NCBI GenBank assembly: GCA_018897295.1
Contig: JAHILA010000009.1
Span: 3,154-67,153 of the forward strand
Source: Patescibacteria group bacterium
GTDB taxonomy: Bacteria; Patescibacteriota; Minisyncoccia; RBG-13-40-8-A
DNA length: 64,000 nt
Direction: 5' to 3'
Part shown: one piece after another, positions 1 to 64,000 of the stretch
Numbering within the stretch: the first letter of the stretch is position 1
Layout: each line of letters starts with the position of its first letter
Translations under genes and position numbers: made by a program
Notes under the pieces: generated by a model
What the model was told of the DNA's origin: nothing
Databases searched by the model: none
The model's input: the letters and a program-made list of their open reading frames with translations, nothing else

Positions 1-51
1 TTACCACAGGTTTCCAACCTGTTGAGAGGGGTTCGACTCCCCTTACCCGCT
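1..51 (+). tRNA. tRNA-Gly(UCC), 5'-truncated by the window edge. Anticodon arm, T-arm and acceptor 3' strand ACCCGCT are visible.
   Basis: Anticodon stem ACAGG/CCTGT with loop TTTCCAA (anticodon TCC). T-arm AGGGG-TTCGACT-CCCCT. 3' end ...ACCCGCT matches the tRNA-Gly acceptor. Confidence 0.7.
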
Positions 52-62
52 TTTATAAAAAA

Positions 63-91
63 TACCCCCGACAAGTCGGGAGTATTTTTTT
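63..91. terminator. Bidirectional rho-independent terminator between the tRNA-Gly and the 3' end of rny
   Basis: A-run, then GC hairpin (CCCCGAC..GTCGGG), then T-run TATTTTTTT. Confidence 0.6.
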
Positions 92-133
92 CAAACCCTA
101 TGCTTAATTTTCCTAAGCAATAAGGTCAACCAA

Positions 134-1666
134 CTAACGAGCGTATTCAATAACACGCATTTCTCTAATCACGGTTACTTTAATTTCTCCTGGGTACTTT
201 AATTCTTTTTCAATTTCAGAAGCAATATCTTTGGCTAATTTATAGGCCTTTAAATCATCAATTTTGCCCGGATTAACGAATATTCTGATTTCTCTGCCTG
301 CCTGAATAGCATAAACTTTTTCAACGCCTTCAAATCCAGTGGCAATTTTTTCCAATTCTTCCAATCTCTTTAGATAATTTTCAAGATTCTCTTTTCTTGC
401 TCCTGGCCTGGCAGCTGAAATCGCTTCTGCTGCCTGGACAATTGATGCCTCAATACTTTCAAACGGATAATCTCCATGATGCGACTTCATTGCATCAATT
501 ATCTTCTTGTCAATATTGAATTTTTCCAATATTCTTATGCCAATATCTACATGGGAACCCTGGACTTCGTGGTCAATCGCTTTGCCGATATCATGAAGTA
601 AAGCTCCTTTTTTACAGATAATCGGGTCTGCGCCTAATTCAGAAGCCAGCATCCCAGACAAGTGAGCAGCTTCAATTGAATGTAATAAAACATTCTGCCC
701 GAAACTGGTTCTGAAAGTCAGCTTGCCTAAAAGATTTACCAAACGCGGGTCAAGCCCGACAATGCCGACATCATAAACAGCTGCTTCTCCTGCTTCTTTA
801 ATTTTGGATTCTATTTCTGTTTTTGCCTTATCAACCATCTCTTCAATTCTTGCTGGCTGGATTCTTCCGTCGACCATCAATTTCTCTAAAGCGATTTTGG
901 CAATCTGCCTGCGAGTGGGATCAAATCCGGAAATAATCAGGGTCTCCGGCGTATCATCAATAATCACTTCAACACCAGTCAACCTTTCCAGTGTTTTAAT
1001 GTTTCTTCCTTCTCTACCGATAATTCTTCCTTTGATTTCGTTATTAGGCAAAGTGACGATTGTAGTCGTTACTTCTGCTGCCTGCGAAGAAGCATATCTC
1101 TGCAAGGCAGTAACCATTATATTGTTGGCTTTCTTTTCCAATTCTTCCTTGCCCGATTTTTCAAGTTTCTGGATTTTGGCGAAAATCTCTTCTTTGTTCT
1201 GCTCTTCAACTGATTTTAGAATCTGTTGTTTCGCTTCTGCTTCAGAAAGTTTTGATATTTTTTCTAATATTTCTATCTCTTGTTGTTTTAATGTTTCTAG
1301 TTCGACTTTAATACTTCTGACTTTTTCGACTTTTTCCTGAAACTCCTTTTCTTCGTTCTCTAGTTTTCTGTCCTTGGCATCAAACATCTCTTCTCTTTTA
1401 TCCAATCTTGTTTGAATTCTTCTGTATTCTTCCTGCCTCTTGGTTTCCTCTTTTTTTATTTCATCCAACGCATTAACAACCCTATCTTTAGCTTTTAAGA
1501 TTATTTCCTGAGCCTGCGCTTTTGCTTCATTGACTAGTTTTTCTATTCTCGATTCAGCAGTATTGGCTCGTCTTTTAGCAATAGATTGGCGAGCCAAATA
1601 ACCTAAGATCGACCCGAAAATTAAAGCAACCGTTGCAACTATAAGTGGAATCAGTCCTATTACCAT
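134..1666 (-). CDS. rny: Ribonuclease Y (N-terminal TM anchor, coiled coil, KH domain, HD domain)
   Basis: KH motif GREGRNIKTLERLTG. HD motif LLHDIGKA...HH. N-terminal TM helix and long coiled coil. 510 aa. Confidence 0.9.
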   Translation of the reverse strand: MVIGLIPLIVATVALIFGSILGYLARQSIAKRRANTAESRIEKLVNEAKAQAQEIILKAKDRVVNALDEIKKEETKRQEEYRRIQTRLDKREEMFDAKDRKLENEEKEFQEKVEKVRSIKVELETLKQQEIEILEKISKLSEAEAKQQILKSVEEQNKEEIFAKIQKLEKSGKEELEKKANNIMVTALQRYASSQAAEVTTTIVTLPNNEIKGRIIGREGRNIKTLERLTGVEVIIDDTPETLIISGFDPTRRQIAKIALEKLMVDGRIQPARIEEMVDKAKTEIESKIKEAGEAAVYDVGIVGLDPRLVNLLGKLTFRTSFGQNVLLHSIEAAHLSGMLASELGADPIICKKGALLHDIGKAIDHEVQGSHVDIGIRILEKFNIDKKIIDAMKSHHGDYPFESIEASIVQAAEAISAARPGARKENLENYLKRLEELEKIATGFEGVEKVYAIQAGREIRIFVNPGKIDDLKAYKLAKDIASEIEKELKYPGEIKVTVIREMRVIEYAR

Positions 1667-1750
1667 AAATTTAAGTTACTTAATTACTTTTAAAGCTTAT
1701 CAAAATAAATATATTTTGTCAAAATTGCTATTTGTGCTAAAATTATATCA

Positions 1751-3319
1751 ATGAAACCAATAATTCTCACTATTCTTGATGGATGGGGGATTAACGCTCC
1801 CAGTCTGACAAATGCCATTTCTATGGCAAAAATCCCCAATCTCAAAAAGATGGAGGAGAATTATCCTTATTGTTCATTACAGTCATCTGCCATAGCTGCC
1901 GGCCTGCCGTGGAAAGAGGCTGGTAATTCGGAGGTTGGTCATCTTATTATCGGCAGCGGGAGAATTGTTTACCAATATCTTCCCAGAATCCTAATAGAAA
2001 TTAAAAATGGAAAATTCTTTAAGAATCAGGCATTTTTAAATACAATCAACCATGTCAAAAAGAATAATTCCGTCCTGCATTTAGTGGGATTAATTTCGAG
2101 TGGCAATGTCCATTCATACTTAGAACATATTTATGGATTGCTAGAACTAGCCAAACAAAATGACGTTGCGAATCTGCGTCTACATCTTTTTACAGACGGC
2201 AAAGATGCGCCAATAAAAGAAGGAACAAAAATTATATCGACACTAATGGAAAAATTAAAAAATCCTAATTGGAAAATCGCCTCAATTATCGGCAGATATT
2301 ATAGTATGGATAGAAACAATAACTGGGACAGAACTGAGATTGCTTACAACCTTATCACTCAAGGCATTGGCGAAAAAACCCAAGATTTAATCAAGACACT
2401 ACGAGAATATTATGACCAGGATATTATTGATACCTATATAAAACCGATTGTTATTGTTGACGAAAATCAAAAGCCGATCGGAACAATTTCGGACAATGAT
2501 GCAATTATTTTCTGGGATTTCAGGGAAGACAGCGCCAGACAGCTGACAGGAGCATTTGCTAAGGAAGATTTTGATAAATTCAAAAGAACACAGATAAATA
2601 ACCTGCTTCTCTGCACAATGATTGAATATGACAAATATTTTAATACTGAGGTGGCTTATCCGCCGACAAAAATCCAGAATCATCTTGTAGAAGTTCTCAA
2701 TGCAAACAACAAAAAAGTTTTTAAAATTGCTGAAACAGAAAAATACGCTCATGTTACCTATTTCTTTAACTGTGGCAAGGAAGAACCATATCCGAACGAA
2801 ACCAGAAAACTGATTCCTTCTAAAATTGTTTCTCATTATGAAGAAAACCCGGAAATGCAGGCAGATGAAATCACTAAAGCAATATTAGAGGGTCTAAAAG
2901 GAAATTACGATTTAATTGTGGCTAATTATGCTAATGCCGATATGATGGGCCATACAGGCAATCTTGATGCAGCTATTAAGGCTGCTGAATATGTTGATGG
3001 CGCATTAAAACCAGTCATAGATTTGGCTGAGAAAGGGGACTGCATCTTAATTATCACTGCTGACCATGGCAATATCGAACAAATGGTAAATCTGCGCACC
3101 GGCGAAGTGAAAACCGAACATACTTTAAATCCAGTGCCGTTTTATTTGATTGGGACGGAGTTCAAGACAAACAAAAAGAGCCCCAAATTCTCATTTGAGA
3201 CTCCGTGCGGAATGCTACAGGATATTGCTCCAACGATCCTCGCTTTAATGCACATTCCCCAACCCTCCGAAATGACCGGCACAAACTTACTGGAAATTCT
3301 TACTTCCTCTTATCAATAA
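1751..3319 (+). CDS. gpmI: 2,3-bisphosphoglycerate-independent phosphoglycerate mutase
   Basis: N-terminus ILDGWG. Metal-binding motifs ADHGN and MGHTG. 522 aa, typical iPGM length. Confidence 0.9.
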
Positions 3320-3884
3320 TTTCATCAATTAATCCGTAATCTTTCGCTTCTTCAGCAGACATATAATAGTCGCGGTCGCTGTCTTTTTCCACTTTATCTG
3401 TTTTTTGGCCAGTATGCTTGGCCAAAATTTTATTTAATTTCTGCTTGATTTTCAAAATATGTTTTGCGGAAATTTCAATATCGCTCGCCTGGCCGCCTGC
3501 CTCGCCCATAACTTGATGGATCATTACTTCGGAATTAGGCAAAGCCATCCTCTTTCCTTTTGCGCCTGCTGCCAGAATTACTGCTGCGCCAGAAGCAGCC
3601 ATGCCTATGCAAACCGTTGAAATGTCTGATTTTACAAATTGCATTGTGTCATAAATCGCCATAGTTGAAGTCACGCCTCCTCCTGGACTATTAATGTAAA
3701 TTAAAATATCCTTTTTAGGATCCTGATTTTCTAAAAACAATAATTGCGCAATCACTGAATTTGCTACAATATCATCAATCGGACCGCCTAAAAAAATTAT
3801 CCTGTCTTTTAACAAGCGGGAGTAAATATCATAAGCCCTTTCTCCATATTGCGATTTTTCAATAACTGTTGGTATTAAATTCAT
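3300..3884 (-). CDS. clpP: ATP-dependent Clp protease proteolytic subunit
   Basis: Ser-His-Asp region ...[33 protein letters not shown]. 194 aa. Lies immediately downstream of tig, the conserved tig-clpP order. Confidence 0.9.
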
Positions 3885-4885
3885 ATAATTTTCGCTTCGC
3901 GCTCCAAGAGCTCAAAGACTTTTTCATTTATTAATATATTCTCAGTATACTCTTTAAAAACCACTAAATCAATATTCCCGCCCTCTGGCGGGATCCCGCC
4001 CGACGGCGGGACCTTAACATTATAACGCGTTAATTCCTGATCCATCCTTTCCTCGATTTCCTGTGTAGAGGGGAGGATTTTTTCTTTGTCAGCAATCGCT
4101 TTAATACATAATCCGATTTTCACTCTCTTTCCTGCCTGTTCTCTCCATCCCTTTTTTAACTCATCAGCTGTTGCCTTGATCTGCGTTAAATAAGCCTCAA
4201 AATCCATTCCAAATTGGTCAATATTCATTTTAAACTCATTAACCATATTCTCCAGTTCTTTTTCAATCAGTTCTTCGGGCGCTTCGATTTTTGAATTTTC
4301 GACAACTTTTTCTATCAATTCAATTCTGATTCTTTGTTTCTCCACGATTTCTTTCTCCTGCATCAATCCCTGTTCAATATTCTTTTTCAGCGCTTCCAAA
4401 GAATCGAATTTCCCAAATGATTTTACGAATTCATCATTGATTTCCGGCAATTGTCTTTCCTGCACAAGGTTCATTTTTATCTTAAAATTTAGATTTTTGC
4501 CTGCAATATTTTTATTGCCCCAATCTTCTGGAACTTTCAATAAAAATTCTTTTTCTTCGCCAGCTTTCATTCCTTCCAACTCTTTTTCAAAGCCGGGTAA
4601 GAATCGGCCTTCGCCTATAATTAATGGATGATTTTTGCTTACACCATTCTCTATCTGTACTCCACCTATCCTTGTTTCAAAATCAATTTCCACCCGATTG
4701 CCTTCTTGCGCGGGTTTATTTATGGTAATGATTTTTGCCCTTGATTTTTGCAGATAATCTAAGGCATTAATAATTTCTTTCTCTTCAACTTTCAATTCTT
4801 GCTTCTTCGCTTCCAATCCTTTGTAATTTCCTAATTCAATTCTGATTCCATTTGTCATACCTGTCTCGCCGTAGTCCCGCAACAC
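3881..4885 (-). CDS. tig: Trigger factor lacking the N-terminal ribosome-binding domain (start uncertain, GTG at 4885 or ATG near 4858)
   Basis: Aligns to the PPIase and C-terminal domains of trigger factor ([24 protein letters not shown]). There is no room upstream for the ~110-aa N-domain, because the NUDIX gene ends 14 nt away. Confidence 0.75.
3977..4010. repeat. Two tandem GC-rich hairpins (CCCGCC-CTCT-GGCGGG and CCCGCC-CGAC-GGCGGG) in-frame inside tig
   Basis: Perfect 6-bp GC stems in an AT-rich coding region. They encode [11 protein letters not shown]. The same CCCGCC..GGCGGG hairpin recurs at 50437. Confidence 0.6.
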
Positions 4886-4899
4886 GGGACGAAGGCGGA

Positions 4900-5301
4900 T
4901 TAAATCTCTAAATCCTTAATTAACTTTTTAGTATTAGGCCAGGTTAAGTTTGCAACTGCTGTTTCTTTTTCGACCCACTCATAATTATCATGTTCAATAA
5001 TTGCCTGGTTCAAGGAAATTTTTTCATTCATATTAGCTTTTACTAAAAAGGTTGCAGTAATTTCGTAATCGATTCTGTCTTTTTGCCATTTCTCTGTTTT
5101 ATTTAAATCACGGATGATTTTAAAATCTTTTAATCCGGTTTCTTCTTTTATGCCTCTGATTAATACTTGTTTTAGATTTTCTCCTGGTTCTATGGTTTCT
5201 TTAAGAACTTCCCAGCCATTCCATCTTAAAATACGATGCAAAATTAAAAAATACGGCTTGCCATTTTTAATATCATAAATAATTGCTCTAACTTTTTTCA
5301 T
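4900..5301 (-). CDS. NUDIX hydrolase (likely start MKKVRAII; the ORF track's N-terminal extension overlaps nusA)
   Basis: Nudix box GWEVLKETIEPGENLKQVLIRGIKEETGL. Confidence 0.7.
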   Translation of the reverse strand: MKKVRAIIYDIKNGKPYFLILHRILRWNGWEVLKETIEPGENLKQVLIRGIKEETGLKDFKIIRDLNKTEKWQKDRIDYEITATFLVKANMNEKISLNQAIIEHDNYEWVEKETAVANLTWPNTKKLIKDLEI

Positions 5302-6595
5302 TGTCGTCCTTGCCATCCTTAGCTTTAGCGAGAGAGGGTTTCTTGGTTTTAGATTTTTTTTCTTTTTTCGGTTTCTCGTCCTCTTCTTTTTTGTCCGCAT
5401 CTTCCATCATTTTTTCACTCTTCACATCAATTTTCCAGCCAGTCAATTTGGCTGCCAATCTAACATTCTGTCCTCTTTGACCAATAGCTAAAGAAATTTG
5501 GTCTTCTGGAACAATTACCAGGGCTGTCCTTCTACTTTCATCTATTTTGACGTCAATGATTTTTGCGGGGGAAAGAGAATTAGCAATATATTTTTCTATA
5601 TTTTCGTTCCATTCAATAACATCTATTTTTTCTCCGCCCAATTCATTAATAACTGTCTGAATTCTACTTCCTTTCTGCCCAACACAGCTTCCAATCGGGT
5701 CAATTCCTTCTTCTTCTGTCCAAACCGCAATTTTGGTTCTTGAACCTGGTTCTCTGGCAATGGATTTTATCTGCACTGCGCCGGTTGAAATTTCCGGGAC
5801 TTCAATTGAGAATAATCTACTCACTAATTTAGGATAGGCGCGGGAAAGAATAATATCTGCGCCTTTCGGCGATTTTTCAACCTTTAAAATATATGACCTC
5901 AAACGCTGACCCATAAAAAACCTTTCTCCTGGAATCTGTTCTTCGGGAAATAAAACTCCTACCGCTTTACCGATGTCCAAAAATATATTTCTGCCTTCGA
6001 TTCTTTGGACAATTGCGCTCACGATTTCTCCTTCTTTGTCTTTGTATTCCTCAAAAATGACTTCTCTTTCTGCTTCTCTTAATCGCTGGATAATAACCTG
6101 TTTGGCTGTTTGCGCAGCGATTCTTCCAAAGTCAGTATGTGTTTCGAGTTTTGTCTGAATTTCGTCTTCAATTTTTGCGTTTTTCTTAATTTTCTGGGCA
6201 TCCTCCAACATTATATGTTTATATGGATTAAATCTAATTTTTTTATTGCCATCTTCATCTTTCCCGACGTCTTCCCCTAGTGGAGTCGGGACTCCGACCT
6301 CGCCTTCGGCGAGCGTCGGAGCTTCTTCTTCAATTTTGCCTTCTTTGTCTTTCTTTAGCATGCTCTCATCCACAACTAAAAAAACCTGGAAAACTTTTAT
6401 TTCCCCAGTTTTTATATCAAATTTAACTTTGATATTCTGGCCTTTTTTGCCATAATCCTTTTTGTATGCAGCAGCAATCGCCATTTCAAGGGTCTCGACG
6501 ATCTGTTCCTGAGAAATGCCTTTTTCCTCGGCAATCTGGCTCATTGCTGAAATAAATTGTTTTTGATCCATAGATTTAATGAAAGGCCCGACCAA
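5288..6595 (-). CDS. nusA: Transcription termination/antitermination factor NusA
   Basis: N-terminal domain, S1 and tandem KH domains recognisable. Lys/Glu-rich C-terminal tail. Confidence 0.85.
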   Translation of the reverse strand: MVGPFIKSMDQKQFISAMSQIAEEKGISQEQIVETLEMAIAAAYKKDYGKKGQNIKVKFDIKTGEIKVFQVFLVVDESMLKKDKEGKIEEEAPTLAEGEVGVPTPLGEDVGKDEDGNKKIRFNPYKHIMLEDAQKIKKNAKIEDEIQTKLETHTDFGRIAAQTAKQVIIQRLREAEREVIFEEYKDKEGEIVSAIVQRIEGRNIFLDIGKAVGVLFPEEQIPGERFFMGQRLRSYILKVEKSPKGADIILSRAYPKLVSRLFSIEVPEISTGAVQIKSIAREPGSRTKIAVWTEEEGIDPIGSCVGQKGSRIQTVINELGGEKIDVIEWNENIEKYIANSLSPAKIIDVKIDESRRTALVIVPEDQISLAIGQRGQNVRLAAKLTGWKIDVKSEKMMEDADKKEEDEKPKKEKKSKTKKPSLAKAKDGKDDNEKS

Positions 6596-6647
6596 AGTCG
6601 GACCGTAAATGATTAAGAAATAATATTATTATATTAAAAATCCGTTG

Positions 6648-7097
6648 TCAATACATATCACCAACTGCATTTTCTGTATGGCGAATATCATATGAGCCGT
6701 TGCGATAAACTTCTACTGCCAGAATATCAATTTGCCACGAACTATCAAACAATCTATGTTTGCTTAAATAAATTTGTGATAATTTGATTAATTTTTTCTG
6801 CTTAGCGTAAGTAATATTGTCTTCTGGCCAAAATCCGCCAGGCCCAGTTTTATTGCGCGTTTTTACCTCAATAAAAACAATGTCGTTCCTGCCCGCAACG
6901 CCAGCAACCTGCCCGCTCGCAAGCTCGCGTTGCAGGCGGGGCTGGCTTGCGTGGCGGGCGGGTTTCTCTGCAATAATATCCAATTCTCCCAGTTTGCTGT
7001 ATCTGAAATTCTTATCTAAAATTTTATATCCTTTTCTTTTTAAATATTCTCTGGCAATTTTTTCTCCCAAATCGCCTAAATCTTTTCTCTCGCACAT
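6648..7097 (-). CDS. YraN-family (UPF0102) endonuclease carrying an in-frame ~26-aa GC-rich insertion
   Basis: Conserved GYKILDKNFR...GELDIIA and IVFIEVKTR blocks are separated by PARHASQPRLQRELASGQVAGVAGRND. That insert is encoded by a ~80-bp, ~75% GC block. Confidence 0.7.
   Translation of the reverse strand: MCERKDLGDLGEKIAREYLKRKGYKILDKNFRYSKLGELDIIAEKPARHASQPRLQRELASGQVAGVAGRNDIVFIEVKTRNKTGPGGFWPEDNITYAKQKKLIKLSQIYLSKHRLFDSSWQIDILAVEVYRNGSYDIRHTENAVGDMY
6886..6966. repeat. GC-rich element (CCTGCCCGC x2 ... GCGGGCGGG) inserted in-frame in yraN
   Basis: Sharp GC island in an AT-rich gene. It shares the CCTGCCCGC / GCGGGCGGG(G) motifs with elements at 8150-8206 and 37268-37391. Confidence 0.7.
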
Positions 7098-7099
7098 TT

Positions 7100-7933
7100 T
7101 TATTCTTTCTCGTTTAATTTCTCAACTATATTTTCTGCTTTTGCCAATCCTTCCTCGCTACCAATATCAGTCCATAAACCGCGGTGGACAAATGCCAATA
7201 ATTGTTTTTTCTCTGCCAGCAGCGGAAAAATACATTCTTCAATGGCAAATGCCTCGCCTTCTTTCTTGGCGCGTATACATTTTGTCTGTAAAAGCTGCGG
7301 AGACAAAACATAAAAACCAGCATTAACATATCCAGAATATTGATATTCCGGATCTTCTTGGAATTCCACTACGCGATTATTCTTGGTCTTAACCAAACCC
7401 ATGCCTTTGACATTTTGATCATAATAAACTGCCATTGCGCCCAAAATTTCTTCATATGAAACCCTTTTTCTTAAAGGAGAGATTCCCGAGGTAATACTTC
7501 TCACAAATGATGAAGAAGAAAAGAATTTCGGTTCTGAAACATTGGTTTTATAAAATTTAATAAAGTTATTCAGGTCGAAATTACTTAAAGTATCGCCGTT
7601 CATTATTAAAAAATCCTTTTTCAAATCTTTGGAAGCTGACATTATTGCTCCTCCTGTTCCCAATGGTTTTGTTTCGACAACATATTCAATTCCCGCCACT
7701 TTTCCTATTTTTTTAGAAATATTTGCTTTTGGATCTTTGATTTTCAGATATTTTAAAATCTCTTCTGCTTTATAGTGGAGACTCAAACAGATATCATCAA
7801 ATTTATATTTTTTCAATAAATCCAATTGATATTCCAATAATGGTTTCCCTTTTATTTTAATCAGGGATTTGGGTATATTTTTCAATTTTCCAGGCAGGTC
7901 GGTTTTACCTCCTGCCAAAATAATGACTTTCAC
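7100..7933 (-). CDS. Sugar-phosphate nucleotidyltransferase (NTP_transferase family, RmlA/GlmU/ManC-like). GTG start.
   Basis: N-terminal MKVIILAGGKTDLPGKL...KPLL signature of nucleotidyl transferases. Confidence 0.7.
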   Translation of the reverse strand: MKVIILAGGKTDLPGKLKNIPKSLIKIKGKPLLEYQLDLLKKYKFDDICLSLHYKAEEILKYLKIKDPKANISKKIGKVAGIEYVVETKPLGTGGAIMSASKDLKKDFLIMNGDTLSNFDLNNFIKFYKTNVSEPKFFSSSSFVRSITSGISPLRKRVSYEEILGAMAVYYDQNVKGMGLVKTKNNRVVEFQEDPEYQYSGYVNAGFYVLSPQLLQTKCIRAKKEGEAFAIEECIFPLLAEKKQLLAFVHRGLWTDIGSEEGLAKAENIVEKLNEKE

Positions 7934-8074
7934 CCCGTACTAGATTTTCGACATATTTATGTTAGTTTTGTCGAAAATCAATTAATATTTGTAATTATAA
8001 TAATCTATTATTGATTTATCATGCCCCGATTGCGGTCCCGATAAATCGGGACCAGTCGAAAATTCAGTACGGGG
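7933..8074. repeat. MITE-like palindromic element bounded by ~20-bp inverted repeats (CCCCGTACTAGATTTTCGAC / GTCGAAAATTCAGTACGGGG) with internal hairpins
   Basis: 18/20 inverted-repeat match at 7933-7952 and 8055-8074. Internal TTTTCGACA-N15-TGTCGAAAA repeat and GGTCCCGA-TAAA-TCGGGACC hairpin. A related element sits at 46117-46186. Confidence 0.6.
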
Positions 8075-8149
8075 TTCATGCCCAGAGTTAATTTTAACTC
8101 TGCAAAATAAAAAGTCAACCCTATTTGTCGACTTAGTGGACTTGGCGAG

Positions 8150-8206
8150 AATCCCTGCCCGCCAAAGCTGCACTTGGCGCTGCGGGCGGGGAACTCGCGT
8201 CTCAAT
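8150..8206. repeat. GC-rich imperfect long hairpin (CCTGCCCGCC...GCGGGCGGGG) immediately 3' of tRNA-Ala
   Basis: Same motif family as the yraN insert. On the minus strand: GCGAG-TT-CCCCGCCCGCAG-[CGCCAA-GTGCAGCT-TTGGCG]-GGCAGGGATT-CTCGC. Confidence 0.6.
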
Positions 8207-8208
8207 TT

Positions 8209-8281
8209 TGGACCATAGCGGATTCGAACCGCTGACCTCGTCAATGCGAATGACGCGCTCTACCAACTGAGCTAATGGCCC
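8209..8281 (-). tRNA. tRNA-Ala(CGC)
   Basis: Reverse complement reads GGGCCATTAGCTCAGTTGGTAGAGCGCGTCATTCGCATTGACGAGGTCAGCGGTTCGAATCCGCTATGGTCCA. It has the G3:U70 alanine identity pair and anticodon CGC. Confidence 0.85.
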
Positions 8282-9538
8282 TTATTCGTGTCTTAGTGCT
8301 TCAATTGGATTAAGTTTGGCAGCTTTCTTAGCAGGATAAATACCGAAAACCAAACCGACAATTGCAGCAACCCCGAATGCCAGGACAACCGCGCTAACAG
8401 GAACAGCAAAACCCCAGCTTATATTCAAAACACTGCTCAAGACAATTGCTACGATAAAAGAAATCGATGTACCGCCAAGAAATCCTATGATCCCGCCGAT
8501 TAAGGTTAGGGTAATTGATTCCAATAAAAACTGATTCAAAATATCCTTATTTCTTGCGCCAACTGCTTTTCTTAAGCCAATTTCTTTTGTCCTTTCTGTA
8601 ACTGAAACCAGCATTATATTCATGATGCCGATTCCGCCGACAATTAAAGCAATCGCAGCAATAGAAGAAAGAAATGCAGTAAGAATTCCGGTAATCTGGG
8701 CCATCATATTGCTTGCTTCAACTTGGCTCATTACTTTAAAATCATCCCTGGATAAGTCCCCTTCTGGATTATAAATATTATGAGTATCTCTGAGAATAAA
8801 ACGAATATTCTCCATTAATCTATCCACAGTATCTTCATTTATAGCCCGGACAGTAATAGCGTTTAAATGATCTATTCCCAATAAAAGTTTCTGGGCAGTT
8901 GTTACGGGAATATAAACATATTCGTCATAATTCTGGAACATTTCCATCCCGCGTTCTTCCATTACGCCAATTACTTTGAAACTGGTTTTTTTAATCCTAA
9001 TCGTTTTGCCAATCGGATCTTCTTCTCCGAATAAATCTCCTGCTATTTTATAGCCCAATGTTGCCACTCTTGCCATACTTTTAACTTCTTCTTCATTAAT
9101 ATCCCTTCCAATAACTGCATGCCAATCATCCATAATATATGCTTCTGGAGTTGTTCCTATGAAAGTTATTTTTTCATCATTATTCTGATAAACAGCCCTG
9201 GCAGTTCCATAAACCATTGGATAAGCCATATCTACTAAAGGGTCTTTTTCTATTGCTTCCATGTCTTTAAGTTTTAGGGTTTTTATTGTCATCTCCTCCA
9301 ATGCCATTTCCATGCCAAAACCTCCTTTGGGATCAAATGAACCTGGTTCAATATAGATACTATTAGAACCCAAGGACTGAATTTGACCTATAATTAAATT
9401 TTGGGCGCTTCTGCCAATTGACATCATTAAAATTACCGAACCAACGCCAATAATAATGCCAAGCATAGTTAAAGCAGAGCGCATTTTATTCGTCCTTAAT
9501 GTAATAAAAGAAATTTTAAGAGAATCTCTGAGTCTCAT
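8282..9538 (-). CDS. ABC transporter permease, MacB/FtsX-like (periplasmic domain plus 4 TM helices)
   Basis: N-terminal TM helix, large extracytoplasmic domain and C-terminal FtsX-type helices. Lies downstream of the ABC ATPase. Confidence 0.75.
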   Translation of the reverse strand: MRLRDSLKISFITLRTNKMRSALTMLGIIIGVGSVILMMSIGRSAQNLIIGQIQSLGSNSIYIEPGSFDPKGGFGMEMALEEMTIKTLKLKDMEAIEKDPLVDMAYPMVYGTARAVYQNNDEKITFIGTTPEAYIMDDWHAVIGRDINEEEVKSMARVATLGYKIAGDLFGEEDPIGKTIRIKKTSFKVIGVMEERGMEMFQNYDEYVYIPVTTAQKLLLGIDHLNAITVRAINEDTVDRLMENIRFILRDTHNIYNPEGDLSRDDFKVMSQVEASNMMAQITGILTAFLSSIAAIALIVGGIGIMNIMLVSVTERTKEIGLRKAVGARNKDILNQFLLESITLTLIGGIIGFLGGTSISFIVAIVLSSVLNISWGFAVPVSAVVLAFGVAAIVGLVFGIYPAKKAAKLNPIEALRHE

Positions 9539-9541
9539 AAT

Positions 9542-10252
9542 TTATTTCAGCAGTCCATTTTTAGCGATTTTTCTGTCCGCTACTCGTTCATCGCTAACTA
9601 TCTGCCCATCTTTTAATTTTATTATTCTTCTTGCCATTTCCGCTGTATATTGTTCATGCGTGACTAAAATAATCGTATGTCCTACTTCATTTAAATCCTG
9701 TAAAATTTCCATTATTTGCTGACCTGACTTACTGTCCAGATTTCCTGTTGGCTCATCAGCAAAAATTACTGAAGGATCATTTACAATTGCCCGTGCAATT
9801 GCCACTCTCTGCTGTTCGCCTCCGGACAGTTGATTCGATAAATGCTTCATTCTATGGGAAAGCCCAACTGATTCAATCGCTTTCATAACTCTCTGCTTTT
9901 TTTCTTCCTCAGAAATTTTTGTGTAGGCAAGAGGCAATCTGACATTTTCAAAAACTGTTGTCCTGGGAAGCAGATTGAAAAACTGAAAAATAAATCCCAA
10001 TTTATTGTTTCTGACAAAAGCCAATTGGTCATCATCTAAATCTTCAATTCTTTGATTTTCAAATTTATAAACACCAGAACTTGGCCTGTCCAGGAATCCC
10101 ATAATATGCATTAATGTCGATTTGCCGGAACCGGACGGCCCCATAATTGCCAAGAATTCTCCCTTTTCAATATTAAAAGAAACCCTCTCCAGGGCCACTG
10201 TTTTTACTTCATCATCCGAATATTCTTTTCTAAGATTTTCTGCTACAATCAT
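9542..10252 (-). CDS. ABC transporter ATP-binding protein (MacB/LolD-type)
   Basis: Walker [13 protein letters not shown] signature [14 protein letters not shown]. Walker [12 protein letters not shown]. Confidence 0.9.
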
Positions 10253-10257
10253 TTATT

Positions 10258-11880
10258 TCAATTTTTCATGAATGTAATAATTTTCTCTCCTTCGCTTAAA
10301 CCGCTTAAAATTTCAATTTCCCCTTTATTGCCGCGCAATCCAGTAGTAACTTCTGTTTCTACTATTTCCTCGCCGTCTAAAACTCTGACAAATTTTTTAC
10401 TATTTTTAGAAACAACTGCTCTTTGCGGAACATTCAAGACATTATCTCTTTTCTCTGCCTGAATTGTCGCTTCCCCTGACATTCCTGATTTTATTTTTTG
10501 TTCATCTCCTTCAAATAAAATTTTTACTTTATAATAAACAACGCTGTCAATTATGGTTTTACTTGAATCAATCTCAATAATCTGGCCAAGGAACGATTCT
10601 TCTGGAAGCGCATCCAAGATTATTAAAACTGGATCATCCATGCTTACTTTGCTGATATCTGTTTCCGGGATATCAATTTCTATTTGCAATCCTTCTGGGT
10701 TAGTTAAAGATACAATTACTTTCTCGCCAACAGTAATTACTTCTCCGATTCTTACATCTATTTTTGCAATTATCCCGTCAAAGGGTGCAATAATAGAAGC
10801 ATCGCTTAATTTTTTGCTGTATTCAGCCAAGTTTGCCTTATATTTATCAACATCTGCCTGATAAACCGCGATATCAACCACGCGTGGCGAGGCTTGCAGT
10901 TTTTCTAAATCAACTTTGGCTTTATTGTAAGCACTTTCAACTGTATTGATGTTTATTTGATTCGTAACTTTCTGATTAGCAATGTCTGCCTTGGCAGTAT
11001 TAATATTGCTGACGGCAGCATTAAGATTGACAATATTCGTATCAATTGTAGTTCTATCCGTAGTAGAAACCTTTTCCCTTGTAGATGGATCACTCATTGC
11101 GGTTTTGGTATAATCCAAAGCATCTGTGATTTTCTGGAGTGCGAGCCACATATTGTCCAAAGCCGCATCAATATTGCTATATGTCGGATTTATTTCAGAA
11201 TCATCAACATAATCTTTCGCGCCTTTTATTTTGGAAGTTCCCAAATATGCTTCTTCTGCTTTGTCATTTTTATCCCTAAAAATAACGGATAAAGAATCGC
11301 TATAATAGAAATACAATCTTTCTATATCTTTCAGGTCTGCTAATGCCTTGTTATATTTACTGGAAGAATCAATTAAATATACCAAAGCTGAACCATAATC
11401 TTGATTTAAATCATTTTCTGCCTTGTCTCGAGCATCTTCAAGAGCTATTCTGGCATTTTCTAAAACTTGCTCGCTGACTTTTATTTCCTCGCTGCTTGCG
11501 CCTGCCAAAAGCTGATCTAATTTTGCTTTTACCTGACTGTAGCTTGCCTGCGCCTGCAAATACTGGCTGTAAACAGTACCGGAATCTAAACTTACTAAAT
11601 ATACCCCCTTTTTGACCTTGTCGCCAACCTTAACCAGAATTCTTTCTACTGTACCATTGGTTTTAAACCTTAAATCAATTTCATCAATTGATTGAACCAT
11701 GCCATTGGCGGAAACTTCTTGAATCACGTCTCCTCTTGCAACGAATCCTGTCTCGTATGTCGGCTTTTCGGATTTTAAAACAGGAATTAAGATAAGAACA
11801 ATAACAATCAAAACAATACCAAGAATTATCTTGGTTTTTCTTTTTAATGTTTTAATTTTCTGCAATGAATCTTTCAACAT
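10258..11880 (-). CDS. Periplasmic adaptor / membrane-fusion protein (HlyD/MacA-like) with long coiled coil
   Basis: N-terminal TM helix, biotinyl/lipoyl-like half-domains and ~250 aa of coiled coil. First gene of the adaptor-ATPase-permease operon. Confidence 0.7.
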   Translation of the reverse strand: MLKDSLQKIKTLKRKTKIILGIVLIVIVLILIPVLKSEKPTYETGFVARGDVIQEVSANGMVQSIDEIDLRFKTNGTVERILVKVGDKVKKGVYLVSLDSGTVYSQYLQAQASYSQVKAKLDQLLAGASSEEIKVSEQVLENARIALEDARDKAENDLNQDYGSALVYLIDSSSKYNKALADLKDIERLYFYYSDSLSVIFRDKNDKAEEAYLGTSKIKGAKDYVDDSEINPTYSNIDAALDNMWLALQKITDALDYTKTAMSDPSTREKVSTTDRTTIDTNIVNLNAAVSNINTAKADIANQKVTNQININTVESAYNKAKVDLEKLQASPRVVDIAVYQADVDKYKANLAEYSKKLSDASIIAPFDGIIAKIDVRIGEVITVGEKVIVSLTNPEGLQIEIDIPETDISKVSMDDPVLIILDALPEESFLGQIIEIDSSKTIIDSVVYYKVKILFEGDEQKIKSGMSGEATIQAEKRDNVLNVPQRAVVSKNSKKFVRVLDGEEIVETEVTTGLRGNKGEIEILSGLSEGEKIITFMKN

Positions 11881-11950
11881 TTTCGCAATATAGGTATTAT
11901 AAACAATTAAAATCCTCCAAGCAAGTTTTTTAAACCATATAAAAAGGAAT

Positions 11951-11983
11951 AAAAAAAAGAGCGGGGCGCTTGCCGCCGCTCCT
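11951..11983 (-). terminator. Rho-independent terminator downstream of the 12003-12257 gene
   Basis: Hairpin GAGCGGCGGCAAGCGCCCCGCTC followed by TTTTTTTT on the minus strand. Confidence 0.6.
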
Positions 11984-12002
11984 ATTTAAATCCCGCTCCT
12001 TG

Positions 12003-12257
12003 TTATCTTAAATATAAGATAACCCTCCTCGATTCTTTGATGACGCTGTGTGTGCTGTCGCCATGTAGATTTTTGGAAAGCTCCTTGATTGCCTGAAGAG
12101 ATTTTCCGGCCAATTCTTTCCCTAGCCTTTCAACGACAGAAACAACGATAATCGGTTTCCGGTCTTTGGTAATTTTCATTTGAACAGGGATGAATCTGCC
12201 ATCCTCTTCAAAATACATCTCCAAGCCCTCGCCAAACAGATTTTTTAATTTCGTCAT
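12003..12257 (-). CDS. Small hypothetical protein (start moved to MTKLKN, which has a GGAGG RBS)
   Basis: AAGGAGG lies 6 nt upstream of the ATG at 12257. A terminator follows. Confidence 0.5.
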   Translation of the reverse strand: MTKLKNLFGEGLEMYFEEDGRFIPVQMKITKDRKPIIVVSVVERLGKELAGKSLQAIKELSKNLHGDSTHSVIKESRRVILYLR

Positions 12258-12304
12258 TTTTCCTCCTTGAATCTTCAATATAGCATACTTCAACTAAAAA
12301 GTCA

Positions 12305-12334
12305 AGAAAAACAAAAAATCTCCGCAAGAGGAGA
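12305..12334 (-). terminator. Rho-independent terminator after the three-Cys-motif gene
   Basis: Hairpin TCTCC-TCTTGC-GGAGA followed by TTTTTTGTTTTT on the minus strand. Confidence 0.5.
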
Positions 12335-12369
12335 ATTTTGAGAGGATAATAAAAATTAATATAGAGGTC

Positions 12370-13194
12370 CTAATACTGATAAATTGGCAAAGGTGCGACC
12401 TTGAAAATTTTTTCTGTTTTTTTGTTATATTTTTCCTCGGTTCCGTTTTTTATATGATATTCAATTCCTTTTCTCTGACAAAAATTAATAACTCTATCTG
12501 ATTGTCTTTGATAAAAATCCTTATTATTTCCATAATTCGATTTTACATTGTAGTTTAATTTTCCAAATACAATTTTATCTACAAAAGATACAGAATTTAA
12601 AACTTCCCATATATTCTGTTCCTGTAAATTAGGCGTTGGGTATGGCTCCATACTCGCCCAAGTTTTTAATCCTTTTTTGTGTAAATATTCTAATGCCTTG
12701 ATTCTTTCTTTATATGGCGCAGAATATGGTTCAAATCTTTTCTTGAAGTTTTTGCTTAAAGAAATAAGAGTTATTCCATATTCATTATTTTGCCCATATT
12801 TTTCGATATCCATTAATTCTTTTGGATAAATCCCTTTTGTTAGAACAGTGCAACGAATATTGTCTTTATTTAATCTCTCAATTATTTTCAGAGTTAAATC
12901 TGCCACCTCTGGATATTTATACATAAAAGGATCGGTCGAAAAACATAAATGGACATATTTAATTTTATTTTTATATTTGGGAATTTCTTTCTCTAATAAC
13001 TGTAAGGCATTAGATACAATCTTGGGTTTTATCCAATCCTTATAATCTTTTATTGCCCCAGTTCTCTTTTTCATCATCATGGCATAACAGGGAAAATTAC
13101 AACCATGAGCACATCCTTCCACGTGGTTAATACAAAAATCAGCATATTCAACCCCACTTCTATATAATAAGGTTTTACGGGTTATGCTTTTCAT
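12370..13194 (-). CDS. Three-Cys-motif protein (C-x3-C-x3-C, radical-SAM-like spacing variant), function unknown
   Basis: HVEGCAHGCNFPCYA near the N-terminus. Adjacent to a TcmP-like partner gene. Confidence 0.5.
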   Translation of the reverse strand: MKSITRKTLLYRSGVEYADFCINHVEGCAHGCNFPCYAMMMKKRTGAIKDYKDWIKPKIVSNALQLLEKEIPKYKNKIKYVHLCFSTDPFMYKYPEVADLTLKIIERLNKDNIRCTVLTKGIYPKELMDIEKYGQNNEYGITLISLSKNFKKRFEPYSAPYKERIKALEYLHKKGLKTWASMEPYPTPNLQEQNIWEVLNSVSFVDKIVFGKLNYNVKSNYGNNKDFYQRQSDRVINFCQRKGIEYHIKNGTEEKYNKKTEKIFKVAPLPIYQY

Positions 13195-13209
13195 ATTTAT
13201 ATTATACCA

Positions 13210-14097
13210 TTATTTTGGGACTTTTAAAATTAAATTATGTTCTAATAATTTTAAAGCTTTAAGCTTCTCAAAATGTTTAAAAATGTCTTCTACAATCTTT
13301 TTGGCTTTATCATTATGCCCCGCATAAATTAAACAATAAAGTGGTGTATTCTTCGAATTTCTCATAATTAATGGCAGAGAAACATATTCAAACACAGATT
13401 TCAATCTTTTAATGAAGTATTCGCTTAGCTTCTTGCCATCAATGTAATCTTTTATCTTTATGGGCCCAAAAAGAGTAGACGCATCAATATACATTATATT
13501 CTGCCAGTCATTATTCCCCCAAAAGCGGTTCATTCTTTCTATGTGTTTTTGAGTAAGCTTACTTGGATTATTTAACAAACAAGCTCTATTTATTGCCATA
13601 ATGGGCATATTTAAAAATATCTCAATTGTTTTTATTTTAGCTGCCTGCTCTATTATTTCCCAACTTATATTCATTCCAAAGGGATCTAAAAACACTAAAA
13701 CTCTTTTAAAACTACTATATGGAAACTGCGGTATCAATTTAGTGAGAACCTCATTGCAATCATCATTTTTTATTATTATCTCTAAATCTTTAAATCGTCT
13801 TTTAATAGATTCTAGTTTTTTTATTCTCCATTTTTCTTTCTCTATAAAAAAATATGCAGTAAAAGGGTTTTTAATGCTCAAGGCGCAACATGGAGAACCA
13901 TCTATAAATCGTTTTTCATCTCTAGCTTTCGGCTTACCAGTTCCGGCGAAAGCATCAATATAATAATAACCTTTACACCACCTTTGATTCTTCATTATTT
14001 TAGTGTAAGCCTCTAAATATTTCTTTAATAAAGAAAGTTTGTCTTCTGACCATCTGCCAACTTCATCAAATTGATCTTTTTTTCTTATAATTTTCAT
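13210..14097 (-). CDS. TcmP-like partner protein with a SAM-methyltransferase-like FAGTG motif
   Basis: YIDAFAGTGK motif (MTase motif I-like). From memory, this resembles the 'three-Cys-motif partner protein TcmP' family. Gene pair arrangement. Confidence 0.45.
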   Translation of the reverse strand: MKIIRKKDQFDEVGRWSEDKLSLLKKYLEAYTKIMKNQRWCKGYYYIDAFAGTGKPKARDEKRFIDGSPCCALSIKNPFTAYFFIEKEKWRIKKLESIKRRFKDLEIIIKNDDCNEVLTKLIPQFPYSSFKRVLVFLDPFGMNISWEIIEQAAKIKTIEIFLNMPIMAINRACLLNNPSKLTQKHIERMNRFWGNNDWQNIMYIDASTLFGPIKIKDYIDGKKLSEYFIKRLKSVFEYVSLPLIMRNSKNTPLYCLIYAGHNDKAKKIVEDIFKHFEKLKALKLLEHNLILKVPK

Positions 14098-14195
14098 AAA
14101 TTTTTTCCTCTCCCCGCCCCGCCAACCAATATTAGTATCTGGTAGTTAGTATTTAGTATATACGATTAATTATGTAAACTTACTCTCTTGTTTCT

Positions 14196-16883
14196 TTAAT
14201 TATTTTTTAAAATCCTGACCACTCCCTCATTCGCATCGACCTCAATCAAATCGCCGTCTTTTAAAATATCGGTGGCGATTTTTGTGCCAATAATACAGGG
14301 CTTTTTCATCTCTCTGGCCACAATTGCCGCATGACAAGTAATCCCACCTTCGTCTGTAATAAAGGCTATGGCCTTTTTCATTGCTGGAAGATACTTTGGC
14401 ATGGTCATAGCAGCAACAAGTATATCTCCTTTTTTGACTTTATCAATATCAAAAACTTTTGATACTTTTTTCACAACGCCTTTTACTTTGCCCTTATAAG
14501 CTATCTGCCCTTTAATTTCATTCCCTTTATATTGGGTTTCTCCGGAAACCGCAGATTTATTATCTTCTAATTTTATTCCTAACTTATCTAAATTCTCCTG
14601 TGGGTTTCCAGTATATACTTTTTCTTTATAATAAATAAATCCCTTTTCTCTTTCATTTATCTTTTCAATAAAATTAGGATCTTTAATTTCCCCAGACCAT
14701 ACTTCCTCTGGTAAAATAAATCTTGTTTTTCCTTTTAATTTAGGAAAAAATCTTCTTAAAGCCTCTTCAAAAATAATTTCAGGAGTTTCATTATGCCCTT
14801 GTGTCTTTTCTCTGGCATCTAGGGCAATTTTTTTTAATTCTTCATCTACAGAAAGAGTTGGAATTATAAATATAATAGCCGTATAAGACCATACAAAAGC
14901 ATAAAGTTCTTGTACTTTTCTTAACTCCTTTAAATTTTTTATTTTCTTTTTGCCAGCATAATATTGTTTTAATTGACTAAATAAATCCAAGAAATTTTTA
15001 ATTTGTCCTATCATATACTCTTTTTTCTGGCATTTTTTAAATATGCTTCCAAAAACTCTTTTTAATTCGTTGGGTTCATAGTATATACTGACTAAATCTC
15101 CTCCTTTATAAACCGCGCAGGCTTCTGTTATTCCATCCCTGACTATCTTTTTCATTCCTTCACCCATAGAATTATACCAACTAGCTAATCTAAAGAAAGA
15201 ATACTCCCTGGAGTGTTCTTTTGTGAAAACTTTTATCTGTTCGTCATCAAATTTAATATTCTCTTCTTTAATTAATTTATCTATTTCCTCCCCGACATAA
15301 AACTTGTTTTGATAATATACATATCCATTCGATCTTTCCCTAAGCTCTTTTTTGATTATTTCCCTATTTTCAAAAACTTCTTCTGGCAATATATACGGAA
15401 TTTCATTCTCCCTATATCTTCCCTTATAAATTGTTTTTAGTCCTTTTTTTAAAACATCGTCAAATATATCATCATACCTCTCTGTCTTTTCTCTAACATC
15501 CATTGAAATTTTTAAATTTTCCTTAGGAAGATAAGTTAAATTCGGCACAATAAAAACTATACCCAAAAGAGTATAATAATCTTTATATCTATTATAGAAC
15601 CAATTCAGCTCTTCTTTTGAGGTAATGGTTTTCTTTCTCTCTAAATAAGGCAAGAATTCATCAAACATTTCTAAAAATTTCTTTGTAATTTCCTTAACAA
15701 ACCTTATCGATTTTGCTTTTTTGCCAATGACTTCAAATAATTTTTCAAGATCTGTTTTATAATAATAAACCTTTACCAAATTTTCTCCTTTTTTAAAACG
15801 GATTAATGTATGAGATAATCCAATATTTCCAATAAAATCTTTAACATCAGGCGTTATACTTTTTAACCAAACTCCAACCTTGAATAAGCTCATTTCTCTA
15901 GCATGACCTTTTTCTAAAAATAACTCTATTTTTGTAATTTTATCGCCCAAGGTTGTAATCGGTCTGCTTTGAACAATATAAAATTTATTGTTGGCAAATG
16001 CCCATTCAATATCAACCGGAAAACCATAATGATTTTCTATTTTTAAAATTAACTCGGATAGTTTAAGGATTTGTTTATCAGATAAAACCTGCTTTTCTCC
16101 TATTTTTTTCGGGATTGATTTCCATTCGCTACCATTAATTTTGGCTCTATATAGACCTCTGTCCTGAATATTCACATTAATATCAATAATTCTTCTCGGT
16201 TTCTTCTCGACCACATAGCTGTCTGGCGTAACCTGACCGGAAACAATTGCTTCTCCTAAGCCAAAGCTGGCTTCAATAATCAATTGATTTTCATCCTGCG
16301 TAACCGGATGAACAGAGAAAGCAACGCCGGATATTTCGCTATCTACCATCTTTTGAACTACCACAGCTACCGAGATTTTTTGCTTGTGCAGATTTTTTTC
16401 GTATCTGTAGAATATAGCGCGCGGAGTAAATAATGAAGCCCAACACTTTTTAACATTTTCCAAAAGATTTTTCTCGGTTGTATTTAGATACGATTCCAAC
16501 TGTCCTGCCCAAGCTGCTGAAGAACTATCTTCGGCAGTGGCGCTGGAACGAACTGCTACATATTTTGCTTTTAATTGTTTAAATGATTTTTTTATTTCGT
16601 TAGAAATAATTTTTGGCATTTCTGCATTTAGAATCAGCACTTTTATTTTTTCCGAAGCGTCGTCAATTGTATGAATTTCTTTGTGATTTACATTATCTAA
16701 GATTGAATCTATCTCCACGTTTAAATCCGTCTCTTTTAAAAATTGCTCAAATGCATCAGATAAAATAATAAATCCAGGAGGAATCGGAATTCCTGCCTGG
16801 GTCATTTCTCCAAGAGATGCTCCTTTGCCGCCGGCAATAGACGCATCATTTTTATTTATTTGTTTAAAGGTTTTAATAAACAT
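14196..16883 (-). CDS. PEP-utilizing-enzyme family phosphotransferase (N-terminal PPDK-type ATP-grasp, C-terminal phosphohistidine swivel domain; rifampin-phosphotransferase/PpsA-like architecture)
   Basis: N-terminus ASIAGGKGASLGEM...IPIPPGF. C-terminus GGITCHAAIVAREMKKPCIIGT...DGDLIEVDANEGVV. Internal ~90-aa duplication. Confidence 0.7.
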   Translation of the reverse strand: MFIKTFKQINKNDASIAGGKGASLGEMTQAGIPIPPGFIILSDAFEQFLKETDLNVEIDSILDNVNHKEIHTIDDASEKIKVLILNAEMPKIISNEIKKSFKQLKAKYVAVRSSATAEDSSSAAWAGQLESYLNTTEKNLLENVKKCWASLFTPRAIFYRYEKNLHKQKISVAVVVQKMVDSEISGVAFSVHPVTQDENQLIIEASFGLGEAIVSGQVTPDSYVVEKKPRRIIDINVNIQDRGLYRAKINGSEWKSIPKKIGEKQVLSDKQILKLSELILKIENHYGFPVDIEWAFANNKFYIVQSRPITTLGDKITKIELFLEKGHAREMSLFKVGVWLKSITPDVKDFIGNIGLSHTLIRFKKGENLVKVYYYKTDLEKLFEVIGKKAKSIRFVKEITKKFLEMFDEFLPYLERKKTITSKEELNWFYNRYKDYYTLLGIVFIVPNLTYLPKENLKISMDVREKTERYDDIFDDVLKKGLKTIYKGRYRENEIPYILPEEVFENREIIKKELRERSNGYVYYQNKFYVGEEIDKLIKEENIKFDDEQIKVFTKEHSREYSFFRLASWYNSMGEGMKKIVRDGITEACAVYKGGDLVSIYYEPNELKRVFGSIFKKCQKKEYMIGQIKNFLDLFSQLKQYYAGKKKIKNLKELRKVQELYAFVWSYTAIIFIIPTLSVDEELKKIALDAREKTQGHNETPEIIFEEALRRFFPKLKGKTRFILPEEVWSGEIKDPNFIEKINEREKGFIYYKEKVYTGNPQENLDKLGIKLEDNKSAVSGETQYKGNEIKGQIAYKGKVKGVVKKVSKVFDIDKVKKGDILVAAMTMPKYLPAMKKAIAFITDEGGITCHAAIVAREMKKPCIIGTKIATDILKDGDLIEVDANEGVVRILKNN

Positions 16884-16887
16884 TATT

Positions 16888-17922
16888 TTATTTTGCTTTC
16901 TTGATTATTTTAACTATTCCTTTATTCGCATCTACTTCCACTAAATCACCATCTTTAAAAACTTTGGTAGCAATTTTAGTGCCCATAATACATGGAATCT
17001 TCATCTCTCGACTAACTATCGCAGCATGACAAAGAAATCCTCCTTCATCTGAAATAATGGCCGAAGCCTTCTTAATAACTGGCAGATAGTCCGGAGTTGT
17101 CCCATGGGCAATCAAAATATCATCTTTTTTCATTTTACTAAATTCTCTAATTGATAATATTATTCTTGCCTTACCCCTAACTTTTCCTTTATATGCTGTA
17201 ATACCTTTTATTTCAGTTGTATCTTTTTTTTCAAATCTAAATCTTTTTATTTGTTTAAATTCGCTGATTGTTTTTTTATTAGTAACTACAATATCTTCAA
17301 ATAGAATAAACTCCTTAAGTTTTGGTTTGTACCTTTTTAAATAAGCTGGTAAAAATCTATTTTTTAGCAAGTAATTGTCCATTTCACCGCCAGGAGTGAA
17401 TAGTTTTTCAGTTTTAATCCTTGCCTGCTCGCATTTTTTTACCAACAACTTATCTTTTATAGGAATTTTTAAATCTTTGGCTAAATAAGGAATTATGAAT
17501 GTTAAAGCTTCAAATGCTAATATTTCTGACGCTAAATAAAAAACCTTTGAATCAGAAGTTTTATTTGAGGCATTTCCATTGGAAACAGATTTAAACTCTC
17601 TGACCTTCTCATAGTAATCTATTATTCTTTGATGCAGGATTTTATTACCAGTATTTGAATTTATCTTCTTAACAAGACAGCCGGTGAATCGTTTAAAATT
17701 GACAAAAAACTCATATAAATTTCTGGAATTCTTATAAATCAAAACATTCTTATAAATCAGGCAGCCACTTTCCCTTTTTAATAAACGGGTATAAGCATGA
17801 TAGATTGCAAACAAATAAGGAAAACTATATGGCCTTAAAAATATTAAAGAAGTACTCTTATGAGTTAAAAATTGATTTATTCTCTTGTCTATATCTTTAA
17901 TATCCATTTTACCTACCTTCAT
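16888..17922 (-). CDS. Protein with C-terminal PEP-utilizers mobile (phosphohistidine) domain
   Basis: C-terminus GGFLCHAAIVSREMKIPCIMGTKIA...DGDLVEVDANKGIV, paralogous to the C-terminus of the upstream 895-aa protein. Confidence 0.6.
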   Translation of the reverse strand: MKVGKMDIKDIDKRINQFLTHKSTSLIFLRPYSFPYLFAIYHAYTRLLKRESGCLIYKNVLIYKNSRNLYEFFVNFKRFTGCLVKKINSNTGNKILHQRIIDYYEKVREFKSVSNGNASNKTSDSKVFYLASEILAFEALTFIIPYLAKDLKIPIKDKLLVKKCEQARIKTEKLFTPGGEMDNYLLKNRFLPAYLKRYKPKLKEFILFEDIVVTNKKTISEFKQIKRFRFEKKDTTEIKGITAYKGKVRGKARIILSIREFSKMKKDDILIAHGTTPDYLPVIKKASAIISDEGGFLCHAAIVSREMKIPCIMGTKIATKVFKDGDLVEVDANKGIVKIIKKAK

Positions 17923-18790
17923 TAATAACTTCTTCCAATAGCTCTTTATTTATATTTTTACTAAACTCAAAAATTATGTCTCCGTCTTTTTCTTTTTTAT
18001 AGTCAATCCAAATCTCTGGGATTCCTGGCTTTCTGTTTAATATTTTGATATCAAATCCCTCAGTAAAATCAAATCCTTGATTATCTAAAGCTTTAATAAA
18101 TTCATCTCTTTCTTCTCTGTCTTTAGTTTTATCAATGATTTTTGCTAGAAATGATTCGGTAACACCCAAATGCGAAGCTAAAAATCGTTCTAAGGTATCC
18201 GAATATTTTTTCTCTTTATCTTGCACTAATACATCCCATTTAGGCGCAATGTTTAAATATTTTAAAATAATTCCAGATATTTTTGCTGCGGCCTTAGAAT
18301 AAGTAAGGTTTTCATTATCATTCAACTTTTCAGCCAGTTTATCGCTTTGCTCAACAATAAATTTTAACCCCTCGCTTTTTTTAAAAGCTGAAAAAACTTC
18401 TTGGACATATTTAGAATCCCAATCTCCTACAGGAAAATCTAATCTTTCGTCCACGGCTATTTTAGAGCCAACCTTTATCTTCTTATCCAGTTTTTCCTTT
18501 AATCCCTCTAATGATTCTTTTCCTGTAATTTCTTCTTGCTTTCCAGCCATTACAAAACCAGCAGTTTCTTGGGCTCTTTTCCTGGGGCTGCCAAAAGCCA
18601 CGGCTTGTTCTATGTCTTGTATTTTGCTTTTTTTAATTGCTTGCTCTCTGCCAGTTGCTGTTAGTCTACGCTCGAAATCACTTTTCTCCTTATTTCCTGG
18701 TTCTTGTTCGGCATGGCGAAAAAATTTTAAAACAATCCGGGAAGTAAATCTTTCCGGTGATTTTTCTTTTTCAAAATTAAAGTTATTCAT
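17909..18790 (-). CDS. Histidine phosphatase superfamily protein (SixA/PGAM-like)
   Basis: RHAEQE (RHGE-type) catalytic motif near the N-terminus, followed by LTATGREQA. Its 3' end overlaps the next gene by 14 nt, indicating an operon. Confidence 0.45.
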   Translation of the reverse strand: MNNFNFEKEKSPERFTSRIVLKFFRHAEQEPGNKEKSDFERRLTATGREQAIKKSKIQDIEQAVAFGSPRKRAQETAGFVMAGKQEEITGKESLEGLKEKLDKKIKVGSKIAVDERLDFPVGDWDSKYVQEVFSAFKKSEGLKFIVEQSDKLAEKLNDNENLTYSKAAAKISGIILKYLNIAPKWDVLVQDKEKKYSDTLERFLASHLGVTESFLAKIIDKTKDREERDEFIKALDNQGFDFTEGFDIKILNRKPGIPEIWIDYKKEKDGDIIFEFSKNINKELLEEVINEGR

Positions 18791-18848
18791 ATTTTTATTA
18801 GATTTATATTGATTAGTTAATTATCCTTAATTATTAAAAATTTTTATT

Positions 18849-20531
18849 CTACACCTCAATTATCACTGGCAAAACCATTGGTCTTCTGCGGGTTTTGCTG
18901 TATAAAAACTGGCCTATTTTATCCCGTAAATTATCTTTGACATACACCCAATTAATCGGCACTCCAGCAACAGTTGTATGCTCAACGATTTCTTTAACTT
19001 TCTTACGCGCCTCAGCCAATAATTCTTTTGATTCCTTCATATAAATAAATCCTCGGGAAATTATGTCGGGGCTATTTTTAACTTTGCCGGTTTGCCTGTC
19101 AATTGTGGCTATAATCACAAACATCCCATCTTCAGCCATTGTCTGGCGGTCACGCAAAACAATGTGGCCAATGTCGCCAATGCCCAATCCATCCACAAAA
19201 ACATAATTAGTGTCGGCTTTTTTGTTTAAAATTTTAGCTCTTTTGTTTTGGAATTCAATTATTGAACCATTATCCAGAACGAATATTTTTTCCTTAGGAA
19301 TCCCGACTTGCATTGCCAGTTTTGCTGCTTCTTTCAGGAAATAATGATTGGCATAAACCGGCAAAAAGAAATCCGGTTTGATTTGTTTTATTATTTCTTT
19401 AATACTTTCAGCATTGGAATGTCCGCTAATATGAACATCCATTATATTATTATGTACAACATTATCGCACTTGCGATAAAGCCCGTCTTTTAATCGTTGA
19501 ATTGTTCTTTCGTTTCCAGGAATTACTGATGATGAAAAAATTATTGTATCATTTTTCTTAACACGGATAAATCTATGTTCGTTGGTGATTATACGCGATA
19601 AAACTGCATTACCTTCACCCTGCGCCCCGGTACAAATAACTATAATCTTGTTTTCTGGATATTTGCGGATGTCATTCACAGGAATCAATACTCCTTCACC
19701 AGTTTTTATATATCCCAATTTTTGGGCTATCTCAATATTCATTTTCATGCTATAGCCGTCAAGAATAACCTTTTTACCGATTCCTCTGACATATTCAATA
19801 ATATGGCCGATTCTTTTTATCTGGGAAGAAAAAGTGCCGATAATTACTTTGCCCGTCGCCTCCTTGATGAGTTTTTCCAAATTGGCGTTCATATCCTTTT
19901 CTGAAACCAATTCACGATTGGTATCAAGCGATCCTAAGCTTTCAAGCATCAAAATTCTTGGTTTTGGCAATAAAGACAAATGGTTATAGGTAATTGCCTG
20001 CTGATTGTCTGATTTTTTCTCCATTGTCCAATCACCCGGATGAATCACTGTTCCGTCCGGTGTATTAATCACAACGCCAACTGCATCCATAATTGAGTGC
20101 TCCACATTAAAGAAACTAATTTTAAATCTGCCTAAATTAAGCCGGTCATTAACTGATTTAATTTTTATTGTTTTCAGATGTTTTATTGATTCCTTGGAAT
20201 ACTCCTCCATCCTTCTTTCAATCATGGCAATGGTCAAGTCCCTGCCAATAATCGGCGGGAAGCCAAGCTTCTTCAAAAGCAGGGGAGCTGCGCCAATGTG
20301 GTCAAGATGTCCGTGGCTGAAAATTACTCCGCGGATATTTTTTTCTCTACCTTTTAAATAGTTGACATTAGGAATTATAAAATCGATACCTGGCATGTTT
20401 TCTTCCGGAAATTGAATGCCCATATCCAAAATAACAATATCATCGCCATATTCAAAAACAGTCATATTTCTGCCAACTTCTTCCATCCCGCCAAGCGGGA
20501 TAATTCTTAATTTGTTTTTTTGTTTTTCCAT
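18849..20531 (-). CDS. rnj: Ribonuclease J (metallo-beta-lactamase/beta-CASP)
   Basis: HxHxDH motif IFSHGHLDHIG and beta-CASP region. 560 aa. Confidence 0.85.
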   Translation of the reverse strand: MEKQKNKLRIIPLGGMEEVGRNMTVFEYGDDIVILDMGIQFPEENMPGIDFIIPNVNYLKGREKNIRGVIFSHGHLDHIGAAPLLLKKLGFPPIIGRDLTIAMIERRMEEYSKESIKHLKTIKIKSVNDRLNLGRFKISFFNVEHSIMDAVGVVINTPDGTVIHPGDWTMEKKSDNQQAITYNHLSLLPKPRILMLESLGSLDTNRELVSEKDMNANLEKLIKEATGKVIIGTFSSQIKRIGHIIEYVRGIGKKVILDGYSMKMNIEIAQKLGYIKTGEGVLIPVNDIRKYPENKIIVICTGAQGEGNAVLSRIITNEHRFIRVKKNDTIIFSSSVIPGNERTIQRLKDGLYRKCDNVVHNNIMDVHISGHSNAESIKEIIKQIKPDFFLPVYANHYFLKEAAKLAMQVGIPKEKIFVLDNGSIIEFQNKRAKILNKKADTNYVFVDGLGIGDIGHIVLRDRQTMAEDGMFVIIATIDRQTGKVKNSPDIISRGFIYMKESKELLAEARKKVKEIVEHTTVAGVPINWVYVKDNLRDKIGQFLYSKTRRRPMVLPVIIEV

Positions 20532-20579
20532 TTTATTTTAATAAGTTTAAAAATTAATTTCTTAATGAATCGGGCTGTA

Positions 20580-22409
20580 TTATTCTACAGTCACTGATTT
20601 AGCTAAATTTCTCGGTTTATCTACGTCTAACCCCTTCAAAACACTACAATAATAAGCGAAAAGCTGTAAAGGCACAACGGACAAAATCGGCGTTAACATT
20701 TCTAAGGTTTTGGGAATATAAATTACATCTTTGGTTAATTTTTTAATTTTTTCATTGCCTTCGGTTGCTAATACTAAAATCGGACCGCCCCGGGCTTTAA
20801 TTTCCTCTAAGTTGGAAATCATTTTTTCATAAACGCTGTCTGAAAAAGCAAGACCAAAAGTAGGAAAATTTTTATCAATTAAAGCCAAGGGTCCGTGTTT
20901 CATCTCACCAGCTCCGTAACCCTCGGCATGAATGTAAGAAATTTCTTTAAGTTTCAAAGCTCCTTCTAGGGCAATCGGATAATTATATTTCCGACCGAGA
21001 AAGAGAAAATTTTTAGACCGATAATATTTTTTAGCCAATTTTTTGACGAGTGGCGCTTGTTTCAAAATTTTTTCCACCAAATCCGGCAGATACTTCATTT
21101 CTTCCGTAATTCGTTGTCCCATAACCAAAGACATTTGTCTTTGTCTGCCTAAAAACAAGGTTAATAGAGCCAAGATATAAAGCTGAGAAGTAAAAGCTTT
21201 GGTTGAAGCAACTGCCGTTTCCAAACCAATATGATTATAAATACCAGCGTCAGTTTCCCGGCTAATGGTTGAGCCGACCACATTAACAATTCCCAAAGTT
21301 AAGATTCCTTTTCTTTTAACTTCCTTTAAAGCAGCCAAGGTGTCAGCTGTCTCGCCAGATTGAGAAATACAGAGCAAGGCCGTTTTTTTGTTTAAAATCG
21401 GTTTGCGATAACGGAATTCAGAAGAAAATTCTACTTCCACCGGTATTCCCGCATACTCTTCTAACATATATTCACTCACCAACCCGGCGAAATAAGCTGT
21501 GCCACAAGCCACAATAATTAATCGTTCAATTTCCCTTAGTCTATCTTGAATATTTTCTAAACCGCCTAATTTAGCTAAACCTTCTTTTTCAATTAAGCGA
21601 CCGGCCATTGAATTTCTTAAGGCTTCGGGCTGCTCAAAAATTTCTTTTAACATAAAATGAGGATAGCCAGCTTTTTGGGCTTTTTCTAAATCCCACTCTA
21701 AAACTTCGGTTTTTTTCAACAAATTTTCCCGAGCTAAATTGGTAAAATTCATTCCTTTCGGAGTAATTATGGCAATTTCCCCATCGTTTAAATAAACAAC
21801 TTTTTTGGTATGAGCCAAAATTGCCGAAGCATCAGATGCCACGATACTTTCGCCATCGCTGACCCCGATTAAAATCGGTGAAGACATCCTAGCCGCTACG
21901 ATTTTTTCCGGATCATCTCTGGAAATAACGGCTAAACCGTAGGTGCCCTTAATAAGTTTTAAAGCCCTGATAACCGCTTCTTCCAAATTGCCCCGAAAAA
22001 ATTTTTCAATTAAATGGGCTAAAACTTCGGTATCGGTTTCGGATAAAAATTTATGACCCTCTTTAATTAATTTTTCTTTCAATTCTCGGTAATTTTCAAT
22101 AATCCCGTTATGAACCAAAAAAATATTTTTTTGACAATCCCAGTGGGGATGAGCGTTTTCTTTGGTCACGCTACCATGAGTTGCCCACCTAGTATGACCG
22201 ATACCCCAACAACCTTTTGGTTTTTTCTTTTCGGTCAAATTGATCAAATTGTCAATCTTACCCATTGTTTTTAGGGTGATAATTTTATTATTTTCACTGC
22301 CTACGCTTAAGCCGGCCGAATCATAACCTCGGTATTCCAAACGTTTTAAGCCATCTAAAATTAAAGAAGTGGCTTCTTTTTTGCCTAAATAACCAATAAT
22401 CCCACACAT
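20580..22409 (-). CDS. glmS: Glutamine--fructose-6-phosphate aminotransferase (true start MCGIIGY)
   Basis: Catalytic Cys after the initiator Met, two SIS domains, C-terminus ...KPRNLAKSVTVE. Confidence 0.9.
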   Translation of the reverse strand: MCGIIGYLGKKEATSLILDGLKRLEYRGYDSAGLSVGSENNKIITLKTMGKIDNLINLTEKKKPKGCWGIGHTRWATHGSVTKENAHPHWDCQKNIFLVHNGIIENYRELKEKLIKEGHKFLSETDTEVLAHLIEKFFRGNLEEAVIRALKLIKGTYGLAVISRDDPEKIVAARMSSPILIGVSDGESIVASDASAILAHTKKVVYLNDGEIAIITPKGMNFTNLARENLLKKTEVLEWDLEKAQKAGYPHFMLKEIFEQPEALRNSMAGRLIEKEGLAKLGGLENIQDRLREIERLIIVACGTAYFAGLVSEYMLEEYAGIPVEVEFSSEFRYRKPILNKKTALLCISQSGETADTLAALKEVKRKGILTLGIVNVVGSTISRETDAGIYNHIGLETAVASTKAFTSQLYILALLTLFLGRQRQMSLVMGQRITEEMKYLPDLVEKILKQAPLVKKLAKKYYRSKNFLFLGRKYNYPIALEGALKLKEISYIHAEGYGAGEMKHGPLALIDKNFPTFGLAFSDSVYEKMISNLEEIKARGGPILVLATEGNEKIKKLTKDVIYIPKTLEMLTPILSVVPLQLFAYYCSVLKGLDVDKPRNLAKSVTVE

Positions 22410-22429
22410 ATAGTAAAAATTTATCAATC

Positions 22430-22572
22430 GGGGCACCCACGGGGCACCCAGATTCGAACTGGGACTACTGACTCCCCGCCTGCCAACGCCTGAGCTTTTC
22501 GGACTGCCGAGATTTGCACTCGGGCTAAATCCTCCCGAAGGACTCGTGCTACTATTACACTACAGCCCGGAT
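22430..22572 (-). other. tRNA-like structured element or remnant in the glmS 5' region
   Basis: Minus strand shows a D-arm-like TAGTGTAATAGTAGCAC, an anticodon-like stem-loop AGTCC-TTCGGGA-GGATT (CGG), and a canonical T-arm CCCAG-TTCGAAT-CTGGG. The acceptor strands (CGGGCTG vs TGCCCCG) do not pair. About 60 nt of GC hairpins sit between the anticodon arm and T-arm. An 11-bp tandem duplication GGGTGCCCCGT occurs at the 3' end. Confidence 0.4.
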
Positions 22573-22573
22573 T

Positions 22574-24256
22574 TTATTTTTTATTTAAAAAATCCGATAT
22601 TTTTTGGAGGATTTCATTAGGTTTACAATTTTGCTTTATCCATTTTTTTGCTTTTTGTTCATTCATCGATTCATCATCATATAATCCTAACACTTTTTTT
22701 GCTAATTCTTCGTTAACCCTGTAAAAAGCTTCAAGGTCTTTAATTTTAACGCTACCGGTTTTAAAATTAAACTCAATTATTCCCTTTTCAAACATTTCAT
22801 TCAGAGTATAAATTCCTGCGGAATAATAAGGATCTTTTTCAGAACTATCAAATAGATATTCTAAAGAAGTTTCTATTGTCGCTACTGCCCATTCCTCTTT
22901 CGTTCCACCAATGCCGCCTTTTTCAATTATTCGCGGAAGCAACCACCTGTAAACTTGCTCTGCTGCTAGTTCATCAATAACCATATTATTTTCTGCGCCC
23001 ATTCTTATAACACCTGGATCGTCTGGTTTATGAAAATGGCCGAATTCGTGAAATCCGGTGAGAAAAAATGATTTTTCTAAATTATATGGTTCTCCAGAGT
23101 TTTCAACTTTAAAATTTTTATCTTTAGCCATTTTGTTGAAAAATTTTGCATGTTCGCCAAGATAAATAACAGCCGTAGACTCGTCCTCTTGCGCAATTCC
23201 TTTCATGAATAAATTAACACCATAATCACCAATAGAATTAACGAATTTAACTTTTTTCCCTACGGTATGATATCCCTCTTCTTCAAGACATTCTGCCATG
23301 ATTTTTTGACTATATGAAATATCTTTTTCTCTTTGAATATTTTCTTGGTCTTGGATTTTTAAACAAATTCTCAATTCCGGATCATGGTAAGGCGGCTTTA
23401 AATATCCCGATTCATATGAAGATGGAACTATTAAAATGGGAAAGTCGGATAGAATAGATTTACCGTAAAGTTCAACAACCTCTTCGTGGCGTTTATCTAT
23501 TTTATTAACATCTCGTTCATTATAAAAATTAATTAAAGCTTTTATATAATCTTTAAAAATATTTCCTCCCTGTATTTTTTCCCAATTTATCGGCATTTGT
23601 AAAATTTCTTCAAATTTTCTAGAAATATACTGAGTATCTTTGGGAAATAATTCATTAATGGTGTGTAGTTGTTTATCGTCCGGTAAATAAAGACGGTTTG
23701 TAGATGTTTCTTTTGGTGGTTTCTGAGATAATCCAGAAAACGCTAAAAAACGAATAAAAAGATTATCGGTTCTCATAGAGGCATCTATTGTTTTTAAAAC
23801 TACCTCTCTTAACTCTGAATTTAATCCCAGTTTTTTAAGTTCTTCTTCTTCAGCACTAGATATTATCTCTTGGTAAATTTTTGTTTCTATATGCTTAACA
23901 ACATGTGCAGCAATAGCTATTAAAACTTCTCTTCTCTGACCCCTTATCTCCGGCATGCTCTCTGGCCAATTATTTACAATTGCATCAATTATTTTTTCGT
24001 TCGGAAGTTTCTCCATAGAGAGTGTCTCATTTTTGAAAGAAATTACTTTATCGTTTATATGTTCTGATACAAGTTTCTGGACATTATTAAAAAGCTCTAA
24101 AGAATTTTCCCACTTCCCGATTTTTTCGGGTATGTTTTTCTTAAAATCAATATAACCCTCAAGCAATCCGAGTGTATTATAAATATTTTTGAGTTTTGGT
24201 TTCGACTCAATTAATTTTTCTTGTTTTGCTTCTATTTTCGGTTCTTTTTCTATCAT
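22574..24256 (-). CDS. Hypothetical protein with HEXXH zincin-like motif
   Basis: FHEFGH motif. No other recognisable domains. 560 aa. Confidence 0.4.
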   Translation of the reverse strand: MIEKEPKIEAKQEKLIESKPKLKNIYNTLGLLEGYIDFKKNIPEKIGKWENSLELFNNVQKLVSEHINDKVISFKNETLSMEKLPNEKIIDAIVNNWPESMPEIRGQRREVLIAIAAHVVKHIETKIYQEIISSAEEEELKKLGLNSELREVVLKTIDASMRTDNLFIRFLAFSGLSQKPPKETSTNRLYLPDDKQLHTINELFPKDTQYISRKFEEILQMPINWEKIQGGNIFKDYIKALINFYNERDVNKIDKRHEEVVELYGKSILSDFPILIVPSSYESGYLKPPYHDPELRICLKIQDQENIQREKDISYSQKIMAECLEEEGYHTVGKKVKFVNSIGDYGVNLFMKGIAQEDESTAVIYLGEHAKFFNKMAKDKNFKVENSGEPYNLEKSFFLTGFHEFGHFHKPDDPGVIRMGAENNMVIDELAAEQVYRWLLPRIIEKGGIGGTKEEWAVATIETSLEYLFDSSEKDPYYSAGIYTLNEMFEKGIIEFNFKTGSVKIKDLEAFYRVNEELAKKVLGLYDDESMNEQKAKKWIKQNCKPNEILQKISDFLNKK

Positions 24257-24260
24257 AATT

Positions 24261-25721
24261 TTATTTTATCCAATGTTTTTCTCTGATTTTTAAATCCTCT
24301 TCTTCTTTTTTTTCTTCAATCTTCCCTCTGGCCAATTTACGCAAAACTTCGAGATTTTGTTCGTTTAATTCTTTAACCCTGTTTTCCAAGTATTTTTTAT
24401 TATTCTTTTTCGGGTCTTCGATTACCTCTGCCAATAAAACATCCAAAATCGCGCCAACCTTGGGACTGGGCTGGATTGATAATAATTTCATTATATCATT
24501 GCCATTGATTTTCAACATCTTGACGGAAATCGGATCTTTGGAAACTTTTTCAATCATATATTCAATTGTTCTTAAGCGATACGGTTTTTCTTTTGGCCTG
24601 CCCATTCCAAGACGATCCGCCACCCTTAAATTAATTAAATCACTAATATTTTCTGTGCCGACTCTTTTAATTAATCTCCTCGCGCCAGCGTCGGTCAGCC
24701 GTTCCGGGTCTGAAACAAACATATGATTTTTAACCAGCAAAACCACTTTATCAATAAATTTATTCGGAAATTTTAATCTTTGTAAAATCTTAAAAGTGAA
24801 TTTAGCGCCAATATAATCGTGATTGTAAAAAGTAGAATCAGGGCCTTCGCCTGCTTTTGCCACTGGTTTGCCGATATCATGAAATAATGCAGCGACTTTT
24901 ACTTCTAAATTGAATTTCTTTTTCGAGGCCTCGTCCAAAGAGCGCATTGAATGCTCATAAATATCATAAATATGATGTTTGTTCTGGCTTACGCCCACGC
25001 CTTTTTCTAGTTCCAGTAGAATATATTTCAATAAATTTGCCTGTCTTAATAAATCAATTCCGTGGGCTGCTTTTTCGGTTTCAAAAATCTTAATTAATTC
25101 ATCCCTAATTCTTTCGTTGGAAATCATCTGAATCCAATCGGCATTTTTCTGAATTGCTTTAAAAGTTTTTTCTTCAACAGAGAAACCCAGGGTGCAAGCG
25201 AAGCGCACTGCTCTTAACATTCTTAATGCATCCTCGCTAAATCTTTCATCTGCTTTGCCCACGGTGCGAATAATTTTATTCTTCAAATCCTTTTGTCCGT
25301 CAAAATAATCAACAATCTTTTTATCTTTGTTTAATGCAAGCGCATTAATTGTAAAATCTCTCCTGCCCAAATCTTCTTCTAATGTTTTGGCAAAAGTTAT
25401 TTCATCCGGATGGCGCTTATCAGAGTATTTACCTTCCAGTCTGAATGGCGTGATTTCAACAACTTTTAAAGTTTCATCTTTGGCATTGGTAATCACGCTC
25501 ACTGTGCCGAATTTATTTTCATAAAAATTCTTGGGAAATAATTTCCTGATTTGTTCTGGTTTAGCATTGGTAGTAATGTCCCAATCTTTTGGCTTTTGAC
25601 CCAATAATAAATCCCTGACACACCCGCCAACAATATACACTTCGAAGCCCTGCCTCGACCCAGAGGGGCGGGTTTTCTCCAATTTTTCCAATATTAAATT
25701 AACTTCTTTTGGAATTATCAC
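24261..25721 (-). CDS. cca: CCA-adding tRNA nucleotidyltransferase with HD domain
   Basis: Pol-beta NT motif IVGGCVRDLLLG..DWD. HD motif HDIGKP. Confidence 0.85.
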   Translation of the reverse strand: MIIPKEVNLILEKLEKTRPSGSRQGFEVYIVGGCVRDLLLGQKPKDWDITTNAKPEQIRKLFPKNFYENKFGTVSVITNAKDETLKVVEITPFRLEGKYSDKRHPDEITFAKTLEEDLGRRDFTINALALNKDKKIVDYFDGQKDLKNKIIRTVGKADERFSEDALRMLRAVRFACTLGFSVEEKTFKAIQKNADWIQMISNERIRDELIKIFETEKAAHGIDLLRQANLLKYILLELEKGVGVSQNKHHIYDIYEHSMRSLDEASKKKFNLEVKVAALFHDIGKPVAKAGEGPDSTFYNHDYIGAKFTFKILQRLKFPNKFIDKVVLLVKNHMFVSDPERLTDAGARRLIKRVGTENISDLINLRVADRLGMGRPKEKPYRLRTIEYMIEKVSKDPISVKMLKINGNDIMKLLSIQPSPKVGAILDVLLAEVIEDPKKNNKKYLENRVKELNEQNLEVLRKLARGKIEEKKEEEDLKIREKHWIK

Positions 25722-25758
25722 AATATTTTTTATAAACTACTTTAAAATATTTTTCAAG

Positions 25759-25803
25759 TTATCCACAGAACAACCTTGACATTAATCTTTTTGATGATAT
25801 ACT
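25759..25803 (+). promoter_or_regulatory. Sigma70-type promoter (TTGACA-N16-TATACT) preceded by a DnaA-box 9-mer TTATCCACA
   Basis: TTATCCACA at 25759-25767. TTGACA at 25776-25781. TATACT at 25798-25803. Confidence 0.55.
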
Positions 25804-25887
25804 GATAATGCAGTCGCAAGATTGCCCTGCTCGCGGATGCGAGTCCGAGATTTAAACTTCGCCTTTCAAAGGCGAGGTTTTGTTTTT
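25804..25887 (+). ncRNA. Candidate small RNA of about 80 nt with its own promoter and intrinsic terminator (it also contains a 15-codon ORF MQSQDCPARGCESEI)
   Basis: The promoter sits immediately upstream. GC-rich hairpins (CTCGC-GGAT-GCGAG, CGCCTTT..AAAGGCG) are followed by GGTTTTGTTTTT. The element is convergent with the NYN gene, whose stop codon lies inside the terminator stem. Confidence 0.4.
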
Positions 25888-26516
25888 ATAAAAGTAATGC
25901 TCTTTTTTACTCTTTGAGCATTAATATTTAAATCTGCTCTTTCTTTGAGATAATGCGTGATATATCCAGCACTAAATAAAATCACCTTTTTCCCTTTTCT
26001 TCTTAAAAAATTTAACAAATAAGCAAAATCTGCATCACTAGAAAATAAACAAAACGTATCATAATCATTCAGAAATCTTATTGCATCAATACAAATTTCA
26101 GTGTCAAAATTACACTTTGGAATATAAATATATCTACCTTTATTATCTTGACTTATATATCTTGTTGTATTTTTTTCTTCTAAAGAGTCTAAATAATGTT
26201 TAATTCTTTGAATTGGTTTAGTAACTGTTTTATTAAAATATTGTCTCGCCTTACTAATAATTTTAATAGATTTTGGGTTTTTTGGATCCAAACCGAAATA
26301 AAATCTTTTATGTTCTGAAAATAAATTTATAAAACTTGCTAATTTTTCTATATCAACTACTAATTTTTTATCTTGCGGTAAAATATTGTCATCACCATCT
26401 CTCTCGTCTCTCTCATACCAATAATTTACGTTCCCAAAATCAACAAAACTATAAATCTTGCCAAATTTATTTTTATCTATTTTTAAGTTTTCTAACTTAA
26501 ACTCTTGTAAGTCCAT
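25866..26516 (-). CDS. NYN-domain (LabA/DUF88-like) protein
   Basis: VDFGNV ... FCLFSSDADF ... KVILFS motifs typical of NYN/LabA. Confidence 0.6.
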   Translation of the reverse strand: MDLQEFKLENLKIDKNKFGKIYSFVDFGNVNYWYERDERDGDDNILPQDKKLVVDIEKLASFINLFSEHKRFYFGLDPKNPKSIKIISKARQYFNKTVTKPIQRIKHYLDSLEEKNTTRYISQDNKGRYIYIPKCNFDTEICIDAIRFLNDYDTFCLFSSDADFAYLLNFLRRKGKKVILFSAGYITHYLKERADLNINAQRVKKSITFIKTKPRL

Positions 26517-26589
26517 TCTTATTTAAACTATAGCTTAAAGACCGACTTTTAGCAATAAAAAGAATGCCTTTCGCAGCTGCGAGAGGCAT

Positions 26590-27240
26590 TCAGCGTGAAA
26601 ATGGATAATCTTTGTTTGAAACTTTGGAAATAGCCCACATAATAGTGTTGGTAGTTGCATCTACGGATTTGTCCAAAGAGGTAAGAAAAAAACCAGGATC
26701 AAAAACGACTCTTTTCTCTTCGCTCCGAAGCTTATGAAACTCCCTGAAGCTAAAAGCCGGAATACCGAAACAGCCGGTTGGAATGATTTCTTTCGCAGAA
26801 AGCAGTGCCATAATTGAAACTCCTCGACGTCCTCTTAAGAGTTGTTTTTCGGCATTCTGACGACCCTCGGGAAAAATAACGACAATATGTCCTTGTCCCA
26901 ATAATTCAACTGCCCTGGTTAGACCCGCGCAATTGGCCGGCAGATAACCGATTCTTTCATCCAGTACATTAACAAGAACAGTAGCAATGGAATAGCGAAG
27001 AATTCTGTGCTTTATTCTTGTGCTTCCCAAGAAATACATTTTTTTCATTCGGGGATTGAAATAGCGCCGCAGAAAATTTCTTAAAACAGTGATAATAATT
27101 AACGGATCATAGGCTGTCCCATGATTGGCAGCAATGATAAATCCGTCGTTTCTCGGCAAGTTTTCTAGTCCCTTTACTTCGGCAGCCTGATTTTTGAAAA
27201 GAAAATAGATTATCCAATGAATAACTTTATAAAAGAACAT
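26590..27240 (-). CDS. plsC: 1-acyl-sn-glycerol-3-phosphate acyltransferase
   Basis: NHGTAYD (HX4D) and FPEGRQ motifs. Confidence 0.75.
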   Translation of the reverse strand: MFFYKVIHWIIYFLFKNQAAEVKGLENLPRNDGFIIAANHGTAYDPLIIITVLRNFLRRYFNPRMKKMYFLGSTRIKHRILRYSIATVLVNVLDERIGYLPANCAGLTRAVELLGQGHIVVIFPEGRQNAEKQLLRGRRGVSIMALLSAKEIIPTGCFGIPAFSFREFHKLRSEEKRVVFDPGFFLTSLDKSVDATTNTIMWAISKVSNKDYPFSR

Positions 27241-27332
27241 TTTTCACCTCCTTCCCAATACCCAACTTCGGTCTGGAACCAAATTTTTGAAGGTAAATTT
27301 GGGTCTTTTCCGAAGTTTTACTTGACCCGTCT

Positions 27333-27470
27333 CGGTAGGGGTCTTATATTACTATCTTAGCATAAAGTATGATATTTTGCGAGTGTCTCATTTCTTCAGC
27401 TTTAAAGCTAAAATAAGACGAATGAGACACTACTTGAGGTTGTTTTGAGTGTCTCATTTAAAAAGAGTTT
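27333..27470 (+). promoter_or_regulatory. Promoter (TTGACC-N17-TATATT) plus structured leader or sRNA with a three-copy repeat AGTGTCTCATT
   Basis: Copies lie at 27383 and 27449 (direct) and at 27423 (inverted, forming a 12-bp stem). A perfect palindrome AGCTTTAAAGCT sits in the loop. A T-rich tract follows. Confidence 0.35.
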
Positions 27471-28338
27471 TAACAATATTTTCGTCATGAATATTCTGTG
27501 TTGCTCGGAAAAGTTTATCAAAATCCGATACAGCAATAGCCTTATAGATTTTTCTTATATCAATATCCTTCCAAATATCCGATTGGAGAATCTGCCAATT
27601 GGTCTCATCTATAAAATCTCTTTTAATAAAAGGGTAATAGATAAAAAGAATATTGAAATCGCCAACAGAAAATTTTTCCTTCGCTCCCTCGGCTAGATTT
27701 TTTATCCTATTTAGCAACCAATTCTCGTCATCTCCAGAATAAGAATTATCCATAAAAACTTTTCTAGAATCTTTTATACTACTATTAAAATATACGATAT
27801 CAAATTTATAAGAATAAAATTCTGATTGCGTATCATGTTCGAGTTTCTGCTTTAAACAATTTACTACATCTTGATATAATTGATTTTGAATTGAATTATC
27901 GTCTAATAATTTTACCATAATATCTCTTTGTTCATTTACTTTGCTCTGAGAACCAACACTGTATTTTATAAATATTTGAAAGTTCAACTTTCTCCACTGA
28001 GAAAAATTTTTATCCAAATAATCTGCTAAATTGACTATGATCTCTTGTTCTTTGAAATTCTCCTTATCAAAACTCTTTATCTCAATATATTTATCAGTAT
28101 CAACTTTAATATCGGGATTCTTGTCTTTAAGAATTTCTACAGAATGCTTGCCATGGAATAAATATTCCACAATTTTCAGTTCTATCCAAATTCTATATTT
28201 ATTATCTAAACTTCCATGTTCGAAATCTTTCTTCTTTCCTATAATGCCTGCGATCTTAGTTTGCGCCAAAAAATCTATAATATCACGAGCTTGACGCTCC
28301 ATGTCTTCCCAAGACGCAAAATGTAATTTTTTAACCAT
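27454..28338 (-). CDS. Hypothetical protein (defense-island context)
   Basis: ORF only. No recognisable motif. Confidence 0.4.
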   Translation of the reverse strand: MVKKLHFASWEDMERQARDIIDFLAQTKIAGIIGKKKDFEHGSLDNKYRIWIELKIVEYLFHGKHSVEILKDKNPDIKVDTDKYIEIKSFDKENFKEQEIIVNLADYLDKNFSQWRKLNFQIFIKYSVGSQSKVNEQRDIMVKLLDDNSIQNQLYQDVVNCLKQKLEHDTQSEFYSYKFDIVYFNSSIKDSRKVFMDNSYSGDDENWLLNRIKNLAEGAKEKFSVGDFNILFIYYPFIKRDFIDETNWQILQSDIWKDIDIRKIYKAIAVSDFDKLFRATQNIHDENIVKTLFK

Positions 28339-28344
28339 AACTTT

Positions 28345-29082
28345 TTAGGAATTAACATTTAGTCCTTTGCCAAAAACGGCAGCCCATATTCCCCATTTTC
28401 CCCATATGGTAATGTGATATAACATTGAACCATAAATATCCTTAGCATACCGGACAATAAATCCTGGGCCTCGATTAGTCCTAACTCCATTTTTTTCCAG
28501 TATATTATTCAATTCCGATAATTCCAACTCAACGGCTTCTATTGAATCCGGAAGATGAATGATTTCAATATTTCTATCGGTATTAATGAGTTGACCCATT
28601 AATTTGAATTCCAATCCTCTAATCATTTTCTCGGTAATTGGATCTAATAACTCCGGTATTCTAATATTAACCAATAAAGATCTATCAAAAGTATTATCGG
28701 GACCAAAATTTTTTAGAAGACCACTGGGCATTTTATTAGTATATATTAAATCGGGAATAATTTTCTTAATATTGGCTTCTTTACGTTTTCTGTCTTTCTC
28801 ATTCGTCGCAGACGAAAGATCATATAAACGAATAGCTTTTTTTAAGACACCCAATGAAGCAATATTATTGCTATCTGTGCATATAGCCATTTTTTTATAT
28901 GTCTCTTCTTCGATTTTGCCCAACTCTTTATTGCATCTAAGGCAGGCAGGGGCAACCCATTTCTCCATGTCTTGAGGCGTTGAATCTGGATACCATGATT
29001 TAGGAAAAATATGGTCTTCCGTAAGTTCTTCAAAATATTTTAAACAATGAACACAATATTGATTGGTAAATTTTTTAGACAT
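28345..29082 (-). CDS. HNH endonuclease domain protein
   Basis: CVHCLKYF...EDHIFPKSW...APACLRCNKELG (CxxC...DH..P...CxxCN). Confidence 0.6.
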   Translation of the reverse strand: MSKKFTNQYCVHCLKYFEELTEDHIFPKSWYPDSTPQDMEKWVAPACLRCNKELGKIEEETYKKMAICTDSNNIASLGVLKKAIRLYDLSSATNEKDRKRKEANIKKIIPDLIYTNKMPSGLLKNFGPDNTFDRSLLVNIRIPELLDPITEKMIRGLEFKLMGQLINTDRNIEIIHLPDSIEAVELELSELNNILEKNGVRTNRGPGFIVRYAKDIYGSMLYHITIWGKWGIWAAVFGKGLNVNS

Positions 29083-29097
29083 TTAAATCTTTTTAAA

Positions 29098-30183
29098 CTA
29101 ACTTTTTATTAATTTCATCAAATCCTCATCGTTCTCATGGCCCTTCAATCTCCCAGTTAAAATTCCTAATCGATAATTTATTCCCTCGTTCATTAATCGC
29201 CAGTTAGTATTTTCGAGGGTTTGCTTTAAAAGTTTTTTAAGTTGAGACCGACTATCATATTCTTGACGGTCTTCTTTGTCATCTTGAACAGTAAATCTAA
29301 CAACTACATCTCGGTTAATTTCTGGTTTAGAGAACTCCCATTTACTATAACCTTCCTTTTCTGATTTTGGAGTTAAAAGCTTCTTAAGTCCAGCAACTGA
29401 AAGCTTTTTGATTTTAGCAATAACTTTAGTTATTTTTTCTTTTTCTTTTATCCCTTCTATTGTTTCCATAAGATGCTTTAATTTCATCTCGGATCCAATA
29501 TATTCTTGGCCTTTTTCTCCTGATAAACAAAATCTTCTACGATCTCTTTCGAAATTCTTATCTATTTTTTCCTTTGGAGAATTAAGGTCAAGTATTTCTC
29601 TACCTTTATGACCGCATTTTTTACAGGCGTAGGTAGTGATAATTCTATCTTCTTTCCGAGTATCGTTTGTCTTAACTTCACTTGAGCATTTTTCGCAAAT
29701 ATGCGGTTTGGGCTTCCATTCTTCTCCATCTTCGAATACTGCCCGCCTTGGTTTACATTCATTCGGACATTCAAAGAAAAATAGGATTCGTTCTTCTCCC
29801 TTAAGTTCATAGCCGTGAAAATCCTTTAATGTTGCCGTCATTTCCGAGCCACATTTTTTGCAGAAAATATCTATTGGCGTGACTGCGTTTTCTAATTTCT
29901 TATCTTTTGCTTTATCTCGCTCCATCCATTCTCTTATTGTTTGCGATTTTTTAGAATAACGCTCTCCCTTAACAAAATACAGCATAGTTGGAACAACGAC
30001 TCTTACTGTAAATTCTTTTTTAATTTTATCCTTTTTAGATTTATCGGTCTCTATCGAGATTTTATCTCCTGATATTCCTCGTTTTTCTAAACGCCTGCAT
30101 TCTTCAATAGTTAAGCGATCATAAAGATCGCTATAATAGGATGTGGACTTCAGGTATTTATATGCCGTTTTCATTTCAGACAT
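29098..30183 (-). CDS. Multi-zinc-ribbon hypothetical protein
   Basis: At least four CxxC pairs (CKKCG, CPNEC, CEKCS, CKKCG). Confidence 0.45.
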   Translation of the reverse strand: MSEMKTAYKYLKSTSYYSDLYDRLTIEECRRLEKRGISGDKISIETDKSKKDKIKKEFTVRVVVPTMLYFVKGERYSKKSQTIREWMERDKAKDKKLENAVTPIDIFCKKCGSEMTATLKDFHGYELKGEERILFFFECPNECKPRRAVFEDGEEWKPKPHICEKCSSEVKTNDTRKEDRIITTYACKKCGHKGREILDLNSPKEKIDKNFERDRRRFCLSGEKGQEYIGSEMKLKHLMETIEGIKEKEKITKVIAKIKKLSVAGLKKLLTPKSEKEGYSKWEFSKPEINRDVVVRFTVQDDKEDRQEYDSRSQLKKLLKQTLENTNWRLMNEGINYRLGILTGRLKGHENDEDLMKLIKS

Positions 30184-30185
30184 TT

Positions 30186-30365
30186 ATTGTTCTCTTTCGT
30201 AGTACGGACATTTTTCACAGAGCAACTCACCAAGTTGATTACCGATCATTGGATGGGTGCATCGTGAAGTTTTAACCGCATCGGTAAGTCCAGCTATACT
30301 TTCATTTGATGCCCTACTTTTAATCACTTCTTTTTTATAATACTTACAGTCGGTTTTTTCCATAA
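30186..30365 (-). CDS. Small (~59 aa) zinc-finger protein, not in the ORF track, translationally coupled to the downstream gene
   Basis: ATG at 30365. CKYY...CTHP...CEKCP. Its TAA stop directly abuts the ATG of the 29098-30183 gene (TAAATG). Confidence 0.4.
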
Positions 30366-30416
30366 TGTTTTTTATTTTTTATTAATTTTTACCATTATTT
30401 TTTAGTTTTTATAGAC

Positions 30417-30878
30417 TTATTTCCCCACCATAATAGTAAGTGTTGATTCATTTTGGAATTTCTCGTCTACGCCAACAAATAATAATTTTTCCTTATTTTT
30501 AAAAAACATTATATTCTTCTCGGTGTAATTAGTCTCCCAACCGAATCTCGATAAATTTTCTTTGTAGAATCTTATTACTTCTTCTTGTGGTAAATTAACT
30601 TCGTAGCTAAAACTTTCGTCTTGCTGGGCCGTGGTAGAAGTCTCTGGTTGGTAAGGAGAATATTCTTTAAGAATTGCTCCTGTTGGTAAAGGTATATTTT
30701 TATGTTTTTCAACAAATGTATCTATTGTTTCAATCTGTTCAGAGGTTTCGGAAGATATTTGTTCCGGTTGTGCTATTTCTGCTTCTTTCTTTTGGCCATC
30801 CGTACTAACAATAACAATAATAACGATAATTAAAAGAATTACTCCGCCTACAATATAAGGTATTTTTTTCTTACTCAT
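30417..30878 (-). CDS. Membrane-anchored hypothetical protein
   Basis: N-terminal TM helix. 153 aa. Confidence 0.4.
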   Translation of the reverse strand: MSKKKIPYIVGGVILLIIVIIVIVSTDGQKKEAEIAQPEQISSETSEQIETIDTFVEKHKNIPLPTGAILKEYSPYQPETSTTAQQDESFSYEVNLPQEEVIRFYKENLSRFGWETNYTEKNIMFFKNKEKLLFVGVDEKFQNESTLTIMVGK

Positions 30879-30909
30879 ATTTTTCTATTAATTTTTATCT
30901 AACCAAAAT

Positions 30910-31731
30910 CTACGGACAATTTAGGGCTTTTCGCCAACCGGCATTTAGGGCTTCTTGTTCTGAACAAAACCATTTTTCACCTCGAGCTTCATCTATTTTG
31001 GTTACATTATAAGAACTACATCCAGGCAAATGATATATCTTTTCTCCGGATGAGCTTATATTCCCTTTAATTAGACAGGAACTACTGGCTGGTTCTTCTT
31101 TTTGTTCTGCTGGTGGTAATACAGATTCTTCTTGTTCAGTAGTCGTTGGACATGCGTTCCATAATCCTCGTTTAGCTTCTCGGGCTTCCTGTTGGGCTTT
31201 TACGAATTGATCTTGATATTTTATATCTGGCGGATAAGAATACGAATAAGCAAAACCTTGTTTTACCAATTCGAGATTTATAAAAGCATCGCCAACCCAA
31301 ACATATCTTAAAAGCCGATCATATTTATCCCTATCTGTGATGTCTTTTTCTAAACGAATTTCTTTACCTTCAACTAATTCTTTGTTCTTGTTGGAAGCCT
31401 CTACTCCAAAGCATTGAACTGGTTTTCGGGGATCAACTGTTTCTGGCGTATCAATTCCAATATATCGAATTCTTTCTCCGCCCTCGATTTCAATAGTATC
31501 GCCATCAATAACCCGCGTAATCTTAAATAGACCAGTATTACTCTTATCCTGAACAGGTATATCTGTTATAGAAGAAGTTTGGGATTCAGCTTGAGGTTGA
31601 TTTTGAGATTCAATTTGAGATAAATTAGATTGATTATTTTTTGATCCAGAACCAATTGCAATTCCAATAAACAATATCAAAATAGCACCTACTATAATTA
31701 ATATTGTTTTCTTTTTACCAATAAACTTCAT
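30910..31731 (-). CDS. Secreted/anchored thermonuclease (staphylococcal nuclease fold) with C-terminal Cys-rich domain
   Basis: SNase block DGDTIEIEGGERIRYIGIDTPE...YDRLLRYVW. N-terminal TM helix. C-terminal H-PGC..Y...WFC...C module. Confidence 0.7.
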   Translation of the reverse strand: MKFIGKKKTILIIVGAILILFIGIAIGSGSKNNQSNLSQIESQNQPQAESQTSSITDIPVQDKSNTGLFKITRVIDGDTIEIEGGERIRYIGIDTPETVDPRKPVQCFGVEASNKNKELVEGKEIRLEKDITDRDKYDRLLRYVWVGDAFINLELVKQGFAYSYSYPPDIKYQDQFVKAQQEAREAKRGLWNACPTTTEQEESVLPPAEQKEEPASSSCLIKGNISSSGEKIYHLPGCSSYNVTKIDEARGEKWFCSEQEALNAGWRKALNCP

Positions 31732-31735
31732 AAAT

Positions 31736-32782
31736 TCATTTTTTAATTAAAATTTTGCGTCTTTGCCATGCGGGTTCCATGTATCTATTCTTCTTCGCCC
31801 AATCTTTTAAATATTTGATTCGATTTTGTATTCTCTTTTTTTCATTTCCCCGCATTTTTTTTAAAAGATTTTTTTCATTTTCAAACCACTTCTTAAAACC
31901 AGGACCCTTGATCATTTCTTTATCAAGATCAATAACCTGTTTTTCAATCTTTTCTTTTGTCATGTCCGGCAACCTTTTAATGTCCTTCATAATTTTTTTA
32001 ACATGCTGATCATTTTTTGCTATTGACTCCAGCACAGCAAATACTTTCTTGCCTATAATATCTTTGAACCTCTCGATTTGAAACCGATCCAATCCTCCAA
32101 ACGACGGGGTATCGATGCCAAATTTTCTAAAATAATCAAATTTAATAACCCCAAGCGGATATTTAATCAAATGCAACACAGATAATACTTTAACGATTTC
32201 TTCAAATGTGGAAAACCACATATTAAATCCCCCAACTTCGAACGTCTGACAATTTGATTTAAATAATCCGATCTCATTGGAATAGCTATGTCCTTTCGAA
32301 TGGGCAAAGTTATGTAAAAATCCTAATTTTAAAATTCTGCTTTTCAAATCATGTTTTTTTTGAAATGCTTGAATATTTTTATATTGCTCTAATTTGCCCC
32401 AAATTTCTCTGTTGCGAGGAGTATCCTTGTCTGACCGTAGCCATTCTTTAATGATTATATGCCCATCGTCGTTCAAGTTCCAATAAACAGACAACAGTCC
32501 CAATTCTAAGCTAACTCTCAAGGAAACCATCGCTTGCTTATAAAGCCCAAACAGACAAAGATTAAAGGAAATCTGTAATTCTTCCCATGAGTCTTTCCAT
32601 GGAAAAATGTGACCCGACCAAAAGCTGTCTATTGTTTCTGGAATCACTGACTCAATATCATAATATGCCCAAAACAATTTAGAAATTTTCTCTTTTAAAT
32701 CTTTTTTTTCAATAAAACTTACAGATTCTTTATAAACCTGAATACTTTTCTCGCACTTATATGTTAAGGGTGAGATATCCAT
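31736..32782 (-). CDS. Hypothetical protein
   Basis: ORF only. Confidence 0.4.
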   Translation of the reverse strand: MDISPLTYKCEKSIQVYKESVSFIEKKDLKEKISKLFWAYYDIESVIPETIDSFWSGHIFPWKDSWEELQISFNLCLFGLYKQAMVSLRVSLELGLLSVYWNLNDDGHIIIKEWLRSDKDTPRNREIWGKLEQYKNIQAFQKKHDLKSRILKLGFLHNFAHSKGHSYSNEIGLFKSNCQTFEVGGFNMWFSTFEEIVKVLSVLHLIKYPLGVIKFDYFRKFGIDTPSFGGLDRFQIERFKDIIGKKVFAVLESIAKNDQHVKKIMKDIKRLPDMTKEKIEKQVIDLDKEMIKGPGFKKWFENEKNLLKKMRGNEKKRIQNRIKYLKDWAKKNRYMEPAWQRRKILIKK

Positions 32783-32794
32783 AGATAAGGTCTT

Positions 32795-33130
32795 TTAGAA
32801 GATAAGATGACCCGCGATTAATCCAATTGCAGCTACCATAATGTTTATCAGGATATTTATATAAAATGACTTTTTGTCTCGTTTATCAAGATATTCTTTC
32901 ATTTTTGGCATTGAAAAATCTAATTCTGATACCAATTTTTTCACATTGTCATCATCAATTGCTATCTCGGAATTATAGACATCTCTCAATCTATTTAAAT
33001 TTTCTTGTAATTCAGAAATGTTTTCTGAATTCGCAATCTTTTCTAGTGCTTCAAATGCTTCTTTTCTTTCTCTTTCCCACTCTTCTTGTAGGTGCATTTC
33101 ATATTGTACATCTTCTATTGTTGTTCCCAT
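32795..33130 (-). CDS. Hypothetical protein with C-terminal TM helix
   Basis: ORF with a hydrophobic C-terminus. Confidence 0.35.
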   Translation of the reverse strand: MGTTIEDVQYEMHLQEEWERERKEAFEALEKIANSENISELQENLNRLRDVYNSEIAIDDDNVKKLVSELDFSMPKMKEYLDKRDKKSFYINILINIMVAAIGLIAGHLIF

Positions 33131-33133
33131 ATG

Positions 33134-34039
33134 CTATTTTACAAACTTTTCGTGATTTTGCTCACGATAGTTTTTACATTTACATCTCTTGACCTTACAT
33201 TTTTTAACATAATCATCTAAATTACTCCCTGCTTTTTTCATTTTATTCGTATTGACATGACTCACTTTCTCATGGCCGCAAATACATTTCCGAAAAAGTC
33301 CTTTTCTTTCTGCCCATTTTGTAATTTCCTTTACAGATGTAAATCCTGGGGGAATCCTTGTTTTTTCTTCACGTATTTCTATCTCGTCACTAACTTCATC
33401 GGATATTCTTTCTCTCTCGGCCCGCTCAGAAAATATTTTAGTGTCTTGAATCAACTTTGATCCTAAAATTTGCTTTAATTTTTCAGGATCTTTGGTATCA
33501 ACCTTTCTCAAAATGTCTTTGTGAACTGCTTTTTTATCTTCCTCTGTCACTTTTCTGGCTATAGTCATCCCAACACCTTTTTGTATCTGTTCCGATTCCA
33601 ATCCATATACTATATTCCATAATCTTTGGAATACAAGCTCATATCTATCTAAAACCAATCCCAGATGAGCATATTCAATTTCGCTTATAAGAAATCTGTG
33701 GATGACTTTGTTTCTAAAATCGTAAAGTGCGTTAATATCGTCAAAAATATCTTTTTCTAAAATTGCTTTCTCAAATGCATATTTATAAATATCCCTTTCG
33801 GAGTAGTAATCTCTATCATCATCTTGATGTATATACTTTACATCAAAATCAGAAGATCGATTCTTAATTTGTTGTTTAAGTACAAGCGCTATGCGACAAA
33901 ACCCATCTATGAGCGTAGCGTATAAAACCAAGGCTTCAATCAAAAACTCCTGTTTATGTGATCTTTGCAACAACATCCTTGCTGCACCAACGCCATTTAT
34001 AAAATTTTCTAGTTTTTCAAAATCTGTTTTGTCACTCAT
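33134..34039 (-). CDS. Hypothetical protein with HEPN-like R-x4-H motif (possible abortive-infection/defense protein)
   Basis: FRNKVIHRF motif. C-terminal Cys cluster CICGH...CKVKRCKCK. Confidence 0.35.
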   Translation of the reverse strand: MSDKTDFEKLENFINGVGAARMLLQRSHKQEFLIEALVLYATLIDGFCRIALVLKQQIKNRSSDFDVKYIHQDDDRDYYSERDIYKYAFEKAILEKDIFDDINALYDFRNKVIHRFLISEIEYAHLGLVLDRYELVFQRLWNIVYGLESEQIQKGVGMTIARKVTEEDKKAVHKDILRKVDTKDPEKLKQILGSKLIQDTKIFSERAERERISDEVSDEIEIREEKTRIPPGFTSVKEITKWAERKGLFRKCICGHEKVSHVNTNKMKKAGSNLDDYVKKCKVKRCKCKNYREQNHEKFVK

Positions 34040-34167
34040 ATATTTTCTAAAACTTCTCCGATTTTCGTTTCTATCAGCTCAATTGGGCAGCGATTGACGG
34101 TGATGATTTCTTCTTCCTTTTTCGCTTCAGCGACGAACTGTTTTTGAATTCCAAATGGCATAAATAA

Positions 34168-36837
34168 TCATTTTGAATTCTCAATAATTTTAATCTCTTC
34201 CGGGGTTAAACCGTAAAGTTTATAAACCTTCTCATCAATAATTTTATCGGTTTTTTCGATTTCTGATTTAATTTTTTCCCATTTATCAGAATTTTTAGTT
34301 GTTTTTCGGAGTTCTTTATTCAGTAAAATCATTTTATCGGCCAGTTCAATAAAAGGTTTCTGTTGAATATGAGATAATATTTTAATTGGTAACTTATCTA
34401 AATTCCTTCTTTTTATATAGGGAAATACCTCAGGATTTGTTATAAAAAATTTATTATAAATATAAGTAAAAAGTTTTGAATTTAATAAGGATAGTAAATA
34501 CTCTTCTAAATATTTTTTATCTTTAACAATGATATTATATAATGATTGAATGGTAAAAAATTGATTTTTATCAATACACGCAACAAGATTGCTACCAGTT
34601 TTTCTTAAAAGAATTTTCTTTTTAGACAAATAAATGCTTTCTTTGTCATTACTATGAATTTTTGATTTATCAAAATTAACGAAATTACCACGATCAAAAT
34701 ATATCCAACTATCAATATCCTTACCGCTTAAAACGGGTTTACTGTTTTTAAAAATTGGGTTATTTGCAATCATTTCTTTTTGGCCACCAGTCATAATCCC
34801 AATATAGTTTAAGGCAATCTTTCCTAATTCAATAGAATCAATTCTCATTTTATTCAAAATTTGTTCAGCAATAATATTGCCTGGAAAATTAAAAACATAT
34901 TTTTCATTTTGCAAATAAATATCCTGACTTAAATGTTTTTGATTATTCTCGTTGAATAAATCGTCAAATAATATTAAATTCCCTTTATTGTTTTTATTCT
35001 TTTCAAAAACAAAAATAACGCTATCAACAATAACACCACCGAATACATTTGGAGGTAATTTATTAAATAATTTTATTTTAGTATTGTCTAACAAAAATTT
35101 TCTGATTTTCAAAGAATAGAAATTGGCCAAAAAATTCCAGGGCGTGATAAAAGCAATTAATCCATATTCTTTTGATATTTTTAATGCTTTTTCAATAAAT
35201 AAAACATATAAATCTAATTTGTCATAAGCGGATTCAAAATTTTCAATATAAAATTTCTTTACATTTTCAGAAATTTTTCCATATTTACTGGTAACATATG
35301 GCGGATTCCCAATAATTACATCAAACCCTCCTTGCTTAAAAACCTCAGGAAATTTCTCCTGCCAATTAAACGGATTTTTATCGCGAAAATTTTTGCCAAA
35401 ATATTTTTTCAACTCCTCGTCTGTGCCCGAAATTAGCGAATTACCATTTTCGATATTTCCACTAAGATTTGGTAATTTTGTTTGACTATCAAAGGTATTT
35501 AAAAGTAAATTTAATCGTGCTAATTCAACGGCCTGCTGATCTAAATCTACTCCATAAATATTATTCGTTAAAATTTGAATTTTTAATAATCCATTTGGCT
35601 TAACTCCAAATTCAACATATTTTTTAATCACAAGATTCATCGCTGCCACTAAAAACGAACCCGAACCACAAGCAGGATCTAAAATTTTTATCTTCTGCAA
35701 ATCGCTTATGCTCCTGCATTTATTTAATATTGGACCAAGAGCATTTTCAACAATATAATCCACAATAAATTTTGGAGTATAATATATTCCTTGCTCTTTA
35801 CGTTTTTTAAAATTTTTATCTAAATGTTCTTCTTTTTTAGACTTTTTTAATTGGTGACCAAGATAATTTTCATAAACATTACCTAAAACATCAGCTGGAA
35901 TAATAGAAAAATCATAATCATAATAATTTTTCTTACCATATAAAATATCAATCACTTTTTCTGTTGCTCCTCCAAATTCTTCCCATTTTTCAAAGGGATG
36001 TTCATCGAAAAGATTTGAATTATATATTATGTCTAGCTCTCTAAATTTTTTAATCATTGCTTGATAAGGAGTAATCCTTCCCGCTTTATCACTGGATTTC
36101 CATTCATGAATTAACGGCACTAAGGTTGGCGGTTCAATTTTTCTATCTTCGGCGCAACGAATAAAAATTAAACGATTAAGTAATTTTTGCACACCCTCAT
36201 CTATAAGATGTGAATCAATTCTTTTATCGTTCCACTGCAAAAATGCTGTAGTTAAAATTTCTCGACACTCATTTAAATCCTTAGATAATGTCTCAGTAAC
36301 TGATATTTTTTGTAATTTTTTACCAACCCTTTCAGCTTCTTTATCTAAAATATCATCATTAAATGCTTCTTTTGATAATCGCCACAATTCATCAAAGCGA
36401 TTAAGATATTCTTTATAAGTAAAAGATAGATATTTTTTACCCGCCAAAGATTTTTCTGGAGATAAGGCATTAAAGACGATTAAACTCTCAAAATCAGTAA
36501 GTATCGCCCAAGTAACGCCCTTATTCCAAGAATAGCGAATTGCTTGTTCCGCATAATCCTCACGATTCAGATCGGCAGATATTTTCTTGGCTTCCAAATA
36601 AAATTTTATTCTACCATTTAAATAGAAACCGTAATCAACACGATTACCAGAGATATGTTCCTCTAATGTTATTTCTTCTCTATTCGAAAAATCCCAGCCC
36701 AAAGTTTCAAACAATGGCTCAATAAATCCTCTTTTGGTTTCTTCTTCGGTGTATCGCAAAACTTTCTCGGTGATTTTTTCCGCTTCATATTTTGCGATAA
36801 GTTGCTTAATTTTTTCTTTTGCTTCTCGTTTAATCAT
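34168..36837 (-). CDS. Type IIG-like single-polypeptide restriction-modification enzyme (N-terminal PD-(D/E)xK nuclease fused to an N6-adenine DNA methyltransferase)
   Basis: N-terminus resembles Type I HsdR-N / MmeI nuclease (VDYGF...LEAKK). MTase motif I DPACGSGSFLVAA and motif IV IIGNPPY. 889 aa. Confidence 0.7.
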   Translation of the reverse strand: MIKREAKEKIKQLIAKYEAEKITEKVLRYTEEETKRGFIEPLFETLGWDFSNREEITLEEHISGNRVDYGFYLNGRIKFYLEAKKISADLNREDYAEQAIRYSWNKGVTWAILTDFESLIVFNALSPEKSLAGKKYLSFTYKEYLNRFDELWRLSKEAFNDDILDKEAERVGKKLQKISVTETLSKDLNECREILTTAFLQWNDKRIDSHLIDEGVQKLLNRLIFIRCAEDRKIEPPTLVPLIHEWKSSDKAGRITPYQAMIKKFRELDIIYNSNLFDEHPFEKWEEFGGATEKVIDILYGKKNYYDYDFSIIPADVLGNVYENYLGHQLKKSKKEEHLDKNFKKRKEQGIYYTPKFIVDYIVENALGPILNKCRSISDLQKIKILDPACGSGSFLVAAMNLVIKKYVEFGVKPNGLLKIQILTNNIYGVDLDQQAVELARLNLLLNTFDSQTKLPNLSGNIENGNSLISGTDEELKKYFGKNFRDKNPFNWQEKFPEVFKQGGFDVIIGNPPYVTSKYGKISENVKKFYIENFESAYDKLDLYVLFIEKALKISKEYGLIAFITPWNFLANFYSLKIRKFLLDNTKIKLFNKLPPNVFGGVIVDSVIFVFEKNKNNKGNLILFDDLFNENNQKHLSQDIYLQNEKYVFNFPGNIIAEQILNKMRIDSIELGKIALNYIGIMTGGQKEMIANNPIFKNSKPVLSGKDIDSWIYFDRGNFVNFDKSKIHSNDKESIYLSKKKILLRKTGSNLVACIDKNQFFTIQSLYNIIVKDKKYLEEYLLSLLNSKLFTYIYNKFFITNPEVFPYIKRRNLDKLPIKILSHIQQKPFIELADKMILLNKELRKTTKNSDKWEKIKSEIEKTDKIIDEKVYKLYGLTPEEIKIIENSK

Positions 36838-36975
36838 ATTTCGACTTCGCTCACTATAAATAATTCTCCTTCATCTTACCACATTTTGACCTTTAAGTAA
36901 ACTAGCAATTTTATAAAATTGCTTAAAAATATATGAATATAATAGCTGAAAAACAAAGAATTGTTTCTGGAAAAT

Positions 36976-37020
36976 TAGGGAAAATAAAAAGCATGAAATC
37001 GAAAGATTTCGTGCTTTTTT
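36976..37020. terminator. Bidirectional intrinsic terminator ending the minus-strand tRNA array
   Basis: 11-bp stem AGCATGAAATC-GAAA-GATTTCGTGCT flanked by A/T runs on both sides. Confidence 0.65.
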
Positions 37021-37043
37021 GGACGCCTTTCGGTCGCCCTAAG

Positions 37044-37117
37044 TGGTACCCCCACAAGGAATCGAACCTTGGTCAATTGCTTAAAAGGCAACTGCTTTAC
37101 CATTAAGCTATGGGGGC
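37044..37117 (-). tRNA. tRNA-Lys(UUU), CCA encoded
   Basis: GCCCCCATAGCTTAATGGTAAAGCAGTTGCCTTTTAAGCAATTGACCAAGGTTCGATTCCTTGTGGGGGTACCA. Confidence 0.85.
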
Positions 37118-37170
37118 ATATTAAGTCCCGACGATTCTGTCGGGACCCCGACCACTTCGTGCGTCGGGGC
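37118..37170 (-). repeat. Duplicate of the tRNA-Lys 5' end (GCCCCCATAGC) fused to GC-rich hairpins (GTCCCGAC..GTCGGGAC, CCCCGAC..GTCGGGG)
   Basis: 12-nt copy of the tRNA 5' acceptor/D region, followed by two perfect 7-8 bp GC hairpins. Confidence 0.5.
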
Positions 37171-37221
37171 TATGGGGGCGTATTTAAAATAATAGATTTT
37201 AAAAAGCATTTAGTCAACTTA

Positions 37222-37413
37222 TGCGCGTGGGAGGACTCGAACCCCCAACCGTCTCCTTAAGAGGGAGCTGCCCCGCCCGCCTTGCTTCGCCGATTATATG
37301 CGCCCACCAGGACTCGAACCTGGGACAATCTCCTTAAGAGGGAGCTGCTCTACCAACTGAGCTATGGGCGCGTCAAGGCGAAGCGGGCAGGTCTACCATT
37401 GAGCTACACGCGC
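37222..37413 (-). tRNA. Interrupted tRNA-Lys(CUU): 5' part 37392-37413 and 3' part 37222-37271, separated by a 120-nt intervening segment that contains another tRNA
   Basis: The joined halves give a canonical 72-nt tRNA (GCGCGTG-TA-GCTC-AATGGTA-GAGC-A-GCTCC-CTCTTAA-GGAGA-CGGTT-GGGGG-TTCGAGT-CCTCC-CACGCGC-A) with a 7/7 acceptor pairing. The intervening segment begins and ends with complementary GC-rich arms. Confidence 0.55.
37299..37371 (-). tRNA. tRNA-Lys(CUU), intact, nested inside the interrupted copy
   Basis: GCGCCCATAGCTCAGTTGGTAGAGCAGCTCCCTCTTAAGGAGATTGTCCCAGGTTCGAGTCCTGGTGGGCGCA. Confidence 0.85.
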
Positions 37414-37441
37414 GCTTTTCAGTTAACCGAGTTTGACTCGG

Positions 37442-37513
37442 TGCCCTCGGCAGGATTCGAACCCGCAACTACGCGTCCGAAGCGCGTCGTGTTATCCGTT
37501 ATACCACGAGGGC
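37442..37513 (-). tRNA. tRNA-Arg(UCG)
   Basis: GCCCTCGTGGTATAACGGATAACACGACGCGCTTCGGACGCGTAGTTGCGGGTTCGAATCCTGCCGAGGGCA. Confidence 0.8.
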
Positions 37514-37770
37514 GACATTTTTATGTATCCGTCCGAAATTATCTTTTCTACATAATCTTTTCTTTTTAATTTTTTCAACCTTTGTTCTATCCATCTGGCA
37601 GTTTTTAAATTTGCGTATTCTTGCGAAAAAACTAATACAGGATTTTCCATCCGATTAGTAGTTTGAGTGTAGCCATGATCATGTTGTTTTATTCTTCTTA
37701 TTAAATTACTCGTGCTACCAATATAGAATTTATTATTTTCATCTTTAAGTATATAAACGTATGCTTTCAT
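37492..37770 (-). CDS. GIY-YIG nuclease family protein (YhbQ-like). The annotated 3' end overlaps tRNA-Arg by ~22 nt.
   Basis: YVYILKDENNKFYIGSTSNLIRRIKQH GIY-YIG motif. 92 aa. Confidence 0.6.
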   Translation of the reverse strand: MKAYVYILKDENNKFYIGSTSNLIRRIKQHDHGYTQTTNRMENPVLVFSQEYANLKTARWIEQRLKKLKRKDYVEKIISDGYIKMSPSWYNG

Positions 37771-37789
37771 AAATATCTGCTCCGACGCT

Positions 37790-37875
37790 CCGATTTTTAT
37801 GTCGGAGGTCGGAGCCCCGTACCCCCGACATTATGTCGGGGCGTCGGGGTTTCACCATAGGGGCGAAGAATTCAA
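37790..37875. repeat. Cluster of nested GC-rich hairpins (GCTCCGAC..GTCGGAGC, CCCCGACA-TTA-TGTCGGGG)
   Basis: Perfect 8-bp GC stems between the GIY-YIG gene and the small ORF at 37959. Confidence 0.5.
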
Positions 37876-37958
37876 TTATAGAATAGCTTAAAAATATCCA
37901 TTGGTCAAACTTGACAAAATCTCAGATATATGATAAAATTAGATTTAAGGAGGCTAAG

Positions 37959-38183
37959 ATGAAAAAAACGAATAACAAGCGACTAGAAGAAATGTTTGAT
38001 CCGGATATTTGTACTTTAAACACCGATGCAGTTATTAGTGATGGATCCGCAATTCCTATTTTATCTACGAACCCCCCGCTAATACAAAATATTTCTTTCC
38101 CTGTAAAAATTATTACTCGTGAAGGAAAATTTTGGATAGCCAAAATGGAAAACGGAGAAATCATCAGTATCGAATTATGTTAA
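37959..38183 (+). CDS. Small hypothetical protein (74 aa) with strong promoter, RBS and terminator
   Basis: TTGACA..TATGATAAAAT promoter. AAGGAGG lies 5 nt before the ATG. A terminator follows. Confidence 0.5.
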   Translation: MKKTNNKRLEEMFDPDICTLNTDAVISDGSAIPILSTNPPLIQNISFPVKIITREGKFWIAKMENGEIISIELC

Positions 38184-38184
38184 A

Positions 38185-38230
38185 CCCCCTCTCGCCTATA
38201 AAACAAAAACGAGAGGGGTGTTTATTATTT
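38185..38230 (+). terminator. Rho-independent terminator
   Basis: CCCCTCTCG...CGAGAGGGG stem followed by TGTTTATTATTT. Confidence 0.6.
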
Positions 38231-38249
38231 CATAAAAAACTTTAAAAAA

Positions 38250-39404
38250 TCAAAATCCAATCAGATAATAAAATCCCAGCCCGAATAAAACGATTGCTTC
38301 AATTAGATTTAACCATGTCATTGCTTTACTTGAAGCAATTTTAATGTTCATTGTAAAAACAGCAATCAAGAAAACAATAATCTCATCAATCATGTAAAAC
38401 AATAAATATAGCGCTATGTAAAAAATATATGCCCCAACTGAAACTTGCGCTTTCGCCAACAGCCCGGCAAAAAGAACAGGAATAATAGCCGAACAAGGAA
38501 ACTCAACAATTGTAATCACAATTGCAAAAATAAAAATACTTATTAAAATTGCCCATAATCCCCGAGACTCCTTGAAACTTTTTTGTATTTTTGAAGAAAA
38601 TTTATTTACCAAGCCATTGTTGTTCATATCACAAGCTGGCCCGTATTTCCTGTATTTTAAAAATTGTTTTAAGAAATAAATCCCGCCCATAATCCCCAAG
38701 ACGCCGACAAAAATATTCATTATTTTCAAATAAGGGCCAAGAAAATAAAACAATTGATACCATAAACCGATTAAAATCCCATAAACAATAGTTGTAGTCA
38801 AAATAAAAGTTCCGCCAAAAAACAAAATCTTCTTTCTGGAACGCAAAATTATAACCAATCCCAGAATCAAGACCAACGCGCCCAGAGAACAAATATTAAA
38901 TCCGTCAAAAAAACCCAGAATTGTCGCCTGCATCAATAAAGAATATTTGCTCAAATCCACTTTGCCAATAATCGGTAAGCTTATCTTTCTCTTGTCCGTC
39001 AAAGTCCCATTTGATGGGACAAAGGAGGATAATTGTTTTTTTATCGAGTCCTCAATTTGTTTTCCAATCCCATTCTCATTATCAAATCCAGGAAAAAATT
39101 CATCGCCAACAAAAGTTAATGGAACCAAACCAATATATTGCTCCAAATTATATTTATTGCAAAGATCAATTAATTCTTTACGGCAATTTGCTTGCGAAAT
39201 TAGATGACGATTAAATTTCACATCAGGGTATTCGGGTTCAATTTTATCCAAAAATGTATTTTCTGCTTTGCAATGAAGACAGGTTTCTGAATAGAAAAAA
39301 TTTACTTCCAGTTTTGGTGTGTTGGTCTGCGCTTTCGCAAGAACAGGAAGTACAAGCAATACTCCTATTAAAACCAAAGTAGCTGAAAACAATATTTTCC
39401 TCAT
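38250..39404 (-). CDS. Membrane protein: thioredoxin-like CxxC domain fused to a polytopic DsbD/CcdA-like transmembrane domain
   Basis: Signal/TM helix, CLHC motif, then at least 6 TM helices. Confidence 0.5.
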   Translation of the reverse strand: MRKILFSATLVLIGVLLVLPVLAKAQTNTPKLEVNFFYSETCLHCKAENTFLDKIEPEYPDVKFNRHLISQANCRKELIDLCNKYNLEQYIGLVPLTFVGDEFFPGFDNENGIGKQIEDSIKKQLSSFVPSNGTLTDKRKISLPIIGKVDLSKYSLLMQATILGFFDGFNICSLGALVLILGLVIILRSRKKILFFGGTFILTTTIVYGILIGLWYQLFYFLGPYLKIMNIFVGVLGIMGGIYFLKQFLKYRKYGPACDMNNNGLVNKFSSKIQKSFKESRGLWAILISIFIFAIVITIVEFPCSAIIPVLFAGLLAKAQVSVGAYIFYIALYLLFYMIDEIIVFLIAVFTMNIKIASSKAMTWLNLIEAIVLFGLGFYYLIGF

Positions 39405-39450
39405 ACTTTTTATACTACACCAGATTTAAAAATATTTCCAATTTTAAAAG

Positions 39451-39499
39451 TTATCCACAGAAACCAACATTGACTTTCAGTTTTCTTTCGGTATATAAT
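39451..39499 (+). promoter_or_regulatory. Promoter (TTGACT-N18-TATAAT) preceded by DnaA-box 9-mer TTATCCACA
   Basis: TTATCCACA at 39451-39459. TTGACT at 39470-39475. TATAAT at 39494-39499. Confidence 0.5.
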
Positions 39500-39510
39500 T
39501 ATATTAAGAT

Positions 39511-40962
39511 ATGCTTACAAAAAAACAACAGCAAATATTGGAATATATTAAAAAATGCATAAAGAAAAATAACTACTCTCCTTCTCTTAAAGAAATAGCG
39601 AGACATTTTAAATTATCTTCTGCATCGGGCATTCATCAACACGTTGAAGCATTAAAATTAAAAGGGTATTTGAATAAATTTGAAAACCACCCACGAACAA
39701 TTCAAATTGAAAAACATGAAAGAATGATTAATATTCCAATATTGGGATTAATTGCAGCAGGACAACCGATAGAAGCAATTGAGGATAAAGAAACAATCGC
39801 CATTCCACAAAACAAAATTCCTCATTCCGGAAAATTTTACGCATTACGCGTAACCGGAAACAGTATGATTGACGAAAATATAAATGACAACGACATTATC
39901 TTGGTTAAACAACAAAATGTAGCCGAAAATGGACAAAAGATAGTGGGACTCATTGATAACAACGAAGCAACGTTAAAAAAATTCTATAAAGAAAAAAACT
40001 ATATTCGACTACAGCCAGCTAATAAAAATATGAGTCCGATTATTATTAATAAAAATCAAAATTTTAATATTCAAGGAGTAGTTGTTGATGTAATAAAAAA
40101 CGAACAAGATTTAACAGCCACTGAAACATTGCCAATTTCAAAAATTCAACAATACGACACATTGCCATTAAATGAAATTATTTGCGGTGATTGTGTTAAT
40201 GTCTTAAAAAAAATACCAGATAATTCAATTGATATGGTAATTACATCCCCCCCTTACGATAATGTTCGAACATATAATGGATTTAGTTTTAATTTACACG
40301 ACACGGGTAAAGAATTATTTCGCGTTCTTAAAGATGGCGGAATCGTAGCAATGGTTATACAAGATCAGACAAAAAACTTTGGTAAATCGCTCACGTCATT
40401 CAAGACCATTGTTGACTGGGTTGATAATATCGGATTTAAGCTTTTCGAGACTGTTATATATAAAAAACACGGCGCCGAAGGCGCGTGGTGGACAAAAAGA
40501 TTTCGAGTTGATCATGAATACATCCCTATTTTTCTTAAAGGAGAACGCCCGGCATATTTTAATAAAGAACCACTTAAAATTCCATCCAAACACGGAGGCA
40601 AAACCATGACCGGATGTGCTACACGACTAACTAATGGCAAAACATTAAAATCAAAAAAGGTCTTTATTAATCCAATGAAATGCAGGGGAACATTATGGGA
40701 TTATACTACATGTGGCGATGGCACTAAATTAAAACACCAACATCCTGCGACGTTTCCAGATAAAATTCCCTATGATCTTATACAATGTTTTTGTCCATTA
40801 AATGGCGTGGTATTGGATCCATTTGTGGGAAGTGGCACATCTGTATTGGCAGCCATCCAATTGAATAAAAATTATATTGGAATTGATATCTCTAAAGAAT
40901 ATTGTGATTTAACCAAAAAAAGAATCAAAGAAGAGGGATCAATTAATAGAAAATTATTTTAA
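39511..40962 (+). CDS. LexA-like repressor (winged HTH plus S24 peptidase) fused to a beta-class N6A/N4C DNA methyltransferase
   Basis: N-terminal ~200 aa carry a LexA-type HTH and S24 motifs (GNSM ... ILVKQQ). C-terminus carries ITSPPYDN (motif IV) before DPFVGSGTS (motif I). Confidence 0.65.
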   Translation: MLTKKQQQILEYIKKCIKKNNYSPSLKEIARHFKLSSASGIHQHVEALKLKGYLNKFENHPRTIQIEKHERMINIPILGLIAAGQPIEAIEDKETIAIPQNKIPHSGKFYALRVTGNSMIDENINDNDIILVKQQNVAENGQKIVGLIDNNEATLKKFYKEKNYIRLQPANKNMSPIIINKNQNFNIQGVVVDVIKNEQDLTATETLPISKIQQYDTLPLNEIICGDCVNVLKKIPDNSIDMVITSPPYDNVRTYNGFSFNLHDTGKELFRVLKDGGIVAMVIQDQTKNFGKSLTSFKTIVDWVDNIGFKLFETVIYKKHGAEGAWWTKRFRVDHEYIPIFLKGERPAYFNKEPLKIPSKHGGKTMTGCATRLTNGKTLKSKKVFINPMKCRGTLWDYTTCGDGTKLKHQHPATFPDKIPYDLIQCFCPLNGVVLDPFVGSGTSVLAAIQLNKNYIGIDISKEYCDLTKKRIKEEGSINRKLF

Positions 40963-41943
40963 TAATTTTCTATTGTCAATAGTATATTCTATCGCCAATC
41001 CACTAGTCATCGCCCAAGACAATGGATTTTTTTTAATCATAAATTCAAAATTTCTATTATTGGGCACAATATTTTCTTTTGTAAATTTATAAGTTTTAAA
41101 ATTAGACCATTGCCAATTTTTTGATACATATGTCCATTTTGTTAATTTAGACAACATTTTTAAAAATCTTTCCGACTTCTGTTTTTCTTCATCATTAATA
41201 CTGTAATAATTTTTCATTTTTATTATATTAACGAATTCCCCTTTAGAATTGGATATTTTGATTTTGTCGTTTCTTTTCTTGTTTTCACTTATATCACTAA
41301 TCTCAAGAAAAAAATCTTTTAACGCAATCATTAAATTGTGTATAGAGTAATGTTTATTCAAAAAGATTTTATTCAATTCATTTTCCCTTGATTCTGCGTT
41401 TAAATATTTTAACCAATCGATACAATTTTCCGGATATCCAAATAAATTTTTAAATACGCCATCCACATATAATAATGGACAAATTGCTGATTCGGGAATA
41501 GTAAATTTCTTTTTTGATCCTATTATTCCAATAAGCATATGTATTGTGGCTAATGGATATTTTAATTTAAAATTTTTATATCCATCATAATTTCTTAAAT
41601 TATTGGGTTGTATACAATTTTTAAAATTATCCCAATTTAATGGTCGTTTATTTTTATTAAATTGAACCATGTGATGCCCGATGCTTCGTATATTTTTTCT
41701 GAAAATTTCCATATCCAAAAATATGCAATCTCTAACGGAAATATTGTTATCCAACAACATCACTTTTCCGTCATAAAATCCTCTTATCTTCCAACCTAAA
41801 AAATGAGACATAAATAAACCGCATAGTAAACCATCTGCGTCTGGACTCAAAATACAATCGTGATTTTTCTCTAATATCCACGGATGATCTAAAATAATTT
41901 TTCGATAATCAATTTTTTCTATCATGTTTTTATAATACATCAC
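40954..41943 (-). CDS. Hypothetical protein, a candidate cognate restriction endonuclease convergent with the methyltransferase
   Basis: ORF only. Convergent and overlapping arrangement with the MTase gene. Confidence 0.3.
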   Translation of the reverse strand: MMYYKNMIEKIDYRKIILDHPWILEKNHDCILSPDADGLLCGLFMSHFLGWKIRGFYDGKVMLLDNNISVRDCIFLDMEIFRKNIRSIGHHMVQFNKNKRPLNWDNFKNCIQPNNLRNYDGYKNFKLKYPLATIHMLIGIIGSKKKFTIPESAICPLLYVDGVFKNLFGYPENCIDWLKYLNAESRENELNKIFLNKHYSIHNLMIALKDFFLEISDISENKKRNDKIKISNSKGEFVNIIKMKNYYSINDEEKQKSERFLKMLSKLTKWTYVSKNWQWSNFKTYKFTKENIVPNNRNFEFMIKKNPLSWAMTSGLAIEYTIDNRKLLK

Positions 41944-42020
41944 ACCTCCTCTCTTGGCAAACGATTTATTGTGTAGTATAATGATTTTATAAAAAATAAA
42001 TTAACCAGTAAAATTAATAC

Positions 42021-42287
42021 ATGTTAGGAAAAATCAAGAAAAAGAAAATTATAGGAGAACATAAAGTTCATGAAACCGACACTGGCTCGGCTGATGTTCA
42101 AATTGGAATCCTAACCGAGGAAATTGCCAAATTGGCAGCCCATCTTAAAAAACATCCAAAAGACAACCACTCCAGGCGAGGCCTTTTGGGAATGGTTTCG
42201 AAAAGGAAAAAATTACTTGAATGGCTGAAAAACGACAATGAAACGCGCTACAAAAAAGTGATTAAGTCATTGGGATTGAAAAAATAA
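42021..42287 (+). CDS. rpsO: 30S ribosomal protein S15
   Basis: HSRRGLLGMVSKRKKLLEWL motif. 88 aa. Confidence 0.9.
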   Translation: MLGKIKKKKIIGEHKVHETDTGSADVQIGILTEEIAKLAAHLKKHPKDNHSRRGLLGMVSKRKKLLEWLKNDNETRYKKVIKSLGLKK

Positions 42288-42288
42288 T

Positions 42289-42801
42289 ATGAGTATTATT
42301 AAAAATAAAGAGCAACGAGTAGGGGTGTTTATGGATGTCCAAAATATGTATCACTCGGCAAAAAATATTTACCAGGCCAGGGTGAACTTCCGTGAAATTC
42401 TGAAAACCGCAGTTGCAGGAAGAAAATTAATCAGGGCAATCGCTTATGTTGTAACCACTGAAACCGGCGAGGAGAAAGCGTTTTTAGAAGCTCTAACTAA
42501 GTCAGGAATAGAGGTGAAGAGCAAAGATTTACAGATATTCCCAGGCGGGATGAAAAAAGCGGACTGGGATGTTGGCATGGCGGTCGATGCAATTAAATTA
42601 AGCGAAAAACTGGATTGCGTTGTCTTGGTAACTGGAGATGGAGATTTTGTTCCATTGATAGAATATTTACAGGCAAACGGGCAGCAAGTAGAAGTAATTG
42701 CTTTTGAAAAAAGCGCTTCAAGCAAATTAAAGGAAACAACTGATGATTTTACTGACTTGGGCAAAAGTCCGGGGAAATATTTAATAGGAATAAGAAAATA
42801 A
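42289..42801 (+). CDS. NYN-domain (LabA-like) protein inserted between rpsO and pnp
   Basis: VGVFMDVQN ... VVLVTGDGDFVPL motifs. Confidence 0.6.
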   Translation: MSIIKNKEQRVGVFMDVQNMYHSAKNIYQARVNFREILKTAVAGRKLIRAIAYVVTTETGEEKAFLEALTKSGIEVKSKDLQIFPGGMKKADWDVGMAVDAIKLSEKLDCVVLVTGDGDFVPLIEYLQANGQQVEVIAFEKSASSKLKETTDDFTDLGKSPGKYLIGIRK

Positions 42802-42806
42802 TCTAT

Positions 42807-44939
42807 ATGAATACGAAAATCTTTAAAACAGAGATTGAAGGAAAAGAACTCTCTGTTGAATTGGGCAAATTAGCCCAACAAGCCAATGGTTCGGCATTAG
42901 TAAAATACGGACAGACTGCGGTCTTAGCGACTGCGGTTCTATCTGATAAGCCGAGCGATAGAAATTATCTCCCCCTCACAGTTGATTACGAAGAGAGATT
43001 TTATGCTGCCGGAAAAATTAAAGGCAGTCGTTTTATTAAGAGAGAAGGAAGACCAAGCGATGAAGCAATTTTAACCGGACGCTTGATAGACAGATCTATT
43101 CGCCCTCTTTTTAATCAAAAATTAAGGAACGATTTGCAGATTGTTTTGACTGTTTTGTCTTTTGACGGAGAAAATGATCCCGGGCTACCGGCGCTTATAG
43201 GCGCATCAACGGCTTTATCTGTTTCCGACATACCATTTAATGGACCAGTGGCAGGAATTTCTGTTGGCCAAGACGAGAAAGACAATTGGATAATTACCTC
43301 GACTATCAGCGCCAAGACAAAATCTGGCTCTGAGATATTTGTTTCTGGAATTGAAAAAAATAAAGACATTCTTATGAATATGATTGAAGGACAGGCGCCG
43401 GAAATGCCAGAAGCAAAAATGCTTGAAGGAATTGATTTGGCAAAAAAACACATCAAGAAATTGATTGATTTCCAAAAAGACATTGTCAAAGAAATAAAAC
43501 CAGTAAAAAGAGAGTTGGAAATCAAAGAAGCTGATGGAGAACTTAAAAAATTAATTGATGAATTTGTTGGCGACAAGCTGGAAATAGCCATTTATCACAA
43601 AGAAAAACAAGTAAGGGTTAAACAATTGAATGACATTAACAACGGCCTGGCAGAATTAATCAAAGAAAAATATCCGGAAGAATCGAAAGAAAAACTTGTT
43701 TTAGTAATAGAATATATAGATGAAAAAATTGACGAAATAACCCATTACAATATTCTTAAAAACAATAAACGTCCAGACAGCAGAAAACTTGATGAATTAA
43801 GGGACTTAAGCGCTGAAGTGGGAATATTCCCAAGAGTTCATGGCTCAGGATTATTCCAAAGAGGAGAAACCCAGGTACTTTCTGTTGTTACATTGGGCTC
43901 TCCTGGTTCAGAACAGGTTTTTGACCAGATGGAAATAGAAGGGAAAAAGGGATTTATGCATGACTATAATTTCCCTCCATATTCTGTCGGCGAAGTCGGG
44001 AGAATCGGAAATCCCGGAAGAAGAGATATTGGCCACGGCGCTTTAGCAGAAAAAGCATTAAAGCCGGCAATTCCGTCAAAAGAGGAATTCCCTTACACAA
44101 TCAGGGTCGTATCCGAAGTTCTGTCTTCAAACGGATCTTCTTCAATGGCATCTGTTTGCGGTTCGATTTTGGCTTTAATGGATGCCGGAGTGCCAATTAA
44201 AGAAAAAGTTGCTGGAATTGCTATGGGTTTAATGTTGAGCAAAGCGAAATCCGCCAAAGGCGGATTGGATTATAAGATACTTACTGACATCCAAGGCCCC
44301 GAAGACCATTATGGCGATATGGATTTAAAAATCGCCGGAACTAAAAATGGAATCAATGCCATGCAAATGGATGTTAAAATTGACGGCATTGGCATAGACA
44401 TATTAGAAGATGCATTTAAGCAAGCAAAAAAAGCAAGATTGGAAATTCTTGAAGTCATAGAAAAAACCATTAAAGAGCCGAGGCCGGAATTATCTCCTTA
44501 TGCTCCGAGAGTTTATATTCTAAAAATCAATCCAGCAAAAATCGGGATGGTAATTGGTACAGGCGGAAAAACAATAAATGAAATAACCGAACAAACTGGC
44601 GCGACTATTGAAATCGAGGATGATGGAACTATTTTCGTTACGTCCGAAAATGCTGACAATGCCAAGAAAGCAATCAGCTGGATTAAATCAATGACTCGCG
44701 AAGCAAAACTCGGCGAAGAATTCCAGGGCAAGGTTGTAAAAACAGCTGAATTCGGAGCTTTTGTGGAACTCTTCCAGGGACAAGATGGTTTGCTGCATAT
44801 CTCAGAACTCGGCGCGAAAAGAGTTGAAAAAGTTGAAGATGTTGTTAGACAGGGCGATATTGTTCATGTTAAAGTAAAGAAGATAGATGATAATGGAAAA
44901 ATTGGCTTGTCTTTAATCGAAGTCGTATCTAAAAAATAA
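42807..44939 (+). CDS. pnp: Polyribonucleotide nucleotidyltransferase
   Basis: Two RNase PH domains, a KH domain and an S1 domain. 710 aa. Confidence 0.9.
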   Translation: MNTKIFKTEIEGKELSVELGKLAQQANGSALVKYGQTAVLATAVLSDKPSDRNYLPLTVDYEERFYAAGKIKGSRFIKREGRPSDEAILTGRLIDRSIRPLFNQKLRNDLQIVLTVLSFDGENDPGLPALIGASTALSVSDIPFNGPVAGISVGQDEKDNWIITSTISAKTKSGSEIFVSGIEKNKDILMNMIEGQAPEMPEAKMLEGIDLAKKHIKKLIDFQKDIVKEIKPVKRELEIKEADGELKKLIDEFVGDKLEIAIYHKEKQVRVKQLNDINNGLAELIKEKYPEESKEKLVLVIEYIDEKIDEITHYNILKNNKRPDSRKLDELRDLSAEVGIFPRVHGSGLFQRGETQVLSVVTLGSPGSEQVFDQMEIEGKKGFMHDYNFPPYSVGEVGRIGNPGRRDIGHGALAEKALKPAIPSKEEFPYTIRVVSEVLSSNGSSSMASVCGSILALMDAGVPIKEKVAGIAMGLMLSKAKSAKGGLDYKILTDIQGPEDHYGDMDLKIAGTKNGINAMQMDVKIDGIGIDILEDAFKQAKKARLEILEVIEKTIKEPRPELSPYAPRVYILKINPAKIGMVIGTGGKTINEITEQTGATIEIEDDGTIFVTSENADNAKKAISWIKSMTREAKLGEEFQGKVVKTAEFGAFVELFQGQDGLLHISELGAKRVEKVEDVVRQGDIVHVKVKKIDDNGKIGLSLIEVVSKK

Positions 44940-44940
44940 A

Positions 44941-45927
44941 ATGGCCAACAATGAACCAATCAATTCATTACCTGAATACGAAATCAGGACAATGAAAAGC
45001 GACTTGGATAAATTGGAGGGAGGGGTACCGAAAACCCCGCCTAAAACTTTATTGATTACTCCTACTCCGGCTCCAGTCCCAACACCTACTCCAACTCCAA
45101 CCCCAATCAAAGAAATTAAAGAAATTAAGAAAACTCCTCTGCCAGAAACAGAGGAGTTTATTGCGCCTGCTCCGCCAAAAATAGTTACCAAAGAAATAAA
45201 AACAGGAACAAAACAAGAAATAAAACCAGAACAGATAAAAAAGAAGAGGTTTTATCTTATACCCATAATTATCGTTCTGGCAATAATTGCCATTGGAGTA
45301 TTCTTTTACTGGCAAGGAAGAATAGAAGAAGAACAGCAACAATTGCCACCAGTTCAACAACCAGAAGAACCACAAATATCAGTATCTTTGTTTCCTGTTG
45401 ATGAAACGAAAATAATTACAGTTGGAAATAACGCATCCCTGCTCAATCTTTTGAAAATCGAGGCGGATATAGACCAATCAGACGGAACATTCAAAAGAAT
45501 AGTACCGATAAAAAATGAAAAAGAAATTTTATTTCTAAATGAACTGATACAAGAATTAAGAATAGCAATTTATCCTTATGTTTTGCCGGAATTGAAAGAC
45601 AAATATACGCTTGTTTTATATGGCCAGAACGGAAAGAGGCGGTTTGGACTAATTATAGAAGCAATAAATACTGCTAATTTAGAAGAACAATTAAAATTCT
45701 GGGAAAAAACAATGCCCGATGATCTAAAAAATCTCTTCTTGAAAGAATCTCCAGGCGGGACAGCCAGTAAAGGATTTCACGATAATATTTATAAAGAAAT
45801 CTCCATTCGCTATATCAATTTCCCAAATCCGGAATTAACCATTGATTACGCTATTTTCAATAATTTGTTCATTTTATCCATCAGCAAAGAATCAATGTAT
45901 GGAATTATTGACAGATTGAAATTGTAG
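44941..45927 (+). CDS. Membrane protein with Pro/Thr-rich low-complexity linker
   Basis: TPTPAPVPTPTPTPTP repeat encoded by (CCA ACN) repeats at ~45060-45110. Single TM helix. Confidence 0.4.
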   Translation: MANNEPINSLPEYEIRTMKSDLDKLEGGVPKTPPKTLLITPTPAPVPTPTPTPTPIKEIKEIKKTPLPETEEFIAPAPPKIVTKEIKTGTKQEIKPEQIKKKRFYLIPIIIVLAIIAIGVFFYWQGRIEEEQQQLPPVQQPEEPQISVSLFPVDETKIITVGNNASLLNLLKIEADIDQSDGTFKRIVPIKNEKEILFLNELIQELRIAIYPYVLPELKDKYTLVLYGQNGKRRFGLIIEAINTANLEEQLKFWEKTMPDDLKNLFLKESPGGTASKGFHDNIYKEISIRYINFPNPELTIDYAIFNNLFILSISKESMYGIIDRLKL

Positions 45928-46116
45928 AACCGGTTTACCATGAGCGAAGCGCCTTAAGCGCTGAGTCGAATGGGGATAACTTGTTTAGAACATAATCCAA
46001 AGAAAACAAATCTAGTTCATCGTCAAGGCTAAAATAAGCTAATTTTGGCTCTAAAAACAGGATGCCAAGCAAAAACCTTGATATTGACTAAATTCTAAAA
46101 ACTTATCCACAACATG

Positions 46117-46186
46117 CCCCGTAGTGAATTCTCGACTGATGCAGGGCAGCATAATAATTTTAATTAGTCGAGAATCTACTACGGGG
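46117..46186. repeat. Second copy of the CCCCGTA..GAATT.TCGAC inverted-repeat element, ending 1 nt before the comM start codon
   Basis: CCCCGTAGTGAATTCTCGACT (46117-46137) pairs with AGTCGAGAATCTACTACGGGG (46166-46186) around a 28-nt AT-rich loop. A TTATCCACA box lies at 46103-46111. Confidence 0.6.
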
Positions 46187-46187
46187 T

Positions 46188-47723
46188 ATGAACAAAGTTT
46201 TTTCAGCAGCTATAACTGGCCTTGAAGCTGAACTCATAGAGGTGGAGGCGGATTTATCATCCGGTCTCCGCTTTTTTAGTATTGTCGGACTGCCGGACAA
46301 ATCAGTTGAAGAGTCCAAGGAGAGAATTGCTGCAGCAATAAAAAATAGCGGAGCAGAACCTCCGCACAAACAAAATAAAAGAGTAATTATTAATTTAGCA
46401 CCGGCTGATTTAAGGAAGGAGGGTTCAGCTTATGACTTGCCTATTGCTTTAAGCTTTCTTTTATCGTCAGGGCAGATAAAATTCGACGAGAAAGATAAAT
46501 TATTTGTCGGTGAATTGGCTTTGAATGGCGAGATCAGAAGAGCTAATGGGGTTTTGCCGATTTGTTTAATGGCAAAAGAAAAGGGAATTACCAATGTCTT
46601 TGTTCCGAAATCAAACAGCAATGAAGCAAGATTAGTAAGAGATATAAATATATTTCCCATCGAGTCATTAGTAGAACTTATTGCTTTTCTGGAAAATAGA
46701 ATTGAAATCAAACCTCTGGAGCCGTTTGGCGAGGAATTTTTAGAAGGATTTGAAATCGGATTCCAGCCAAGTGTTGATATGGCTTATATTAAAGGACAGG
46801 AAAACGCCAAAAGGGCATTGGAAATTGCTGCAAGCGGAAATCATAATGTACTCATGACTGGCCCGCCTGGATCAGGAAAAACATTATTGGCAAAAGCGAT
46901 TTCTACAATTCTGCCAAAAATGGCTTGGAGCGAAATCTTGGAAGTTACCAAAATCTACAGCATAGCTGGAAAACTTTCCCATAAAAAACCTTTAATCCAC
47001 CAGAGGCCGTTTCGCTCTCCTCATCACAGCGCATCAGAGGCTTCTTTAATTGGAGGCGGAGGCATTGCTAGGCCAGGAGAAATTACTTTGGCCCATCGCG
47101 GAATATTATTTCTTGATGAATTTCCGGAAGTGCACAGGGACGTTTTGGAAAGTTTGAGGCAGCCATTAGAAGACGGCGTAATACATGTTGCCAGAGCCAA
47201 GGCCAGTTATACTTTCCCGGCAAGATTTACATTAATTGCCGCAATGAATCCCTGCCCTTGTGGATATTATGGAGACCCTGAAAAACAATGCACCTGCAAC
47301 CAGCAGCAGATTAATAAATATCAAAGAAGGGTGTCCGGACCAATTATGGATAGGATTGATTTATATGTTGAAGTGCCGCATGTAAAATACGAAAAATTAA
47401 CTGATGAAAATATGGAGGGATCAAGCCAGACAATCAGAAAAAAAGTGGAAAAGGCCAGACAAATCCAGATTGAAAGATTTAAGGATGATAATATTGTTAC
47501 AAATTCGGAAATGAATATCCCTTTGATTAAAAAGCATTGCAGAACCGATGAGCAAGGGGAGAGATTATTGCGCAATGCAGTAAATAATCTCCATATGTCA
47601 GCGCGCGGATACCACCGCATTTTAAAATTAGCGCGTACTATTGCTGACCTTGCCGAATCACCCAGTATTACCTCGCAGCACATTGCCGAAGCCCTGCAAT
47701 ACCGGCCAAAAGTGGAAATATAG
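46188..47723 (+). CDS. comM: Mg-chelatase-like AAA+ ATPase ComM/YifB
   Basis: N-terminal Lon-like domain, Walker A GPPGSGKT, C-terminal domain. Confidence 0.85.
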   Translation: MNKVFSAAITGLEAELIEVEADLSSGLRFFSIVGLPDKSVEESKERIAAAIKNSGAEPPHKQNKRVIINLAPADLRKEGSAYDLPIALSFLLSSGQIKFDEKDKLFVGELALNGEIRRANGVLPICLMAKEKGITNVFVPKSNSNEARLVRDINIFPIESLVELIAFLENRIEIKPLEPFGEEFLEGFEIGFQPSVDMAYIKGQENAKRALEIAASGNHNVLMTGPPGSGKTLLAKAISTILPKMAWSEILEVTKIYSIAGKLSHKKPLIHQRPFRSPHHSASEASLIGGGGIARPGEITLAHRGILFLDEFPEVHRDVLESLRQPLEDGVIHVARAKASYTFPARFTLIAAMNPCPCGYYGDPEKQCTCNQQQINKYQRRVSGPIMDRIDLYVEVPHVKYEKLTDENMEGSSQTIRKKVEKARQIQIERFKDDNIVTNSEMNIPLIKKHCRTDEQGERLLRNAVNNLHMSARGYHRILKLARTIADLAESPSITSQHIAEALQYRPKVEI

Positions 47724-47760
47724 TTATCCACAATATTAACTATTGACAAGTATATCATAT

Positions 47761-48138
47761 ATGATATATACTGAATCAAGTGAATATAGAGTAAAATTCT
47801 ATATCGATCCCAAAACCAATAAGAGCTATATTTTTGAATATATCGATGATTTGGACAAAAAACAAAAAGCTAAAATTTTAAATCGGATCGAATTTTTAAG
47901 ACAATATAAAGGCGTATTAGATGAACCGTACTCAAAACACATCAAGGGTAAAATTCGCGAATTAAGAATTGATTTTGGCAAAAATAGACATAGAATTTTC
48001 TATTTTACATTTATTAAGAAAACAATCATACTCCTCCACGCATTCTTGAAACATACATCAAAAACCCCTGAATCAGAAATAAGAATTGCTGAAAATAATT
48101 ATTATGTTGTAATTAATAATCCAAAAATTTATGAATAG
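47761..48138 (+). CDS. HigB/Gp49-like type II toxin (start uncertain; the ORF track begins at TTG 47743)
   Basis: GKIRELRIDFGKNRHRIFYF...LLHAFLKHTSKTPESEI resembles the phage Gp49/HigB family. Overlaps the downstream antitoxin by 8 nt. Confidence 0.55.
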   Translation: MIYTESSEYRVKFYIDPKTNKSYIFEYIDDLDKKQKAKILNRIEFLRQYKGVLDEPYSKHIKGKIRELRIDFGKNRHRIFYFTFIKKTIILLHAFLKHTSKTPESEIRIAENNYYVVINNPKIYE

Positions 48139-48421
48139 AAAAATAAAGGCAAGAGATTTCCAAAAATATCTTGCCGAACAATTAAAAAATCCTGAATTCA
48201 AAAAACACTATAACGAATATGGGAAGCAATTGGAAGTTGCTTATCAGATTTTGAAATTACGAAAACAAAAAAATATTTCCCAAGCGCAATTGGCTAAAAA
48301 ACTTAAAACCAAACAAAGTAATATCGCTCGCATAGAAAATGGCAAACAAAACTTAAGTATACAAACCCTCAACAACATCGCCCGCGCTCTAAACAGCGAT
48401 TTAACCGTCAATTTTTCGTAA
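48131..48421 (+). CDS. HTH-XRE antitoxin (HigA-like)
   Basis: ISQAQLAKKLKTKQSNIARIENGK HTH_XRE motif. Confidence 0.7.
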   Translation: MNRKIKARDFQKYLAEQLKNPEFKKHYNEYGKQLEVAYQILKLRKQKNISQAQLAKKLKTKQSNIARIENGKQNLSIQTLNNIARALNSDLTVNFS

Positions 48422-48454
48422 AAATTAAAACAAACAAATCTATGGAATTTTGTT

Positions 48455-48482
48455 AAAAAATCCGCCTCATGCGGATTTTTAA
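48455..48482 (+). terminator. Rho-independent terminator after the TA pair
   Basis: AATCCGC-CTCAT-GCGGATT followed by TTTT. Confidence 0.6.
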
Positions 48483-48485
48483 ATA

Positions 48486-48524
48486 GAAATATAAAAATAA
48501 AGGCCACCTTATTCGGTGGCCTTT
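48486..48524 (-). terminator. Terminator for the 48509-48787 gene (the stop codon lies in the stem)
   Basis: AAAGGCCACC-GAATAA-GGTGGCCTTT followed by a T-rich tract on the minus strand. Confidence 0.55.
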
Positions 48525-48787
48525 ACGAGCTTGATACAAGGAAAATAGAATTTGAATCCGCTTGTCATGTACTCACTCGATACCTCGTTTACACAAATAT
48601 CTTCTAACAAAACGAGTTCGCATGAGATAAAACCTTCTTCATTTTCTTCCTCGCCAGAGCAATACCCTGCAAATTCAACTCTCTTGTTTAAAAAATTCTT
48701 CCTTGTTTCAAAATGAAACCCTCCTTGCCCGATTTCAACAATTTTACACTTGTCTCCAGGGCAAAATTCTTCTTTTTCCATGAGCAC
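48509..48787 (-). CDS. Hypothetical small protein
   Basis: ORF only. Confidence 0.4.
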   Translation of the reverse strand: MLMEKEEFCPGDKCKIVEIGQGGFHFETRKNFLNKRVEFAGYCSGEEENEEGFISCELVLLEDICVNEVSSEYMTSGFKFYFPCIKLVKATE

Positions 48788-48848
48788 CTCCTTTTTTGAA
48801 ATATACCATATTTATAATAAGATAAGAAGTTTTTCATTAAAACTTGAC

Positions 48849-48877
48849 AGAATTTACGGATATGCTATAATGTAAAT
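48849..48877 (+). promoter_or_regulatory. Consensus sigma70 promoter TTGACA-N16-TATAAT
   Basis: A perfect -35 and -10 upstream of the 48901 gene, which has an AAGGAGG RBS. Confidence 0.6.
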
Positions 48878-48900
48878 ATATCTTAAAAGGAGGATACGAC

Positions 48901-49188
48901 ATGACCGTTTTACAACTATTCAAGGAAAAGATGCTTGGAATCAACCAGTTTGTCCGCGCCAAAAAAACCATGATGGCCTACGGACAAGAGCTTTTCGTGA
49001 AGGGCCAACCGTACAGAATTACCAAGGTTAACGCTGATGGAATTACCATCAAAGGCAAATCAAGAAATAACTGCCAATTCATCGCTAAACCGAAACTGGG
49101 TGCCAAAAATCTGTTTTCCTGGACCAATTTTAAGCTGATCGGCAAAAACAGGAAAGGCCTAACCCGGGCCATGAAAGCCGCCAGCTGA
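48901..49188 (+). CDS. Hypothetical small basic protein
   Basis: ORF with consensus promoter, RBS and terminator. Confidence 0.5.
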   Translation: MTVLQLFKEKMLGINQFVRAKKTMMAYGQELFVKGQPYRITKVNADGITIKGKSRNNCQFIAKPKLGAKNLFSWTNFKLIGKNRKGLTRAMKAAS

Positions 49189-49201
49189 AAACAGCTCAAA
49201 A

Positions 49202-49240
49202 CGGGCAAGTCAACTGACTTGCCCGCTATTTTATTTATTA
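49202..49240 (+). terminator. Rho-independent terminator
   Basis: GGGCAAGTCA..TGACTTGCCC stem followed by GCTATTTTATTTATT. Confidence 0.65.
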
Positions 49241-49258
49241 ATCAAAATTAGGTCAATT

Positions 49259-50272
49259 TTAATATATATATCCCAGGATTCTCCAGTCGTTTCTGGAAAT
49301 AGCGCGCACGCTTTTTATTCCCAAACCCAAATAATTCATATCTGAAATAGTAATTGAATCTTCATTTACAGCTTCAACATAAGCTACATGGCCGTAACGT
49401 TTCATTATCCAGGTATTACCGCGCATAGAAATTATTGCGCCTGGCCTTGGTTCGATGCCAGTTTCAAATCCATATCCAACAGCTTTTTTTAACCAAGTTT
49501 TAGCATCCCCATTCCATGGAACATACTTTTTTTGAGCAACATACCAAGTACACTGGCCCCAAGGAAATCCATGGCTTGTACTGCCATAAGGACCAAGCTC
49601 TTCTGTACTATAAGCATAGATTTTGGCTTTTGGCGCATATTCAACCGGCTTCTGGCCATCAGGAATAATAATGTCCTGACCAATGGCCAAATTTCCATTA
49701 GCCGGCAACCCATTCATAGCAATTGTCTCTTCTGAATTGCCTTTGTATGTTTTAACAATTTTGTCCAATGTTTCGCCATTTTTAACTGTATGTTTGATTC
49801 CTGAAACCGGCAAAATAATTAGTTCTTGTCCTGCTTTAATCTTGCTTAAAGGGCTTAAGTTATTAGCCCAGAGCAGAGTATTGGTAGTTATGCCGAACAT
49901 AGAAGCAATGCCAGAAGGAATATCACCTTGCTGGACTTCATAGGTAATAATCCCGCTTCTTTCTAAAGATAGAGTAGACAGGGCTCCTGTCGGAGAATTA
50001 TTAGCCACAAAAGCGCTGTTCTGAATAACTACATTGGAGTCCTCAAAATATGACCCGTCAAAATATGATTCCTCAATTATAGTTTCTGCCAGGTTTAGAT
50101 CCTTCGAAGCATAAACAAAGGAACTTCGTCTGATCATTTCCTCTTCTTCGCTTGTTGCAGAGTCATTATTAAGACTGCCGGCAATGGCATTAGTCAAGAA
50201 TAAAGACCCAAATCCAATAAAAATAACTGCTGCTACCTTAAAATAAGGAATTTTGAGCAGTTTCTCCTCCAA
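49259..50272 (-). CDS. Secreted peptidoglycan hydrolase: two LysM domains plus a C-terminal CHAP domain
   Basis: N-terminal TM/signal. LysM-like YEVQQGDIPSGIA and HTVKNGETLDKI. CHAP GQCTWYV...GHVAYVE. Confidence 0.7.
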   Translation of the reverse strand: MEEKLLKIPYFKVAAVIFIGFGSLFLTNAIAGSLNNDSATSEEEEMIRRSSFVYASKDLNLAETIIEESYFDGSYFEDSNVVIQNSAFVANNSPTGALSTLSLERSGIITYEVQQGDIPSGIASMFGITTNTLLWANNLSPLSKIKAGQELIILPVSGIKHTVKNGETLDKIVKTYKGNSEETIAMNGLPANGNLAIGQDIIIPDGQKPVEYAPKAKIYAYSTEELGPYGSTSHGFPWGQCTWYVAQKKYVPWNGDAKTWLKKAVGYGFETGIEPRPGAIISMRGNTWIMKRYGHVAYVEAVNEDSITISDMNYLGLGIKSVRAISRNDWRILGYIY

Positions 50273-50477
50273 TAACCCAATTGTTTTGTTCTCTAAAATA
50301 AGTTTCTAGTTAAACTGATTAGCTAAACAAAAATACCTCCACTGAGTTTCGGTATTGTTAAGATTAGCATGCCTATAACCCCTTGTCAAGCTTTTTAAAA
50401 CAAAAATTTTCTCTTGTGCTATACTACAAAAATGGAAGCCCGCCCAAGGCGGGTCAGCCCTGGGCTGAAAATAAACA

Positions 50478-52418
50478 ATGGAAAACGAAAATATTTTAGA
50501 AAATCTAAACCTGGAACAGAAAAAAGCTGTCCAAACCACCGACGGCCCAGTTTTGATATTGGCTGGCCCTGGTTCCGGTAAAACAAAAGTGCTCACCCAC
50601 CGCCTATCCTACCTGATTAAGCAAGGAATCCCAGGGCAAAACATCCTTGCAGTCACTTTTACCAATAAAGCAGCAGATGAAATGAAAAAACGAACTATCA
50701 AACTCCTTACCCCGTTAGATGCCGCGCGTCTAACGGGGTTTATCGGCACCTTTCATTCTTTTTGTCTAAAAATCCTGAGAAAAGAAATAGACAAATTGGA
50801 TTATAAGAAAAACTTCGTTATTTATGACGAAGACGACCAATTAAATCTGATGAAAGAGGTAATAAAAAATCTGGAAATCAACCAAGAACAATTTCCTGCC
50901 AAAAGAGCGCTCCATGTAATTTCCTCTCTGAAAAACGAAACCATTGATTACGAAACTTATAGGGAAAATGCGCAGGAATATTTTGAAAAAACTATTGCCA
51001 AGATTTACCAAGCATACCAACTGAACTTAAAACAAAATAATGCCTTGGATTTTGATGATTTAATCATGCTTACTGTAAAATTATTTGAAAATTTCCCGGA
51101 GATTCTGGAATTTTATCAGGAAAAATACAAATATATTATGGTCGATGAATACCAGGATACTGACCCGTCGCAATACAAGCTAATAAAACTCTTATCTTCA
51201 AAATACAGAAATGTCTGTGTTGTTGGAGATGATGCCCAGTCAATTTATTCTTTTAGAAATGCTGATTTTAGGAATATTCTGAATTTCGAAAAAGATTATC
51301 CTCAAGCAAAAGTTATAACACTGGATCAGAATTACCGCTCAACACAGAATATTTTGGATGCTGCTTCGAAATTAATTTCCAAAAATGTTTATCAGAAGCC
51401 AAAAAATCTCTGGACAAAAAACCCTTCTGGCCCGCCAATATCAATCATCGGCACATGGGACGAAAAAAACGAAGCGGAATTTATTGTCCAGAAAATAAAA
51501 GAATTTTTAAAACAAGGATATAAATTGCACGATTTTGCTGTTTTTTACAGAACTAATGCCCAATCGCGCGCAATTGAAGAAGCATTTATTAAAAACAACG
51601 TTCCCTACAAATTAATCGGGGCAATTAGATTCTATCAGAGAAAAGAAATTAAAGACATTGTTAGTTATTTGAAATATATTGCTGTTAACGACTCAATGAG
51701 TTTAAAAAGAATAATCAATACTCCGACAAGAGGAATTGGCAAAATCACGCTTGATAAAATTATTAAAAATGGAATAGAAAGGGTTGCCGAGGAAAAACCA
51801 GAAGTGGGAATTTTCCACAAATTTATCCAGAAAGCCAAGGAAATCGCCATTAAAAATCCATTAACCAAGCTTTTAAAATTTATTTTAAAGGAAATTGATT
51901 ACCAAAATTACCTTAGAAAAACTTATGGCGATAATGAGCTACAGGCAGGACTTTCCGAAGACGAAGCCAGATGGCAGAACATTGAGGAATTGATAAATGT
52001 CGGAGCTGAATACGATAAATTGCCTGCCCAAGACGGATTAAAAGAATTTCTGGAAAAAACAGCGCTCCTGTCCGATGCTGATGAAATCCAAAACAACAAA
52101 GAAGTTGTACATCTAATGACTCTACATACTGCCAAGGGTCTGGAGTTCCCAATTATATTCATCATTGGCTGCGAGGAAGGCATTCTTCCTCATTCCAGAA
52201 GCTTACTGAATCCATTGGATATTGAGGAAGAGCGCAGATTATTCTATGTCGGCATTACCAGAAGCAAAACTCATCTGCATTTGGTTGTATCCCAGAGAAG
52301 AACAAGTTGGGGAAGCAAAGAGGCAAATATGCCATCAAGATTTTTGTCAGAAATCCCGGAGCATTTAATAAATTATGAAGAATACAATGGAGAAATTAAA
52401 GATTTAATAGATTTTTAA
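50478..52418 (+). CDS. UvrD/PcrA-family ATP-dependent DNA helicase
   Basis: Motif I AGPGSGKT. DEYQD motif II. Later helicase motifs present. 646 aa. Confidence 0.85.
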   Translation: MENENILENLNLEQKKAVQTTDGPVLILAGPGSGKTKVLTHRLSYLIKQGIPGQNILAVTFTNKAADEMKKRTIKLLTPLDAARLTGFIGTFHSFCLKILRKEIDKLDYKKNFVIYDEDDQLNLMKEVIKNLEINQEQFPAKRALHVISSLKNETIDYETYRENAQEYFEKTIAKIYQAYQLNLKQNNALDFDDLIMLTVKLFENFPEILEFYQEKYKYIMVDEYQDTDPSQYKLIKLLSSKYRNVCVVGDDAQSIYSFRNADFRNILNFEKDYPQAKVITLDQNYRSTQNILDAASKLISKNVYQKPKNLWTKNPSGPPISIIGTWDEKNEAEFIVQKIKEFLKQGYKLHDFAVFYRTNAQSRAIEEAFIKNNVPYKLIGAIRFYQRKEIKDIVSYLKYIAVNDSMSLKRIINTPTRGIGKITLDKIIKNGIERVAEEKPEVGIFHKFIQKAKEIAIKNPLTKLLKFILKEIDYQNYLRKTYGDNELQAGLSEDEARWQNIEELINVGAEYDKLPAQDGLKEFLEKTALLSDADEIQNNKEVVHLMTLHTAKGLEFPIIFIIGCEEGILPHSRSLLNPLDIEEERRLFYVGITRSKTHLHLVVSQRRTSWGSKEANMPSRFLSEIPEHLINYEEYNGEIKDLIDF

Positions 52419-52419
52419 A

Positions 52420-53214
52420 ATGATTGATATTAAACTAATTTTGCAAAAATATAATATTCATTCCAAAAAATATATGGGGCAGAATTTTTTGATTGATGAA
52501 AATGTTTTAAATAAAATTATTGGCGCAGCAAACCTGTCCTTAAAAGATACGGTGCTGGAAATCGGCCCAGGGCTGGGAATTTTGACTGTTGAATTGGCAA
52601 AAAGAACCAAAAAAGTAATTGCTATAGAAAAAGACAAAACACTCTGCGAGATACTAAAGAAGATTTTAAAAGAGCAGAATATAAACAATGTAGAAATCGT
52701 GAATAAGGATATTCTAAAAGTTTCTGACGAAATACCAAATTCCAATTACAAAATCGTGGCAAATATACCATACTATTTAACTTCGCCATTAATTAGAAAA
52801 TTTCTCGAAGTCGAAAACAAACCATCTCTGATGATTCTAATGGTCCAAAAAGAGGTAGCGCAAAGAATAACAGCAAAACCGCCGCACATGAGCATATTAT
52901 CCATTGCTGTACAATTTTATGCAGAACCAGAAATCATTGATTATGTCCCGAAAAGCAGTTTTTTCCCAATGCCAAAAGTCGATTCAGCAATTATCAAGAT
53001 AATACCGCAGTCTTATGTGGGACGTGCGACGTCCCACATAAATATGAAGAAGTTTTTTAAATTAGTAAAAACGGGTTTTTCTTCAAAAAGAAAAATGTTG
53101 AAAAATAATTTACCCGAAATCGACCTTGAAAAAATCGGATTAAATCCAAAAGTCAGGGCGGAAAATTTGTCAATTGATGACTGGATGAAAATTTATCGCG
53201 ATTTTTATTCTTGA
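52420..53214 (+). CDS. rsmA: 16S rRNA (adenine1518/1519-N6)-dimethyltransferase
   Basis: GQNFL motif, SAM motif LEIGPGLG, NIPY motif. Confidence 0.85.
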   Translation: MIDIKLILQKYNIHSKKYMGQNFLIDENVLNKIIGAANLSLKDTVLEIGPGLGILTVELAKRTKKVIAIEKDKTLCEILKKILKEQNINNVEIVNKDILKVSDEIPNSNYKIVANIPYYLTSPLIRKFLEVENKPSLMILMVQKEVAQRITAKPPHMSILSIAVQFYAEPEIIDYVPKSSFFPMPKVDSAIIKIIPQSYVGRATSHINMKKFFKLVKTGFSSKRKMLKNNLPEIDLEKIGLNPKVRAENLSIDDWMKIYRDFYS

Positions 53215-53257
53215 CTGACTATTTTTGTGCTATAATAAAAGTGATATAATTAAGAAT

Positions 53258-54271
53258 ATGAGATTAAAAATAAAGAACATACCATTGGCTACAATTATAC
53301 TAACAAGCATTTTTGCCGTTGGGTTAATTTTATTTGTAGGCGCTTTCTCTAAAAGAAGCGCTTTTTCCACATATAATTTATGGGGCGGCAAAGAAACCAT
53401 TATTGAGTCCGAAAGCAAAGACACAGACAATGACGGACTAAAGGACTGGGAGGAAAATCTATACAAAACCGACCCCTTGAATCCTGATACAGATGCTGAT
53501 GGATATTTAGATGGCGAAGAAATAAATTCCGGACATAATCCTTTGGTCAAGGGACCGAATGATAAACAGGTATTCTATCCTCTGCCCATTGGCAACAAGT
53601 ATAATATAACCAATCAGATATTCTCTGATTTTGATGCAATAGCAAAATCGTATATTGAGCAAAAAGACCAATATGTCAGAGATCATCCAGAAATCATTGA
53701 CCCAACGACATATATGGCCGAGGCATCTAAGGGCGCATTAGATGAAATGCTAAGAAGGGCTATGCTCTACAATGAAGCGGACTGGTCAGATAAGGCGAAC
53801 GCGGTTCTGGAAAAAAATCCGGAAATATTTCAGATTGAAATCTCAGATATTGATATAAAAATTTCCGATGACAATACTCCAGAAGCAATAAAAGCATATT
53901 TTGAAAAATTATCATCTTACGCAAAGTCAAATAATTTCCTTTTGCAAAACGAAAATTTCATCTTGTTGCAGGATTCTTTTCCCAATAATGATTTTGCCGA
54001 AGTGGATATTTTAATAATAATCAATGATGATGAAATATCTAAATTAGTTGATACCCCTGTTCCATCGTCATGGAAAGAATTACATAAAAACTTTTTAAAA
54101 ATCGCAATAACTTTGCGAAACATTTTTGTTTCTCTGAGAGGATTTGAATCTGACCCAATAAAAGCCATTATTGCGAACAATGAGATAAAAAATGTTTCAA
54201 GTCTTTGGAAATCTTTTGAACAAAATCTTCTAAAATTAAATGAATCGCAAAATCTAAATTTAGAATTATGA
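53258..54271 (+). CDS. Secreted protein with thrombospondin-type-3-like Ca-binding Asp-rich repeats (start moved to MRLKIKN)
   Basis: Signal/TM helix, then DTDNDGLKDWEE...DPLNPDTDADGYLDGEE. Confidence 0.5.
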   Translation: MRLKIKNIPLATIILTSIFAVGLILFVGAFSKRSAFSTYNLWGGKETIIESESKDTDNDGLKDWEENLYKTDPLNPDTDADGYLDGEEINSGHNPLVKGPNDKQVFYPLPIGNKYNITNQIFSDFDAIAKSYIEQKDQYVRDHPEIIDPTTYMAEASKGALDEMLRRAMLYNEADWSDKANAVLEKNPEIFQIEISDIDIKISDDNTPEAIKAYFEKLSSYAKSNNFLLQNENFILLQDSFPNNDFAEVDILIIINDDEISKLVDTPVPSSWKELHKNFLKIAITLRNIFVSLRGFESDPIKAIIANNEIKNVSSLWKSFEQNLLKLNESQNLNLEL

Positions 54272-57200
54272 AAAAACAGATTTTTACAATCTTGTTAATC
54301 GCAACAATTCTCGGTTCAACAATAGGCGCTTTCTTGTTTAATCCCAAAAAAGCAAATGCGGTTTTCGGAATCGGAGATATAAGTATAGATATAGTAAATC
54401 AGATTAAGGACTGGGTGCTTGATCAATTGCCAAAAACAGTTGCCAGGAGCATGATGGTCCGCTTGCAACAAGAAATAGCGCGCTGGGCCCAAGGGGGATT
54501 TACAGATCAAAATAAGCCATTTGCAATGATAAGCTGGAAACAAGAAGTTAAAAACGCATTGCAAATTGCCTCTAGCAGATTTGTTAGTGAATTCAATCTC
54601 ACTCCTCTCTGCTCGCCATTCAAAGTTTCCCTCGGCACTGCCCTTGGAATTAATATGCCTGGAGGCGCAATACCTTATAGAACATACGCTGCTTGTACAA
54701 TTAGCGATATTGTGGATAATGTTGAAGAATTTTACAAAAATCCATCCATTGCCATGTATGGATGGGATACCTGGACTGCATTAGCCCAGCCAAACAATAA
54801 TTTTATTGGTTCATTTATGATGGCGGTTTCAGAAAGGAAAAGATTAGAGCAGGAAGAAATAACAGAAGTGGAAAAAGAAGTTGAAGCTGGTCAAGGAATT
54901 AAAAATGAAGCAATATGCAATCTAACCGACCAGCAAGATTGCGCGACAAATTGCAACCAGTATCCTAACATCATAAACGGGCTTCCGAATCCACTTTATG
55001 TTGCTTGTATGAAATCCTGCGAAAAATCTTCAATCGGCGCTTGTCTTGAAAAAACCACCAAAAAACTCGGTTCAGAAATAAAAACCAGCGTTGACGAGGC
55101 AATTGGAAGCGATATGGGCTGGTTAATTACTGCGGACGAAATAACAGAAATGATGAATCTGGTATTTTCCGGATTATTCAATAAACTAACTCACGGCATT
55201 AATGGAATGCTAACCAAAGGAAGCTCTTCAACAACTATAATATCCAAGAACCAGGCAGAATACGGATATTATGAAGATTACAAAAAAAACCAGACACCAC
55301 AGGACATCACAAAAGTAAAAGGAGATATTCTAAATAATATTTTAAAATCAATCCAAGGCGTATCTACTGCAGGATATGCCTGCGACAAGAGTGAACAAAT
55401 AAAGGGTGATATTTTTAGAGAAGTGGCTACGGATGTTTTAAATGAAGAGTCGCAGCACCTTTATACAGTAATGGAAGGCATTAATTTGAAACCGGACTAT
55501 GAAGTTCTTGATACGCAGCCAGCAGTTGATAACAAAATAGCGATATATGGCAAAACCTGGGATGATGTTCCTTTTAATAAATATCCGGAAAAATGCGCCA
55601 GTATTGCAAATAAAAAATGTAGCGACATTAAAACCGGTCTGCCTTATGAATTGAGTATAAATAATATTAATAGCGAATGCGCTACGGGATGCCTGGAACA
55701 GATAAATAATTACCAGGCAGAATGCTTAAGTACATTTAACGGATGCGAATATAACTGTAAAGACGAAACATGCAAAACCGCCTGCCATACTGCATATTCA
55801 GCTTGCTATAATGCGGCAAAAACAAAAGCAGTTAATGATAAAAAATGCTCAAGCATCGCAGTTGCTGATGCCTGTTTGAATGGGCAGGCATTGATAAGCA
55901 AGGCAAGAAATAGTTGCAGCGACTGTGTTAAAAAATATGAAGATTTCTGCGCATTAAAGAAAACCAAAGCAGAAAAAGACCTTTGCGTGCAAGAAAGCTG
56001 CAGTAATTATGAAGATATAAGCTCATCAATTAAAAGCGCGCAGGATTTCTATGACCGCTGCGCTTTAAATGAAACGAAATACTCCTGCGAAGTTTGTTTA
56101 AAAGAATATTTTATGCCAGCGGATTATTGCGGACAAATTTATGACTATATAAACCGCGCATTCGTTAAATATCCTGCCTTGGTTTATCATAATACCTGGT
56201 GGGGAGGATGGGTCAATTTTGAAGGGCAGTCTGAAGAACTTCTTAAAAATCCCTTTGTTGCCTGCGCCCCTCCCAATAATTCAGAATTTCTTTCAACTGC
56301 TTTAACCTGCCGCATCTTGCCTGACTTCCAGTTTCCCGGAGGAGGAACCTGTAAAACATTATGCAAAACAACTGAGGAAGAATTAAAAAATATTACTGAT
56401 AATAAACCGCAGGAACTTGATTGCATTGGACCATTAAAAGATCCAGCGCATCCAGAATGGGGAGGAGTGTGGCGTTCCGGAGGTTTGAGCCCAGGCGGAC
56501 AATATGCTACTTATTTGGCCAAGAAAAAAATCAAATGCTGCGCTGCTGTAACCGGGCATATGCCAATGGATTATAGGCTATGCAGAGGGATTACGTCAGA
56601 TCCAGTAGCTGAGGAAGAATTAGAAGGATGGTGCGATGATAAAGGCAGACCACTATGGAAAAATCCGGAATGTTTTTGCGAGAAAGGTTGGCGGCCGATT
56701 GATCTCACAAAAAATACTACAACAGGTTCTGATTTTTATTCTCCATGGTATAATGTCGGTCGCGACGAACCAGAAGAAACATGCAGCAGGGCATCAGGCG
56801 GTGTCAATATTTTAGTACCAAATATGGCAAAAGCGAATAAGGCCATTCTTGAAACTAATTCTGCTGCAGGAGGAAGTATTGTATATGTTGCTGAACACGA
56901 AGCCATTGATCCAGATTTAAATTCTTGTTTATATGAAAAAGTTTGCGCTGGAACAAATTTGCCTCTATGTGAAAACAGAACAATGACAACAAGTTGTGAT
57001 TTTGTGGCAAATCCGCCTGCTGGTATAATTTGTTCTGAAGAAACCGTTCATACTCCATCTGCTTACAATTGTTGCAATTCCGGAGGAGTAGAAAGCGGGA
57101 AAGGAGTAATAAAAGTTGAATGCGATTTAAGCGGATACAGAAACCAAGAAGTGTTTTTGGGAGTTTATGATAATGATAAAACGGATTGCAGAACTGTAGT

Positions 57201-57315
57201 TCATATGTGTATTGAATGCGACCCCAGCGACCTTGGTTATGACGGAGGCAGTTATGGATTTAGAGACAAATTAGGTAATCCCATTGACCAATGCAATTGG
57301 AAAGTTGGGATTTAA
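54268..57315 (+). CDS. 1015-aa secreted cysteine-rich protein (~70 Cys)
   Basis: Signal peptide MKKQIFTILLIATILGSTIGAFLFNPKKANA. Dense CxxxC/CxC patterns throughout. No TM helix after the signal. Confidence 0.5.
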   Translation: MKKQIFTILLIATILGSTIGAFLFNPKKANAVFGIGDISIDIVNQIKDWVLDQLPKTVARSMMVRLQQEIARWAQGGFTDQNKPFAMISWKQEVKNALQIASSRFVSEFNLTPLCSPFKVSLGTALGINMPGGAIPYRTYAACTISDIVDNVEEFYKNPSIAMYGWDTWTALAQPNNNFIGSFMMAVSERKRLEQEEITEVEKEVEAGQGIKNEAICNLTDQQDCATNCNQYPNIINGLPNPLYVACMKSCEKSSIGACLEKTTKKLGSEIKTSVDEAIGSDMGWLITADEITEMMNLVFSGLFNKLTHGINGMLTKGSSSTTIISKNQAEYGYYEDYKKNQTPQDITKVKGDILNNILKSIQGVSTAGYACDKSEQIKGDIFREVATDVLNEESQHLYTVMEGINLKPDYEVLDTQPAVDNKIAIYGKTWDDVPFNKYPEKCASIANKKCSDIKTGLPYELSINNINSECATGCLEQINNYQAECLSTFNGCEYNCKDETCKTACHTAYSACYNAAKTKAVNDKKCSSIAVADACLNGQALISKARNSCSDCVKKYEDFCALKKTKAEKDLCVQESCSNYEDISSSIKSAQDFYDRCALNETKYSCEVCLKEYFMPADYCGQIYDYINRAFVKYPALVYHNTWWGGWVNFEGQSEELLKNPFVACAPPNNSEFLSTALTCRILPDFQFPGGGTCKTLCKTTEEELKNITDNKPQELDCIGPLKDPAHPEWGGVWRSGGLSPGGQYATYLAKKKIKCCAAVTGHMPMDYRLCRGITSDPVAEEELEGWCDDKGRPLWKNPECFCEKGWRPIDLTKNTTTGSDFYSPWYNVGRDEPEETCSRASGGVNILVPNMAKANKAILETNSAAGGSIVYVAEHEAIDPDLNSCLYEKVCAGTNLPLCENRTMTTSCDFVANPPAGIICSEETVHTPSAYNCCNSGGVESGKGVIKVECDLSGYRNQEVFLGVYDNDKTDCRTVVHMCIECDPSDLGYDGGSYGFRDKLGNPIDQCNWKVGI

Positions 57316-57333
57316 ATAAAATATTAAGCATAG

Positions 57334-59475
57334 ATGAATACAAAATCAAAATTTAAAATCGTAATACCAATAATTATATTAGCAGTGGTTGTTTCTGGAC
57401 TAGCCATGCCTAGTTCTGTTAATGCAGGAGTTTTGCATGAGGCAGGAAAAGGAATTTTTAGCGTACTTGGAGAGATTATACGAACATGTTTGATGAAACT
57501 ACTTACAACTGCTGTTTCGCTCTTTGAAGGAGCTTTGGGCATAGGATTTGACAGCAAAACCACTGAAGTTGTAAAAACAGGATGGACAGCGTGTAGAGAT
57601 TTCGCAAATATGCTGTTTATCCTTATTATGGTGATAATCGCTTTTGGCACTATTTTGCGCATTGAACAATATGGAGTGAAAAAACTCCTGCCAAAAATAA
57701 TAGGAATCGCGCTTTTAATAAATTTTAGTTTTGTGCTTTGTTCGGTGATTGTTGATTTTAGCAATATTACCGCTAATTTTTTTATAAAAGACATTAAAGG
57801 AAAAATCGGTAGTCAAGGCGGTGAAAAGGGAATGATAACAGCAGTATTCGCCGATGCTTTCAATATAACGGGGACGGCTATAACTATAACGGATTGTGAT
57901 AACATCTATAAAGGACTTATATCTAATTGTAAAAGTGATGCTGATTGTGTTGAAAATGCTAACGGAATATTAAAAAAATGCAGAAAAGACCAAGGAATAG
58001 AAGTCAAAGTGGAAGATGAAGCATTTCTTGATATTTTTTTTGGAATTGTACTCGGCTCTATAGTAATGATTATGGCTATTTTTGCTTTGTCTGCCGGAGC
58101 GCTAATGATTTTATTCAGAATAATAGCTATTTGGTTTTTAATAACAATCGTTCCATTGGCTTTTATATGTTATGCATTACCTGGACTTCAAGAAAATTGG
58201 AAAAAATGGTGGACAAAATTCTTGCATTGGTGCATATTCGCCCCTGCGTATACATTTTTTATCTGGATAGCAATACAAATAGCTACTACTCAGGCAAACA
58301 AAAAAATAGGCATGATTGCCAGCCAATATGCTATTACGGGAAATTATAAAGTAACTGCAAATGCTTTTCAGAGTAATCCTGGAGGAGAATTAATCAGTTT
58401 CTTTATTATTATTGGTTTTCTTGTTGGAAGTATAGTAGTGGCGCAAGCACTTGGTATCCATGGCGCAAATGCGGTTATGAAAATAGCCACAGATACCAAA
58501 AAAGGAGTAGCCGGATGGATGGGGCGACAAGCTATGCGACCAACAAAAGGTCTCGGCAGACTTGCAGGCGCCGGCGCTTTAACGGCAGGAGGAGCATTGT
58601 TTGGCGGAAAACTTGGCAGAAGAATGCGAGCTAGAGCTACCGAAATGAGAATGAGACCTGAAAAGGATCCTCGAAACGTAGCATATGAAAGATTAATTTC
58701 TACTATGTCAGACGGGGATGTAATGAAAGAATCAATGGTCAAAGGTATAACCCCAGGACAAAAAATCAGAAAATTAATAGCTACTCGCAATGCAGCCAGA
58801 AGAGGATTATTAAGAGATGCCACTACAAATGAAGCCGGGGAAGCAATGAAAACATTTAAGGGTTTCAATGATTTTGAAGCTTATCAAAAACTAAAAGAAA
58901 CAAGACTTGATGCCATAGAAAATAATACAGAACGAGATAATACAACCCAGAAAGTGGTTCAAGAAGGAAACATCAATAAAATTCCAGCCATTGCTCTTAA
59001 AGACGAACGCGTTGTTGCCGCCCTAGGAAGATTTGCATCGGCTGTTCAAATAGAATCATTAAGAAATGCCTCTCCTCAACACGCAACAAACTTAAAAACA
59101 TCGCTAGATACTTTAACTACTGTCGGAAACGCAATTTTATCTGGTATGAGCGCTTTGGACCAAGAAAAAATCCATCATTCTTATGCCTCTCAAACCGGTG
59201 ATATAGATCGTATGTCTTCTGCGCAACTAGTGAATTGGGCAAAGAAATCTGGTGCCGATGGGATTAAAAGAATTAGTTCAGCTAGTTCATCTGCCAACTT
59301 AGAAATTTTGGCAAATAATATGCCTACCAACCAACTTGCCAATATCGTTGAAAAAATGCAAGATAATGTAGCGGCTAAAAATATGGTAAGATATCTTTCT
59401 ACCGCAACAAGCCCAATTGCTGCTGCCAATAAATTCGCTGTTAATAATAATCCCTATCTTAAAACTCTTATCTAA
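57334..59475 (+). CDS. Polytopic membrane protein, VirB6/TrbL-like, with long hydrophilic C-terminal tail
   Basis: Signal/TM helix, then at least 6 hydrophobic helices and ~330 aa of hydrophilic tail. Position is upstream of the PrgI-like and VirB4 genes. Confidence 0.4.
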   Translation: MNTKSKFKIVIPIIILAVVVSGLAMPSSVNAGVLHEAGKGIFSVLGEIIRTCLMKLLTTAVSLFEGALGIGFDSKTTEVVKTGWTACRDFANMLFILIMVIIAFGTILRIEQYGVKKLLPKIIGIALLINFSFVLCSVIVDFSNITANFFIKDIKGKIGSQGGEKGMITAVFADAFNITGTAITITDCDNIYKGLISNCKSDADCVENANGILKKCRKDQGIEVKVEDEAFLDIFFGIVLGSIVMIMAIFALSAGALMILFRIIAIWFLITIVPLAFICYALPGLQENWKKWWTKFLHWCIFAPAYTFFIWIAIQIATTQANKKIGMIASQYAITGNYKVTANAFQSNPGGELISFFIIIGFLVGSIVVAQALGIHGANAVMKIATDTKKGVAGWMGRQAMRPTKGLGRLAGAGALTAGGALFGGKLGRRMRARATEMRMRPEKDPRNVAYERLISTMSDGDVMKESMVKGITPGQKIRKLIATRNAARRGLLRDATTNEAGEAMKTFKGFNDFEAYQKLKETRLDAIENNTERDNTTQKVVQEGNINKIPAIALKDERVVAALGRFASAVQIESLRNASPQHATNLKTSLDTLTTVGNAILSGMSALDQEKIHHSYASQTGDIDRMSSAQLVNWAKKSGADGIKRISSASSSANLEILANNMPTNQLANIVEKMQDNVAAKNMVRYLSTATSPIAAANKFAVNNNPYLKTLI

Positions 59476-59489
59476 ACTAAAACTAAATT

Positions 59490-59873
59490 ATGCCGGATTA
59501 TACTAATGAATTTAGAAAAAAGGTTAGTCAATTACCTCCAGAAATAAAAGAGGTTATGCTTTCCGATAAAACAACAAGTTTAATATCTGAAATTAATAAT
59601 AAATACAAACTAAACGCGAAACAAAGCGATAAACTTCCCATCCTTATTGGAAAAATTTTCATTAAAGAAATTTCTTTCGGAGATTTTATCAACTTATTAA
59701 AAACCCAACTAAACATTGACTCTGAAATCGCAAAATTAATAACCATTGATATTGCTAAAAATATTTTTATTCCGATAAAAAGATACTTTCCAGGAATAGA
59801 ATCTTTAACGCCAAATACTACCCAACCTAAAAATGAAAATATTGTTAATCTAAAAAATTTAAATCGCGAATAA
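59490..59873 (+). CDS. Hypothetical protein in the T4SS-like cluster
   Basis: ORF only. Confidence 0.35.
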   Translation: MPDYTNEFRKKVSQLPPEIKEVMLSDKTTSLISEINNKYKLNAKQSDKLPILIGKIFIKEISFGDFINLLKTQLNIDSEIAKLITIDIAKNIFIPIKRYFPGIESLTPNTTQPKNENIVNLKNLNRE

Positions 59874-59879
59874 TACAAA

Positions 59880-60308
59880 ATGCAATTTCAAGTCCCTCAA
59901 TTTATTGATATTGAAGACAAGGTTATCGGGCCTTTGACAATAAAGCAATTCCTGTATTTACTGGCAGCAGGAGCAATCATTTTTATCCTCTATAAAATCC
60001 TGAATTTCTATGCAATAATTATTCTGGCAATACCTATTCTCGGAATCACTATTCCTCTTGCTTTTATAAAAGTCCACGGCCAGCCGTTTATAAGTATAGT
60101 TAGCAACTTCTTCAGATTTTTAAGAAAACCGGATTTCTATGTCTGGAAAAAACCAATTGGCAAAAAACCGGCTCCAGAATCAGAGGAAACGGAAAACATC
60201 AAAATTATAAAGAAAATTACGGATAAAAAGGGGCAAAATAAGCCCATAGCAAAGAATAGTTTACAGGACTTAAATTGGAAGGTTGAGACCAATAAAGAAG
60301 AAGCGTAG
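59880..60308 (+). CDS. PrgI/TcpE-like small membrane protein (VirB3 analogue)
   Basis: N-terminus MQFQVPQFIDIEDKVIGPLTIKQ followed by two TM helices. Lies directly upstream of VirB4. Confidence 0.45.
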   Translation: MQFQVPQFIDIEDKVIGPLTIKQFLYLLAAGAIIFILYKILNFYAIIILAIPILGITIPLAFIKVHGQPFISIVSNFFRFLRKPDFYVWKKPIGKKPAPESEETENIKIIKKITDKKGQNKPIAKNSLQDLNWKVETNKEEA

Positions 60309-60322
60309 GAAGAATAAATAAT

Positions 60323-60952
60323 ATGCCTATAAAATTACCCAAAAACGTCTCGGGAATACAAAAATTCATCGAGGTCAAAGAAATAAAGAATGGAGTAGCA
60401 ATTATGAAAGACAATAGTATAAAAGCTGTTTGCGCCTGCTCCAGTATTAATTTTGACCTCTTGAGCCAAGTAGAACAAGAAGCATTAGTTGCCCGATTTC
60501 AAGAATTTCTTAATGCCCTTGATTTCCCAATCCAGATAATCATTGCTTCCCGCCATTTCCAAATTGATGATTATTTAAATCAAGTCAAAGAACTTGAGAA
60601 AATACAAACCAATGAACTCCTAAGAATCCAGACCAATGAATATATCAATTTTGTCCAGAGCTTTGTTGAATTCGCAAATATAATGAGTAAGTCGTTTTAT
60701 GTTATCGTCCCTTTCAGCGTTATGGAGTCCAGGCAGGAAGGATTTTTTGAAAAAGTAAAAAACATAATTTCCAGCGCAAAATCTTCAAAACAAAAATTTG
60801 AAACGGAAAAATTCAACCAATACAAAACCCAGCTTGAACAAAGAGTAAATATGGTTGTAGATGGATTACGGGGTCTCGGCATAAAAACCATTCCTTTAAA
60901 TGATGAGCAATTAACCCAGCTTTATTTTGAATTTTATAATGTAGAAAGATAA
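60323..60952 (+). CDS. VirB4-family N-terminal domain, encoded as a separate ORF
   Basis: IEVKEIKNGVAIMKDNSIKAVCACSSINFDLLSQVEQEALVARFQEFLNALDFPIQIII matches the N-terminal region of Gram-positive VirB4 proteins (TrsE/PrgJ/Orf16-like). Confidence 0.5.
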   Translation: MPIKLPKNVSGIQKFIEVKEIKNGVAIMKDNSIKAVCACSSINFDLLSQVEQEALVARFQEFLNALDFPIQIIIASRHFQIDDYLNQVKELEKIQTNELLRIQTNEYINFVQSFVEFANIMSKSFYVIVPFSVMESRQEGFFEKVKNIISSAKSSKQKFETEKFNQYKTQLEQRVNMVVDGLRGLGIKTIPLNDEQLTQLYFEFYNVER

Positions 60953-60957
60953 ATGTT

Positions 60958-62751
60958 ATGAGTTTATTCGGAAAGAAAAAATTAGCAATTGAAGAAATTT
61001 CGGAAATAGAAGAAACAGCTGAAATTGAAGCGAGTTTGGCTGATACGATTGCGCCTTCCGCTCTTCAGATTACTTCTAATTACATCCAAATCGGCGAAAG
61101 ATTCGCCCGCACATTTTTCATCATCACTTATCCCAGATTTTTGACTGTTAATTGGCTTTCGCCGATAATAAATCTGGACAGAGTGCTGAATGTTTCAATG
61201 TTTATCCATCCTACTGATACAGGAATAATCCTTAAAAAACTAAAAAGAAAAATAACACAAATAGAATCGCAGGTAAATATGGAGCAGGAACAAGGCAAAA
61301 TAAGAAATCCGATCCTGGAGACCGCTAGAGGCGATGTAGAGGATTTACGCGATAAATTAGTCCAAGGCACTGAAAAATTCTTCAAATACGGGCTTTACAT
61401 CACGATTTTTGAAGATTCAGTTGAAAAGCTCAATGAGGCAGAAGAACAAATAATGTCTTTATTTGAAGCAAAAATGGTTTATGCCAAACCAGCAATATTC
61501 CAGCAAGACGCAGGTTTAAACTCAACCCTTCCGCTTGGCAAAGATCAACTATTTATCACTAATTCGATGAACACAGCCCCGCTCTCCACTGTTTTCCCTT
61601 TTGTATCTTCAAATCTATCTTCAAATAAAGGTATTCTTTACGGAATAAACCGCCACAATAACAGCTTGATTATTTTCGACCGCTTTTCAATGGAAAACGG
61701 CAATATGGTGATTTTCGGAAAATCCGGAGGCGGAAAATCTTATGCAGTTAAAGTGGAAATTCTCAGGTCATTGATAATGGGGACAGACGTGATTGTTGTT
61801 GATCCGGAAAACGAATACCAGCATTTAGCTGAAACAGTTGATGGCGCCTATTTCAAAATTTCCCTGTCCTCTAATAGCCATATTAATCCTTTTGATATTT
61901 CTGCGCCCGGACCGGATGAAACAACAGAAGATGTTCTGCGTTCAAAGATAATGGATTTAGTAGGATTATTGAGAGTTGCTCTCGGGGAATTAACTCCTGA
62001 GGAAAATTCAATTTTAGACAGAGCGCTGACTGAAACTTACGCTTCTAAAGATATTACAATCCAATCTGACCTGAAAAATGTCACTTCGCCGCTAATGGAG
62101 GATTTAGAAACAGTGCTTGATAATATGGAAGGAGGAGATAGAATCGCGAAACGATTACAGCGCTATACTAAAGGAAGTTTTGCCGGATTTTTAAACCAGC
62201 CGACAAACATTGATATCCATAAAAAACTTATTGTATTCAGCACCAGGGATATGGAGGATGAGTTAAAGCCAGTGGCAATGTTTTTAATATTGCAATATAT
62301 CTGGAATCTCATTCGCTCAGATATGAAGAAGAGAATTATGGTTGTTGATGAGGCATGGTGGATGTTAAAAAGCGAAGCTGGCGGGTCCTTCCTTCATGGC
62401 ATTGCCAAAAGATGCAGAAAATACTGGCTTGGGCTCACAACAATCACCCAGGATATTCCGGATTTTATGAGCTCACCATACGGCAAGCCGATTGTTTCAA
62501 ATTCATCGCTCCAGATTCTCTTCAAGCAATCTCCTTCCAGTATTGAAGTTGTGCAGCAAACATTTAATCTGACTGATGAAGAAAAATATCTGCTTTTACA
62601 GGCAGATGTTGGAGAGGGGATATTTTTTGCCGGATTAAAACATGCTGCGATTAAGGTGGTGGCATCCTATACCGAAGACCAAATTGTAACCACTAATCCG
62701 GAACAAATAGTTAAAATTAATCAGGCCAAAGAAGAATTAGCAAGACAATAA
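60958..62751 (+). CDS. VirB4/TraC-like T4SS ATPase (C-terminal ATPase portion)
   Basis: Walker A GKSGGGKS. Walker B VVDEAW. 597 aa. Confidence 0.75.
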   Translation: MSLFGKKKLAIEEISEIEETAEIEASLADTIAPSALQITSNYIQIGERFARTFFIITYPRFLTVNWLSPIINLDRVLNVSMFIHPTDTGIILKKLKRKITQIESQVNMEQEQGKIRNPILETARGDVEDLRDKLVQGTEKFFKYGLYITIFEDSVEKLNEAEEQIMSLFEAKMVYAKPAIFQQDAGLNSTLPLGKDQLFITNSMNTAPLSTVFPFVSSNLSSNKGILYGINRHNNSLIIFDRFSMENGNMVIFGKSGGGKSYAVKVEILRSLIMGTDVIVVDPENEYQHLAETVDGAYFKISLSSNSHINPFDISAPGPDETTEDVLRSKIMDLVGLLRVALGELTPEENSILDRALTETYASKDITIQSDLKNVTSPLMEDLETVLDNMEGGDRIAKRLQRYTKGSFAGFLNQPTNIDIHKKLIVFSTRDMEDELKPVAMFLILQYIWNLIRSDMKKRIMVVDEAWWMLKSEAGGSFLHGIAKRCRKYWLGLTTITQDIPDFMSSPYGKPIVSNSSLQILFKQSPSSIEVVQQTFNLTDEEKYLLLQADVGEGIFFAGLKHAAIKVVASYTEDQIVTTNPEQIVKINQAKEELARQ

Positions 62752-62752
62752 T

Positions 62753-63166
62753 ATGGAAACAGCTATATCACAAAGAGAGCAAAGCGCCAAGTTGAATCAG
62801 GATAGAGCAAAAACAGATTCAACATCAAAGCAAAAAAGCGAAGAGTCCTCTCCTGATTTTTTGGGGCTGATAATTTTTCTTCCACTTGCCGTAGTGGCTG
62901 ACCTTTTAGGCGCACTTGATTTAACCGGTTTTGGGGTCATATTAGTCAGAATTATAAATATTCCTATTCTGGGCATCTTGTGGTTATGGAGGATTTTAAA
63001 ACAAGGACCAGGAAAACAAAGCTATTCCTATCAATTGATACTTACTTTTTTAGTGGAATTATCTCCATTCGGTATAATTCCCACCTGGACTACATTCGTT
63101 CTTTATTGCTGTTTTAAAGACACCAAATTAGGTAAACAAACAATCGGAAAAATGAAAAAAATATGA
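62753..63166 (+). CDS. Small membrane protein (2-3 TM helices)
   Basis: ORF with hydrophobic helices. ATGA overlap with the next gene. Confidence 0.4.
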   Translation: METAISQREQSAKLNQDRAKTDSTSKQKSEESSPDFLGLIIFLPLAVVADLLGALDLTGFGVILVRIINIPILGILWLWRILKQGPGKQSYSYQLILTFLVELSPFGIIPTWTTFVLYCCFKDTKLGKQTIGKMKKI

Positions 63167-63897
63167 ATAAAATATTTTCCATTATAATCATCTCAATTTT
63201 ACTGGGCGTCCCGTCCACAATTTTTGCCGCGGACAGCGCTTCGGATGTCAGAATAAATAAATTTGAATTAATCTGGTCTGCTGATACATATACTCCGTAT
63301 AATTATCAAGGGAGAAATCTTCCAACAATAGGAAGCAAGGTTATAATTGACGTAGTAATTGACACTTCCGGCGGCAATCCTTTAAATCTAAAATACAGCT
63401 GGTTTTTAGAAGATATTTTCCAGCAAAGCAAATCCGGATACGGCAAAGATAGTTTCTATTTTTATGTCCAGCAGAGGCCTGGCGCATACCATACTGTAAG
63501 ATTGCAGATATTTAATGATGACAGGACGGTTTTTGAAGAAAAATCCATTCAAATTCCAATAGCTGAACCTGAAATTATCTTTTATTCCTCCAATGGCAAT
63601 TCTCATTTTTCCAATCAAGCGAGCACAATTTACACTTTTTTGGCCGGCAAGACATTTTCTTTTGTTGCCAGGCCTTATTTCTTCAGTATTAATAAATTGA
63701 CCGATTTAATCTTTGAATGGACATTCTCGGGCAAAGAATCAATAATTTCTTCGGATTATGATGCAAGTATTTTCAATTTAACTATATCGGATAAGAATAA
63801 TGGACAAACCATTAAAAGTGACCTATGGGTAAACGTTAAAAATATTTTGGACGAAACCCAAAATGCTTTCAAATCAATGAAAATTAATATTTATTAA
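63163..63897 (+). CDS. Secreted hypothetical protein
   Basis: Signal peptide MNKIFSIIIISILLGVPSTIFA. Confidence 0.45.
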   Translation: MNKIFSIIIISILLGVPSTIFAADSASDVRINKFELIWSADTYTPYNYQGRNLPTIGSKVIIDVVIDTSGGNPLNLKYSWFLEDIFQQSKSGYGKDSFYFYVQQRPGAYHTVRLQIFNDDRTVFEEKSIQIPIAEPEIIFYSSNGNSHFSNQASTIYTFLAGKTFSFVARPYFFSINKLTDLIFEWTFSGKESIISSDYDASIFNLTISDKNNGQTIKSDLWVNVKNILDETQNAFKSMKINIY

Positions 63898-63898
63898 A

Positions 63899-64000
63899 AT
63901 GAAAAAATTTTTACCCATTATAATTTTCATCATCTTATTCGCAGGAGCGTGGCAAACCTGCCAGGCGATTGATTTGCTTATAAAGGATTATCCCAGTATA
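63899..64000 (+). CDS. Secreted hypothetical protein, 3'-truncated by the window edge
   Basis: ATG at 63899. MKKFLPIIIFIILFAGAWQTCQA signal-like N-terminus. Confidence 0.35.
   Translation, partial: MKKFLPIIIFIILFAGAWQTCQAIDLLIKDYPSI

Follow-up and report, generated by a model that had tools for sequence, protein, structure and literature searches.

How can a GC-rich palindromic block reside in frame within a protein-coding gene of Patescibacteria, whose tiny and densely coding genomes are thought to carry little repetitive DNA? The question is raised by a gene of the YraN family in the window analyzed here, i.e., the whole stretch of 64,000 nucleotides taken from contig JAHILA010000009.1 of a Patescibacteria group bacterium (assembly GCA_018897295.1).

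The palindromic block in yraN

The sequence-only reading of this DNA had described a GC-rich block inside yraN that carries two copies of one motif and another motif at its terminus and introduces neither a stop codon nor a frameshift. All of this was borne out. The block comprises 75 nt with 76% GC (35% in the window), CCTGCCCGC occurs on the forward strand at 6888 and 6908, followed by GCAGGCGGGG at 6932 and GCGGGCGGG at 6954, and the insert lies in an open frame between the segments GELDIIAEK and DIVFIEVKTR. The proposed length of 26 residues has to be corrected: the 125-aa homologues and the empty site of the relatives L002 and L003 delimit an insert of 72–75 nt corresponding to 24–25 aa. 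The insert peptide has 25 residues (PARHASQPRLQRELASGQVAGVAGR).

The block is a composite. An outer element of 42 nt (CCCGCCCGCCACGCAAGCCAGCTTGCTGGCGTTGCGGGCAGG) holds in its apical loop a second, related hairpin of 33 nt with the same 9-bp foot (Table 1). Either strand is predicted to fold into a single long nested hairpin (-51.2 kcal/mol on the forward and -46.4 kcal/mol on the reverse strand, z about -3 in both cases). Arms of 9 nt occur seven times in the window with 0.21 expected (15 matches versus 3.3 if one mismatch is allowed), and four arm pairs were counted versus none in 100 first-order Markov simulations. Chance is therefore no explanation for the recurrence of this motif.

Table 1. 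Coordinates of the features discussed (positions refer to the window).
Feature	Position	Strand	Remarks
yraN (UPF0102, PD-(D/E)xK nuclease fold)	6648..7097	-	149 aa versus 125 in homologues; Pfam PF02021, E = 4e-21
Composite palindromic yraN insert	6888..6962	-	without counterpart in syntenic L002/L003; nested hairpin; 25 extra in-frame codons
Ends of the composite insert			gene (-) strand: CCCGCCCGC...GCGGGCAGG; + strand: CCTGCCCGC...GCGGGCGGG
Left arm of outer 42-mer	6941..6962	-	CCCGCCCGCCACGCAAGCCAGC on - strand; equals family consensus
Inner 33-nt hairpin	6908..6940	-	CCCGCCTGCAACGCGAGCTTGCGAGCGGGCAGG on - strand; in apical loop of the 42-mer between GCCAGC and TTGCTGGC
Right arm of outer 42-mer	6888..6907	-	TTGCTGGCGTTGCGGGCAGG on - strand; equals family consensus
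Remnant of relatives' tRNA-Ala 3' end	8135..8145	-	CCAAGTCCACT; behind hairpin; aligns with CCAGGTCCACT, the tRNA-Ala 3' end of L002/L003
Foot-type hairpin	8153..8191	+	CCCTGCCCGC-N19-GCGGGCGGGG; 17 nt downstream of tRNA-Ala(CGC); same 9-bp foot, different top
Outer tRNA-Lys(CTT), split in 3' strand of D-stem	37222..37413	-	5' part 37392..37413, 3' part 37222..37271
120-nt insert with foot arms	37272..37391	-	CCTGCCCGC...GCGGGCGGG (- strand); loop holds complete tRNA-Lys(CTT) 37299..37371
GIY-YIG/tRNA cassette	37440..37864	-	compared with L008; PF01541
New tRNA-Arg(TCG)	37440..37513	-	in tRNA-Arg cassette
GIY-YIG ORF	37492..37770	-	in tRNA-Arg cassette
GC-rich hairpins of other families	about 37781..37848	-	in tRNA-Arg cassette
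Old tRNA-Arg 5' fragment	37849..37864	-	16 nt, identical to start of L008 tRNA-Arg

Alignment of YraN with its homologues, which had been proposed as a check, reveals the insert as additional to the 125-aa proteins and as missing in a relative of about 90% identity. Both L002 and L003 (about 90% DNA identity, fully syntenic) possess an empty site, GAGAAA|AAC, with neither a duplication nor a microduplication, and in L002 this site is the loop enclosed by a perfect inverted repeat of 10 bp. The same 42-mer is present at the same position of yraN in L001, L004, L005, L028, L029, L036, L044 and L076, whose YraN proteins are 64–79% identical to that of the window; in L001, L004 and L005 it is found without the inner 33-nt hairpin. 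Insert carriers are scattered over the YraN tree and have insert-free sisters, and the window itself is 89.0% identical to the insert-free L002 versus 85.8% to the insert-bearing L001. The shared position could be the result of repeated insertion, of an old insertion followed by repeated precise loss or of recombination between lineages. We consider it likely that the yraN block originated by insertion of a mobile, non-coding, GC-rich palindromic mini-element.

Alignment with homologues shows that all catalytic and invariant residues of YraN are retained. The insert is located in the two-residue turn of the beta hairpin that bears the catalytic Asp and the Glu-x-Lys motif, and the loop is variable in other homologues, too. 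In the AlphaFold model the core is predicted with confidence, and the insert appears as a low-confidence loop (pLDDT about 50) between the strands 38–45 and 72–82. The nuclease fold is most likely left intact, with the insert probably being translated as a flexible surface loop of 25 residues at the tip of the beta hairpin.

A function as intrinsic terminator of yraN was rejected. Canonical terminators have their U-run close behind the stem, and here the sense-strand U-run follows 9–12 nt past it, which is too far. Read antisense to yraN, the hairpin together with an immediately following TTTCTC (UUUCUC in RNA) resembles a terminator.

Distribution and sequence of the 42-nt element

The outer element was detected in at least 120 metagenome stretches and in 34 stretches of species-representative genomes. 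Altogether at least 118 unique flank pairs are known from Patescibacteria of many classes, ranging from Saccharibacteria to Microgenomates and Parcubacteria, and the sequence was recovered in independent assemblies (ENA, JGI, NCBI, Logan). Exact copies number one to three per genome. The search pattern fixed the left arm, and conservation was assessed on the free right arm alone, which is nearly invariant in 69 copies. The consensus begins with CCCG, ends with CAGG and has a GC content more than twice that of the genome. Typical of the family are the 9-bp foot (CCCGCCCGC/GCGGGCAGG) with a conserved C·A mismatch, which is a T·G wobble on the opposite strand, and a variable top. Exactly 42 nt were found in 95 of 113 copies, the variants spanning 33–84 nt. 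Such a nearly unchanged 42-mer in Saccharibacteria, Microgenomates and Parcubacteria indicates either recent horizontal spread or strong constraint.

Nesting is not restricted to yraN: L041 and L081 contain the same composite arrangement at other sites, and different inner hairpins occupy the same loop position in L045, L061, L069, L116 and L124.

Long ORFs harbour 53 of the at least 118 unique sites, in either orientation and every reading phase. Host genes confirmed so far encode GatB, CysRS, GatA, CarA and a class-V aminotransferase, with the inserts inside catalytic domains; a uvrD-like gene is a further host, and additional copies reside in tRNA D-loops. With these copies and the empty site of yraN, the earlier suggestion of a palindromic family that sits in RNA genes as well as in frame in proteins is supported. 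The spread throughout Patescibacteria, the two nested elements in yraN and the link to GIY-YIG/tRNA cassettes described below go beyond it. One sequence of 42 nt is thus carried nearly unchanged by essential genes (gatA, gatB, cysS, carA, uvrD-like, yraN) and may be a source of loop insertions that enlarge and diversify the proteins of these bacteria of the candidate phyla radiation (CPR).

All six reading frames of the 42-mer are free of stop codons, and since its length is a multiple of three, copies within genes keep the reading frame. In long ORFs only lengths of 42, 45, 81 and 84 nt occur, and non-coding copies include 46, 50, 76, 79 and 83 nt. The variant lengths behind this comparison are few, three of three coding ones being multiples of three (four of four with the window) versus two of seven non-coding ones. 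Multiples of three in ORFs, both orientations and a stop-free sequence argue for translation and against splicing out.

Among 2.9 million viral contigs no exact 27-mer of the element was found that would point to carriage by phages. In Rfam, hits passing the gathering threshold were confined to tRNAs, and relaxing the cut-off to E ≤ 10 added nothing relevant. A search of the published literature by sequence and keyword yielded no description of the element, and the text of a paper on introns in Patescibacteria tRNA genes mentions neither hairpins nor GIY-YIG.

The element is also carried by seven MAGs (GC 33–51%) labelled "uncultured Gammaproteobacteria". One of them, L140, shows a CPR-like gene content together with the same GIY-YIG cassette described below, and the label of the seven is regarded as doubtful.

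tRNA loci and associated GIY-YIG genes

The motifs had also been reported next to tRNA-Ala and within the tRNA-Lys locus of the window, and the 9-nt arms are indeed found at 8154..8190 and 37272..37391. At the former locus the hairpin belongs to a 72-bp stretch that is missing from L002 and L003. The tRNA-Ala of the window (8209..8281) is markedly different from theirs, being about 70% identical by count of the alignment.

At the tRNA-Lys locus the arms flank a segment that had been regarded as merely intervening. The arms on both sides stand, but the segment itself is a complete tRNA-Lys(CTT) nested within a split tRNA-Lys(CTT). Its predicted fold consists of the foot helix, a second helix and an inner cloverleaf. 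The joined outer parts form a canonical tRNA of 72 nt, the 3' end of which corresponds to the end of the uninterrupted tRNA-Lys(CTT) in L008. Comparison with relatives including L008 reveals tRNA replacement at three loci of the window, namely tRNA-Arg, tRNA-Ala and tRNA-Lys.

Foot hairpins accompany genes for 78-aa GIY-YIG proteins that adjoin replaced tRNA genes. In these proteins the Pfam catalytic domain (PF01541) extends over residues 1–71. At 15 loci the 42-mer has a GIY-YIG ORF no more than 270 nt away, and the foot hairpin and a tRNA were present at four of four GIY-YIG genes picked irrespective of the hairpin. In all examined cassettes a tRNA adjoins the GIY-YIG gene and a tRNA 5' fragment is located upstream; a profile-HMM census (hmmsearch) of GIY-YIG ORFs in the analyzed DNA agrees with this pattern. 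The hairpin is hence a constant component of these cassettes. The GIY-YIG gene lies beside the complete hairpin and not between two arms; the tRNA-Lys locus does have cargo between its arms. A fixed orientation of the 42-mer in relation to the GIY-YIG ORF was rejected (seven the same, three inverted). About 85% of the copies have neither a GIY-YIG gene nor a tRNA nearby. The only GIY-YIG gene of the window is part of a cassette of the same architecture, but belongs to another subfamily and is found beside other hairpin families.

Insertion signature, possible mechanisms and known analogues

No conserved target sequence was detected around the copies, a weak purine preference at position -1 being the one signal. 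Adjacent repeats of 2–3 nt are no commoner than in shuffles, i.e., there is no regular target-site duplication, and flanks that extend the stem are not enriched. With neither a conserved target nor a regular duplication the element matches no known transposition chemistry. The inverted repeat at the empty site of L002, the nested copies in apical loops and the tRNA copies in D-loops prompted the idea of insertion into hairpin loops. As a general rule it was rejected, since the junction falls into a loop in 14 of 79 rejoined flanks versus 7–19 in 20 control sets.

The mechanism that we prefer, though tentatively, is that a small GIY-YIG nuclease might act in trans as mobiliser of the hairpin or cruciform. 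This putative nuclease would consist of the catalytic domain only, presumably without a sequence-reading domain, and copies would be cut or copied into breaks with neither a fixed target nor a regular target duplication. The same system would exchange resident tRNA genes for its own tRNA.

The foot hairpins may accordingly be pictured, again with reservation, as the cis element of a hitherto undescribed mobile system of Patescibacteria with three parts. The first would be the 78-aa nuclease, recognising the extruded hairpin or cruciform instead of a sequence. Hairpin units would form the second, moving alone and in frame into genes or with cargo between their arms. The third would be a tRNA, as cargo or neighbour, that replaces the resident tRNA broken by the system; any loss of the element would then deprive the host of this tRNA. 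The tRNA-Lys within a tRNA-Lys as well as the remnants at tRNA-Arg, tRNA-Ala and tRNA-Pro in the window would represent snapshots of this replacement process.

Alternatively, the hairpins could be filler DNA that does not transpose, but is copied from existing copies when a double-strand break is mended by repair synthesis or template switching. Such breaks could be spontaneous or made by GIY-YIG nucleases, and the insertions would lack a fixed target and be flanked by variable microduplications. This would fit the missing target consensus and regular duplication and also the direct repeats of at least 6 nt, which flank 12 of 82 sites versus 2.6 expected; new hairpins nested at a single loop position and hairpins exactly at the junctions of old and new tRNA sequences in the cassettes are in line with it as well. 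Untargeted capture, however, predicts ragged ends and other fillers, whereas the ends of the 42-mer are clean and constant in most copies, and the empty site of yraN is free of microduplication. We regard filler capture as unlikely.

Clearly less probable is a structural signal in DNA or RNA that is selected by the host and spread by recombination, such as a terminator of antisense transcription, an element of RNA processing or stability or a protein-binding site. Near-invariance across distant classes, including the conserved mismatch, would be expected from such a signal, and the terminator-like TTTCTC antisense to yraN and the hairpins abutting 5' or 3' ends of tRNAs at several loci are compatible with it. 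But close relatives lack the element at the same site, and it occurs in both orientations and all reading phases within catalytic domains of unrelated housekeeping genes. Its few exact copies per genome and the lack of an Rfam family match also speak against a host signal.

The sequence-only reading had left room for removal of the insert at the RNA or protein level. Such removal, whether by an unknown kind of RNA excision, by ribosomal bypass or after translation, appears very improbable. The splicing domain of an intein, with its nucleophile and His-Asn motifs, takes up about 130 aa or more, so that protein splicing is excluded for inserts of 14–25 residues, among them the 25-aa one of yraN, that contain no such residues. 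Group I, group II and archaeal bulge-helix-bulge introns are not supported either, as Rfam gave no match to an intron family, neither with its gathering threshold nor with a cut-off of E ≤ 10. Bypassed mobile inserts do exist in gene 60 of phage T4, according to an excerpt of the source (bioRxiv 10.1101/2022.08.31.505936), and the same foot hairpin splits a tRNA-Lys whose parts, joined without the insert, would form a canonical tRNA. The interrupted tRNA-Lys, however, has a complete replacement with the same anticodon inside the insert, copies in ORFs would not need to be stop-free multiples of three if they were excised, and their two orientations result in differing mRNA sequences. Ordinary lineage-specific coding sequence (a low-complexity loop expansion, as the variability of this loop among homologues might suggest) or an assembly artefact can practically be dismissed, as the identical 42-mer is found in unrelated genes, tRNAs, intergenic DNA and independent assemblies, has more than twice the GC content of the genome and matches, to our knowledge, no known sequencing adaptor.

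The trio of hairpin, 78-aa GIY-YIG gene and tRNA is a candidate for a new route of moving DNA and replacing tRNAs. If the nuclease is structure-specific, the trio would rank with the smallest self-contained mobility modules known to us. The element also explains oddities prone to misannotation by automatic pipelines, such as tRNA genes that are split or duplicated, tRNA 5' fragments and Ala/Gly/Arg-rich protein inserts.

The closest analogues are the Rickettsia palindromic elements (RPEs). These non-coding palindromic repeats of about 150 bp, with about ten families described in Rickettsia, reside in frame in unrelated metabolic and housekeeping genes and are translated as an extra peptide compatible with the fold (reviewed in PMC10969869). 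The Patescibacteria element is likewise palindromic, hairpin-forming and in frame in protein genes. RPEs also occur in RNA genes. By description the present element is set apart by its size (42 nt, 75 nt as composite) and by being GC-rich in AT-rich Patescibacteria, nearly invariant across classes, low in exact copies, nested in its own loop and tied to GIY-YIG/tRNA cassettes. After Rickettsia it would represent a second, independent instance of selfish DNA that persists because each of its frames can be translated.

GC clusters and hairpin elements of AT-rich mitochondria (yeast, fungal double-hairpin, sponge and placozoan elements) are GC-rich palindromes inside protein and rRNA genes. They similarly spread in a compact AT-rich genome, but are organellar, unrelated in sequence and in part bound to defined target motifs; we know of no link between them and a GIY-YIG gene with tRNA replacement.

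Repetitive extragenic palindromes (REPs) are short (20–40 bp), GC-rich imperfect palindromes with a conserved foot, according to an excerpt of the source (PMC3733652), and in this they resemble the present element. In contrast, REPs are extragenic, present in high copy number and marked by GTAG or CGTC at one end, whereas the elements described here start with CCCG or CCTG, are largely intragenic and low-copy and have neither tetranucleotide in their flanks. No RAYT (Y1 transposase) was found among the 28 ORFs of the window scanned with Pfam, the window being part of the genome.

As in MITEs, terminal inverted repeats are present in the form of the 9-bp foot arms. A target-site duplication of fixed length was found neither at the yraN site nor in the adjacent repeats, and no parent IS was found, the 78-aa GIY-YIG gene being the only recurrent neighbour.

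From rRNA genes of CPR bacteria uncharacterised insertions shorter than 200 bp are known that belong to neither of the intron groups I and II, as well as GIY-YIG genes in non-intron insertions (PMC11270868). Compared by description, these come from the same phylum, but are located in rRNA genes, and no hairpin family is described.

Phage T4 encodes the GIY-YIG nuclease SegB within a cluster of tRNA genes, and inheritance or conversion favours this tRNA region, as stated in an excerpt of the source (PMC2330249). The replaced tRNA-Arg, tRNA-Ala and tRNA-Lys of the window resemble such a conversion. I-TevI and similar homing enzymes possess a DNA-binding domain, which is assumed for SegB as well. 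The Patescibacteria proteins differ in comprising 78 aa with the catalytic domain and in being accompanied by the foot hairpin and the upstream tRNA 5' fragment. As in free-standing GIY-YIG homing, a GIY-YIG catalytic domain (PF01541) is encoded beside the gene that it would convert, in these cases a tRNA replaced relative to L008.

The GC-rich block in yraN

The window, part of a Patescibacteria genome, has a GC content of 35%, and its yraN gene harbours a block (see Table) that is far richer: the 72 of its 75 nt that are missing in a relative have a GC content of 76%. On the plus strand this block reads CCTGCCCGC AACGCCAGCAA [CCTGCCCGC TCGCAAGCTCGCGTTGCAG GCGGG] GCTGGCTTGCGTG GCGGGCGGG, and a single nested hairpin is predicted for either strand (-51.2 and -46.4 kcal/mol), with z of about -3 against shuffles. 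Its arms are far commoner in the window than chance would allow (7 observed versus 0.21 expected; four arm pairs versus none in 100 simulations). The sequence-only reading was thus correct in its coordinates and description; its insert of 26 codons has to be reduced to 24-25.

Features of yraN and of the tRNA loci in the window
Feature	Position	Strand	Remarks
YraN/UPF0102 protein, 149 aa	6648..7097	minus	PF02021, E = 4e-21
GC-rich block inside yraN, 75 nt	6888..6962	gene on minus	
Half element GGCGTTGGCAGGCGGGG with tRNA remnants	22427..22490	minus	after tRNA-Pro(CGG), 22499..22569
tRNA-Lys(CTT) within tRNA-Lys(CTT)	37222..37413; inner 37299..37371	minus	120-nt foot-armed insert
tRNA-Arg cassette	37440..37864	minus	16-nt fragment, hairpins, GIY-YIG ORF, new tRNA-Arg
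GIY-YIG ORF, 92 aa	37492..37770	minus	PF01541, also weakly T5orf172

Two stretches from relatives, L002 (ENA) and L003 (NCBI GCA_035528175.1), are syntenic with window positions 1..12000 and share 91% DNA identity with them over the aligned region and 89.0% around yraN. Their yraN codes for 125 aa; precisely at the position of the block, which is an insertion, it has GAGAAA|AACAATAAT, and alignment of this empty site with the window reveals no duplicated target at the insertion point. In a comparison of YraN homologues, named as a check by the sequence-only reading, 17 of the 120 closest cluster representatives carry an insert, and 103 have a two-residue turn (G/D/N then N/D) at this point. 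In an AlphaFold model of the window protein, built on 90 homologues, the insert lies between strands 38-45 and 72-82 with a pLDDT of about 50, while the YraN fold outside it scores 86-90. The (nearly) invariant residues D40 and E77/K79 sit on the flanking strands and are kept in the window protein. The insert is probably translated as a surface loop. In L002 (10001..10378) a perfect 10-bp inverted repeat, GATATTATTG...CAATAATATC, codes for the two YraN beta strands and has the empty site as its 10-nt loop.

At the same yraN position the relative L001 contains, in gene sense, CCCGCCCGCCACGCAAGCCAGCTTGCTGGCGTTGCGGGCGGG (42 nt), and a near-identical 42-mer is present in L004 and L005, the YraN proteins of which are only 67-69% identical to that of the window. 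The window gene has this 42-mer plus 33 nt, CCCGCCTGCAACGCGAGCTTGCGAGCGGGCAGG, placed between GCCAGC and TTGCTGGC, a junction that corresponds to the apical loop of the 42-mer. The inner piece shows the same foot (the 9-bp arm pair common to the family) and a different top (the variable remainder); the insert consists of two elements, one within the other.

A neighbour-joining tree of 120 YraN homologues, reconstructed with the insert columns left out, scatters the insert-bearing proteins and gives them insert-free sisters (for example in the pairs P0002/P0012, P0004/P0006 and P0001/P0005). By identity the window itself is nearer to L002, which has no insert (89.0%), than to L001, which has one (85.8%). 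According to the alignment the same loop is filled by other hairpin types (NPSSAKASAG, QPAFAEATARQ) and a second YraN loop also takes inserts. Elements have entered or left the yraN site on more than one occasion, either by repeated gain or by one gain and precise losses. A selection filter may contribute to this recurrence because only that turn tolerates 14-25 extra residues. The second hot spot precedes the conserved WQIDILA block (P0041, P0051, P0083, P0094, P0102 and P0120) and its inserts include NPAAAGQD, NLPAGRQENK and LLAGSPRFGEAGRQVNK.

Dispersal, conservation and in-frame residence of the 42-mer

The 42-mer represents a real, dispersed and highly conserved family. A metagenome scan yielded at least 120 stretches with its left arm, and a search limited to a single genome for each species yielded 34 stretches with an exact 27-mer, at 1-3 per genome, in Levyibacteriota, Falkow-, Davies-, Roizman-, Gottesman-, Doudna- and Shapirobacteria as well as in Saccharibacteria, the Parcubacteria group and Paceibacterota. 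Both scans pooled comprise at least 118 unique flank pairs. Among the metagenome matches listed, 95 of 113 complete copies are exactly 42 nt long and the others are nested or slightly expanded versions. In the right arm, which the query had left free, 16 of 20 positions differ in no more than 2 of 69 copies among the matches listed. In 53 of 82 of these listed copies positions 3 and 40, which pair with each other, hold C and A; this conserved mismatch becomes a T.G wobble on the opposite strand. The mismatch is present in all four arm pairs of the window, which is why CCTGCCCGC had at first been seen paired with GCGGGCGGG. The outer 42-mer of the window is identical to the family consensus. 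The exact 27-mer also occurs in seven MAGs (GC 33-51%) titled "uncultured Gammaproteobacteria bacterium" (L140, L144, L151, L155, L160, L163 and L166), a label that looks wrong; in L140 and L155 a GIY-YIG ORF and a tRNA lie beside it.

Among the matches listed, 53 of 118 sites are located within long ORFs (150 aa or more, with 30 aa or more on either side of the element). These copies occur in both orientations and in all three phases, and the consensus is, in our own reading, free of stop codons in all six frames. Hosts confirmed by Pfam include GatB, cysteinyl-tRNA synthetase, GatA amidase, CarA and a class-V aminotransferase; UvrD-like helicases and a TsaD-like protein were judged by eye. 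Element lengths in long ORFs (42, 45, 81 and 84 nt, together with 75 in the window) are all multiples of three, and those of non-coding copies include 46, 50, 76, 79 and 83. This pattern, drawn from few variant lengths, is what translation predicts and not removal from the mRNA, so the latter alternative of the sequence-only reading is disfavoured; its main proposal of a small palindromic family residing in tRNA loci and in frame in proteins is borne out by the dispersed, in-frame copies.

tRNA loci and GIY-YIG cassettes

The family turns out to be linked, unexpectedly, to the replacement of tRNA genes. Within the window the theme of hairpin and tRNA is seen four times, at tRNA-Arg, tRNA-Ala, tRNA-Lys(CTT) and tRNA-Pro. 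The 16-nt fragment of the tRNA-Arg cassette matches the tRNA-Arg of the relative L008, its GC-rich hairpins are of other families, and its GIY-YIG ORF overlaps by 22 nt the 5' end of the new tRNA-Arg, which has GC-richer stems. At the tRNA-Ala locus a spacer of 17 nt separates the new tRNA from a foot hairpin, and after 7 more nt come the last 11 nt of the tRNA-Ala that relatives carry. The canonical outer tRNA-Lys(CTT) is split in the D stem, and the loop of the insert is a second complete tRNA-Lys(CTT) with an identical 20-nt anticodon arm and different acceptor and T arms; L008 has at this place a single unbroken tRNA-Lys(CTT), the sequence of which is of a third type. The partly duplicated remnants next to tRNA-Pro look like the T arm and the acceptor 3' end of another tRNA. 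Relatives have tRNA-Pro just after the gene of the CCA-adding enzyme (L008, L005) or one gene further (L004, L006), and in the window after RNase J.

In metagenome loci a 5' fragment of a tRNA repeatedly carries the 42-mer in its D-loop; next come a 78-aa GIY-YIG ORF and then a complete tRNA with the identity of the fragment (Val, Asp, Lys or His). One Gly locus has no ORF left. All 15 ORFs of this 78-aa subfamily in 965 kb of examined DNA have a 42-mer no more than 270 nt away. The 78-aa family comprises more than 1600 clusters, and each of four members picked without regard to hairpins is accompanied by a foot-type hairpin, the top of which varies, at a distance of about 70 nt or less, and by a tRNA immediately downstream. 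Two layouts occur, [tRNA 5' fragment, hairpin, a few tRNA nt, ORF, tRNA] and [ORF, hairpin, tRNA]. A profile-HMM census (hmmsearch) of GIY-YIG ORFs in all DNA examined showed the same association of foot hairpins with GIY-YIG/tRNA cassettes.

Possible mechanism, known elements and other features of the window

The data show that the hairpin has inserted and dispersed, resides in frame, nests and accompanies GIY-YIG/tRNA cassettes; we infer that it is mobile DNA. Comparison of flanks among the matches listed revealed neither a conserved target sequence nor a regular target duplication; direct repeats of at least 6 nt flank 12 of 82 listed sites versus 2.6 expected. A general preference for insertion into hairpin loops was considered and not found across rejoined flanks. 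We favour a mechanism in which the small GIY-YIG nuclease would act in trans on the folded palindrome. The main rival is repair synthesis, by which hairpins would be copied into breaks. Maintenance of the hairpin for a host function is unlikely because close relatives lack it, both orientations occur within unrelated catalytic domains and the copy number is low.

Rickettsia palindromic elements (PMC10969869) are nearest in behaviour, but the 42-mer differs in the size and host that define them. REP elements and mitochondrial GC-rich hairpin elements are nearest in form, but the extragenic location and end tetranucleotide of REPs are absent, as is the target duplication of miniature inverted-repeat transposable elements. 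The cassettes resemble free-standing GIY-YIG homing genes such as T4 segB in a tRNA cluster (PMC2330249), but the catalytic-domain model matches nearly the whole length of the cassette protein. Short uncharacterised and GIY-YIG-bearing non-intron insertions were reported in rRNA genes of CPR bacteria (PMC11270868) and may be related to the foot-hairpin elements. The searchable literature, with its incomplete coverage, yielded no description of the 42-mer, which belongs to a widespread and apparently undescribed family.

Further hairpins are found in the window. A GC-rich double hairpin of the GCTCCGAC...GTCGGAGC type (6274..6326), common to the window and L002, lies in frame in nusA (5288..6595, minus), the N-terminal domain of which exceeds the Pfam model by about 46 aa; the same type occurs upstream of the GIY-YIG ORF (~37781..37816). 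Another GC-rich hairpin family within coding sequence consists of tandem pairs of short hairpins (TCCCGCC-N4-GGCGGGA, twice). One pair occupies 3972..4019 within the trigger factor gene (3881..4885, minus) and others are present in L002 (12971..13018), L004 (14707..14746) and L006 (15399..15442); in several relatives such pairs are found in frame close to the 3' end of tig or nusA. L002 and L003 lack a GC-rich hairpin insert of 45 bp that the window has where the NUDIX and trigger-factor genes meet (4860..4904). Conversely, an insert of 121 bp with two hairpins is present in L002, and not in the window, between the NTP-transferase gene and yraN.

Between the same flanking genes, L008 lacks two segments of about 10 kb each that are present in the window. 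The first (~11900..22500) contains a second RNase J paralogue, PPDK-like genes and GlmS, with tRNA-Pro at its end; the second (~26600..36900) encodes an Eco57I/MmeI-like restriction-modification enzyme, an HNH protein and a staphylococcal-nuclease homologue, and adjoins tRNA-Lys(TTT). The ORF at 39511..40962 (plus strand) is an unusual fusion of LexA DNA-binding, Peptidase_S24 and N6_N4 DNA methyltransferase domains.

Follow-up and report, generated by a model that had tools for sequence, protein, structure and literature searches.

The window, i.e. the whole stretch of DNA that was analysed (64,000 nt of a Patescibacteria contig), contains two short segments bounded by inverted repeats, each lying against the start codon of a gene. 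Copy A, a long-form element of 142 bp (7933–8074, minus strand), was detected by repeat search with a profile match of 89 bits and abuts a gene for an NDP-sugar nucleotidyltransferase (7100–7933, minus strand). Copy B, a short-form element of 70 bp (46117–46186, plus strand) from the same repeat search, abuts comM/yifB, which encodes a Mg-chelatase-like AAA ATPase (46188–47723, plus strand). The sequences from which an initial annotation had described these segments were all present where they had been placed. The pattern CCCCGTANTNNATTYTCGAC has four exact matches in the window (7933–7952 and 46117–46136 on the plus strand, 8055–8074 and 46167–46186 on the minus strand), against 0.25 expected from shuffles; with up to three mismatches there were five, a number reached in 0 of 100 shuffles. 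Outer arms of 21 nt were recovered at copy A and arms of 28 nt at copy B (46113–46140/46163–46190), together with the nested repeat already described in copy A (7938–7953/7969–7984). No further copies, intact or decayed, were found in the 64-kb window by nhmmer with profiles of both forms.

On the minus strand, copy A reads from a distal arm of the TGAA type (CCCCGTACTGAATTTTCGAC, 8055–8074) to a gene-proximal arm of the TAGA type (GTCGAAAATCTAGTACGGGG, 7933–7952). The GC hairpin GGTCCCGATAAATCGGGACC, located at 8034–8053 as described, adjoins the distal arm; family-wide its sequence is variable and its pairing is kept. Further inward lie a conserved motif CGGGGCATG (8020–8028, minus strand), corresponding to the family consensus CGCGGGGYATAAT, and a candidate promoter-like site directed toward the gene (7994–8022, minus strand; ATGATA-17-TATAAT, 10 of 12 positions matching). 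In a nested hairpin (7938–7984), conserved in the long-form alignment, a partial third copy of the arm (7969–7984) pairs with the inner proximal arm. Copy B belongs to a start-codon-associated short subfamily and has a distal TGAA-type arm (CCCCGTAGTGAATTCTCGAC, 46117–46136, plus strand), a loop with tgaTGCagggGCAgca and ATAATAATTTTAATTA, and a gene-proximal TAGA-type arm (GTCGAGAATCTACTACGGGG, 46167–46186, plus strand). A candidate −10-like hexamer, AATAAT, is present in the loop (46153–46158, plus strand), and no consensus promoter was called in copy B. As had been reported, the ACGGGG terminus stands at the start codons, at 0 nt in copy A (ORF 7100–7933, GTG) and at 1 nt in copy B (ORF 46188–47723, ATG), and the N-termini VKVIILAGG... 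and MNKVFSAAITG... agree with those of orthologs.

Comparison with orthologous loci revealed relatives without the element at both window positions. Copy A is missing from loci L157–L160, whose nucleotidyltransferase orthologs have 90 and 77% amino acid identity, and at L157 the unoccupied site has the sequence ...CTCTTGGTATGAAAGTCATT. The element is flanked by the 4-bp target-site duplication (TSD) TGAA on the minus strand, with a distal copy at 8075–8078 and a gene-side copy at 7929–7932; removal of copy A and one TSD copy restores ATG-AAA-GTC. The GTG now used as start codon (7931–7933) is composed of the terminal G of copy A and the TG of the duplication, while the original ATG, formed by the distal TSD and position 8079, is stranded at 8077–8079 (minus strand). 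The native promoter of the gene (8091–8118, minus strand; TTGACT-16-TAAAAT), which in L157 and L160 is found directly upstream of the ATG, has been parted from it by copy A. Copy B is missing from the comM orthologs in L152, L153, L155 and L156 (orthologs at 97, 90 and 84% amino acid identity). Its left TSD copy, CATG (46113–46116, plus strand), matches the right copy, TATG (46187–46190, plus strand), at three of four positions, and the right copy supplies the comM start codon (46188–46190). The proposal in the initial annotation that the repeat replaces a Shine-Dalgarno spacing was not borne out, as the empty orthologous sites (TAAAATTAACTCTTGGTATG; TTATCCACACTATG) are also without a Shine-Dalgarno sequence, which is absent from most genes of the window.

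Patescibacteria (CPR bacteria) have tiny and dense genomes, and little is known of their mobile DNA or of the expression of their genes, most of which carry no Shine-Dalgarno sequence. A wider search, in public genomes and metagenomes, added many copies in other genomes to the pair in the window: at least 105 non-redundant copies at at least 85 distinct loci, nearly all in Patescibacteria; the scans required one exact arm, so that decayed copies are invisible and arm conservation is partly by construction, and several of the copies taken as independent are orthologous. Of the 29 loci from the genome scan, about 25 lie in MAGs of Patescibacteria; the metagenome scan gave at least 120. The host MAGs belong to the Portnoy-, Nealson-, Falkow-, Wolfe-, Berkel- and Saccharibacteria, with six matching stretches in one Portnoybacteria MAG. 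A solo arm in a giant-virus MAG, a single case, was treated as chance.

Two forms were distinguished, a short one of 66–97 bp and a long one of 126–144 bp, in addition to a non-coding variant of 266 bp (L008, identical to L144). About 26 to 104 nt separate the arms, whose asymmetry, TGAA versus TAGA, is fixed in 93 of 105 copies among the matches listed. ORFs within the elements are short and variable (2–42 codons only). The predicted element hairpins have energies of −52.2 and −42.8 kcal/mol (z-scores −7.1 and −9.7). In an alignment of 50 long forms, paired changes preserve six of the nine predicted pairs of the GC hairpin, and the complementarity of the arms survives two-sided changes as well (position 8 is CG in 36 copies and GC in 12); the arm stem contains a fixed G.U pair beside an A/C mismatch. 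About 40 unrelated genes are preceded by the element, among them genes for a ribosomal protein, a chaperone, a tRNA synthetase, RuvC, a glycosyltransferase and a membrane protein.

Among the matches listed, exact 4-bp TSDs flank 54 of 103 copies; an offset control gave 1 of 103. In 11 cases the duplication is 5 bp long, and its spectrum includes TATG, TATGA, TTGA, TCAA, TATA, CATA and TGAA. The family consists of small, non-coding copies (66–144 bp, the one variant 266 bp), bears terminal inverted repeats (TIRs) of 20 bp complementary at 18 of 20 positions, generates duplications of fixed length and variable sequence (4 bp, at least 12 different 4-mers), is dispersed in multiple copies (two in the window, many across genomes) and is polymorphic for presence, with clean empty sites at both window loci and at the hrcA locus. 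Both window segments are in all likelihood copies of one family of miniature inverted-repeat, non-autonomous DNA transposons (MITEs). The first option of the initial annotation, a miniature mobile element, is therefore supported by the copies elsewhere, the TSDs and the orthologous loci without element, while the empty sites refute its alternative, that the sequence originated as a lineage-specific leader conserved by vertical descent; once inserted, the element may act as a leader or a promoter.

A broader non-mobile origin, in which the segments are either a cis-regulatory leader passed on vertically or the palindromic operator of a dimeric regulator that controls both genes, would fit the palindromic arms and the position immediately upstream of start codons. 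It is extremely improbable, given that the element is missing from orthologous loci, precedes about 40 unrelated genes, varies in arm spacing over the range given above and has no match in Rfam. With the gathering scores of Rfam 15, tRNAs alone pass in the window; with an E-value threshold, the best hit over the element was a plant miRNA-precursor model at 22 bits, the gathering score of which is 122. The MITE family is previously undescribed and widespread in Patescibacteria: neither Rfam nor the literature searched contained an earlier description of it, and the literature search for MITEs in CPR bacteria, for these sequences and for start-codon MITEs returned nothing.

The long hairpins with an imperfect stem and fixed mismatch, termini that read CCCCGTAG and a GTAG near the terminus resemble REP, BIME and REPIN sequences, which are likewise abundant palindromic repeats, contain a GTAG-like motif and fold into hairpins in mRNA. 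Mobilization of such a repeat by a RAYT (Y1/HUH) transposase via single-stranded hairpins is nevertheless very improbable. Transposition of the IS200/IS605-like, peel-and-paste type is not known to make duplications, whereas variable-sequence TSDs flank the copies and excision restores reading frames; a subfamily with GTAC for GTAG is equally mobile, and no RAYT gene was seen in the fetched loci. REPINs differ from the CPR family in having neither TSDs nor true 20-bp TIRs.

TIRs combined with a TSD of fixed length are the signature of DDE transposases, and transposition would accordingly be carried out in trans by an enzyme of this type. About 1.1 Mb of fetched CPR sequence yielded neither an autonomous partner nor a transposase. 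Arm pairs lying 0.3–5 kb apart in these loci were all pairs of separate MITEs, and none of those 0.3–4 kb apart encloses a transposase; CCC[CT]GTA...TAC[AG]GGG pairs with matching flanks in the fetched loci likewise yielded separate MITEs only. In the IS1380 family the TIRs carry CC at their outer ends and the duplications are AT-rich and 4–5 bp long, and one member, ISEcp1, drives a neighbouring gene from an outward promoter. The CPR family shares the terminal pattern (CCCC...GGGG) and the duplication length (4 bp, 5 bp in the 11 cases above), and the 8-mer TAGATTCT is common to its TAGA arm and the left repeat of ISEcp1, CCTAGATTCTACGT. Outside this 8-mer the TIRs diverge, and the terminal CCCCGTA(G/C) of the CPR family has no counterpart in ISEcp1. 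A tblastn search with the ISEcp1 transposase alone in the roughly 1.1 Mb of fetched loci detected no IS1380-like transposase (E-values of 1.5 or higher), which makes for a weak test, and the resemblance to the ISEcp1 ends is limited to the 8-mer. REPs are known targets of IS110-family elements. In L022/L096 a solo arm abuts an IS110-family transposase gene, with no second MITE half beyond it. IS110 was rejected as the mobilizer, both because of this missing half and because IS110 chemistry gives no variable TSDs.

Surviving copies are concentrated exactly at translation start codons. With orthologs collapsed, a gene starts 0–3 nt from the TAGA end at 49 of 85 loci and from the TGAA end at three, among the matches listed; the tendency to adjoin start codons, noticed in the two window copies, is real and general across the family. 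Among the same matches, a gene start is found at the TAGA end of 55 of 66 long copies (four at the TGAA end) and of 11 of 39 short copies (none at the TGAA end). The gene nearly always meets the AT-rich end rather than the GC-hairpin end. Two of the three exceptions (L003_5980 and L040) carry their internal modules in reverse orientation with respect to the arms, and the gene therefore still faces the AT-rich module. Copies without an abutting gene show no bias in orientation to the flanking genes (5 versus 7), on which ground replication direction was rejected as the cause of the orientation bias. In other subfamilies the −35 and −10 boxes are occupied, and the duplication preserves the signal there too. 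Some copies are located at operon junctions; the stop codon of a co-directional upstream gene is 0–9 nt from the element in 15 of 36 copies, including ATGA stop/start overlaps. One copy forms helix P12 of an RNase P RNA. At the orthologous hrcA site, occupied in lineages whose HrcA proteins are only 75% identical across the first 110 residues, the elements change more slowly than nearby synonymous sites: they are 94–98% identical, compared to 61–78% at third codon positions and 68–82% in the upstream flanks, and they differ almost solely by paired hairpin changes. A second orthologous group is most conserved in the gene-proximal 70 nt.

At a start codon, the duplication itself restores the codon. 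With a duplication that is mostly TATG, the old ATG stays on the far side of the element and an ATG is recreated on the gene side; with the stagger one base later (TGAA or TGGA), the terminal G of the element and the TG of the duplication give a GTG at the original codon position, as in copy A. A transposon can in this manner colonise compact genomes by landing on start codons and repairing them through the duplication that it makes, in some cases with GTG in place of ATG. Gene calling is affected, because of new GTG starts, stranded ATGs and short upstream ORFs (uORFs), as are assembly, since many contigs end within the element, and comparative promoter analysis. Rickettsia palindromic elements insert in frame inside genes (PMC10969869). 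They are similar in being palindromic mobile elements that survive, through their mode of insertion, where insertions are normally forbidden; they join the protein, whereas the CPR elements stay outside the ORF, regenerate the start codon and have lengths that are not multiples of three.

The downstream gene would be expressed either from an outward promoter inside the element or by read-through of a hairpin leader. In our estimate, the chance that the signals for expression upstream of the gene come from the AT-rich, gene-proximal half is about even. This half may carry a sigma-70-like outward promoter, for which the candidate in the long form is TTAAT(C/T)-N17-TAAAAT, ending 20 nt from the terminus, and in the short form TCGACT-N16-18-[AGT]ATAAT. 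The −10 of the promoter-like site ends 20 nt from the TAGA end in 36 matches among 55 long copies, and the short-form motif is carried by the start-codon-associated short subfamily, where sister copies have it at the position of the copy B hexamer. Such matches are weak (8/12) and lie within AT-rich DNA, and promoter-like hits on the reverse strand are scattered, yet occur in most copies. Transcripts from this promoter would begin inside the element without the distal arm, and could therefore not form the hairpin of −43 to −52 kcal/mol that would otherwise bury the start codon.

At the element-bearing hrcA loci of four sequenced lineages, TTGACA-N17-TATAAT and a perfect CIRCE immediately precede the element. 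As the native promoter and CIRCE are kept, transcription reads through the element at these loci and an internal promoter is not required there. Transcripts that start at native upstream promoters and run through the element are probably also made. It is conceivable, though on balance somewhat unlikely, that the same MITE has no promoter of its own and that native read-through makes it a structured 5′ leader or intercistronic hairpin in general. The stranded old start would then open a short uORF into the distal arm, which would hold the stem unwound, while ribosomes could use the AU-rich proximal half as a standby site, or the stem could be trimmed by RNase III. Besides hrcA, this is favoured by the stop codons close upstream in 15 of 36 copies, by the presence in most copies of a uORF from the old ATG, by the arms that stay complementary through two-sided changes with their fixed G.U pair by the A/C mismatch, and by the RNase P RNA copy, whose hairpin, as helix P12, is both transcribed and tolerated. 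With −43 to −52 kcal/mol, a hairpin that ends at the start codon should, however, block initiation in essential genes, rpsL and rplF among them; the uORFs (2 to 42 codons) are not conserved, and the near-perfect conservation of the proximal 70 nt exceeds what AU-richness alone needs. The stranded ATG was rejected as the start of a conserved uORF or peptide, for the same variation in length and lack of conservation. The GC hairpin was also rejected as an intrinsic terminator, there being no T-run after it on either strand.

Correia elements have a TIR of 26 bp, duplicate the dinucleotide TA and reside in Neisseria. To our knowledge, precise start-codon sites, rebuilding of the start or a near-absolute orientation rule have not been reported for them. 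The CPR family does not belong to them, having an unrelated TIR sequence, a 4-bp TSD and hosts of a different phylum. The Correia elements (CREE/NEMIS) of Neisseria are described (PMC2649163) as MITEs of about 100–150 bp with long TIRs that are gene-adjacent and co-transcribed, can give rise to promoters at their ends and have TIR hairpins that are bound or cut by RNase III. They are the closest functional counterpart for both proposed mechanisms of expression. If the proximal half is a selected promoter or leader, the elements would be natural, portable expression modules for genetically intractable organisms; they offer a handle on the initiation of transcription and translation in CPR bacteria.

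Position and orientation could also merely reflect the non-lethal insertions of a purely selfish MITE in compact genomes, without benefit to the host, the high similarity of the copies being due to recent spread or gene conversion. The window copies are indeed young, their sites being empty in relatives at 97% and 90% amino acid identity, non-coding DNA makes up no more than about 9% of the window (5790/64000 nt), the copies in −35 and −10 boxes likewise keep the signal by duplication, and detection is biased to intact copies. Yet start-codon sites are a few percent of the non-coding TNNR sites (1701 in the window, with 59 TATG/CATA sites outside coding sequence or at starts, 25 of these at start codons) and account for 49 of the 85 loci listed, and the hrcA insertion is common to diverged lineages in which almost all changes within the element are paired. 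The selfish account is rather unlikely.

Only tentatively, and with doubt prevailing, can the family be read as a domesticated, still mobile ‘expression cassette’ that is directed to the transcription and translation start signals of CPR bacteria, modulates the downstream gene and is selected by the host. Its targets would be start codons, ATGA gene junctions and −35 and −10 boxes, each signal being preserved by the 4-bp duplication; the downstream gene would be expressed via an outward promoter or a uORF-coupled hairpin switch, and the host would maintain the element by long-term purifying selection. If so, transposition would be a routine means of promoter rewiring in minimal genomes.

Two inverted-repeat elements were found in the window (G+C content 35%). 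Copy A, a long form of 142 bp (7933–8074, minus strand), abuts the gene of an NDP-sugar nucleotidyltransferase (7100–7933, minus strand), and copy B, a short form of 70 bp (46117–46186, plus strand), abuts comM (46188–47723, plus strand). All sequences reported in the initial annotation were located at their positions. The 20-bp arms (CCCCGTANTNNATTYTCGAC) have exactly four exact matches in the window, against 0.25 expected from shuffles, and these form two inverted pairs (7933–7952/8055–8074 and 46117–46136/46167–46186). The nested repeat and GC hairpin described for copy A are both real, as are the start codons at the element ends: the first G of the nucleotidyltransferase GTG is the last base of copy A, and comM begins 1 nt beyond copy B. 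The arms within each copy are not equivalent, a difference missed at first. One reads ...GTAsTGAATT... and the other ...GTAsTAGATT..., the gene-side (proximal) arm being of the TAGA type in both copies. At arm positions 8 and 15 the copies differ from each other, yet both arms of one copy are identical. Profile searches yielded no further copies, intact or decayed, in the 64-kb window.

Clean empty sites are present in relatives for both copies. Orthologs of comM (97, 90 and 84% identity) read ...TTATCCACA(c/a)(t/a)ATGAA... without insert; the window comM itself is an exact match to Patescibacteria MAG GCA_018895295.1. Orthologs of the nucleotidyltransferase (90 and 77% identity) carry TTGACT-N16-TAAAAT-N11-ATG-AAA-GTC, and copy A lies between ATGAA and TGAAAGTC. 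The original ATG (8077–8079, minus strand) now lies stranded beyond the copy, its native promoter (8118–8091) still intact ahead of it, and the current GTG consists of the last G of copy A and the TG of the target-site duplication (TSD). Among the paired copies with these arms, identical 4-mers flank both sides in 54 of 103, compared with 1 of 103 in an offset control, and their sequence varies (TATG, TTGA, TCAA, TATA, CATA, TGAA and others). The proposal of a miniature mobile element is thus supported by terminal inverted repeats (TIRs), TSDs, copy number and empty sites; by these properties the family is certainly a MITE, only the cognate transposase being missing. The accompanying remark that the repeat replaces a Shine-Dalgarno spacing is not supported, because the empty sites and most window genes have no Shine-Dalgarno sequence. 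In another comM ortholog (L154, 87% identity, ~3590–3640), the site of copy B holds an unrelated insert of ~45 nt (TCTCGGCTACTAATTAGTAATTTGTAGACACTT), with a GTG start.

Searched with the arm pattern, species-representative genomes yielded 29 loci; some 25 of these belong to Patescibacteria MAGs (Portnoy-, Nealson-, Falkow-, Wolfe-, Berkel- and Saccharibacteria and unclassified Parcubacteria), with several loci per genome; four were solo matches in unrelated phyla, consistent with chance. The metagenome scan gave at least 120 loci. Both scans demanded one exact arm, which places decayed copies outside the sample. Once arms were paired and duplicates dropped, the matches listed contained 105 different copies, and merging of orthologous sites left 85 distinct insertion loci, so that inverted pairs of the consensus number at least 105 at no fewer than 85 loci. 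Copy lengths are bimodal, with 39 short (66–97 bp) and 66 long forms (mostly 126–144 bp; one variant of 266 bp), and 93 of the 105 copies combine one TGAA-type with one TAGA-type arm.

Abutment of start codons, noted at two loci by the initial annotation, proved general. Counting start codons of ORFs of at least 60 aa within 0–3 nt of an element end, gene starts were located at the TAGA end of 55/66 long and 11/39 short copies and at the TGAA end of 4/66 and 0/39, respectively. Per distinct locus (85 among the matches listed), this amounts to 49 against 3. Two of the three exceptions (L003_5980 and L040) have internal modules that run the opposite way with respect to the arm types. What holds, then, irrespective of arm type, is that the AT-rich module is turned towards the gene and the GC hairpin away from it. 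The usual TSD, TATG, recreates the ATG, and the arrangement seen at copy A, with a neo-GTG, is found again where the duplication is TGAA or TGGA, for instance at hrcA, a tsaE-like gene and a large tRNA-synthetase-like gene. The abutted genes are mutually unrelated (rpsL, rplF, rpmA, hrcA, clpB, ruvC, pheS-like, glycosyltransferase and membrane protein genes), and comM is abutted twice independently. The second comM copy, from another lineage (L059, 3252–3292, minus strand, and adjoining sequence), has a partly decayed distal arm and the neo-start GTG-CAC-AAA-GTA-TTT-TCA, so the beginning of comM has taken insertions more than once. Where a co-directional upstream gene is present, its stop lies 0–9 nt from the element in 15 of 36 copies, and at overlapping ATGA junctions a TATGA duplication leaves the TGA stop to the left copy and the ATG to the right.

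All but two of the start-codon short copies belong to one subfamily, with a loop made up of a small GC hairpin and then ATAATTTTAATTA. Other short subfamilies have inserted into promoter hexamers, at the TTGA of the −35 or the TATA of the −10 box, which the TSD leaves intact. At the −35 TTGA of the hrcA promoter, three related lineages each have a different small TIR element (L046, 6179–6251; L128, 1597–1665; L142, 789–887, minus strand), with TTGA duplicated in every case. One belongs to the present family, one has the TIR TCCCTCACATGAAAAT (also in L143) and one CCCTTCACCTTT (also in L124), an indication that several CCC-ended MITE families exist and have a hot spot in common.

The TSDs have little in common except a T in first and a purine in last position. 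In the window, 1701 such 4-mers occur in non-coding DNA, and TATG is found 25 times at start codons versus 34 TATG/CATA elsewhere in non-coding DNA. As few available sites are start-codon TATG, start codons are strongly over-represented among insertions. A symmetric transposase alone would not pick an orientation, and copies not abutting a gene show no bias relative to neighbouring genes (5 same, 7 opposite), which argues against a replication-linked bias. The pattern must come from a survival filter, a host function, some targeting mechanism or a combination of these.

The long-form consensus consists of the distal arm, TG, the GC hairpin, CGAAAAAGCGCGGGG(C/T)ATAAT, ~35 AT-rich nt, a partial third arm copy (TAGAATTTCGAT), a loop (ATTTAAAAT) and the proximal arm. 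Among 50 aligned long forms, two-sided changes that preserve pairing occur at six of the nine predicted hairpin pairs (one is GC in 17, CG in 14 and AU in 12), and the outer stem has a G.U pair adjoining an unpaired A/C in 50/50 sequences. Predicted RNA folds reach −52.2 kcal/mol (z −7.1) for copy A and −42.8 kcal/mol (z −9.7) for copy B, in which the AUG pairs with the stranded CAU. The element matched no Rfam family.

Several genomes carry the element at the same gene. At hrcA, five lineages have a common insertion point, orientation and neo-GTG, and the stranded ATG has drifted between them (AATGGA, AATGAA, GGTGGA); this points to a single old insertion. These elements are 94–98% identical, against 61–78% at third codon positions of the adjacent CDS and 68–82% in the upstream flank, and nearly all their differences fall in the hairpin with pairing kept. 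hrcA orthologs at 57–77% identity are without the element. In another set of orthologous copies (L053/L094/L138), the 70 nt nearest the gene hardly vary, in contrast to a diverged middle of the distal half. Among copies retaining one exact arm, the family shows signs of constraint. In a Saccharibacteria MAG, a 76-nt short form (L006, 1824–1899, minus strand), without visible TSD, is helix P12 of a bacterial class A RNase P RNA (1611–2026; Rfam RF00010, 240.9 bits), the element being tolerated there as a hairpin within an essential structured RNA.

Two mechanisms of downstream gene expression, not mutually exclusive, fit the data. That the element carries an outward promoter driving the downstream gene has about an even chance of being correct. 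The motif TTAAT(C/T)-N17-TAAAAT, its −10 box ending exactly 20 nt from the proximal terminus, was matched 36 times among 55 gene-abutting long copies, with reverse-strand matches at scattered positions; as promoters these matches are weak, and the DNA they occupy is AT-rich. In the short subfamily found at start codons the motif is TCGACT-N16-18-[AGT]ATAAT, its TCGACT being supplied by the inner end of the distal arm, and copy A has ATGATA-17-TATAAT; no consensus promoter was called in copy B. Transcripts starting inside the element would be without the distal arm and unable to fold into the hairpin, so that essential ribosomal protein genes could tolerate the element. Such a promoter would also account for why genes face one particular module, why one short subfamily is associated with start codons and why the proximal half is conserved. 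Read-through from native upstream transcription alone is a somewhat less probable explanation. Element-bearing hrcA loci retain the native promoter and a perfect CIRCE operator 13–24 nt upstream of the element, many copies sit within operons and one is part of an RNase P RNA; at some loci, then, transcription certainly passes through the element. What allows translation in that case could be a uORF that begins at the stranded ATG and unwinds the distal arm, a standby site provided by the AU-rich proximal half, or RNase III.

No transposase was found in the fetched loci. CC ends together with 4–5-bp duplications fit the IS1380 family; the ISEcp1 ends were confirmed, only the 8-mer TAGATTCT is common to an ISEcp1 end and the element arm, and the fetched loci contain no IS1380-like ORF. 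Metagenome contigs often start or stop within a copy (L035, L045, L063, L083, L086, L101 and L114, for example), so the repeat breaks CPR assemblies, which may be why a full-length partner element went unrecovered. On a Saccharibacteria contig (L022, 1356–2869; L096, 2004–3517), a solo TAGA-type arm (GTCGAGAATCTACTACGGGG), with no second arm on either side, has an IS110-family transposase gene (Pfam Transposase_20) beyond it, whose 3′ end is ~120 nt away; insertion of this gene into or beside a copy is more likely than a role as mobilising enzyme.

In function, the closest counterpart is the Correia element of Neisseria. Correia elements can create promoters at their ends and are bound or cut by RNase III (PMC2649163). 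They differ from the present family in sequence, duplication, hosts and start-codon precision. REP/REPIN identity is excluded by the TSDs. Rickettsia RPEs are likewise tolerated at forbidden places, but insert in frame (PMC10969869). The literature search returned no MITE described in CPR/Patescibacteria and the arm sequences in no relevant context, and a 2024 review of prokaryotic MITEs does not mention start-codon insertion; the insertion geometry of this family is unusual and well supported.

Elsewhere in the window, a GC-rich hairpin-forming segment of ~72 nt (8135–8205; AAAATTGAGACGCGAGTTCCCCGCCCGC...GCGGGCAGGGATTCTCGCCAAGTCC) lies directly 3′ of tRNA-Ala, flanked by a GTCCA direct repeat. 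It is missing from the orthologous nucleotidyltransferase loci L157 and L160, resembles no sequence in any fetched locus, and could be a tRNA 3′-end duplication from an integrating element. Around 39400–42300 the GC skew changes sign (cumulative minimum ~41 kb) and gene orientation flips from minus to plus, from which the window probably spans a replication origin. Perfect DnaA boxes (TTATCCACA) occur at 25759, 39451, 46103, 47724 and 54711, overall counts in the window not being significantly enriched; the box at 46103, just upstream of the original comM ATG, is conserved in most relatives compared. Beside the skew switch, a single ORF of 483 aa (39511–40962, plus strand) unites LexA DNA-binding, S24 peptidase and N6/N4 DNA methyltransferase domains (Pfam), an unusual LexA-methylase fusion. 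A short minus-strand ORF (37520–37860) with a GIY-YIG-like N-terminus (MKAYVYILKDENNKFYIGSTSNL...) adjoins a tRNA cluster, and a GC-rich palindrome run (37780–37850) lies upstream of its start in otherwise AT-rich DNA.

What the first reader, a model, noticed from the sequence alone, without database searches (positions are those of the whole stretch)
12370..14097. Three-Cys-motif protein plus TcmP-like partner: a two-gene module of unknown function
The 12370-13194 product has an N-terminal C-x3-C-x3-C cluster (CAHGCNFPC) at the position where radical-SAM enzymes carry C-x3-C-x2-C. The upstream, co-directional 13210-14097 product has a YIDAFAGTGK motif like methyltransferase motif I (FxGxG). 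From memory, it resembles proteins annotated as 'three-Cys-motif partner protein TcmP'. The pair has its own terminator, and it is embedded among housekeeping genes (efflux pump on one side, PEP-utilizing operon on the other). That placement fits a laterally acquired nucleic-acid modification or defense cassette.
Basis: partly seen in the sequence, partly recalled or inferred. Interest (0 to 1): 0.55.

Follow-up and report, generated by a model that had tools for sequence, protein, structure and literature searches.

The report
Mobile radical-SAM plus methyltransferase-like gene pair
The two genes are a real, widespread mobile pair of untested function: a radical-SAM enzyme with an unusual iron-sulfur motif and a fast-evolving methyltransferase-like partner (TcmP), which most likely act together on DNA.

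Summary
13210-14097(-) encodes a clear TcmP (TIGR04474, 216 bits against a cutoff of 53). 12370-13194(-), 15 nt downstream, encodes a radical-SAM protein (PF04055, 53.6 bits) with CAHGCNFPC at residues 28-36.

- **Radical-SAM protein:** its AlphaFold model is closest to spore photoproduct lyase. By profile it is a sister clade of DUF5131. The C-x3-C-x3-C spacing is fixed in 139 of 142 clade members.
- **TcmP:** it has a class I methyltransferase fold. Motifs I-IV sit after strands 1-4, and it is distantly related to RsmD and RlmJ.
- **Pairing:** the two genes are adjacent in about 120 of 129 loci. One natural fusion protein exists.
- **Divergence:** the radical-SAM protein is conserved (median 59.5% identity to the window's). 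TcmP is hypervariable (median 31%), and partners are swapped between clades.
- **Context elsewhere:** the pair sits beside restriction-modification genes, recombinases, phage repressors and DNA methyltransferases, including on 65 predicted viral contigs. PADLOC lists TcmP plus DUF5131 as untested defence candidates PDC-M41 and PDC-M30. The window's radical-SAM protein does not match the B models.

No function has been published. My best inference is a two-subunit DNA base-modifying or defence module carried by mobile elements. It is a new variant of a known but uncharacterised kind, of moderate interest.

The parts
13210..14097 (-). tcmP: a 295-aa three-Cys-motif partner protein with a class I SAM-methyltransferase fold. 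Motif I is D48-A-F-A-G-T-G54, motif II is E86, motif III is D113-C-N, and motif IV is D138-P-F. G67-S-P69 is also conserved.
   Evidence: - TIGR04474 scores 216.3 bits against a cutoff of 53.
- PADLOC PDC-M41A scores 213 bits.
- The AlphaFold2 model has mean pLDDT 86.3.
- Foldseek against PDB and BFVD returns only class I methyltransferases.
- hhalign gives RsmD at 78% probability and RlmJ at 65%.
- The invariant columns come from the 52-sequence alignment.
- A 100% identical NCBI protein is annotated TcmP in a Patescibacteria group bacterium.
12370..13194 (-). A 274-aa radical-SAM protein of a DUF5131-sister, SPL-like clade. The cluster motif is C28-x3-C32-x3-C36 (CAHGCNFPC). C84, C115 and C239 are also conserved.
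   Evidence: - PF04055 scores 53.6 bits against a gathering score of 29.5. PF07505 scores 21.6 bits, below its gathering score of 28.9.
- The AlphaFold2 model has mean pLDDT 80.7.
- The best PDB match is spore photoproduct lyase 4fhg, TMq 0.64, E 2e-7.
- hhalign against a DUF5131 alignment gives 93.5% probability over 200 columns.
- Motif statistics come from 142 clade members.
13195..13209 (-). A 15-nt intergenic spacer between tcmP and the radical-SAM gene. The genes form an operon-like tight pair, and a TGGTATAAT sequence spans the junction.
   Evidence: Sequence. The promoter-like site at 13228..13201 is a consensus match only.
12309..12334 (-). An intrinsic-terminator-like hairpin plus T-run that closes the pair.
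   Evidence: Terminator scan and sequence.

Best explanation
The two genes form a mobile two-component nucleic-acid-modifying cassette.

**Shown**
- The 274-aa protein has the radical-SAM core fold, with an SPL-like architecture and a conserved Cys triad of unusual C-x3-C-x3-C spacing.
- TcmP has a class I methyltransferase fold. It keeps the four motifs of amino-methyltransferases (DxFxGxG, an acidic residue ending strand 2, D after strand 3, and DP[FY] after strand 4).
- The two genes are almost always adjacent, and they occur fused at least once.
- The radical-SAM partner is conserved, while TcmP is hypervariable and partners are swapped between clades.
- Long TcmP forms add a C-terminal winged helix domain.
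- The pair travels on phage-like and other mobile elements and sits in restriction-modification islands.

**Inferred**
- The triad binds a [4Fe-4S] cluster and cleaves SAM to the 5'-deoxyadenosyl radical.
- TcmP is the target-recognising subunit. It binds SAM and flips a base out, most likely in DNA, and probably N-methylates it.
- The radical-SAM subunit then performs hydrogen-abstraction chemistry on that base or its new substituent. The result is a non-canonical DNA mark or lesion.
- Biologically, the mark serves in the conflict between mobile elements and their hosts. It would either protect or label the carrier's DNA against restriction, or act against incoming DNA. The second option is the role implied by PADLOC candidates PDC-M41 and PDC-M30.
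- In this Patescibacteria genome the cassette is a stand-alone insertion among housekeeping genes.
For: **Family identities**
- HMM matches.
- Predicted structures and fold matches.
- Profile links: TcmP to RsmD and RlmJ; the radical-SAM clade to DUF5131.

**Coupling**
- TcmP lies next to a three-Cys radical-SAM-type gene in nearly all 28 genome loci.
- TcmP lies directly upstream in 52 of 65 viral loci with a narrow HMM.
- After iteration, it is upstream in 119 of 129 loci. Divergent partners are confirmed as TIGR04474 at 124-227 bits.
- P0306 is a natural fusion of a DUF5131-type radical-SAM protein and TcmP.

**Variable versus conserved subunit**
- Median identity to the window pair is 59.5% for the radical-SAM protein and 31% for TcmP, over 112 loci.
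- The window's TcmP subtype pairs with DUF5131-type, window-clade and SPL-type partners.

**DNA link**
- SPL is the best structural match.
- Long TcmP forms carry a C-terminal winged helix domain, PF22560.

**Context**
- Neighbours include Type III Mod/Res genes, an M78+HTH protein, a serine recombinase and a primase.
- Around 30 mostly Patescibacteria-like loci, the commonest neighbour families are Eco57I, ResIII, N6_Mtase, Peptidase_S24 and Recombinase.
- PHROG neighbours are repressors, integrases and many DNA methyltransferases.
- The pair is on 65 IMG/VR contigs. A cultured Synechococcus phage carries a TcmP plus DUF5131 pair.
- Distribution across phyla is patchy.
Against: - No experiment on any TcmP or DUF5131 protein was found in the literature. 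The substrate and chemistry are therefore pure inference.
- C-x3-C-x3-C spacing is not a documented radical-SAM variant, to my knowledge. Cluster binding and SAM cleavage are unproven.
- TcmP has no Pfam methyltransferase hit. Foldseek TM-scores are only 0.3-0.46.
- Some TcmP subgroups have a degenerate motif I, for example IDCMSNSGEY. Methyl transfer may not be universal.
- RsmD and RlmJ are rRNA enzymes, so RNA is not excluded as the substrate.
- In this window the neighbours are housekeeping genes, with no restriction, nuclease or mobility gene nearby.
- Base composition does not single the pair out from the upstream genes.
- The window's radical-SAM protein does not match PADLOC PDC-M41B or M30B.
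Confidence: 0.5

Rival explanations
1. A stand-alone anti-phage defence system, as PADLOC PDC-M41/M30 implies. TcmP senses or binds foreign nucleic acid or a nucleotide. The radical-SAM enzyme is the effector, either damaging invading DNA or making a toxic or chain-terminating nucleotide, as viperins do. No self-protective modification is needed.
For: - TcmP matches PDC-M41A at 213 bits and PDC-M30A at 55 bits.
- DUF5131 partners match PDC-M41B and M30B at 365-395 bits.
- The context is a defence island or restriction-modification island.
- A hypervariable partner fits an arms race.
- In S. meliloti a TcmP gene lies close to the Hna defence gene in locus-tag order (PMC12445080).
Against: - The PDC systems are guilt-by-association candidates. 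No phenotype was found in the literature.
- The window's radical-SAM protein has no PADLOC hit.
- The fold is SPL-like, not viperin-like.
- The pair is also carried by phages themselves, in lysogeny or early regions next to orphan DNA methyltransferases. That fits counter-defence equally well.
Confidence: 0.22
2. A DNA-repair module. The SPL-like radical-SAM enzyme directly reverses a base lesion, such as a thymine-dimer-type or alkylation-type adduct. TcmP acts as the lesion-recognition and base-flipping subunit.
For: - SPL is the best structural match. NCBIfam gives weak hits to PA0069/Rv2578c 'DNA repair photolyase'-type families.
- A LexA gene lies directly upstream of an SPL-type radical-SAM plus TcmP pair in L007.
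- Peptidase_S24 neighbours occur at 4 of 30 loci.
- A DNA_alkylation repair gene lies near the pair in L005.
Against: - S24/LexA-like proteins near mobile elements are usually phage-type repressors.
- A repair enzyme would not be expected to need a hypervariable, swappable partner.
- A repair module would also not be expected to cluster with restriction-modification genes.
- All scores to SPL-type HMMs are far below their cutoffs.
Confidence: 0.1
3. A housekeeping rRNA or tRNA modification pair, analogous to a methyltransferase plus a radical-SAM enzyme acting on one nucleoside, such as Trm5 and TYW1.
For: - The closest profile relatives of TcmP are the rRNA methyltransferases RsmD and RlmJ.
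- The radical-SAM protein is 70-78% identical across many Patescibacteria.
- The window neighbours are housekeeping genes.
Against: - Distribution is patchy and synteny is not conserved.
- The pair is present on viral or mobile-element contigs.
- TcmP is hypervariable and partners are swapped.
- Some TcmPs have a C-terminal winged helix domain.
Confidence: 0.08

Closest known systems
TcmP + DUF5131 (PF07505, 'phage Gp37/Gp68') cassette. This is the gene pairing behind the NCBIfam name for TIGR04474 (my recollection of the family description), and the PADLOC candidate systems PDC-M41 and PDC-M30.
   Same: - The same TcmP family (216 bits).
- Tight adjacency to a three-Cys radical-SAM-type protein.
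- The same mobile, patchily distributed lifestyle.
- The radical-SAM clade is homologous to DUF5131 over its whole length (hhalign 93.5%).
   Different: - The partner is below the PF07505 gathering score (21.6 against 28.9).
- It has no PDC-M41B or M30B hit.
- It carries C-x3-C-x3-C instead of the C-x6-C-x2-C of DUF5131.
- It is about 25-35 aa longer, with a basic C-terminal tail.
Spore photoproduct lyase (SPL; PDB 4fhg, 4fhc)
   Same: - The best structural match for the radical-SAM model (TMq 0.64).
- A radical-SAM partial barrel that acts on bases flipped out of duplex DNA.
- The same RadicalSAM.org megacluster 5 as DUF5131 (PMC9477430).
   Different: - Only 13-14% identity, with no SPL HMM hit.
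- Different Cys spacing.
- The SPL catalytic Cys and Tyr residues were not mapped.
- SPL works alone, without a methyltransferase-like partner.
RsmD (16S m2G966) and RlmJ (23S m6A2030) amino-methyltransferases
   Same: - A class I fold.
- Motif I, DxFAGxG(x)Y, resembles LDCFAGSG in RsmD and LDTHAGAGRY in RlmJ.
- GSP resembles RlmJ's YPGSP.
- Motif IV, DPF, resembles DPPF and DPPY.
- RlmJ 4blu is among the Foldseek hits.
   Different: - Profile probabilities are only 65-78%, and there is no Pfam hit.
- Motif IV is one residue shorter.
- TcmP lacks RlmJ's helical insert.
- TcmP has an obligate radical-SAM neighbour and lives on mobile elements.
Radical SAM mobile pair proteins A and B (TIGR04471, TIGR04470)
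   Same: Weak N-terminal similarity (33 bits to pair B). By name and from memory of the family descriptions, these are also two-gene radical-SAM cassettes on mobile elements.
   Different: Scores are far below the cutoffs (33 against 410). In that pair the partner is a second radical-SAM protein, not a methyltransferase-fold protein.

Membership tests
Radical SAM superfamily (PF04055) | HMM score above the Pfam gathering threshold | tested here: met
   53.6 bits against 29.5, covering residues 22-199.
Radical SAM superfamily (PF04055) | Canonical C-x3-C-x2-C cluster-binding motif | tested here: not met
   The motif is C28-x3-C32-x3-C36 (CAHGCNFPC). This spacing occurs in 139 of 142 clade members, and the three Cys are 99% conserved. 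An aromatic residue is retained two positions before the third Cys.
Radical SAM superfamily (PF04055) | Partial (beta/alpha)6 TIM-barrel core fold | tested here: met
   The AlphaFold2 model has pLDDT 80.7. Nearly all Foldseek PDB hits with E <= 1e-3 are radical-SAM enzymes, including SPL, HydE, SkfB, TsrM, PFL-AE, LipA and QueE; the single exception is a ribulose epimerase TIM barrel.
Radical SAM superfamily (PF04055) | [4Fe-4S] binding and reductive SAM cleavage | not testable with these tools
   This needs anaerobic biochemistry.
DUF5131 (PF07505) | HMM score above the gathering threshold, and the C-x6-C-x2-C motif | tested here: not met
   21.6 bits against 28.9, and the Cys spacing differs. 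It is homologous by profile (93.5%), so it is a sister clade rather than a member. Some close homologues do carry a precomputed PF07505 hit.
Spore photoproduct lyase / COG1533 SplB-like (PA0069, Rv2578c, PF20903) | Family HMM above the cutoff | tested here: not met
   PA0069 scores 44.8 against 360. Rv2578c scores 35.1 against 430. There is no PF20903 hit. The similarity is structural only.
TcmP (TIGR04474) | HMM score above the curated cutoff | tested here: met
   216.3 bits against 53, covering profile positions 1-260 of 263.
TcmP (TIGR04474) | Encoded next to a three-Cys-motif protein | tested here: met
   The gap to the radical-SAM gene is 15 nt. The same adjacency holds in about 120 of 129 related loci.
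PADLOC candidate system PDC-M41 / PDC-M30 | Both the A and B component models match | tested here: not met
   The A component matches (PDC-M41A 213 bits, M30A 55 bits). The B component gives no hit for the window protein at E <= 0.1. True DUF5131 partners score 365-395 bits.
PADLOC candidate system PDC-M41 / PDC-M30 | Demonstrated anti-phage phenotype | not testable with these tools
   No experimental report was found. The names appear only in survey listings.
Class I SAM-dependent (amino-)methyltransferases, RsmD/RlmJ-like | Rossmann-like class I methyltransferase fold | tested here: met
   The AlphaFold2 model has pLDDT 86.3. Against PDB, 92 hits have E <= 1e-3 and the 50 listed are class I methyltransferases or methyltransferase-fold enzymes. 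BFVD hits are likewise almost all annotated methyltransferase or mRNA-capping proteins. TM-scores are modest, 0.3-0.46.
Class I SAM-dependent (amino-)methyltransferases, RsmD/RlmJ-like | Motifs I-IV in canonical positions after strands 1-4 | tested here: met
   - D48AFAGTG follows strand 43-49.
- E86 ends strand 81-86.
- D113 follows strand 107-111.
- D138-P-F follows strand 131-137.
- These residues are invariant or near-invariant in 52 sequences.
- DP[FY] is kept in most of the family, though a minority have DPQ, DPE, DPD, DPC, DPH or DPT. Motif I is degenerate in some subgroups.
Class I SAM-dependent (amino-)methyltransferases, RsmD/RlmJ-like | Significant sequence or profile match to a defined methyltransferase family | tested here: inconclusive
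   There is no Pfam hit above threshold. hhalign gives 78% for RsmD and 65% for RlmJ, each against a single-sequence template.
Class I SAM-dependent (amino-)methyltransferases, RsmD/RlmJ-like | SAM binding and methyl transfer | not testable with these tools
   This needs biochemistry.

The most novel reading that the evidence does not exclude
The cassette is a previously unrecognised kind of DNA-modification or immunity system. A hypervariable RlmJ/RsmD-like subunit selects the target. A conserved SPL/DUF5131-like radical-SAM enzyme, using an undescribed C-x3-C-x3-C cluster motif, performs radical chemistry on the flipped base. The product would be a new DNA mark or a targeted lesion, used in conflicts between mobile elements and hosts.
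Probability: 0.3. Interest if true: 0.75.

Novelty: new variant of a known kind. Interest (0 to 1): 0.5.

Why it matters
TcmP-type proteins form a large family with no published experiment behind them. The search found 3625 clusters at 50% identity with E <= 1e-3.

This analysis gives the family a concrete and testable shape:
- a methyltransferase-fold, target-selecting subunit;
- a conserved SPL-like radical-SAM catalytic subunit;
- carriage on phages and in restriction-modification islands.

If the pair writes a new DNA mark or acts as a defence effector, several things would follow.
- It would add radical-SAM base chemistry to the known repertoire of restriction and modification.
- It would explain two PADLOC candidate systems.
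- It would define a new functional radical-SAM cluster motif.

For Patescibacteria, which have very small genomes, it would show that they still carry such conflict modules.

Tried and rejected
- **Solved structures by sequence:** the search found nothing meaningful for either protein.
- **Narrow TcmP alignment:** hhalign with the 52-sequence alignment gave only motif-level matches to RsmD and RlmJ. A 104-sequence diverse alignment was needed. RsmJ gave nothing.
- **Literature:** searches for TcmP, DUF5131, PF07505, PDC-M41/M30, GMT-wHTH, Gp68 and SPL-type defence returned no functional data. The single 'CX3CX3C' mention concerns NifB and looks like a slip for CX3CX2C.
- **The 84-aa ORF at 12003-12257(-):** I rejected it as a third component. 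It lies beyond the terminator and has no homologue beside the pair elsewhere.
- **Base composition:** I rejected it as evidence of horizontal transfer in this window.
- **Cultured-phage hits:** most are a different, roughly 27%-identical radical-SAM family without TcmP.
Full report
**Observation.** The window's minus strand carries two co-directional ORFs. One is 13210-14097 (295 aa) and the other is 12370-13194 (274 aa), with 15 nt between them. The downstream product has CAHGCNFPC at residues 28-36. The upstream product has YIDAFAGTGK at residues 46-55. A terminator-like hairpin plus T-run at 12334..12319(-) follows the second gene.

The flanks are a MacA/ABC/MacB-type efflux operon on one side and PPDK_N/PEP-utilizers genes on the other. 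No terminator separates the pair from the upstream PEP-utilizer gene, and no strong private promoter was found. The pair's GC content is 29-30%, about 1.2-1.4 SD below the window ORF mean. The three genes upstream are similarly AT-rich. Composition therefore does not prove acquisition.

**Identity of the two proteins.** The 295-aa protein is a clear TcmP. It scores 216.3 bits on TIGR04474 against a cutoff of 53. A 100% identical NCBI protein from a Patescibacteria group bacterium already carries that name.

The 274-aa protein passes Pfam Radical_SAM (53.6 against 29.5). It falls below the DUF5131 threshold (21.6 against 28.9). It scores far below the cutoffs of the SPL-like NCBIfam families PA0069 and Rv2578c and of 'mobile pair B'.

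In PADLOC, TcmP matches PDC-M41A (213 bits) and PDC-M30A (55 bits), but the radical-SAM protein matches nothing. True DUF5131 partners from other loci match PDC-M41B and M30B at 365-395 bits. Those candidate systems are therefore TcmP plus DUF5131, and the window carries a variant partner.

**Structures.** The AlphaFold2 model of TcmP has mean pLDDT 86.3. Foldseek finds only class I SAM methyltransferases in PDB, including EgtD, TYW4, KsgA and RlmJ 4blu, with 92 hits at E <= 1e-3. It finds the same in the viral library. TM-scores are modest, at 0.3-0.46.

The invariant residues of a 52-sequence alignment fall where methyltransferase motifs I-IV belong on the predicted strands:
- D48-A-F-A-G-T-G follows strand 1.
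- E86 ends strand 2.
- D113 follows strand 3.
- D138-P-F follows strand 4.

A diverse 104-sequence TcmP alignment gives hhalign probabilities of 78% to E. coli RsmD and 65% to RlmJ. Motif I, GSP and motif IV align in each case. The narrow alignment had given only weak matches.

The radical-SAM model has mean pLDDT 80.7. Its best match is spore photoproduct lyase (4fhg, TMq 0.64, E 2e-7), followed by many other radical-SAM enzymes. A profile of the clade aligns to a DUF5131 profile over 200 columns at 93.5% probability. RadicalSAM.org places DUF5131 and SPL in the same megacluster 5 (PMC9477430).

**The Cys motif.** Among 142 unique clade members, C-x3-C-x3-C (consensus C[AS]HGCx[FY]PC) occurs in 139. 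C28, C32 and C36 are 99% conserved. C239 (100%), C84 (96%) and C115 (89%) are also conserved.

TcmP partners fall into several classes by motif:
- The DUF5131 type has C-x6-C-x2-C.
- The SPL type has the canonical C-x3-C-x2-C.
- One related partner (L024) is also canonical.

I found no literature on a functional C-x3-C-x3-C radical-SAM motif. The single text hit concerns NifB and looks like a typographical slip.

**Coupling of the two genes.** In 28 genome loci from many phyla, TcmP is nearly always directly adjacent to and co-directional with a three-Cys radical-SAM-type gene. These phyla include Chloroflexi, Omnitrophota, Acidobacteria, Planctomycetes and Nitrospinota. Gene order varies.

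For the window's radical-SAM clade, 65 IMG/VR contigs (48-59% identity) and 80 metagenome contigs (61-78%) were retrieved. Iterative search finds a TcmP-family gene immediately upstream in 119 of 129 loci that have an upstream ORF. Ten divergent examples were confirmed as TIGR04474 at 124-227 bits.

One cluster representative, P0306 (558 aa), is a natural fusion of a DUF5131-type radical-SAM protein and TcmP. A cultured Synechococcus phage (Ssp-JY39) carries a convergent TcmP plus DUF5131 pair.

**Asymmetric evolution.** Across 112 loci, the radical-SAM protein is 49-78% identical to the window's, with a median of 59.5%. The cognate TcmP is 23-42% identical, with a median of 31%. Only two close relatives are exceptions.

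Radical-SAM proteins that are about 75% identical are paired with several different TcmP subtypes, of roughly 283, 309 and 365 aa. Conversely, TcmPs at least 50% identical to the window's are paired with DUF5131-type, window-clade and SPL-type partners. The long TcmPs add a C-terminal winged helix domain, PF22560. TcmP thus looks like the variable, target-selecting module, and the radical-SAM protein like the conserved catalytic module.

**Context.** Around the pair in IMG/VR loci lie several kinds of gene:
- Type III Mod and Res genes;
- a large M78/IrrE-like protein;
- serine recombinases;
- a primase;
- a T5orf172-ResIII protein.

Mod homologues occur in 16 of the 65 loci, Res in 11 and the M78 protein in 27. 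PHROG annotation of 132 neighbours is dominated by repressors and regulators, integrases, many DNA methyltransferases, exonucleases and ImmA-type proteases.

Around 30 mostly Patescibacteria-like loci, the commonest neighbour families are Eco57I methylase, ResIII, N6_Mtase, Peptidase_S24 and Recombinase. Synteny is not conserved among Patescibacteria loci.

In the window itself the surroundings are housekeeping genes, including NusA, trigger factor, ClpP and MacAB. The identical pair was found on three contigs from different samples, and two of them show the same flanking genes. The TcmP family is large, with 3625 clusters at 50% identity and E <= 1e-3.

**Mechanism.** The following points are shown:
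- The fold and family of both proteins.
- Conservation of the motifs.
- Obligate adjacency of the two genes, and one fusion.
- The conserved-versus-variable asymmetry.
- The mobile-element and restriction-modification context.

The following points are inferred:
- The Cys triad binds a [4Fe-4S] cluster and generates the 5'-deoxyadenosyl radical.
- TcmP binds SAM, selects the target and flips out a base, most likely in DNA.
- The two enzymes together create a non-canonical base modification or lesion used in conflicts between mobile elements and hosts.

I put about 0.5 on this general model. The rivals are a stand-alone defence effector (0.22), an SPL-like repair module (0.10) and housekeeping RNA modification (0.08). 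No published experiment bears on any of them.

**Verdict.** It is not a discovery of a new kind. The cassette type is already named by NCBIfam and listed as a PADLOC candidate.

The window does carry a distinct, previously undescribed partner clade with fixed C-x3-C-x3-C spacing, and the whole cassette family remains functionally unexplored. I rate novelty as a new variant of a known (uncharacterised) kind, and interest at about 0.5.

Noticed in passing
window 12003-12257 (-): An 84-aa ORF just downstream of the pair's terminator. It has its own promoter-like site (12305..12277, with a TG extension) and its own terminator (11977..11960). It has no family hit. It is present only on the contigs that carry the identical pair, and is absent next to the pair in all other loci.
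   Followed up: partly
window 14196-16883 (-) and 16888-17922 (-): The 895-aa protein has an N-terminal PPDK_N ATP-grasp domain, a long unassigned middle region and a C-terminal PEP-utilizers swivel domain. The preceding gene encodes a 344-aa protein with only the swivel domain. The architecture recalls PEP-synthase-like or rifampicin-phosphotransferase-like kinases rather than a complete PPDK.
   Followed up: no
L002 5593-6966 (-): A 457-aa fusion of the LexA DNA-binding domain, Peptidase_S24 and an N6_N4 DNA methyltransferase. It sits beside an R.Pab1-like restriction enzyme and directly next to a TcmP plus radical-SAM pair in a 585-kb contig.
   Followed up: no
P0306 and P0244 (proteins): P0306 (558 aa) is a natural fusion of a DUF5131-type radical-SAM protein (CTKLSAGCNLC) with TcmP. 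P0244 (552 aa) is a tandem duplication of a TcmP, which may be an assembly artefact.
   Followed up: partly
L038-L102 (IMG/VR loci), e.g. L060 2513-11832: A recurrent arrangement: an M78/IrrE-like protein of about 650 aa (divergent), an ORF of about 85 aa, TcmP, the radical-SAM gene, Type III Mod (about 700 aa) and Res (about 960 aa). Whether the Type III system is functionally linked to the pair or merely co-located is unknown.
   Followed up: partly
L007 4483-6840: A LexA-like repressor gene lies directly upstream of an SPL-type (PF20903) radical-SAM gene and a TcmP that groups with the window's own TcmP subtype (about 56% identity). This may mean SOS-regulated expression of one cassette variant.
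   Followed up: no
long TcmP homologues, e.g. L058 4801-5907, residues 296-351: TcmPs of about 365 aa carry a C-terminal PF22560 'GMT-like wHTH' domain (27-39 bits against a gathering score of 27). No literature on this domain was found. The window's TcmP lacks it and ends in a long helix.
   Followed up: partly
window 8209-8281, 22499-22569, 37044-37513: Five tRNA genes: Ala-CGC, Pro-CGG, Lys-TTT, Lys-CTT and Arg-TCG. None is adjacent to the pair, so there is no tRNA-linked integration signature at this locus.
   Followed up: no
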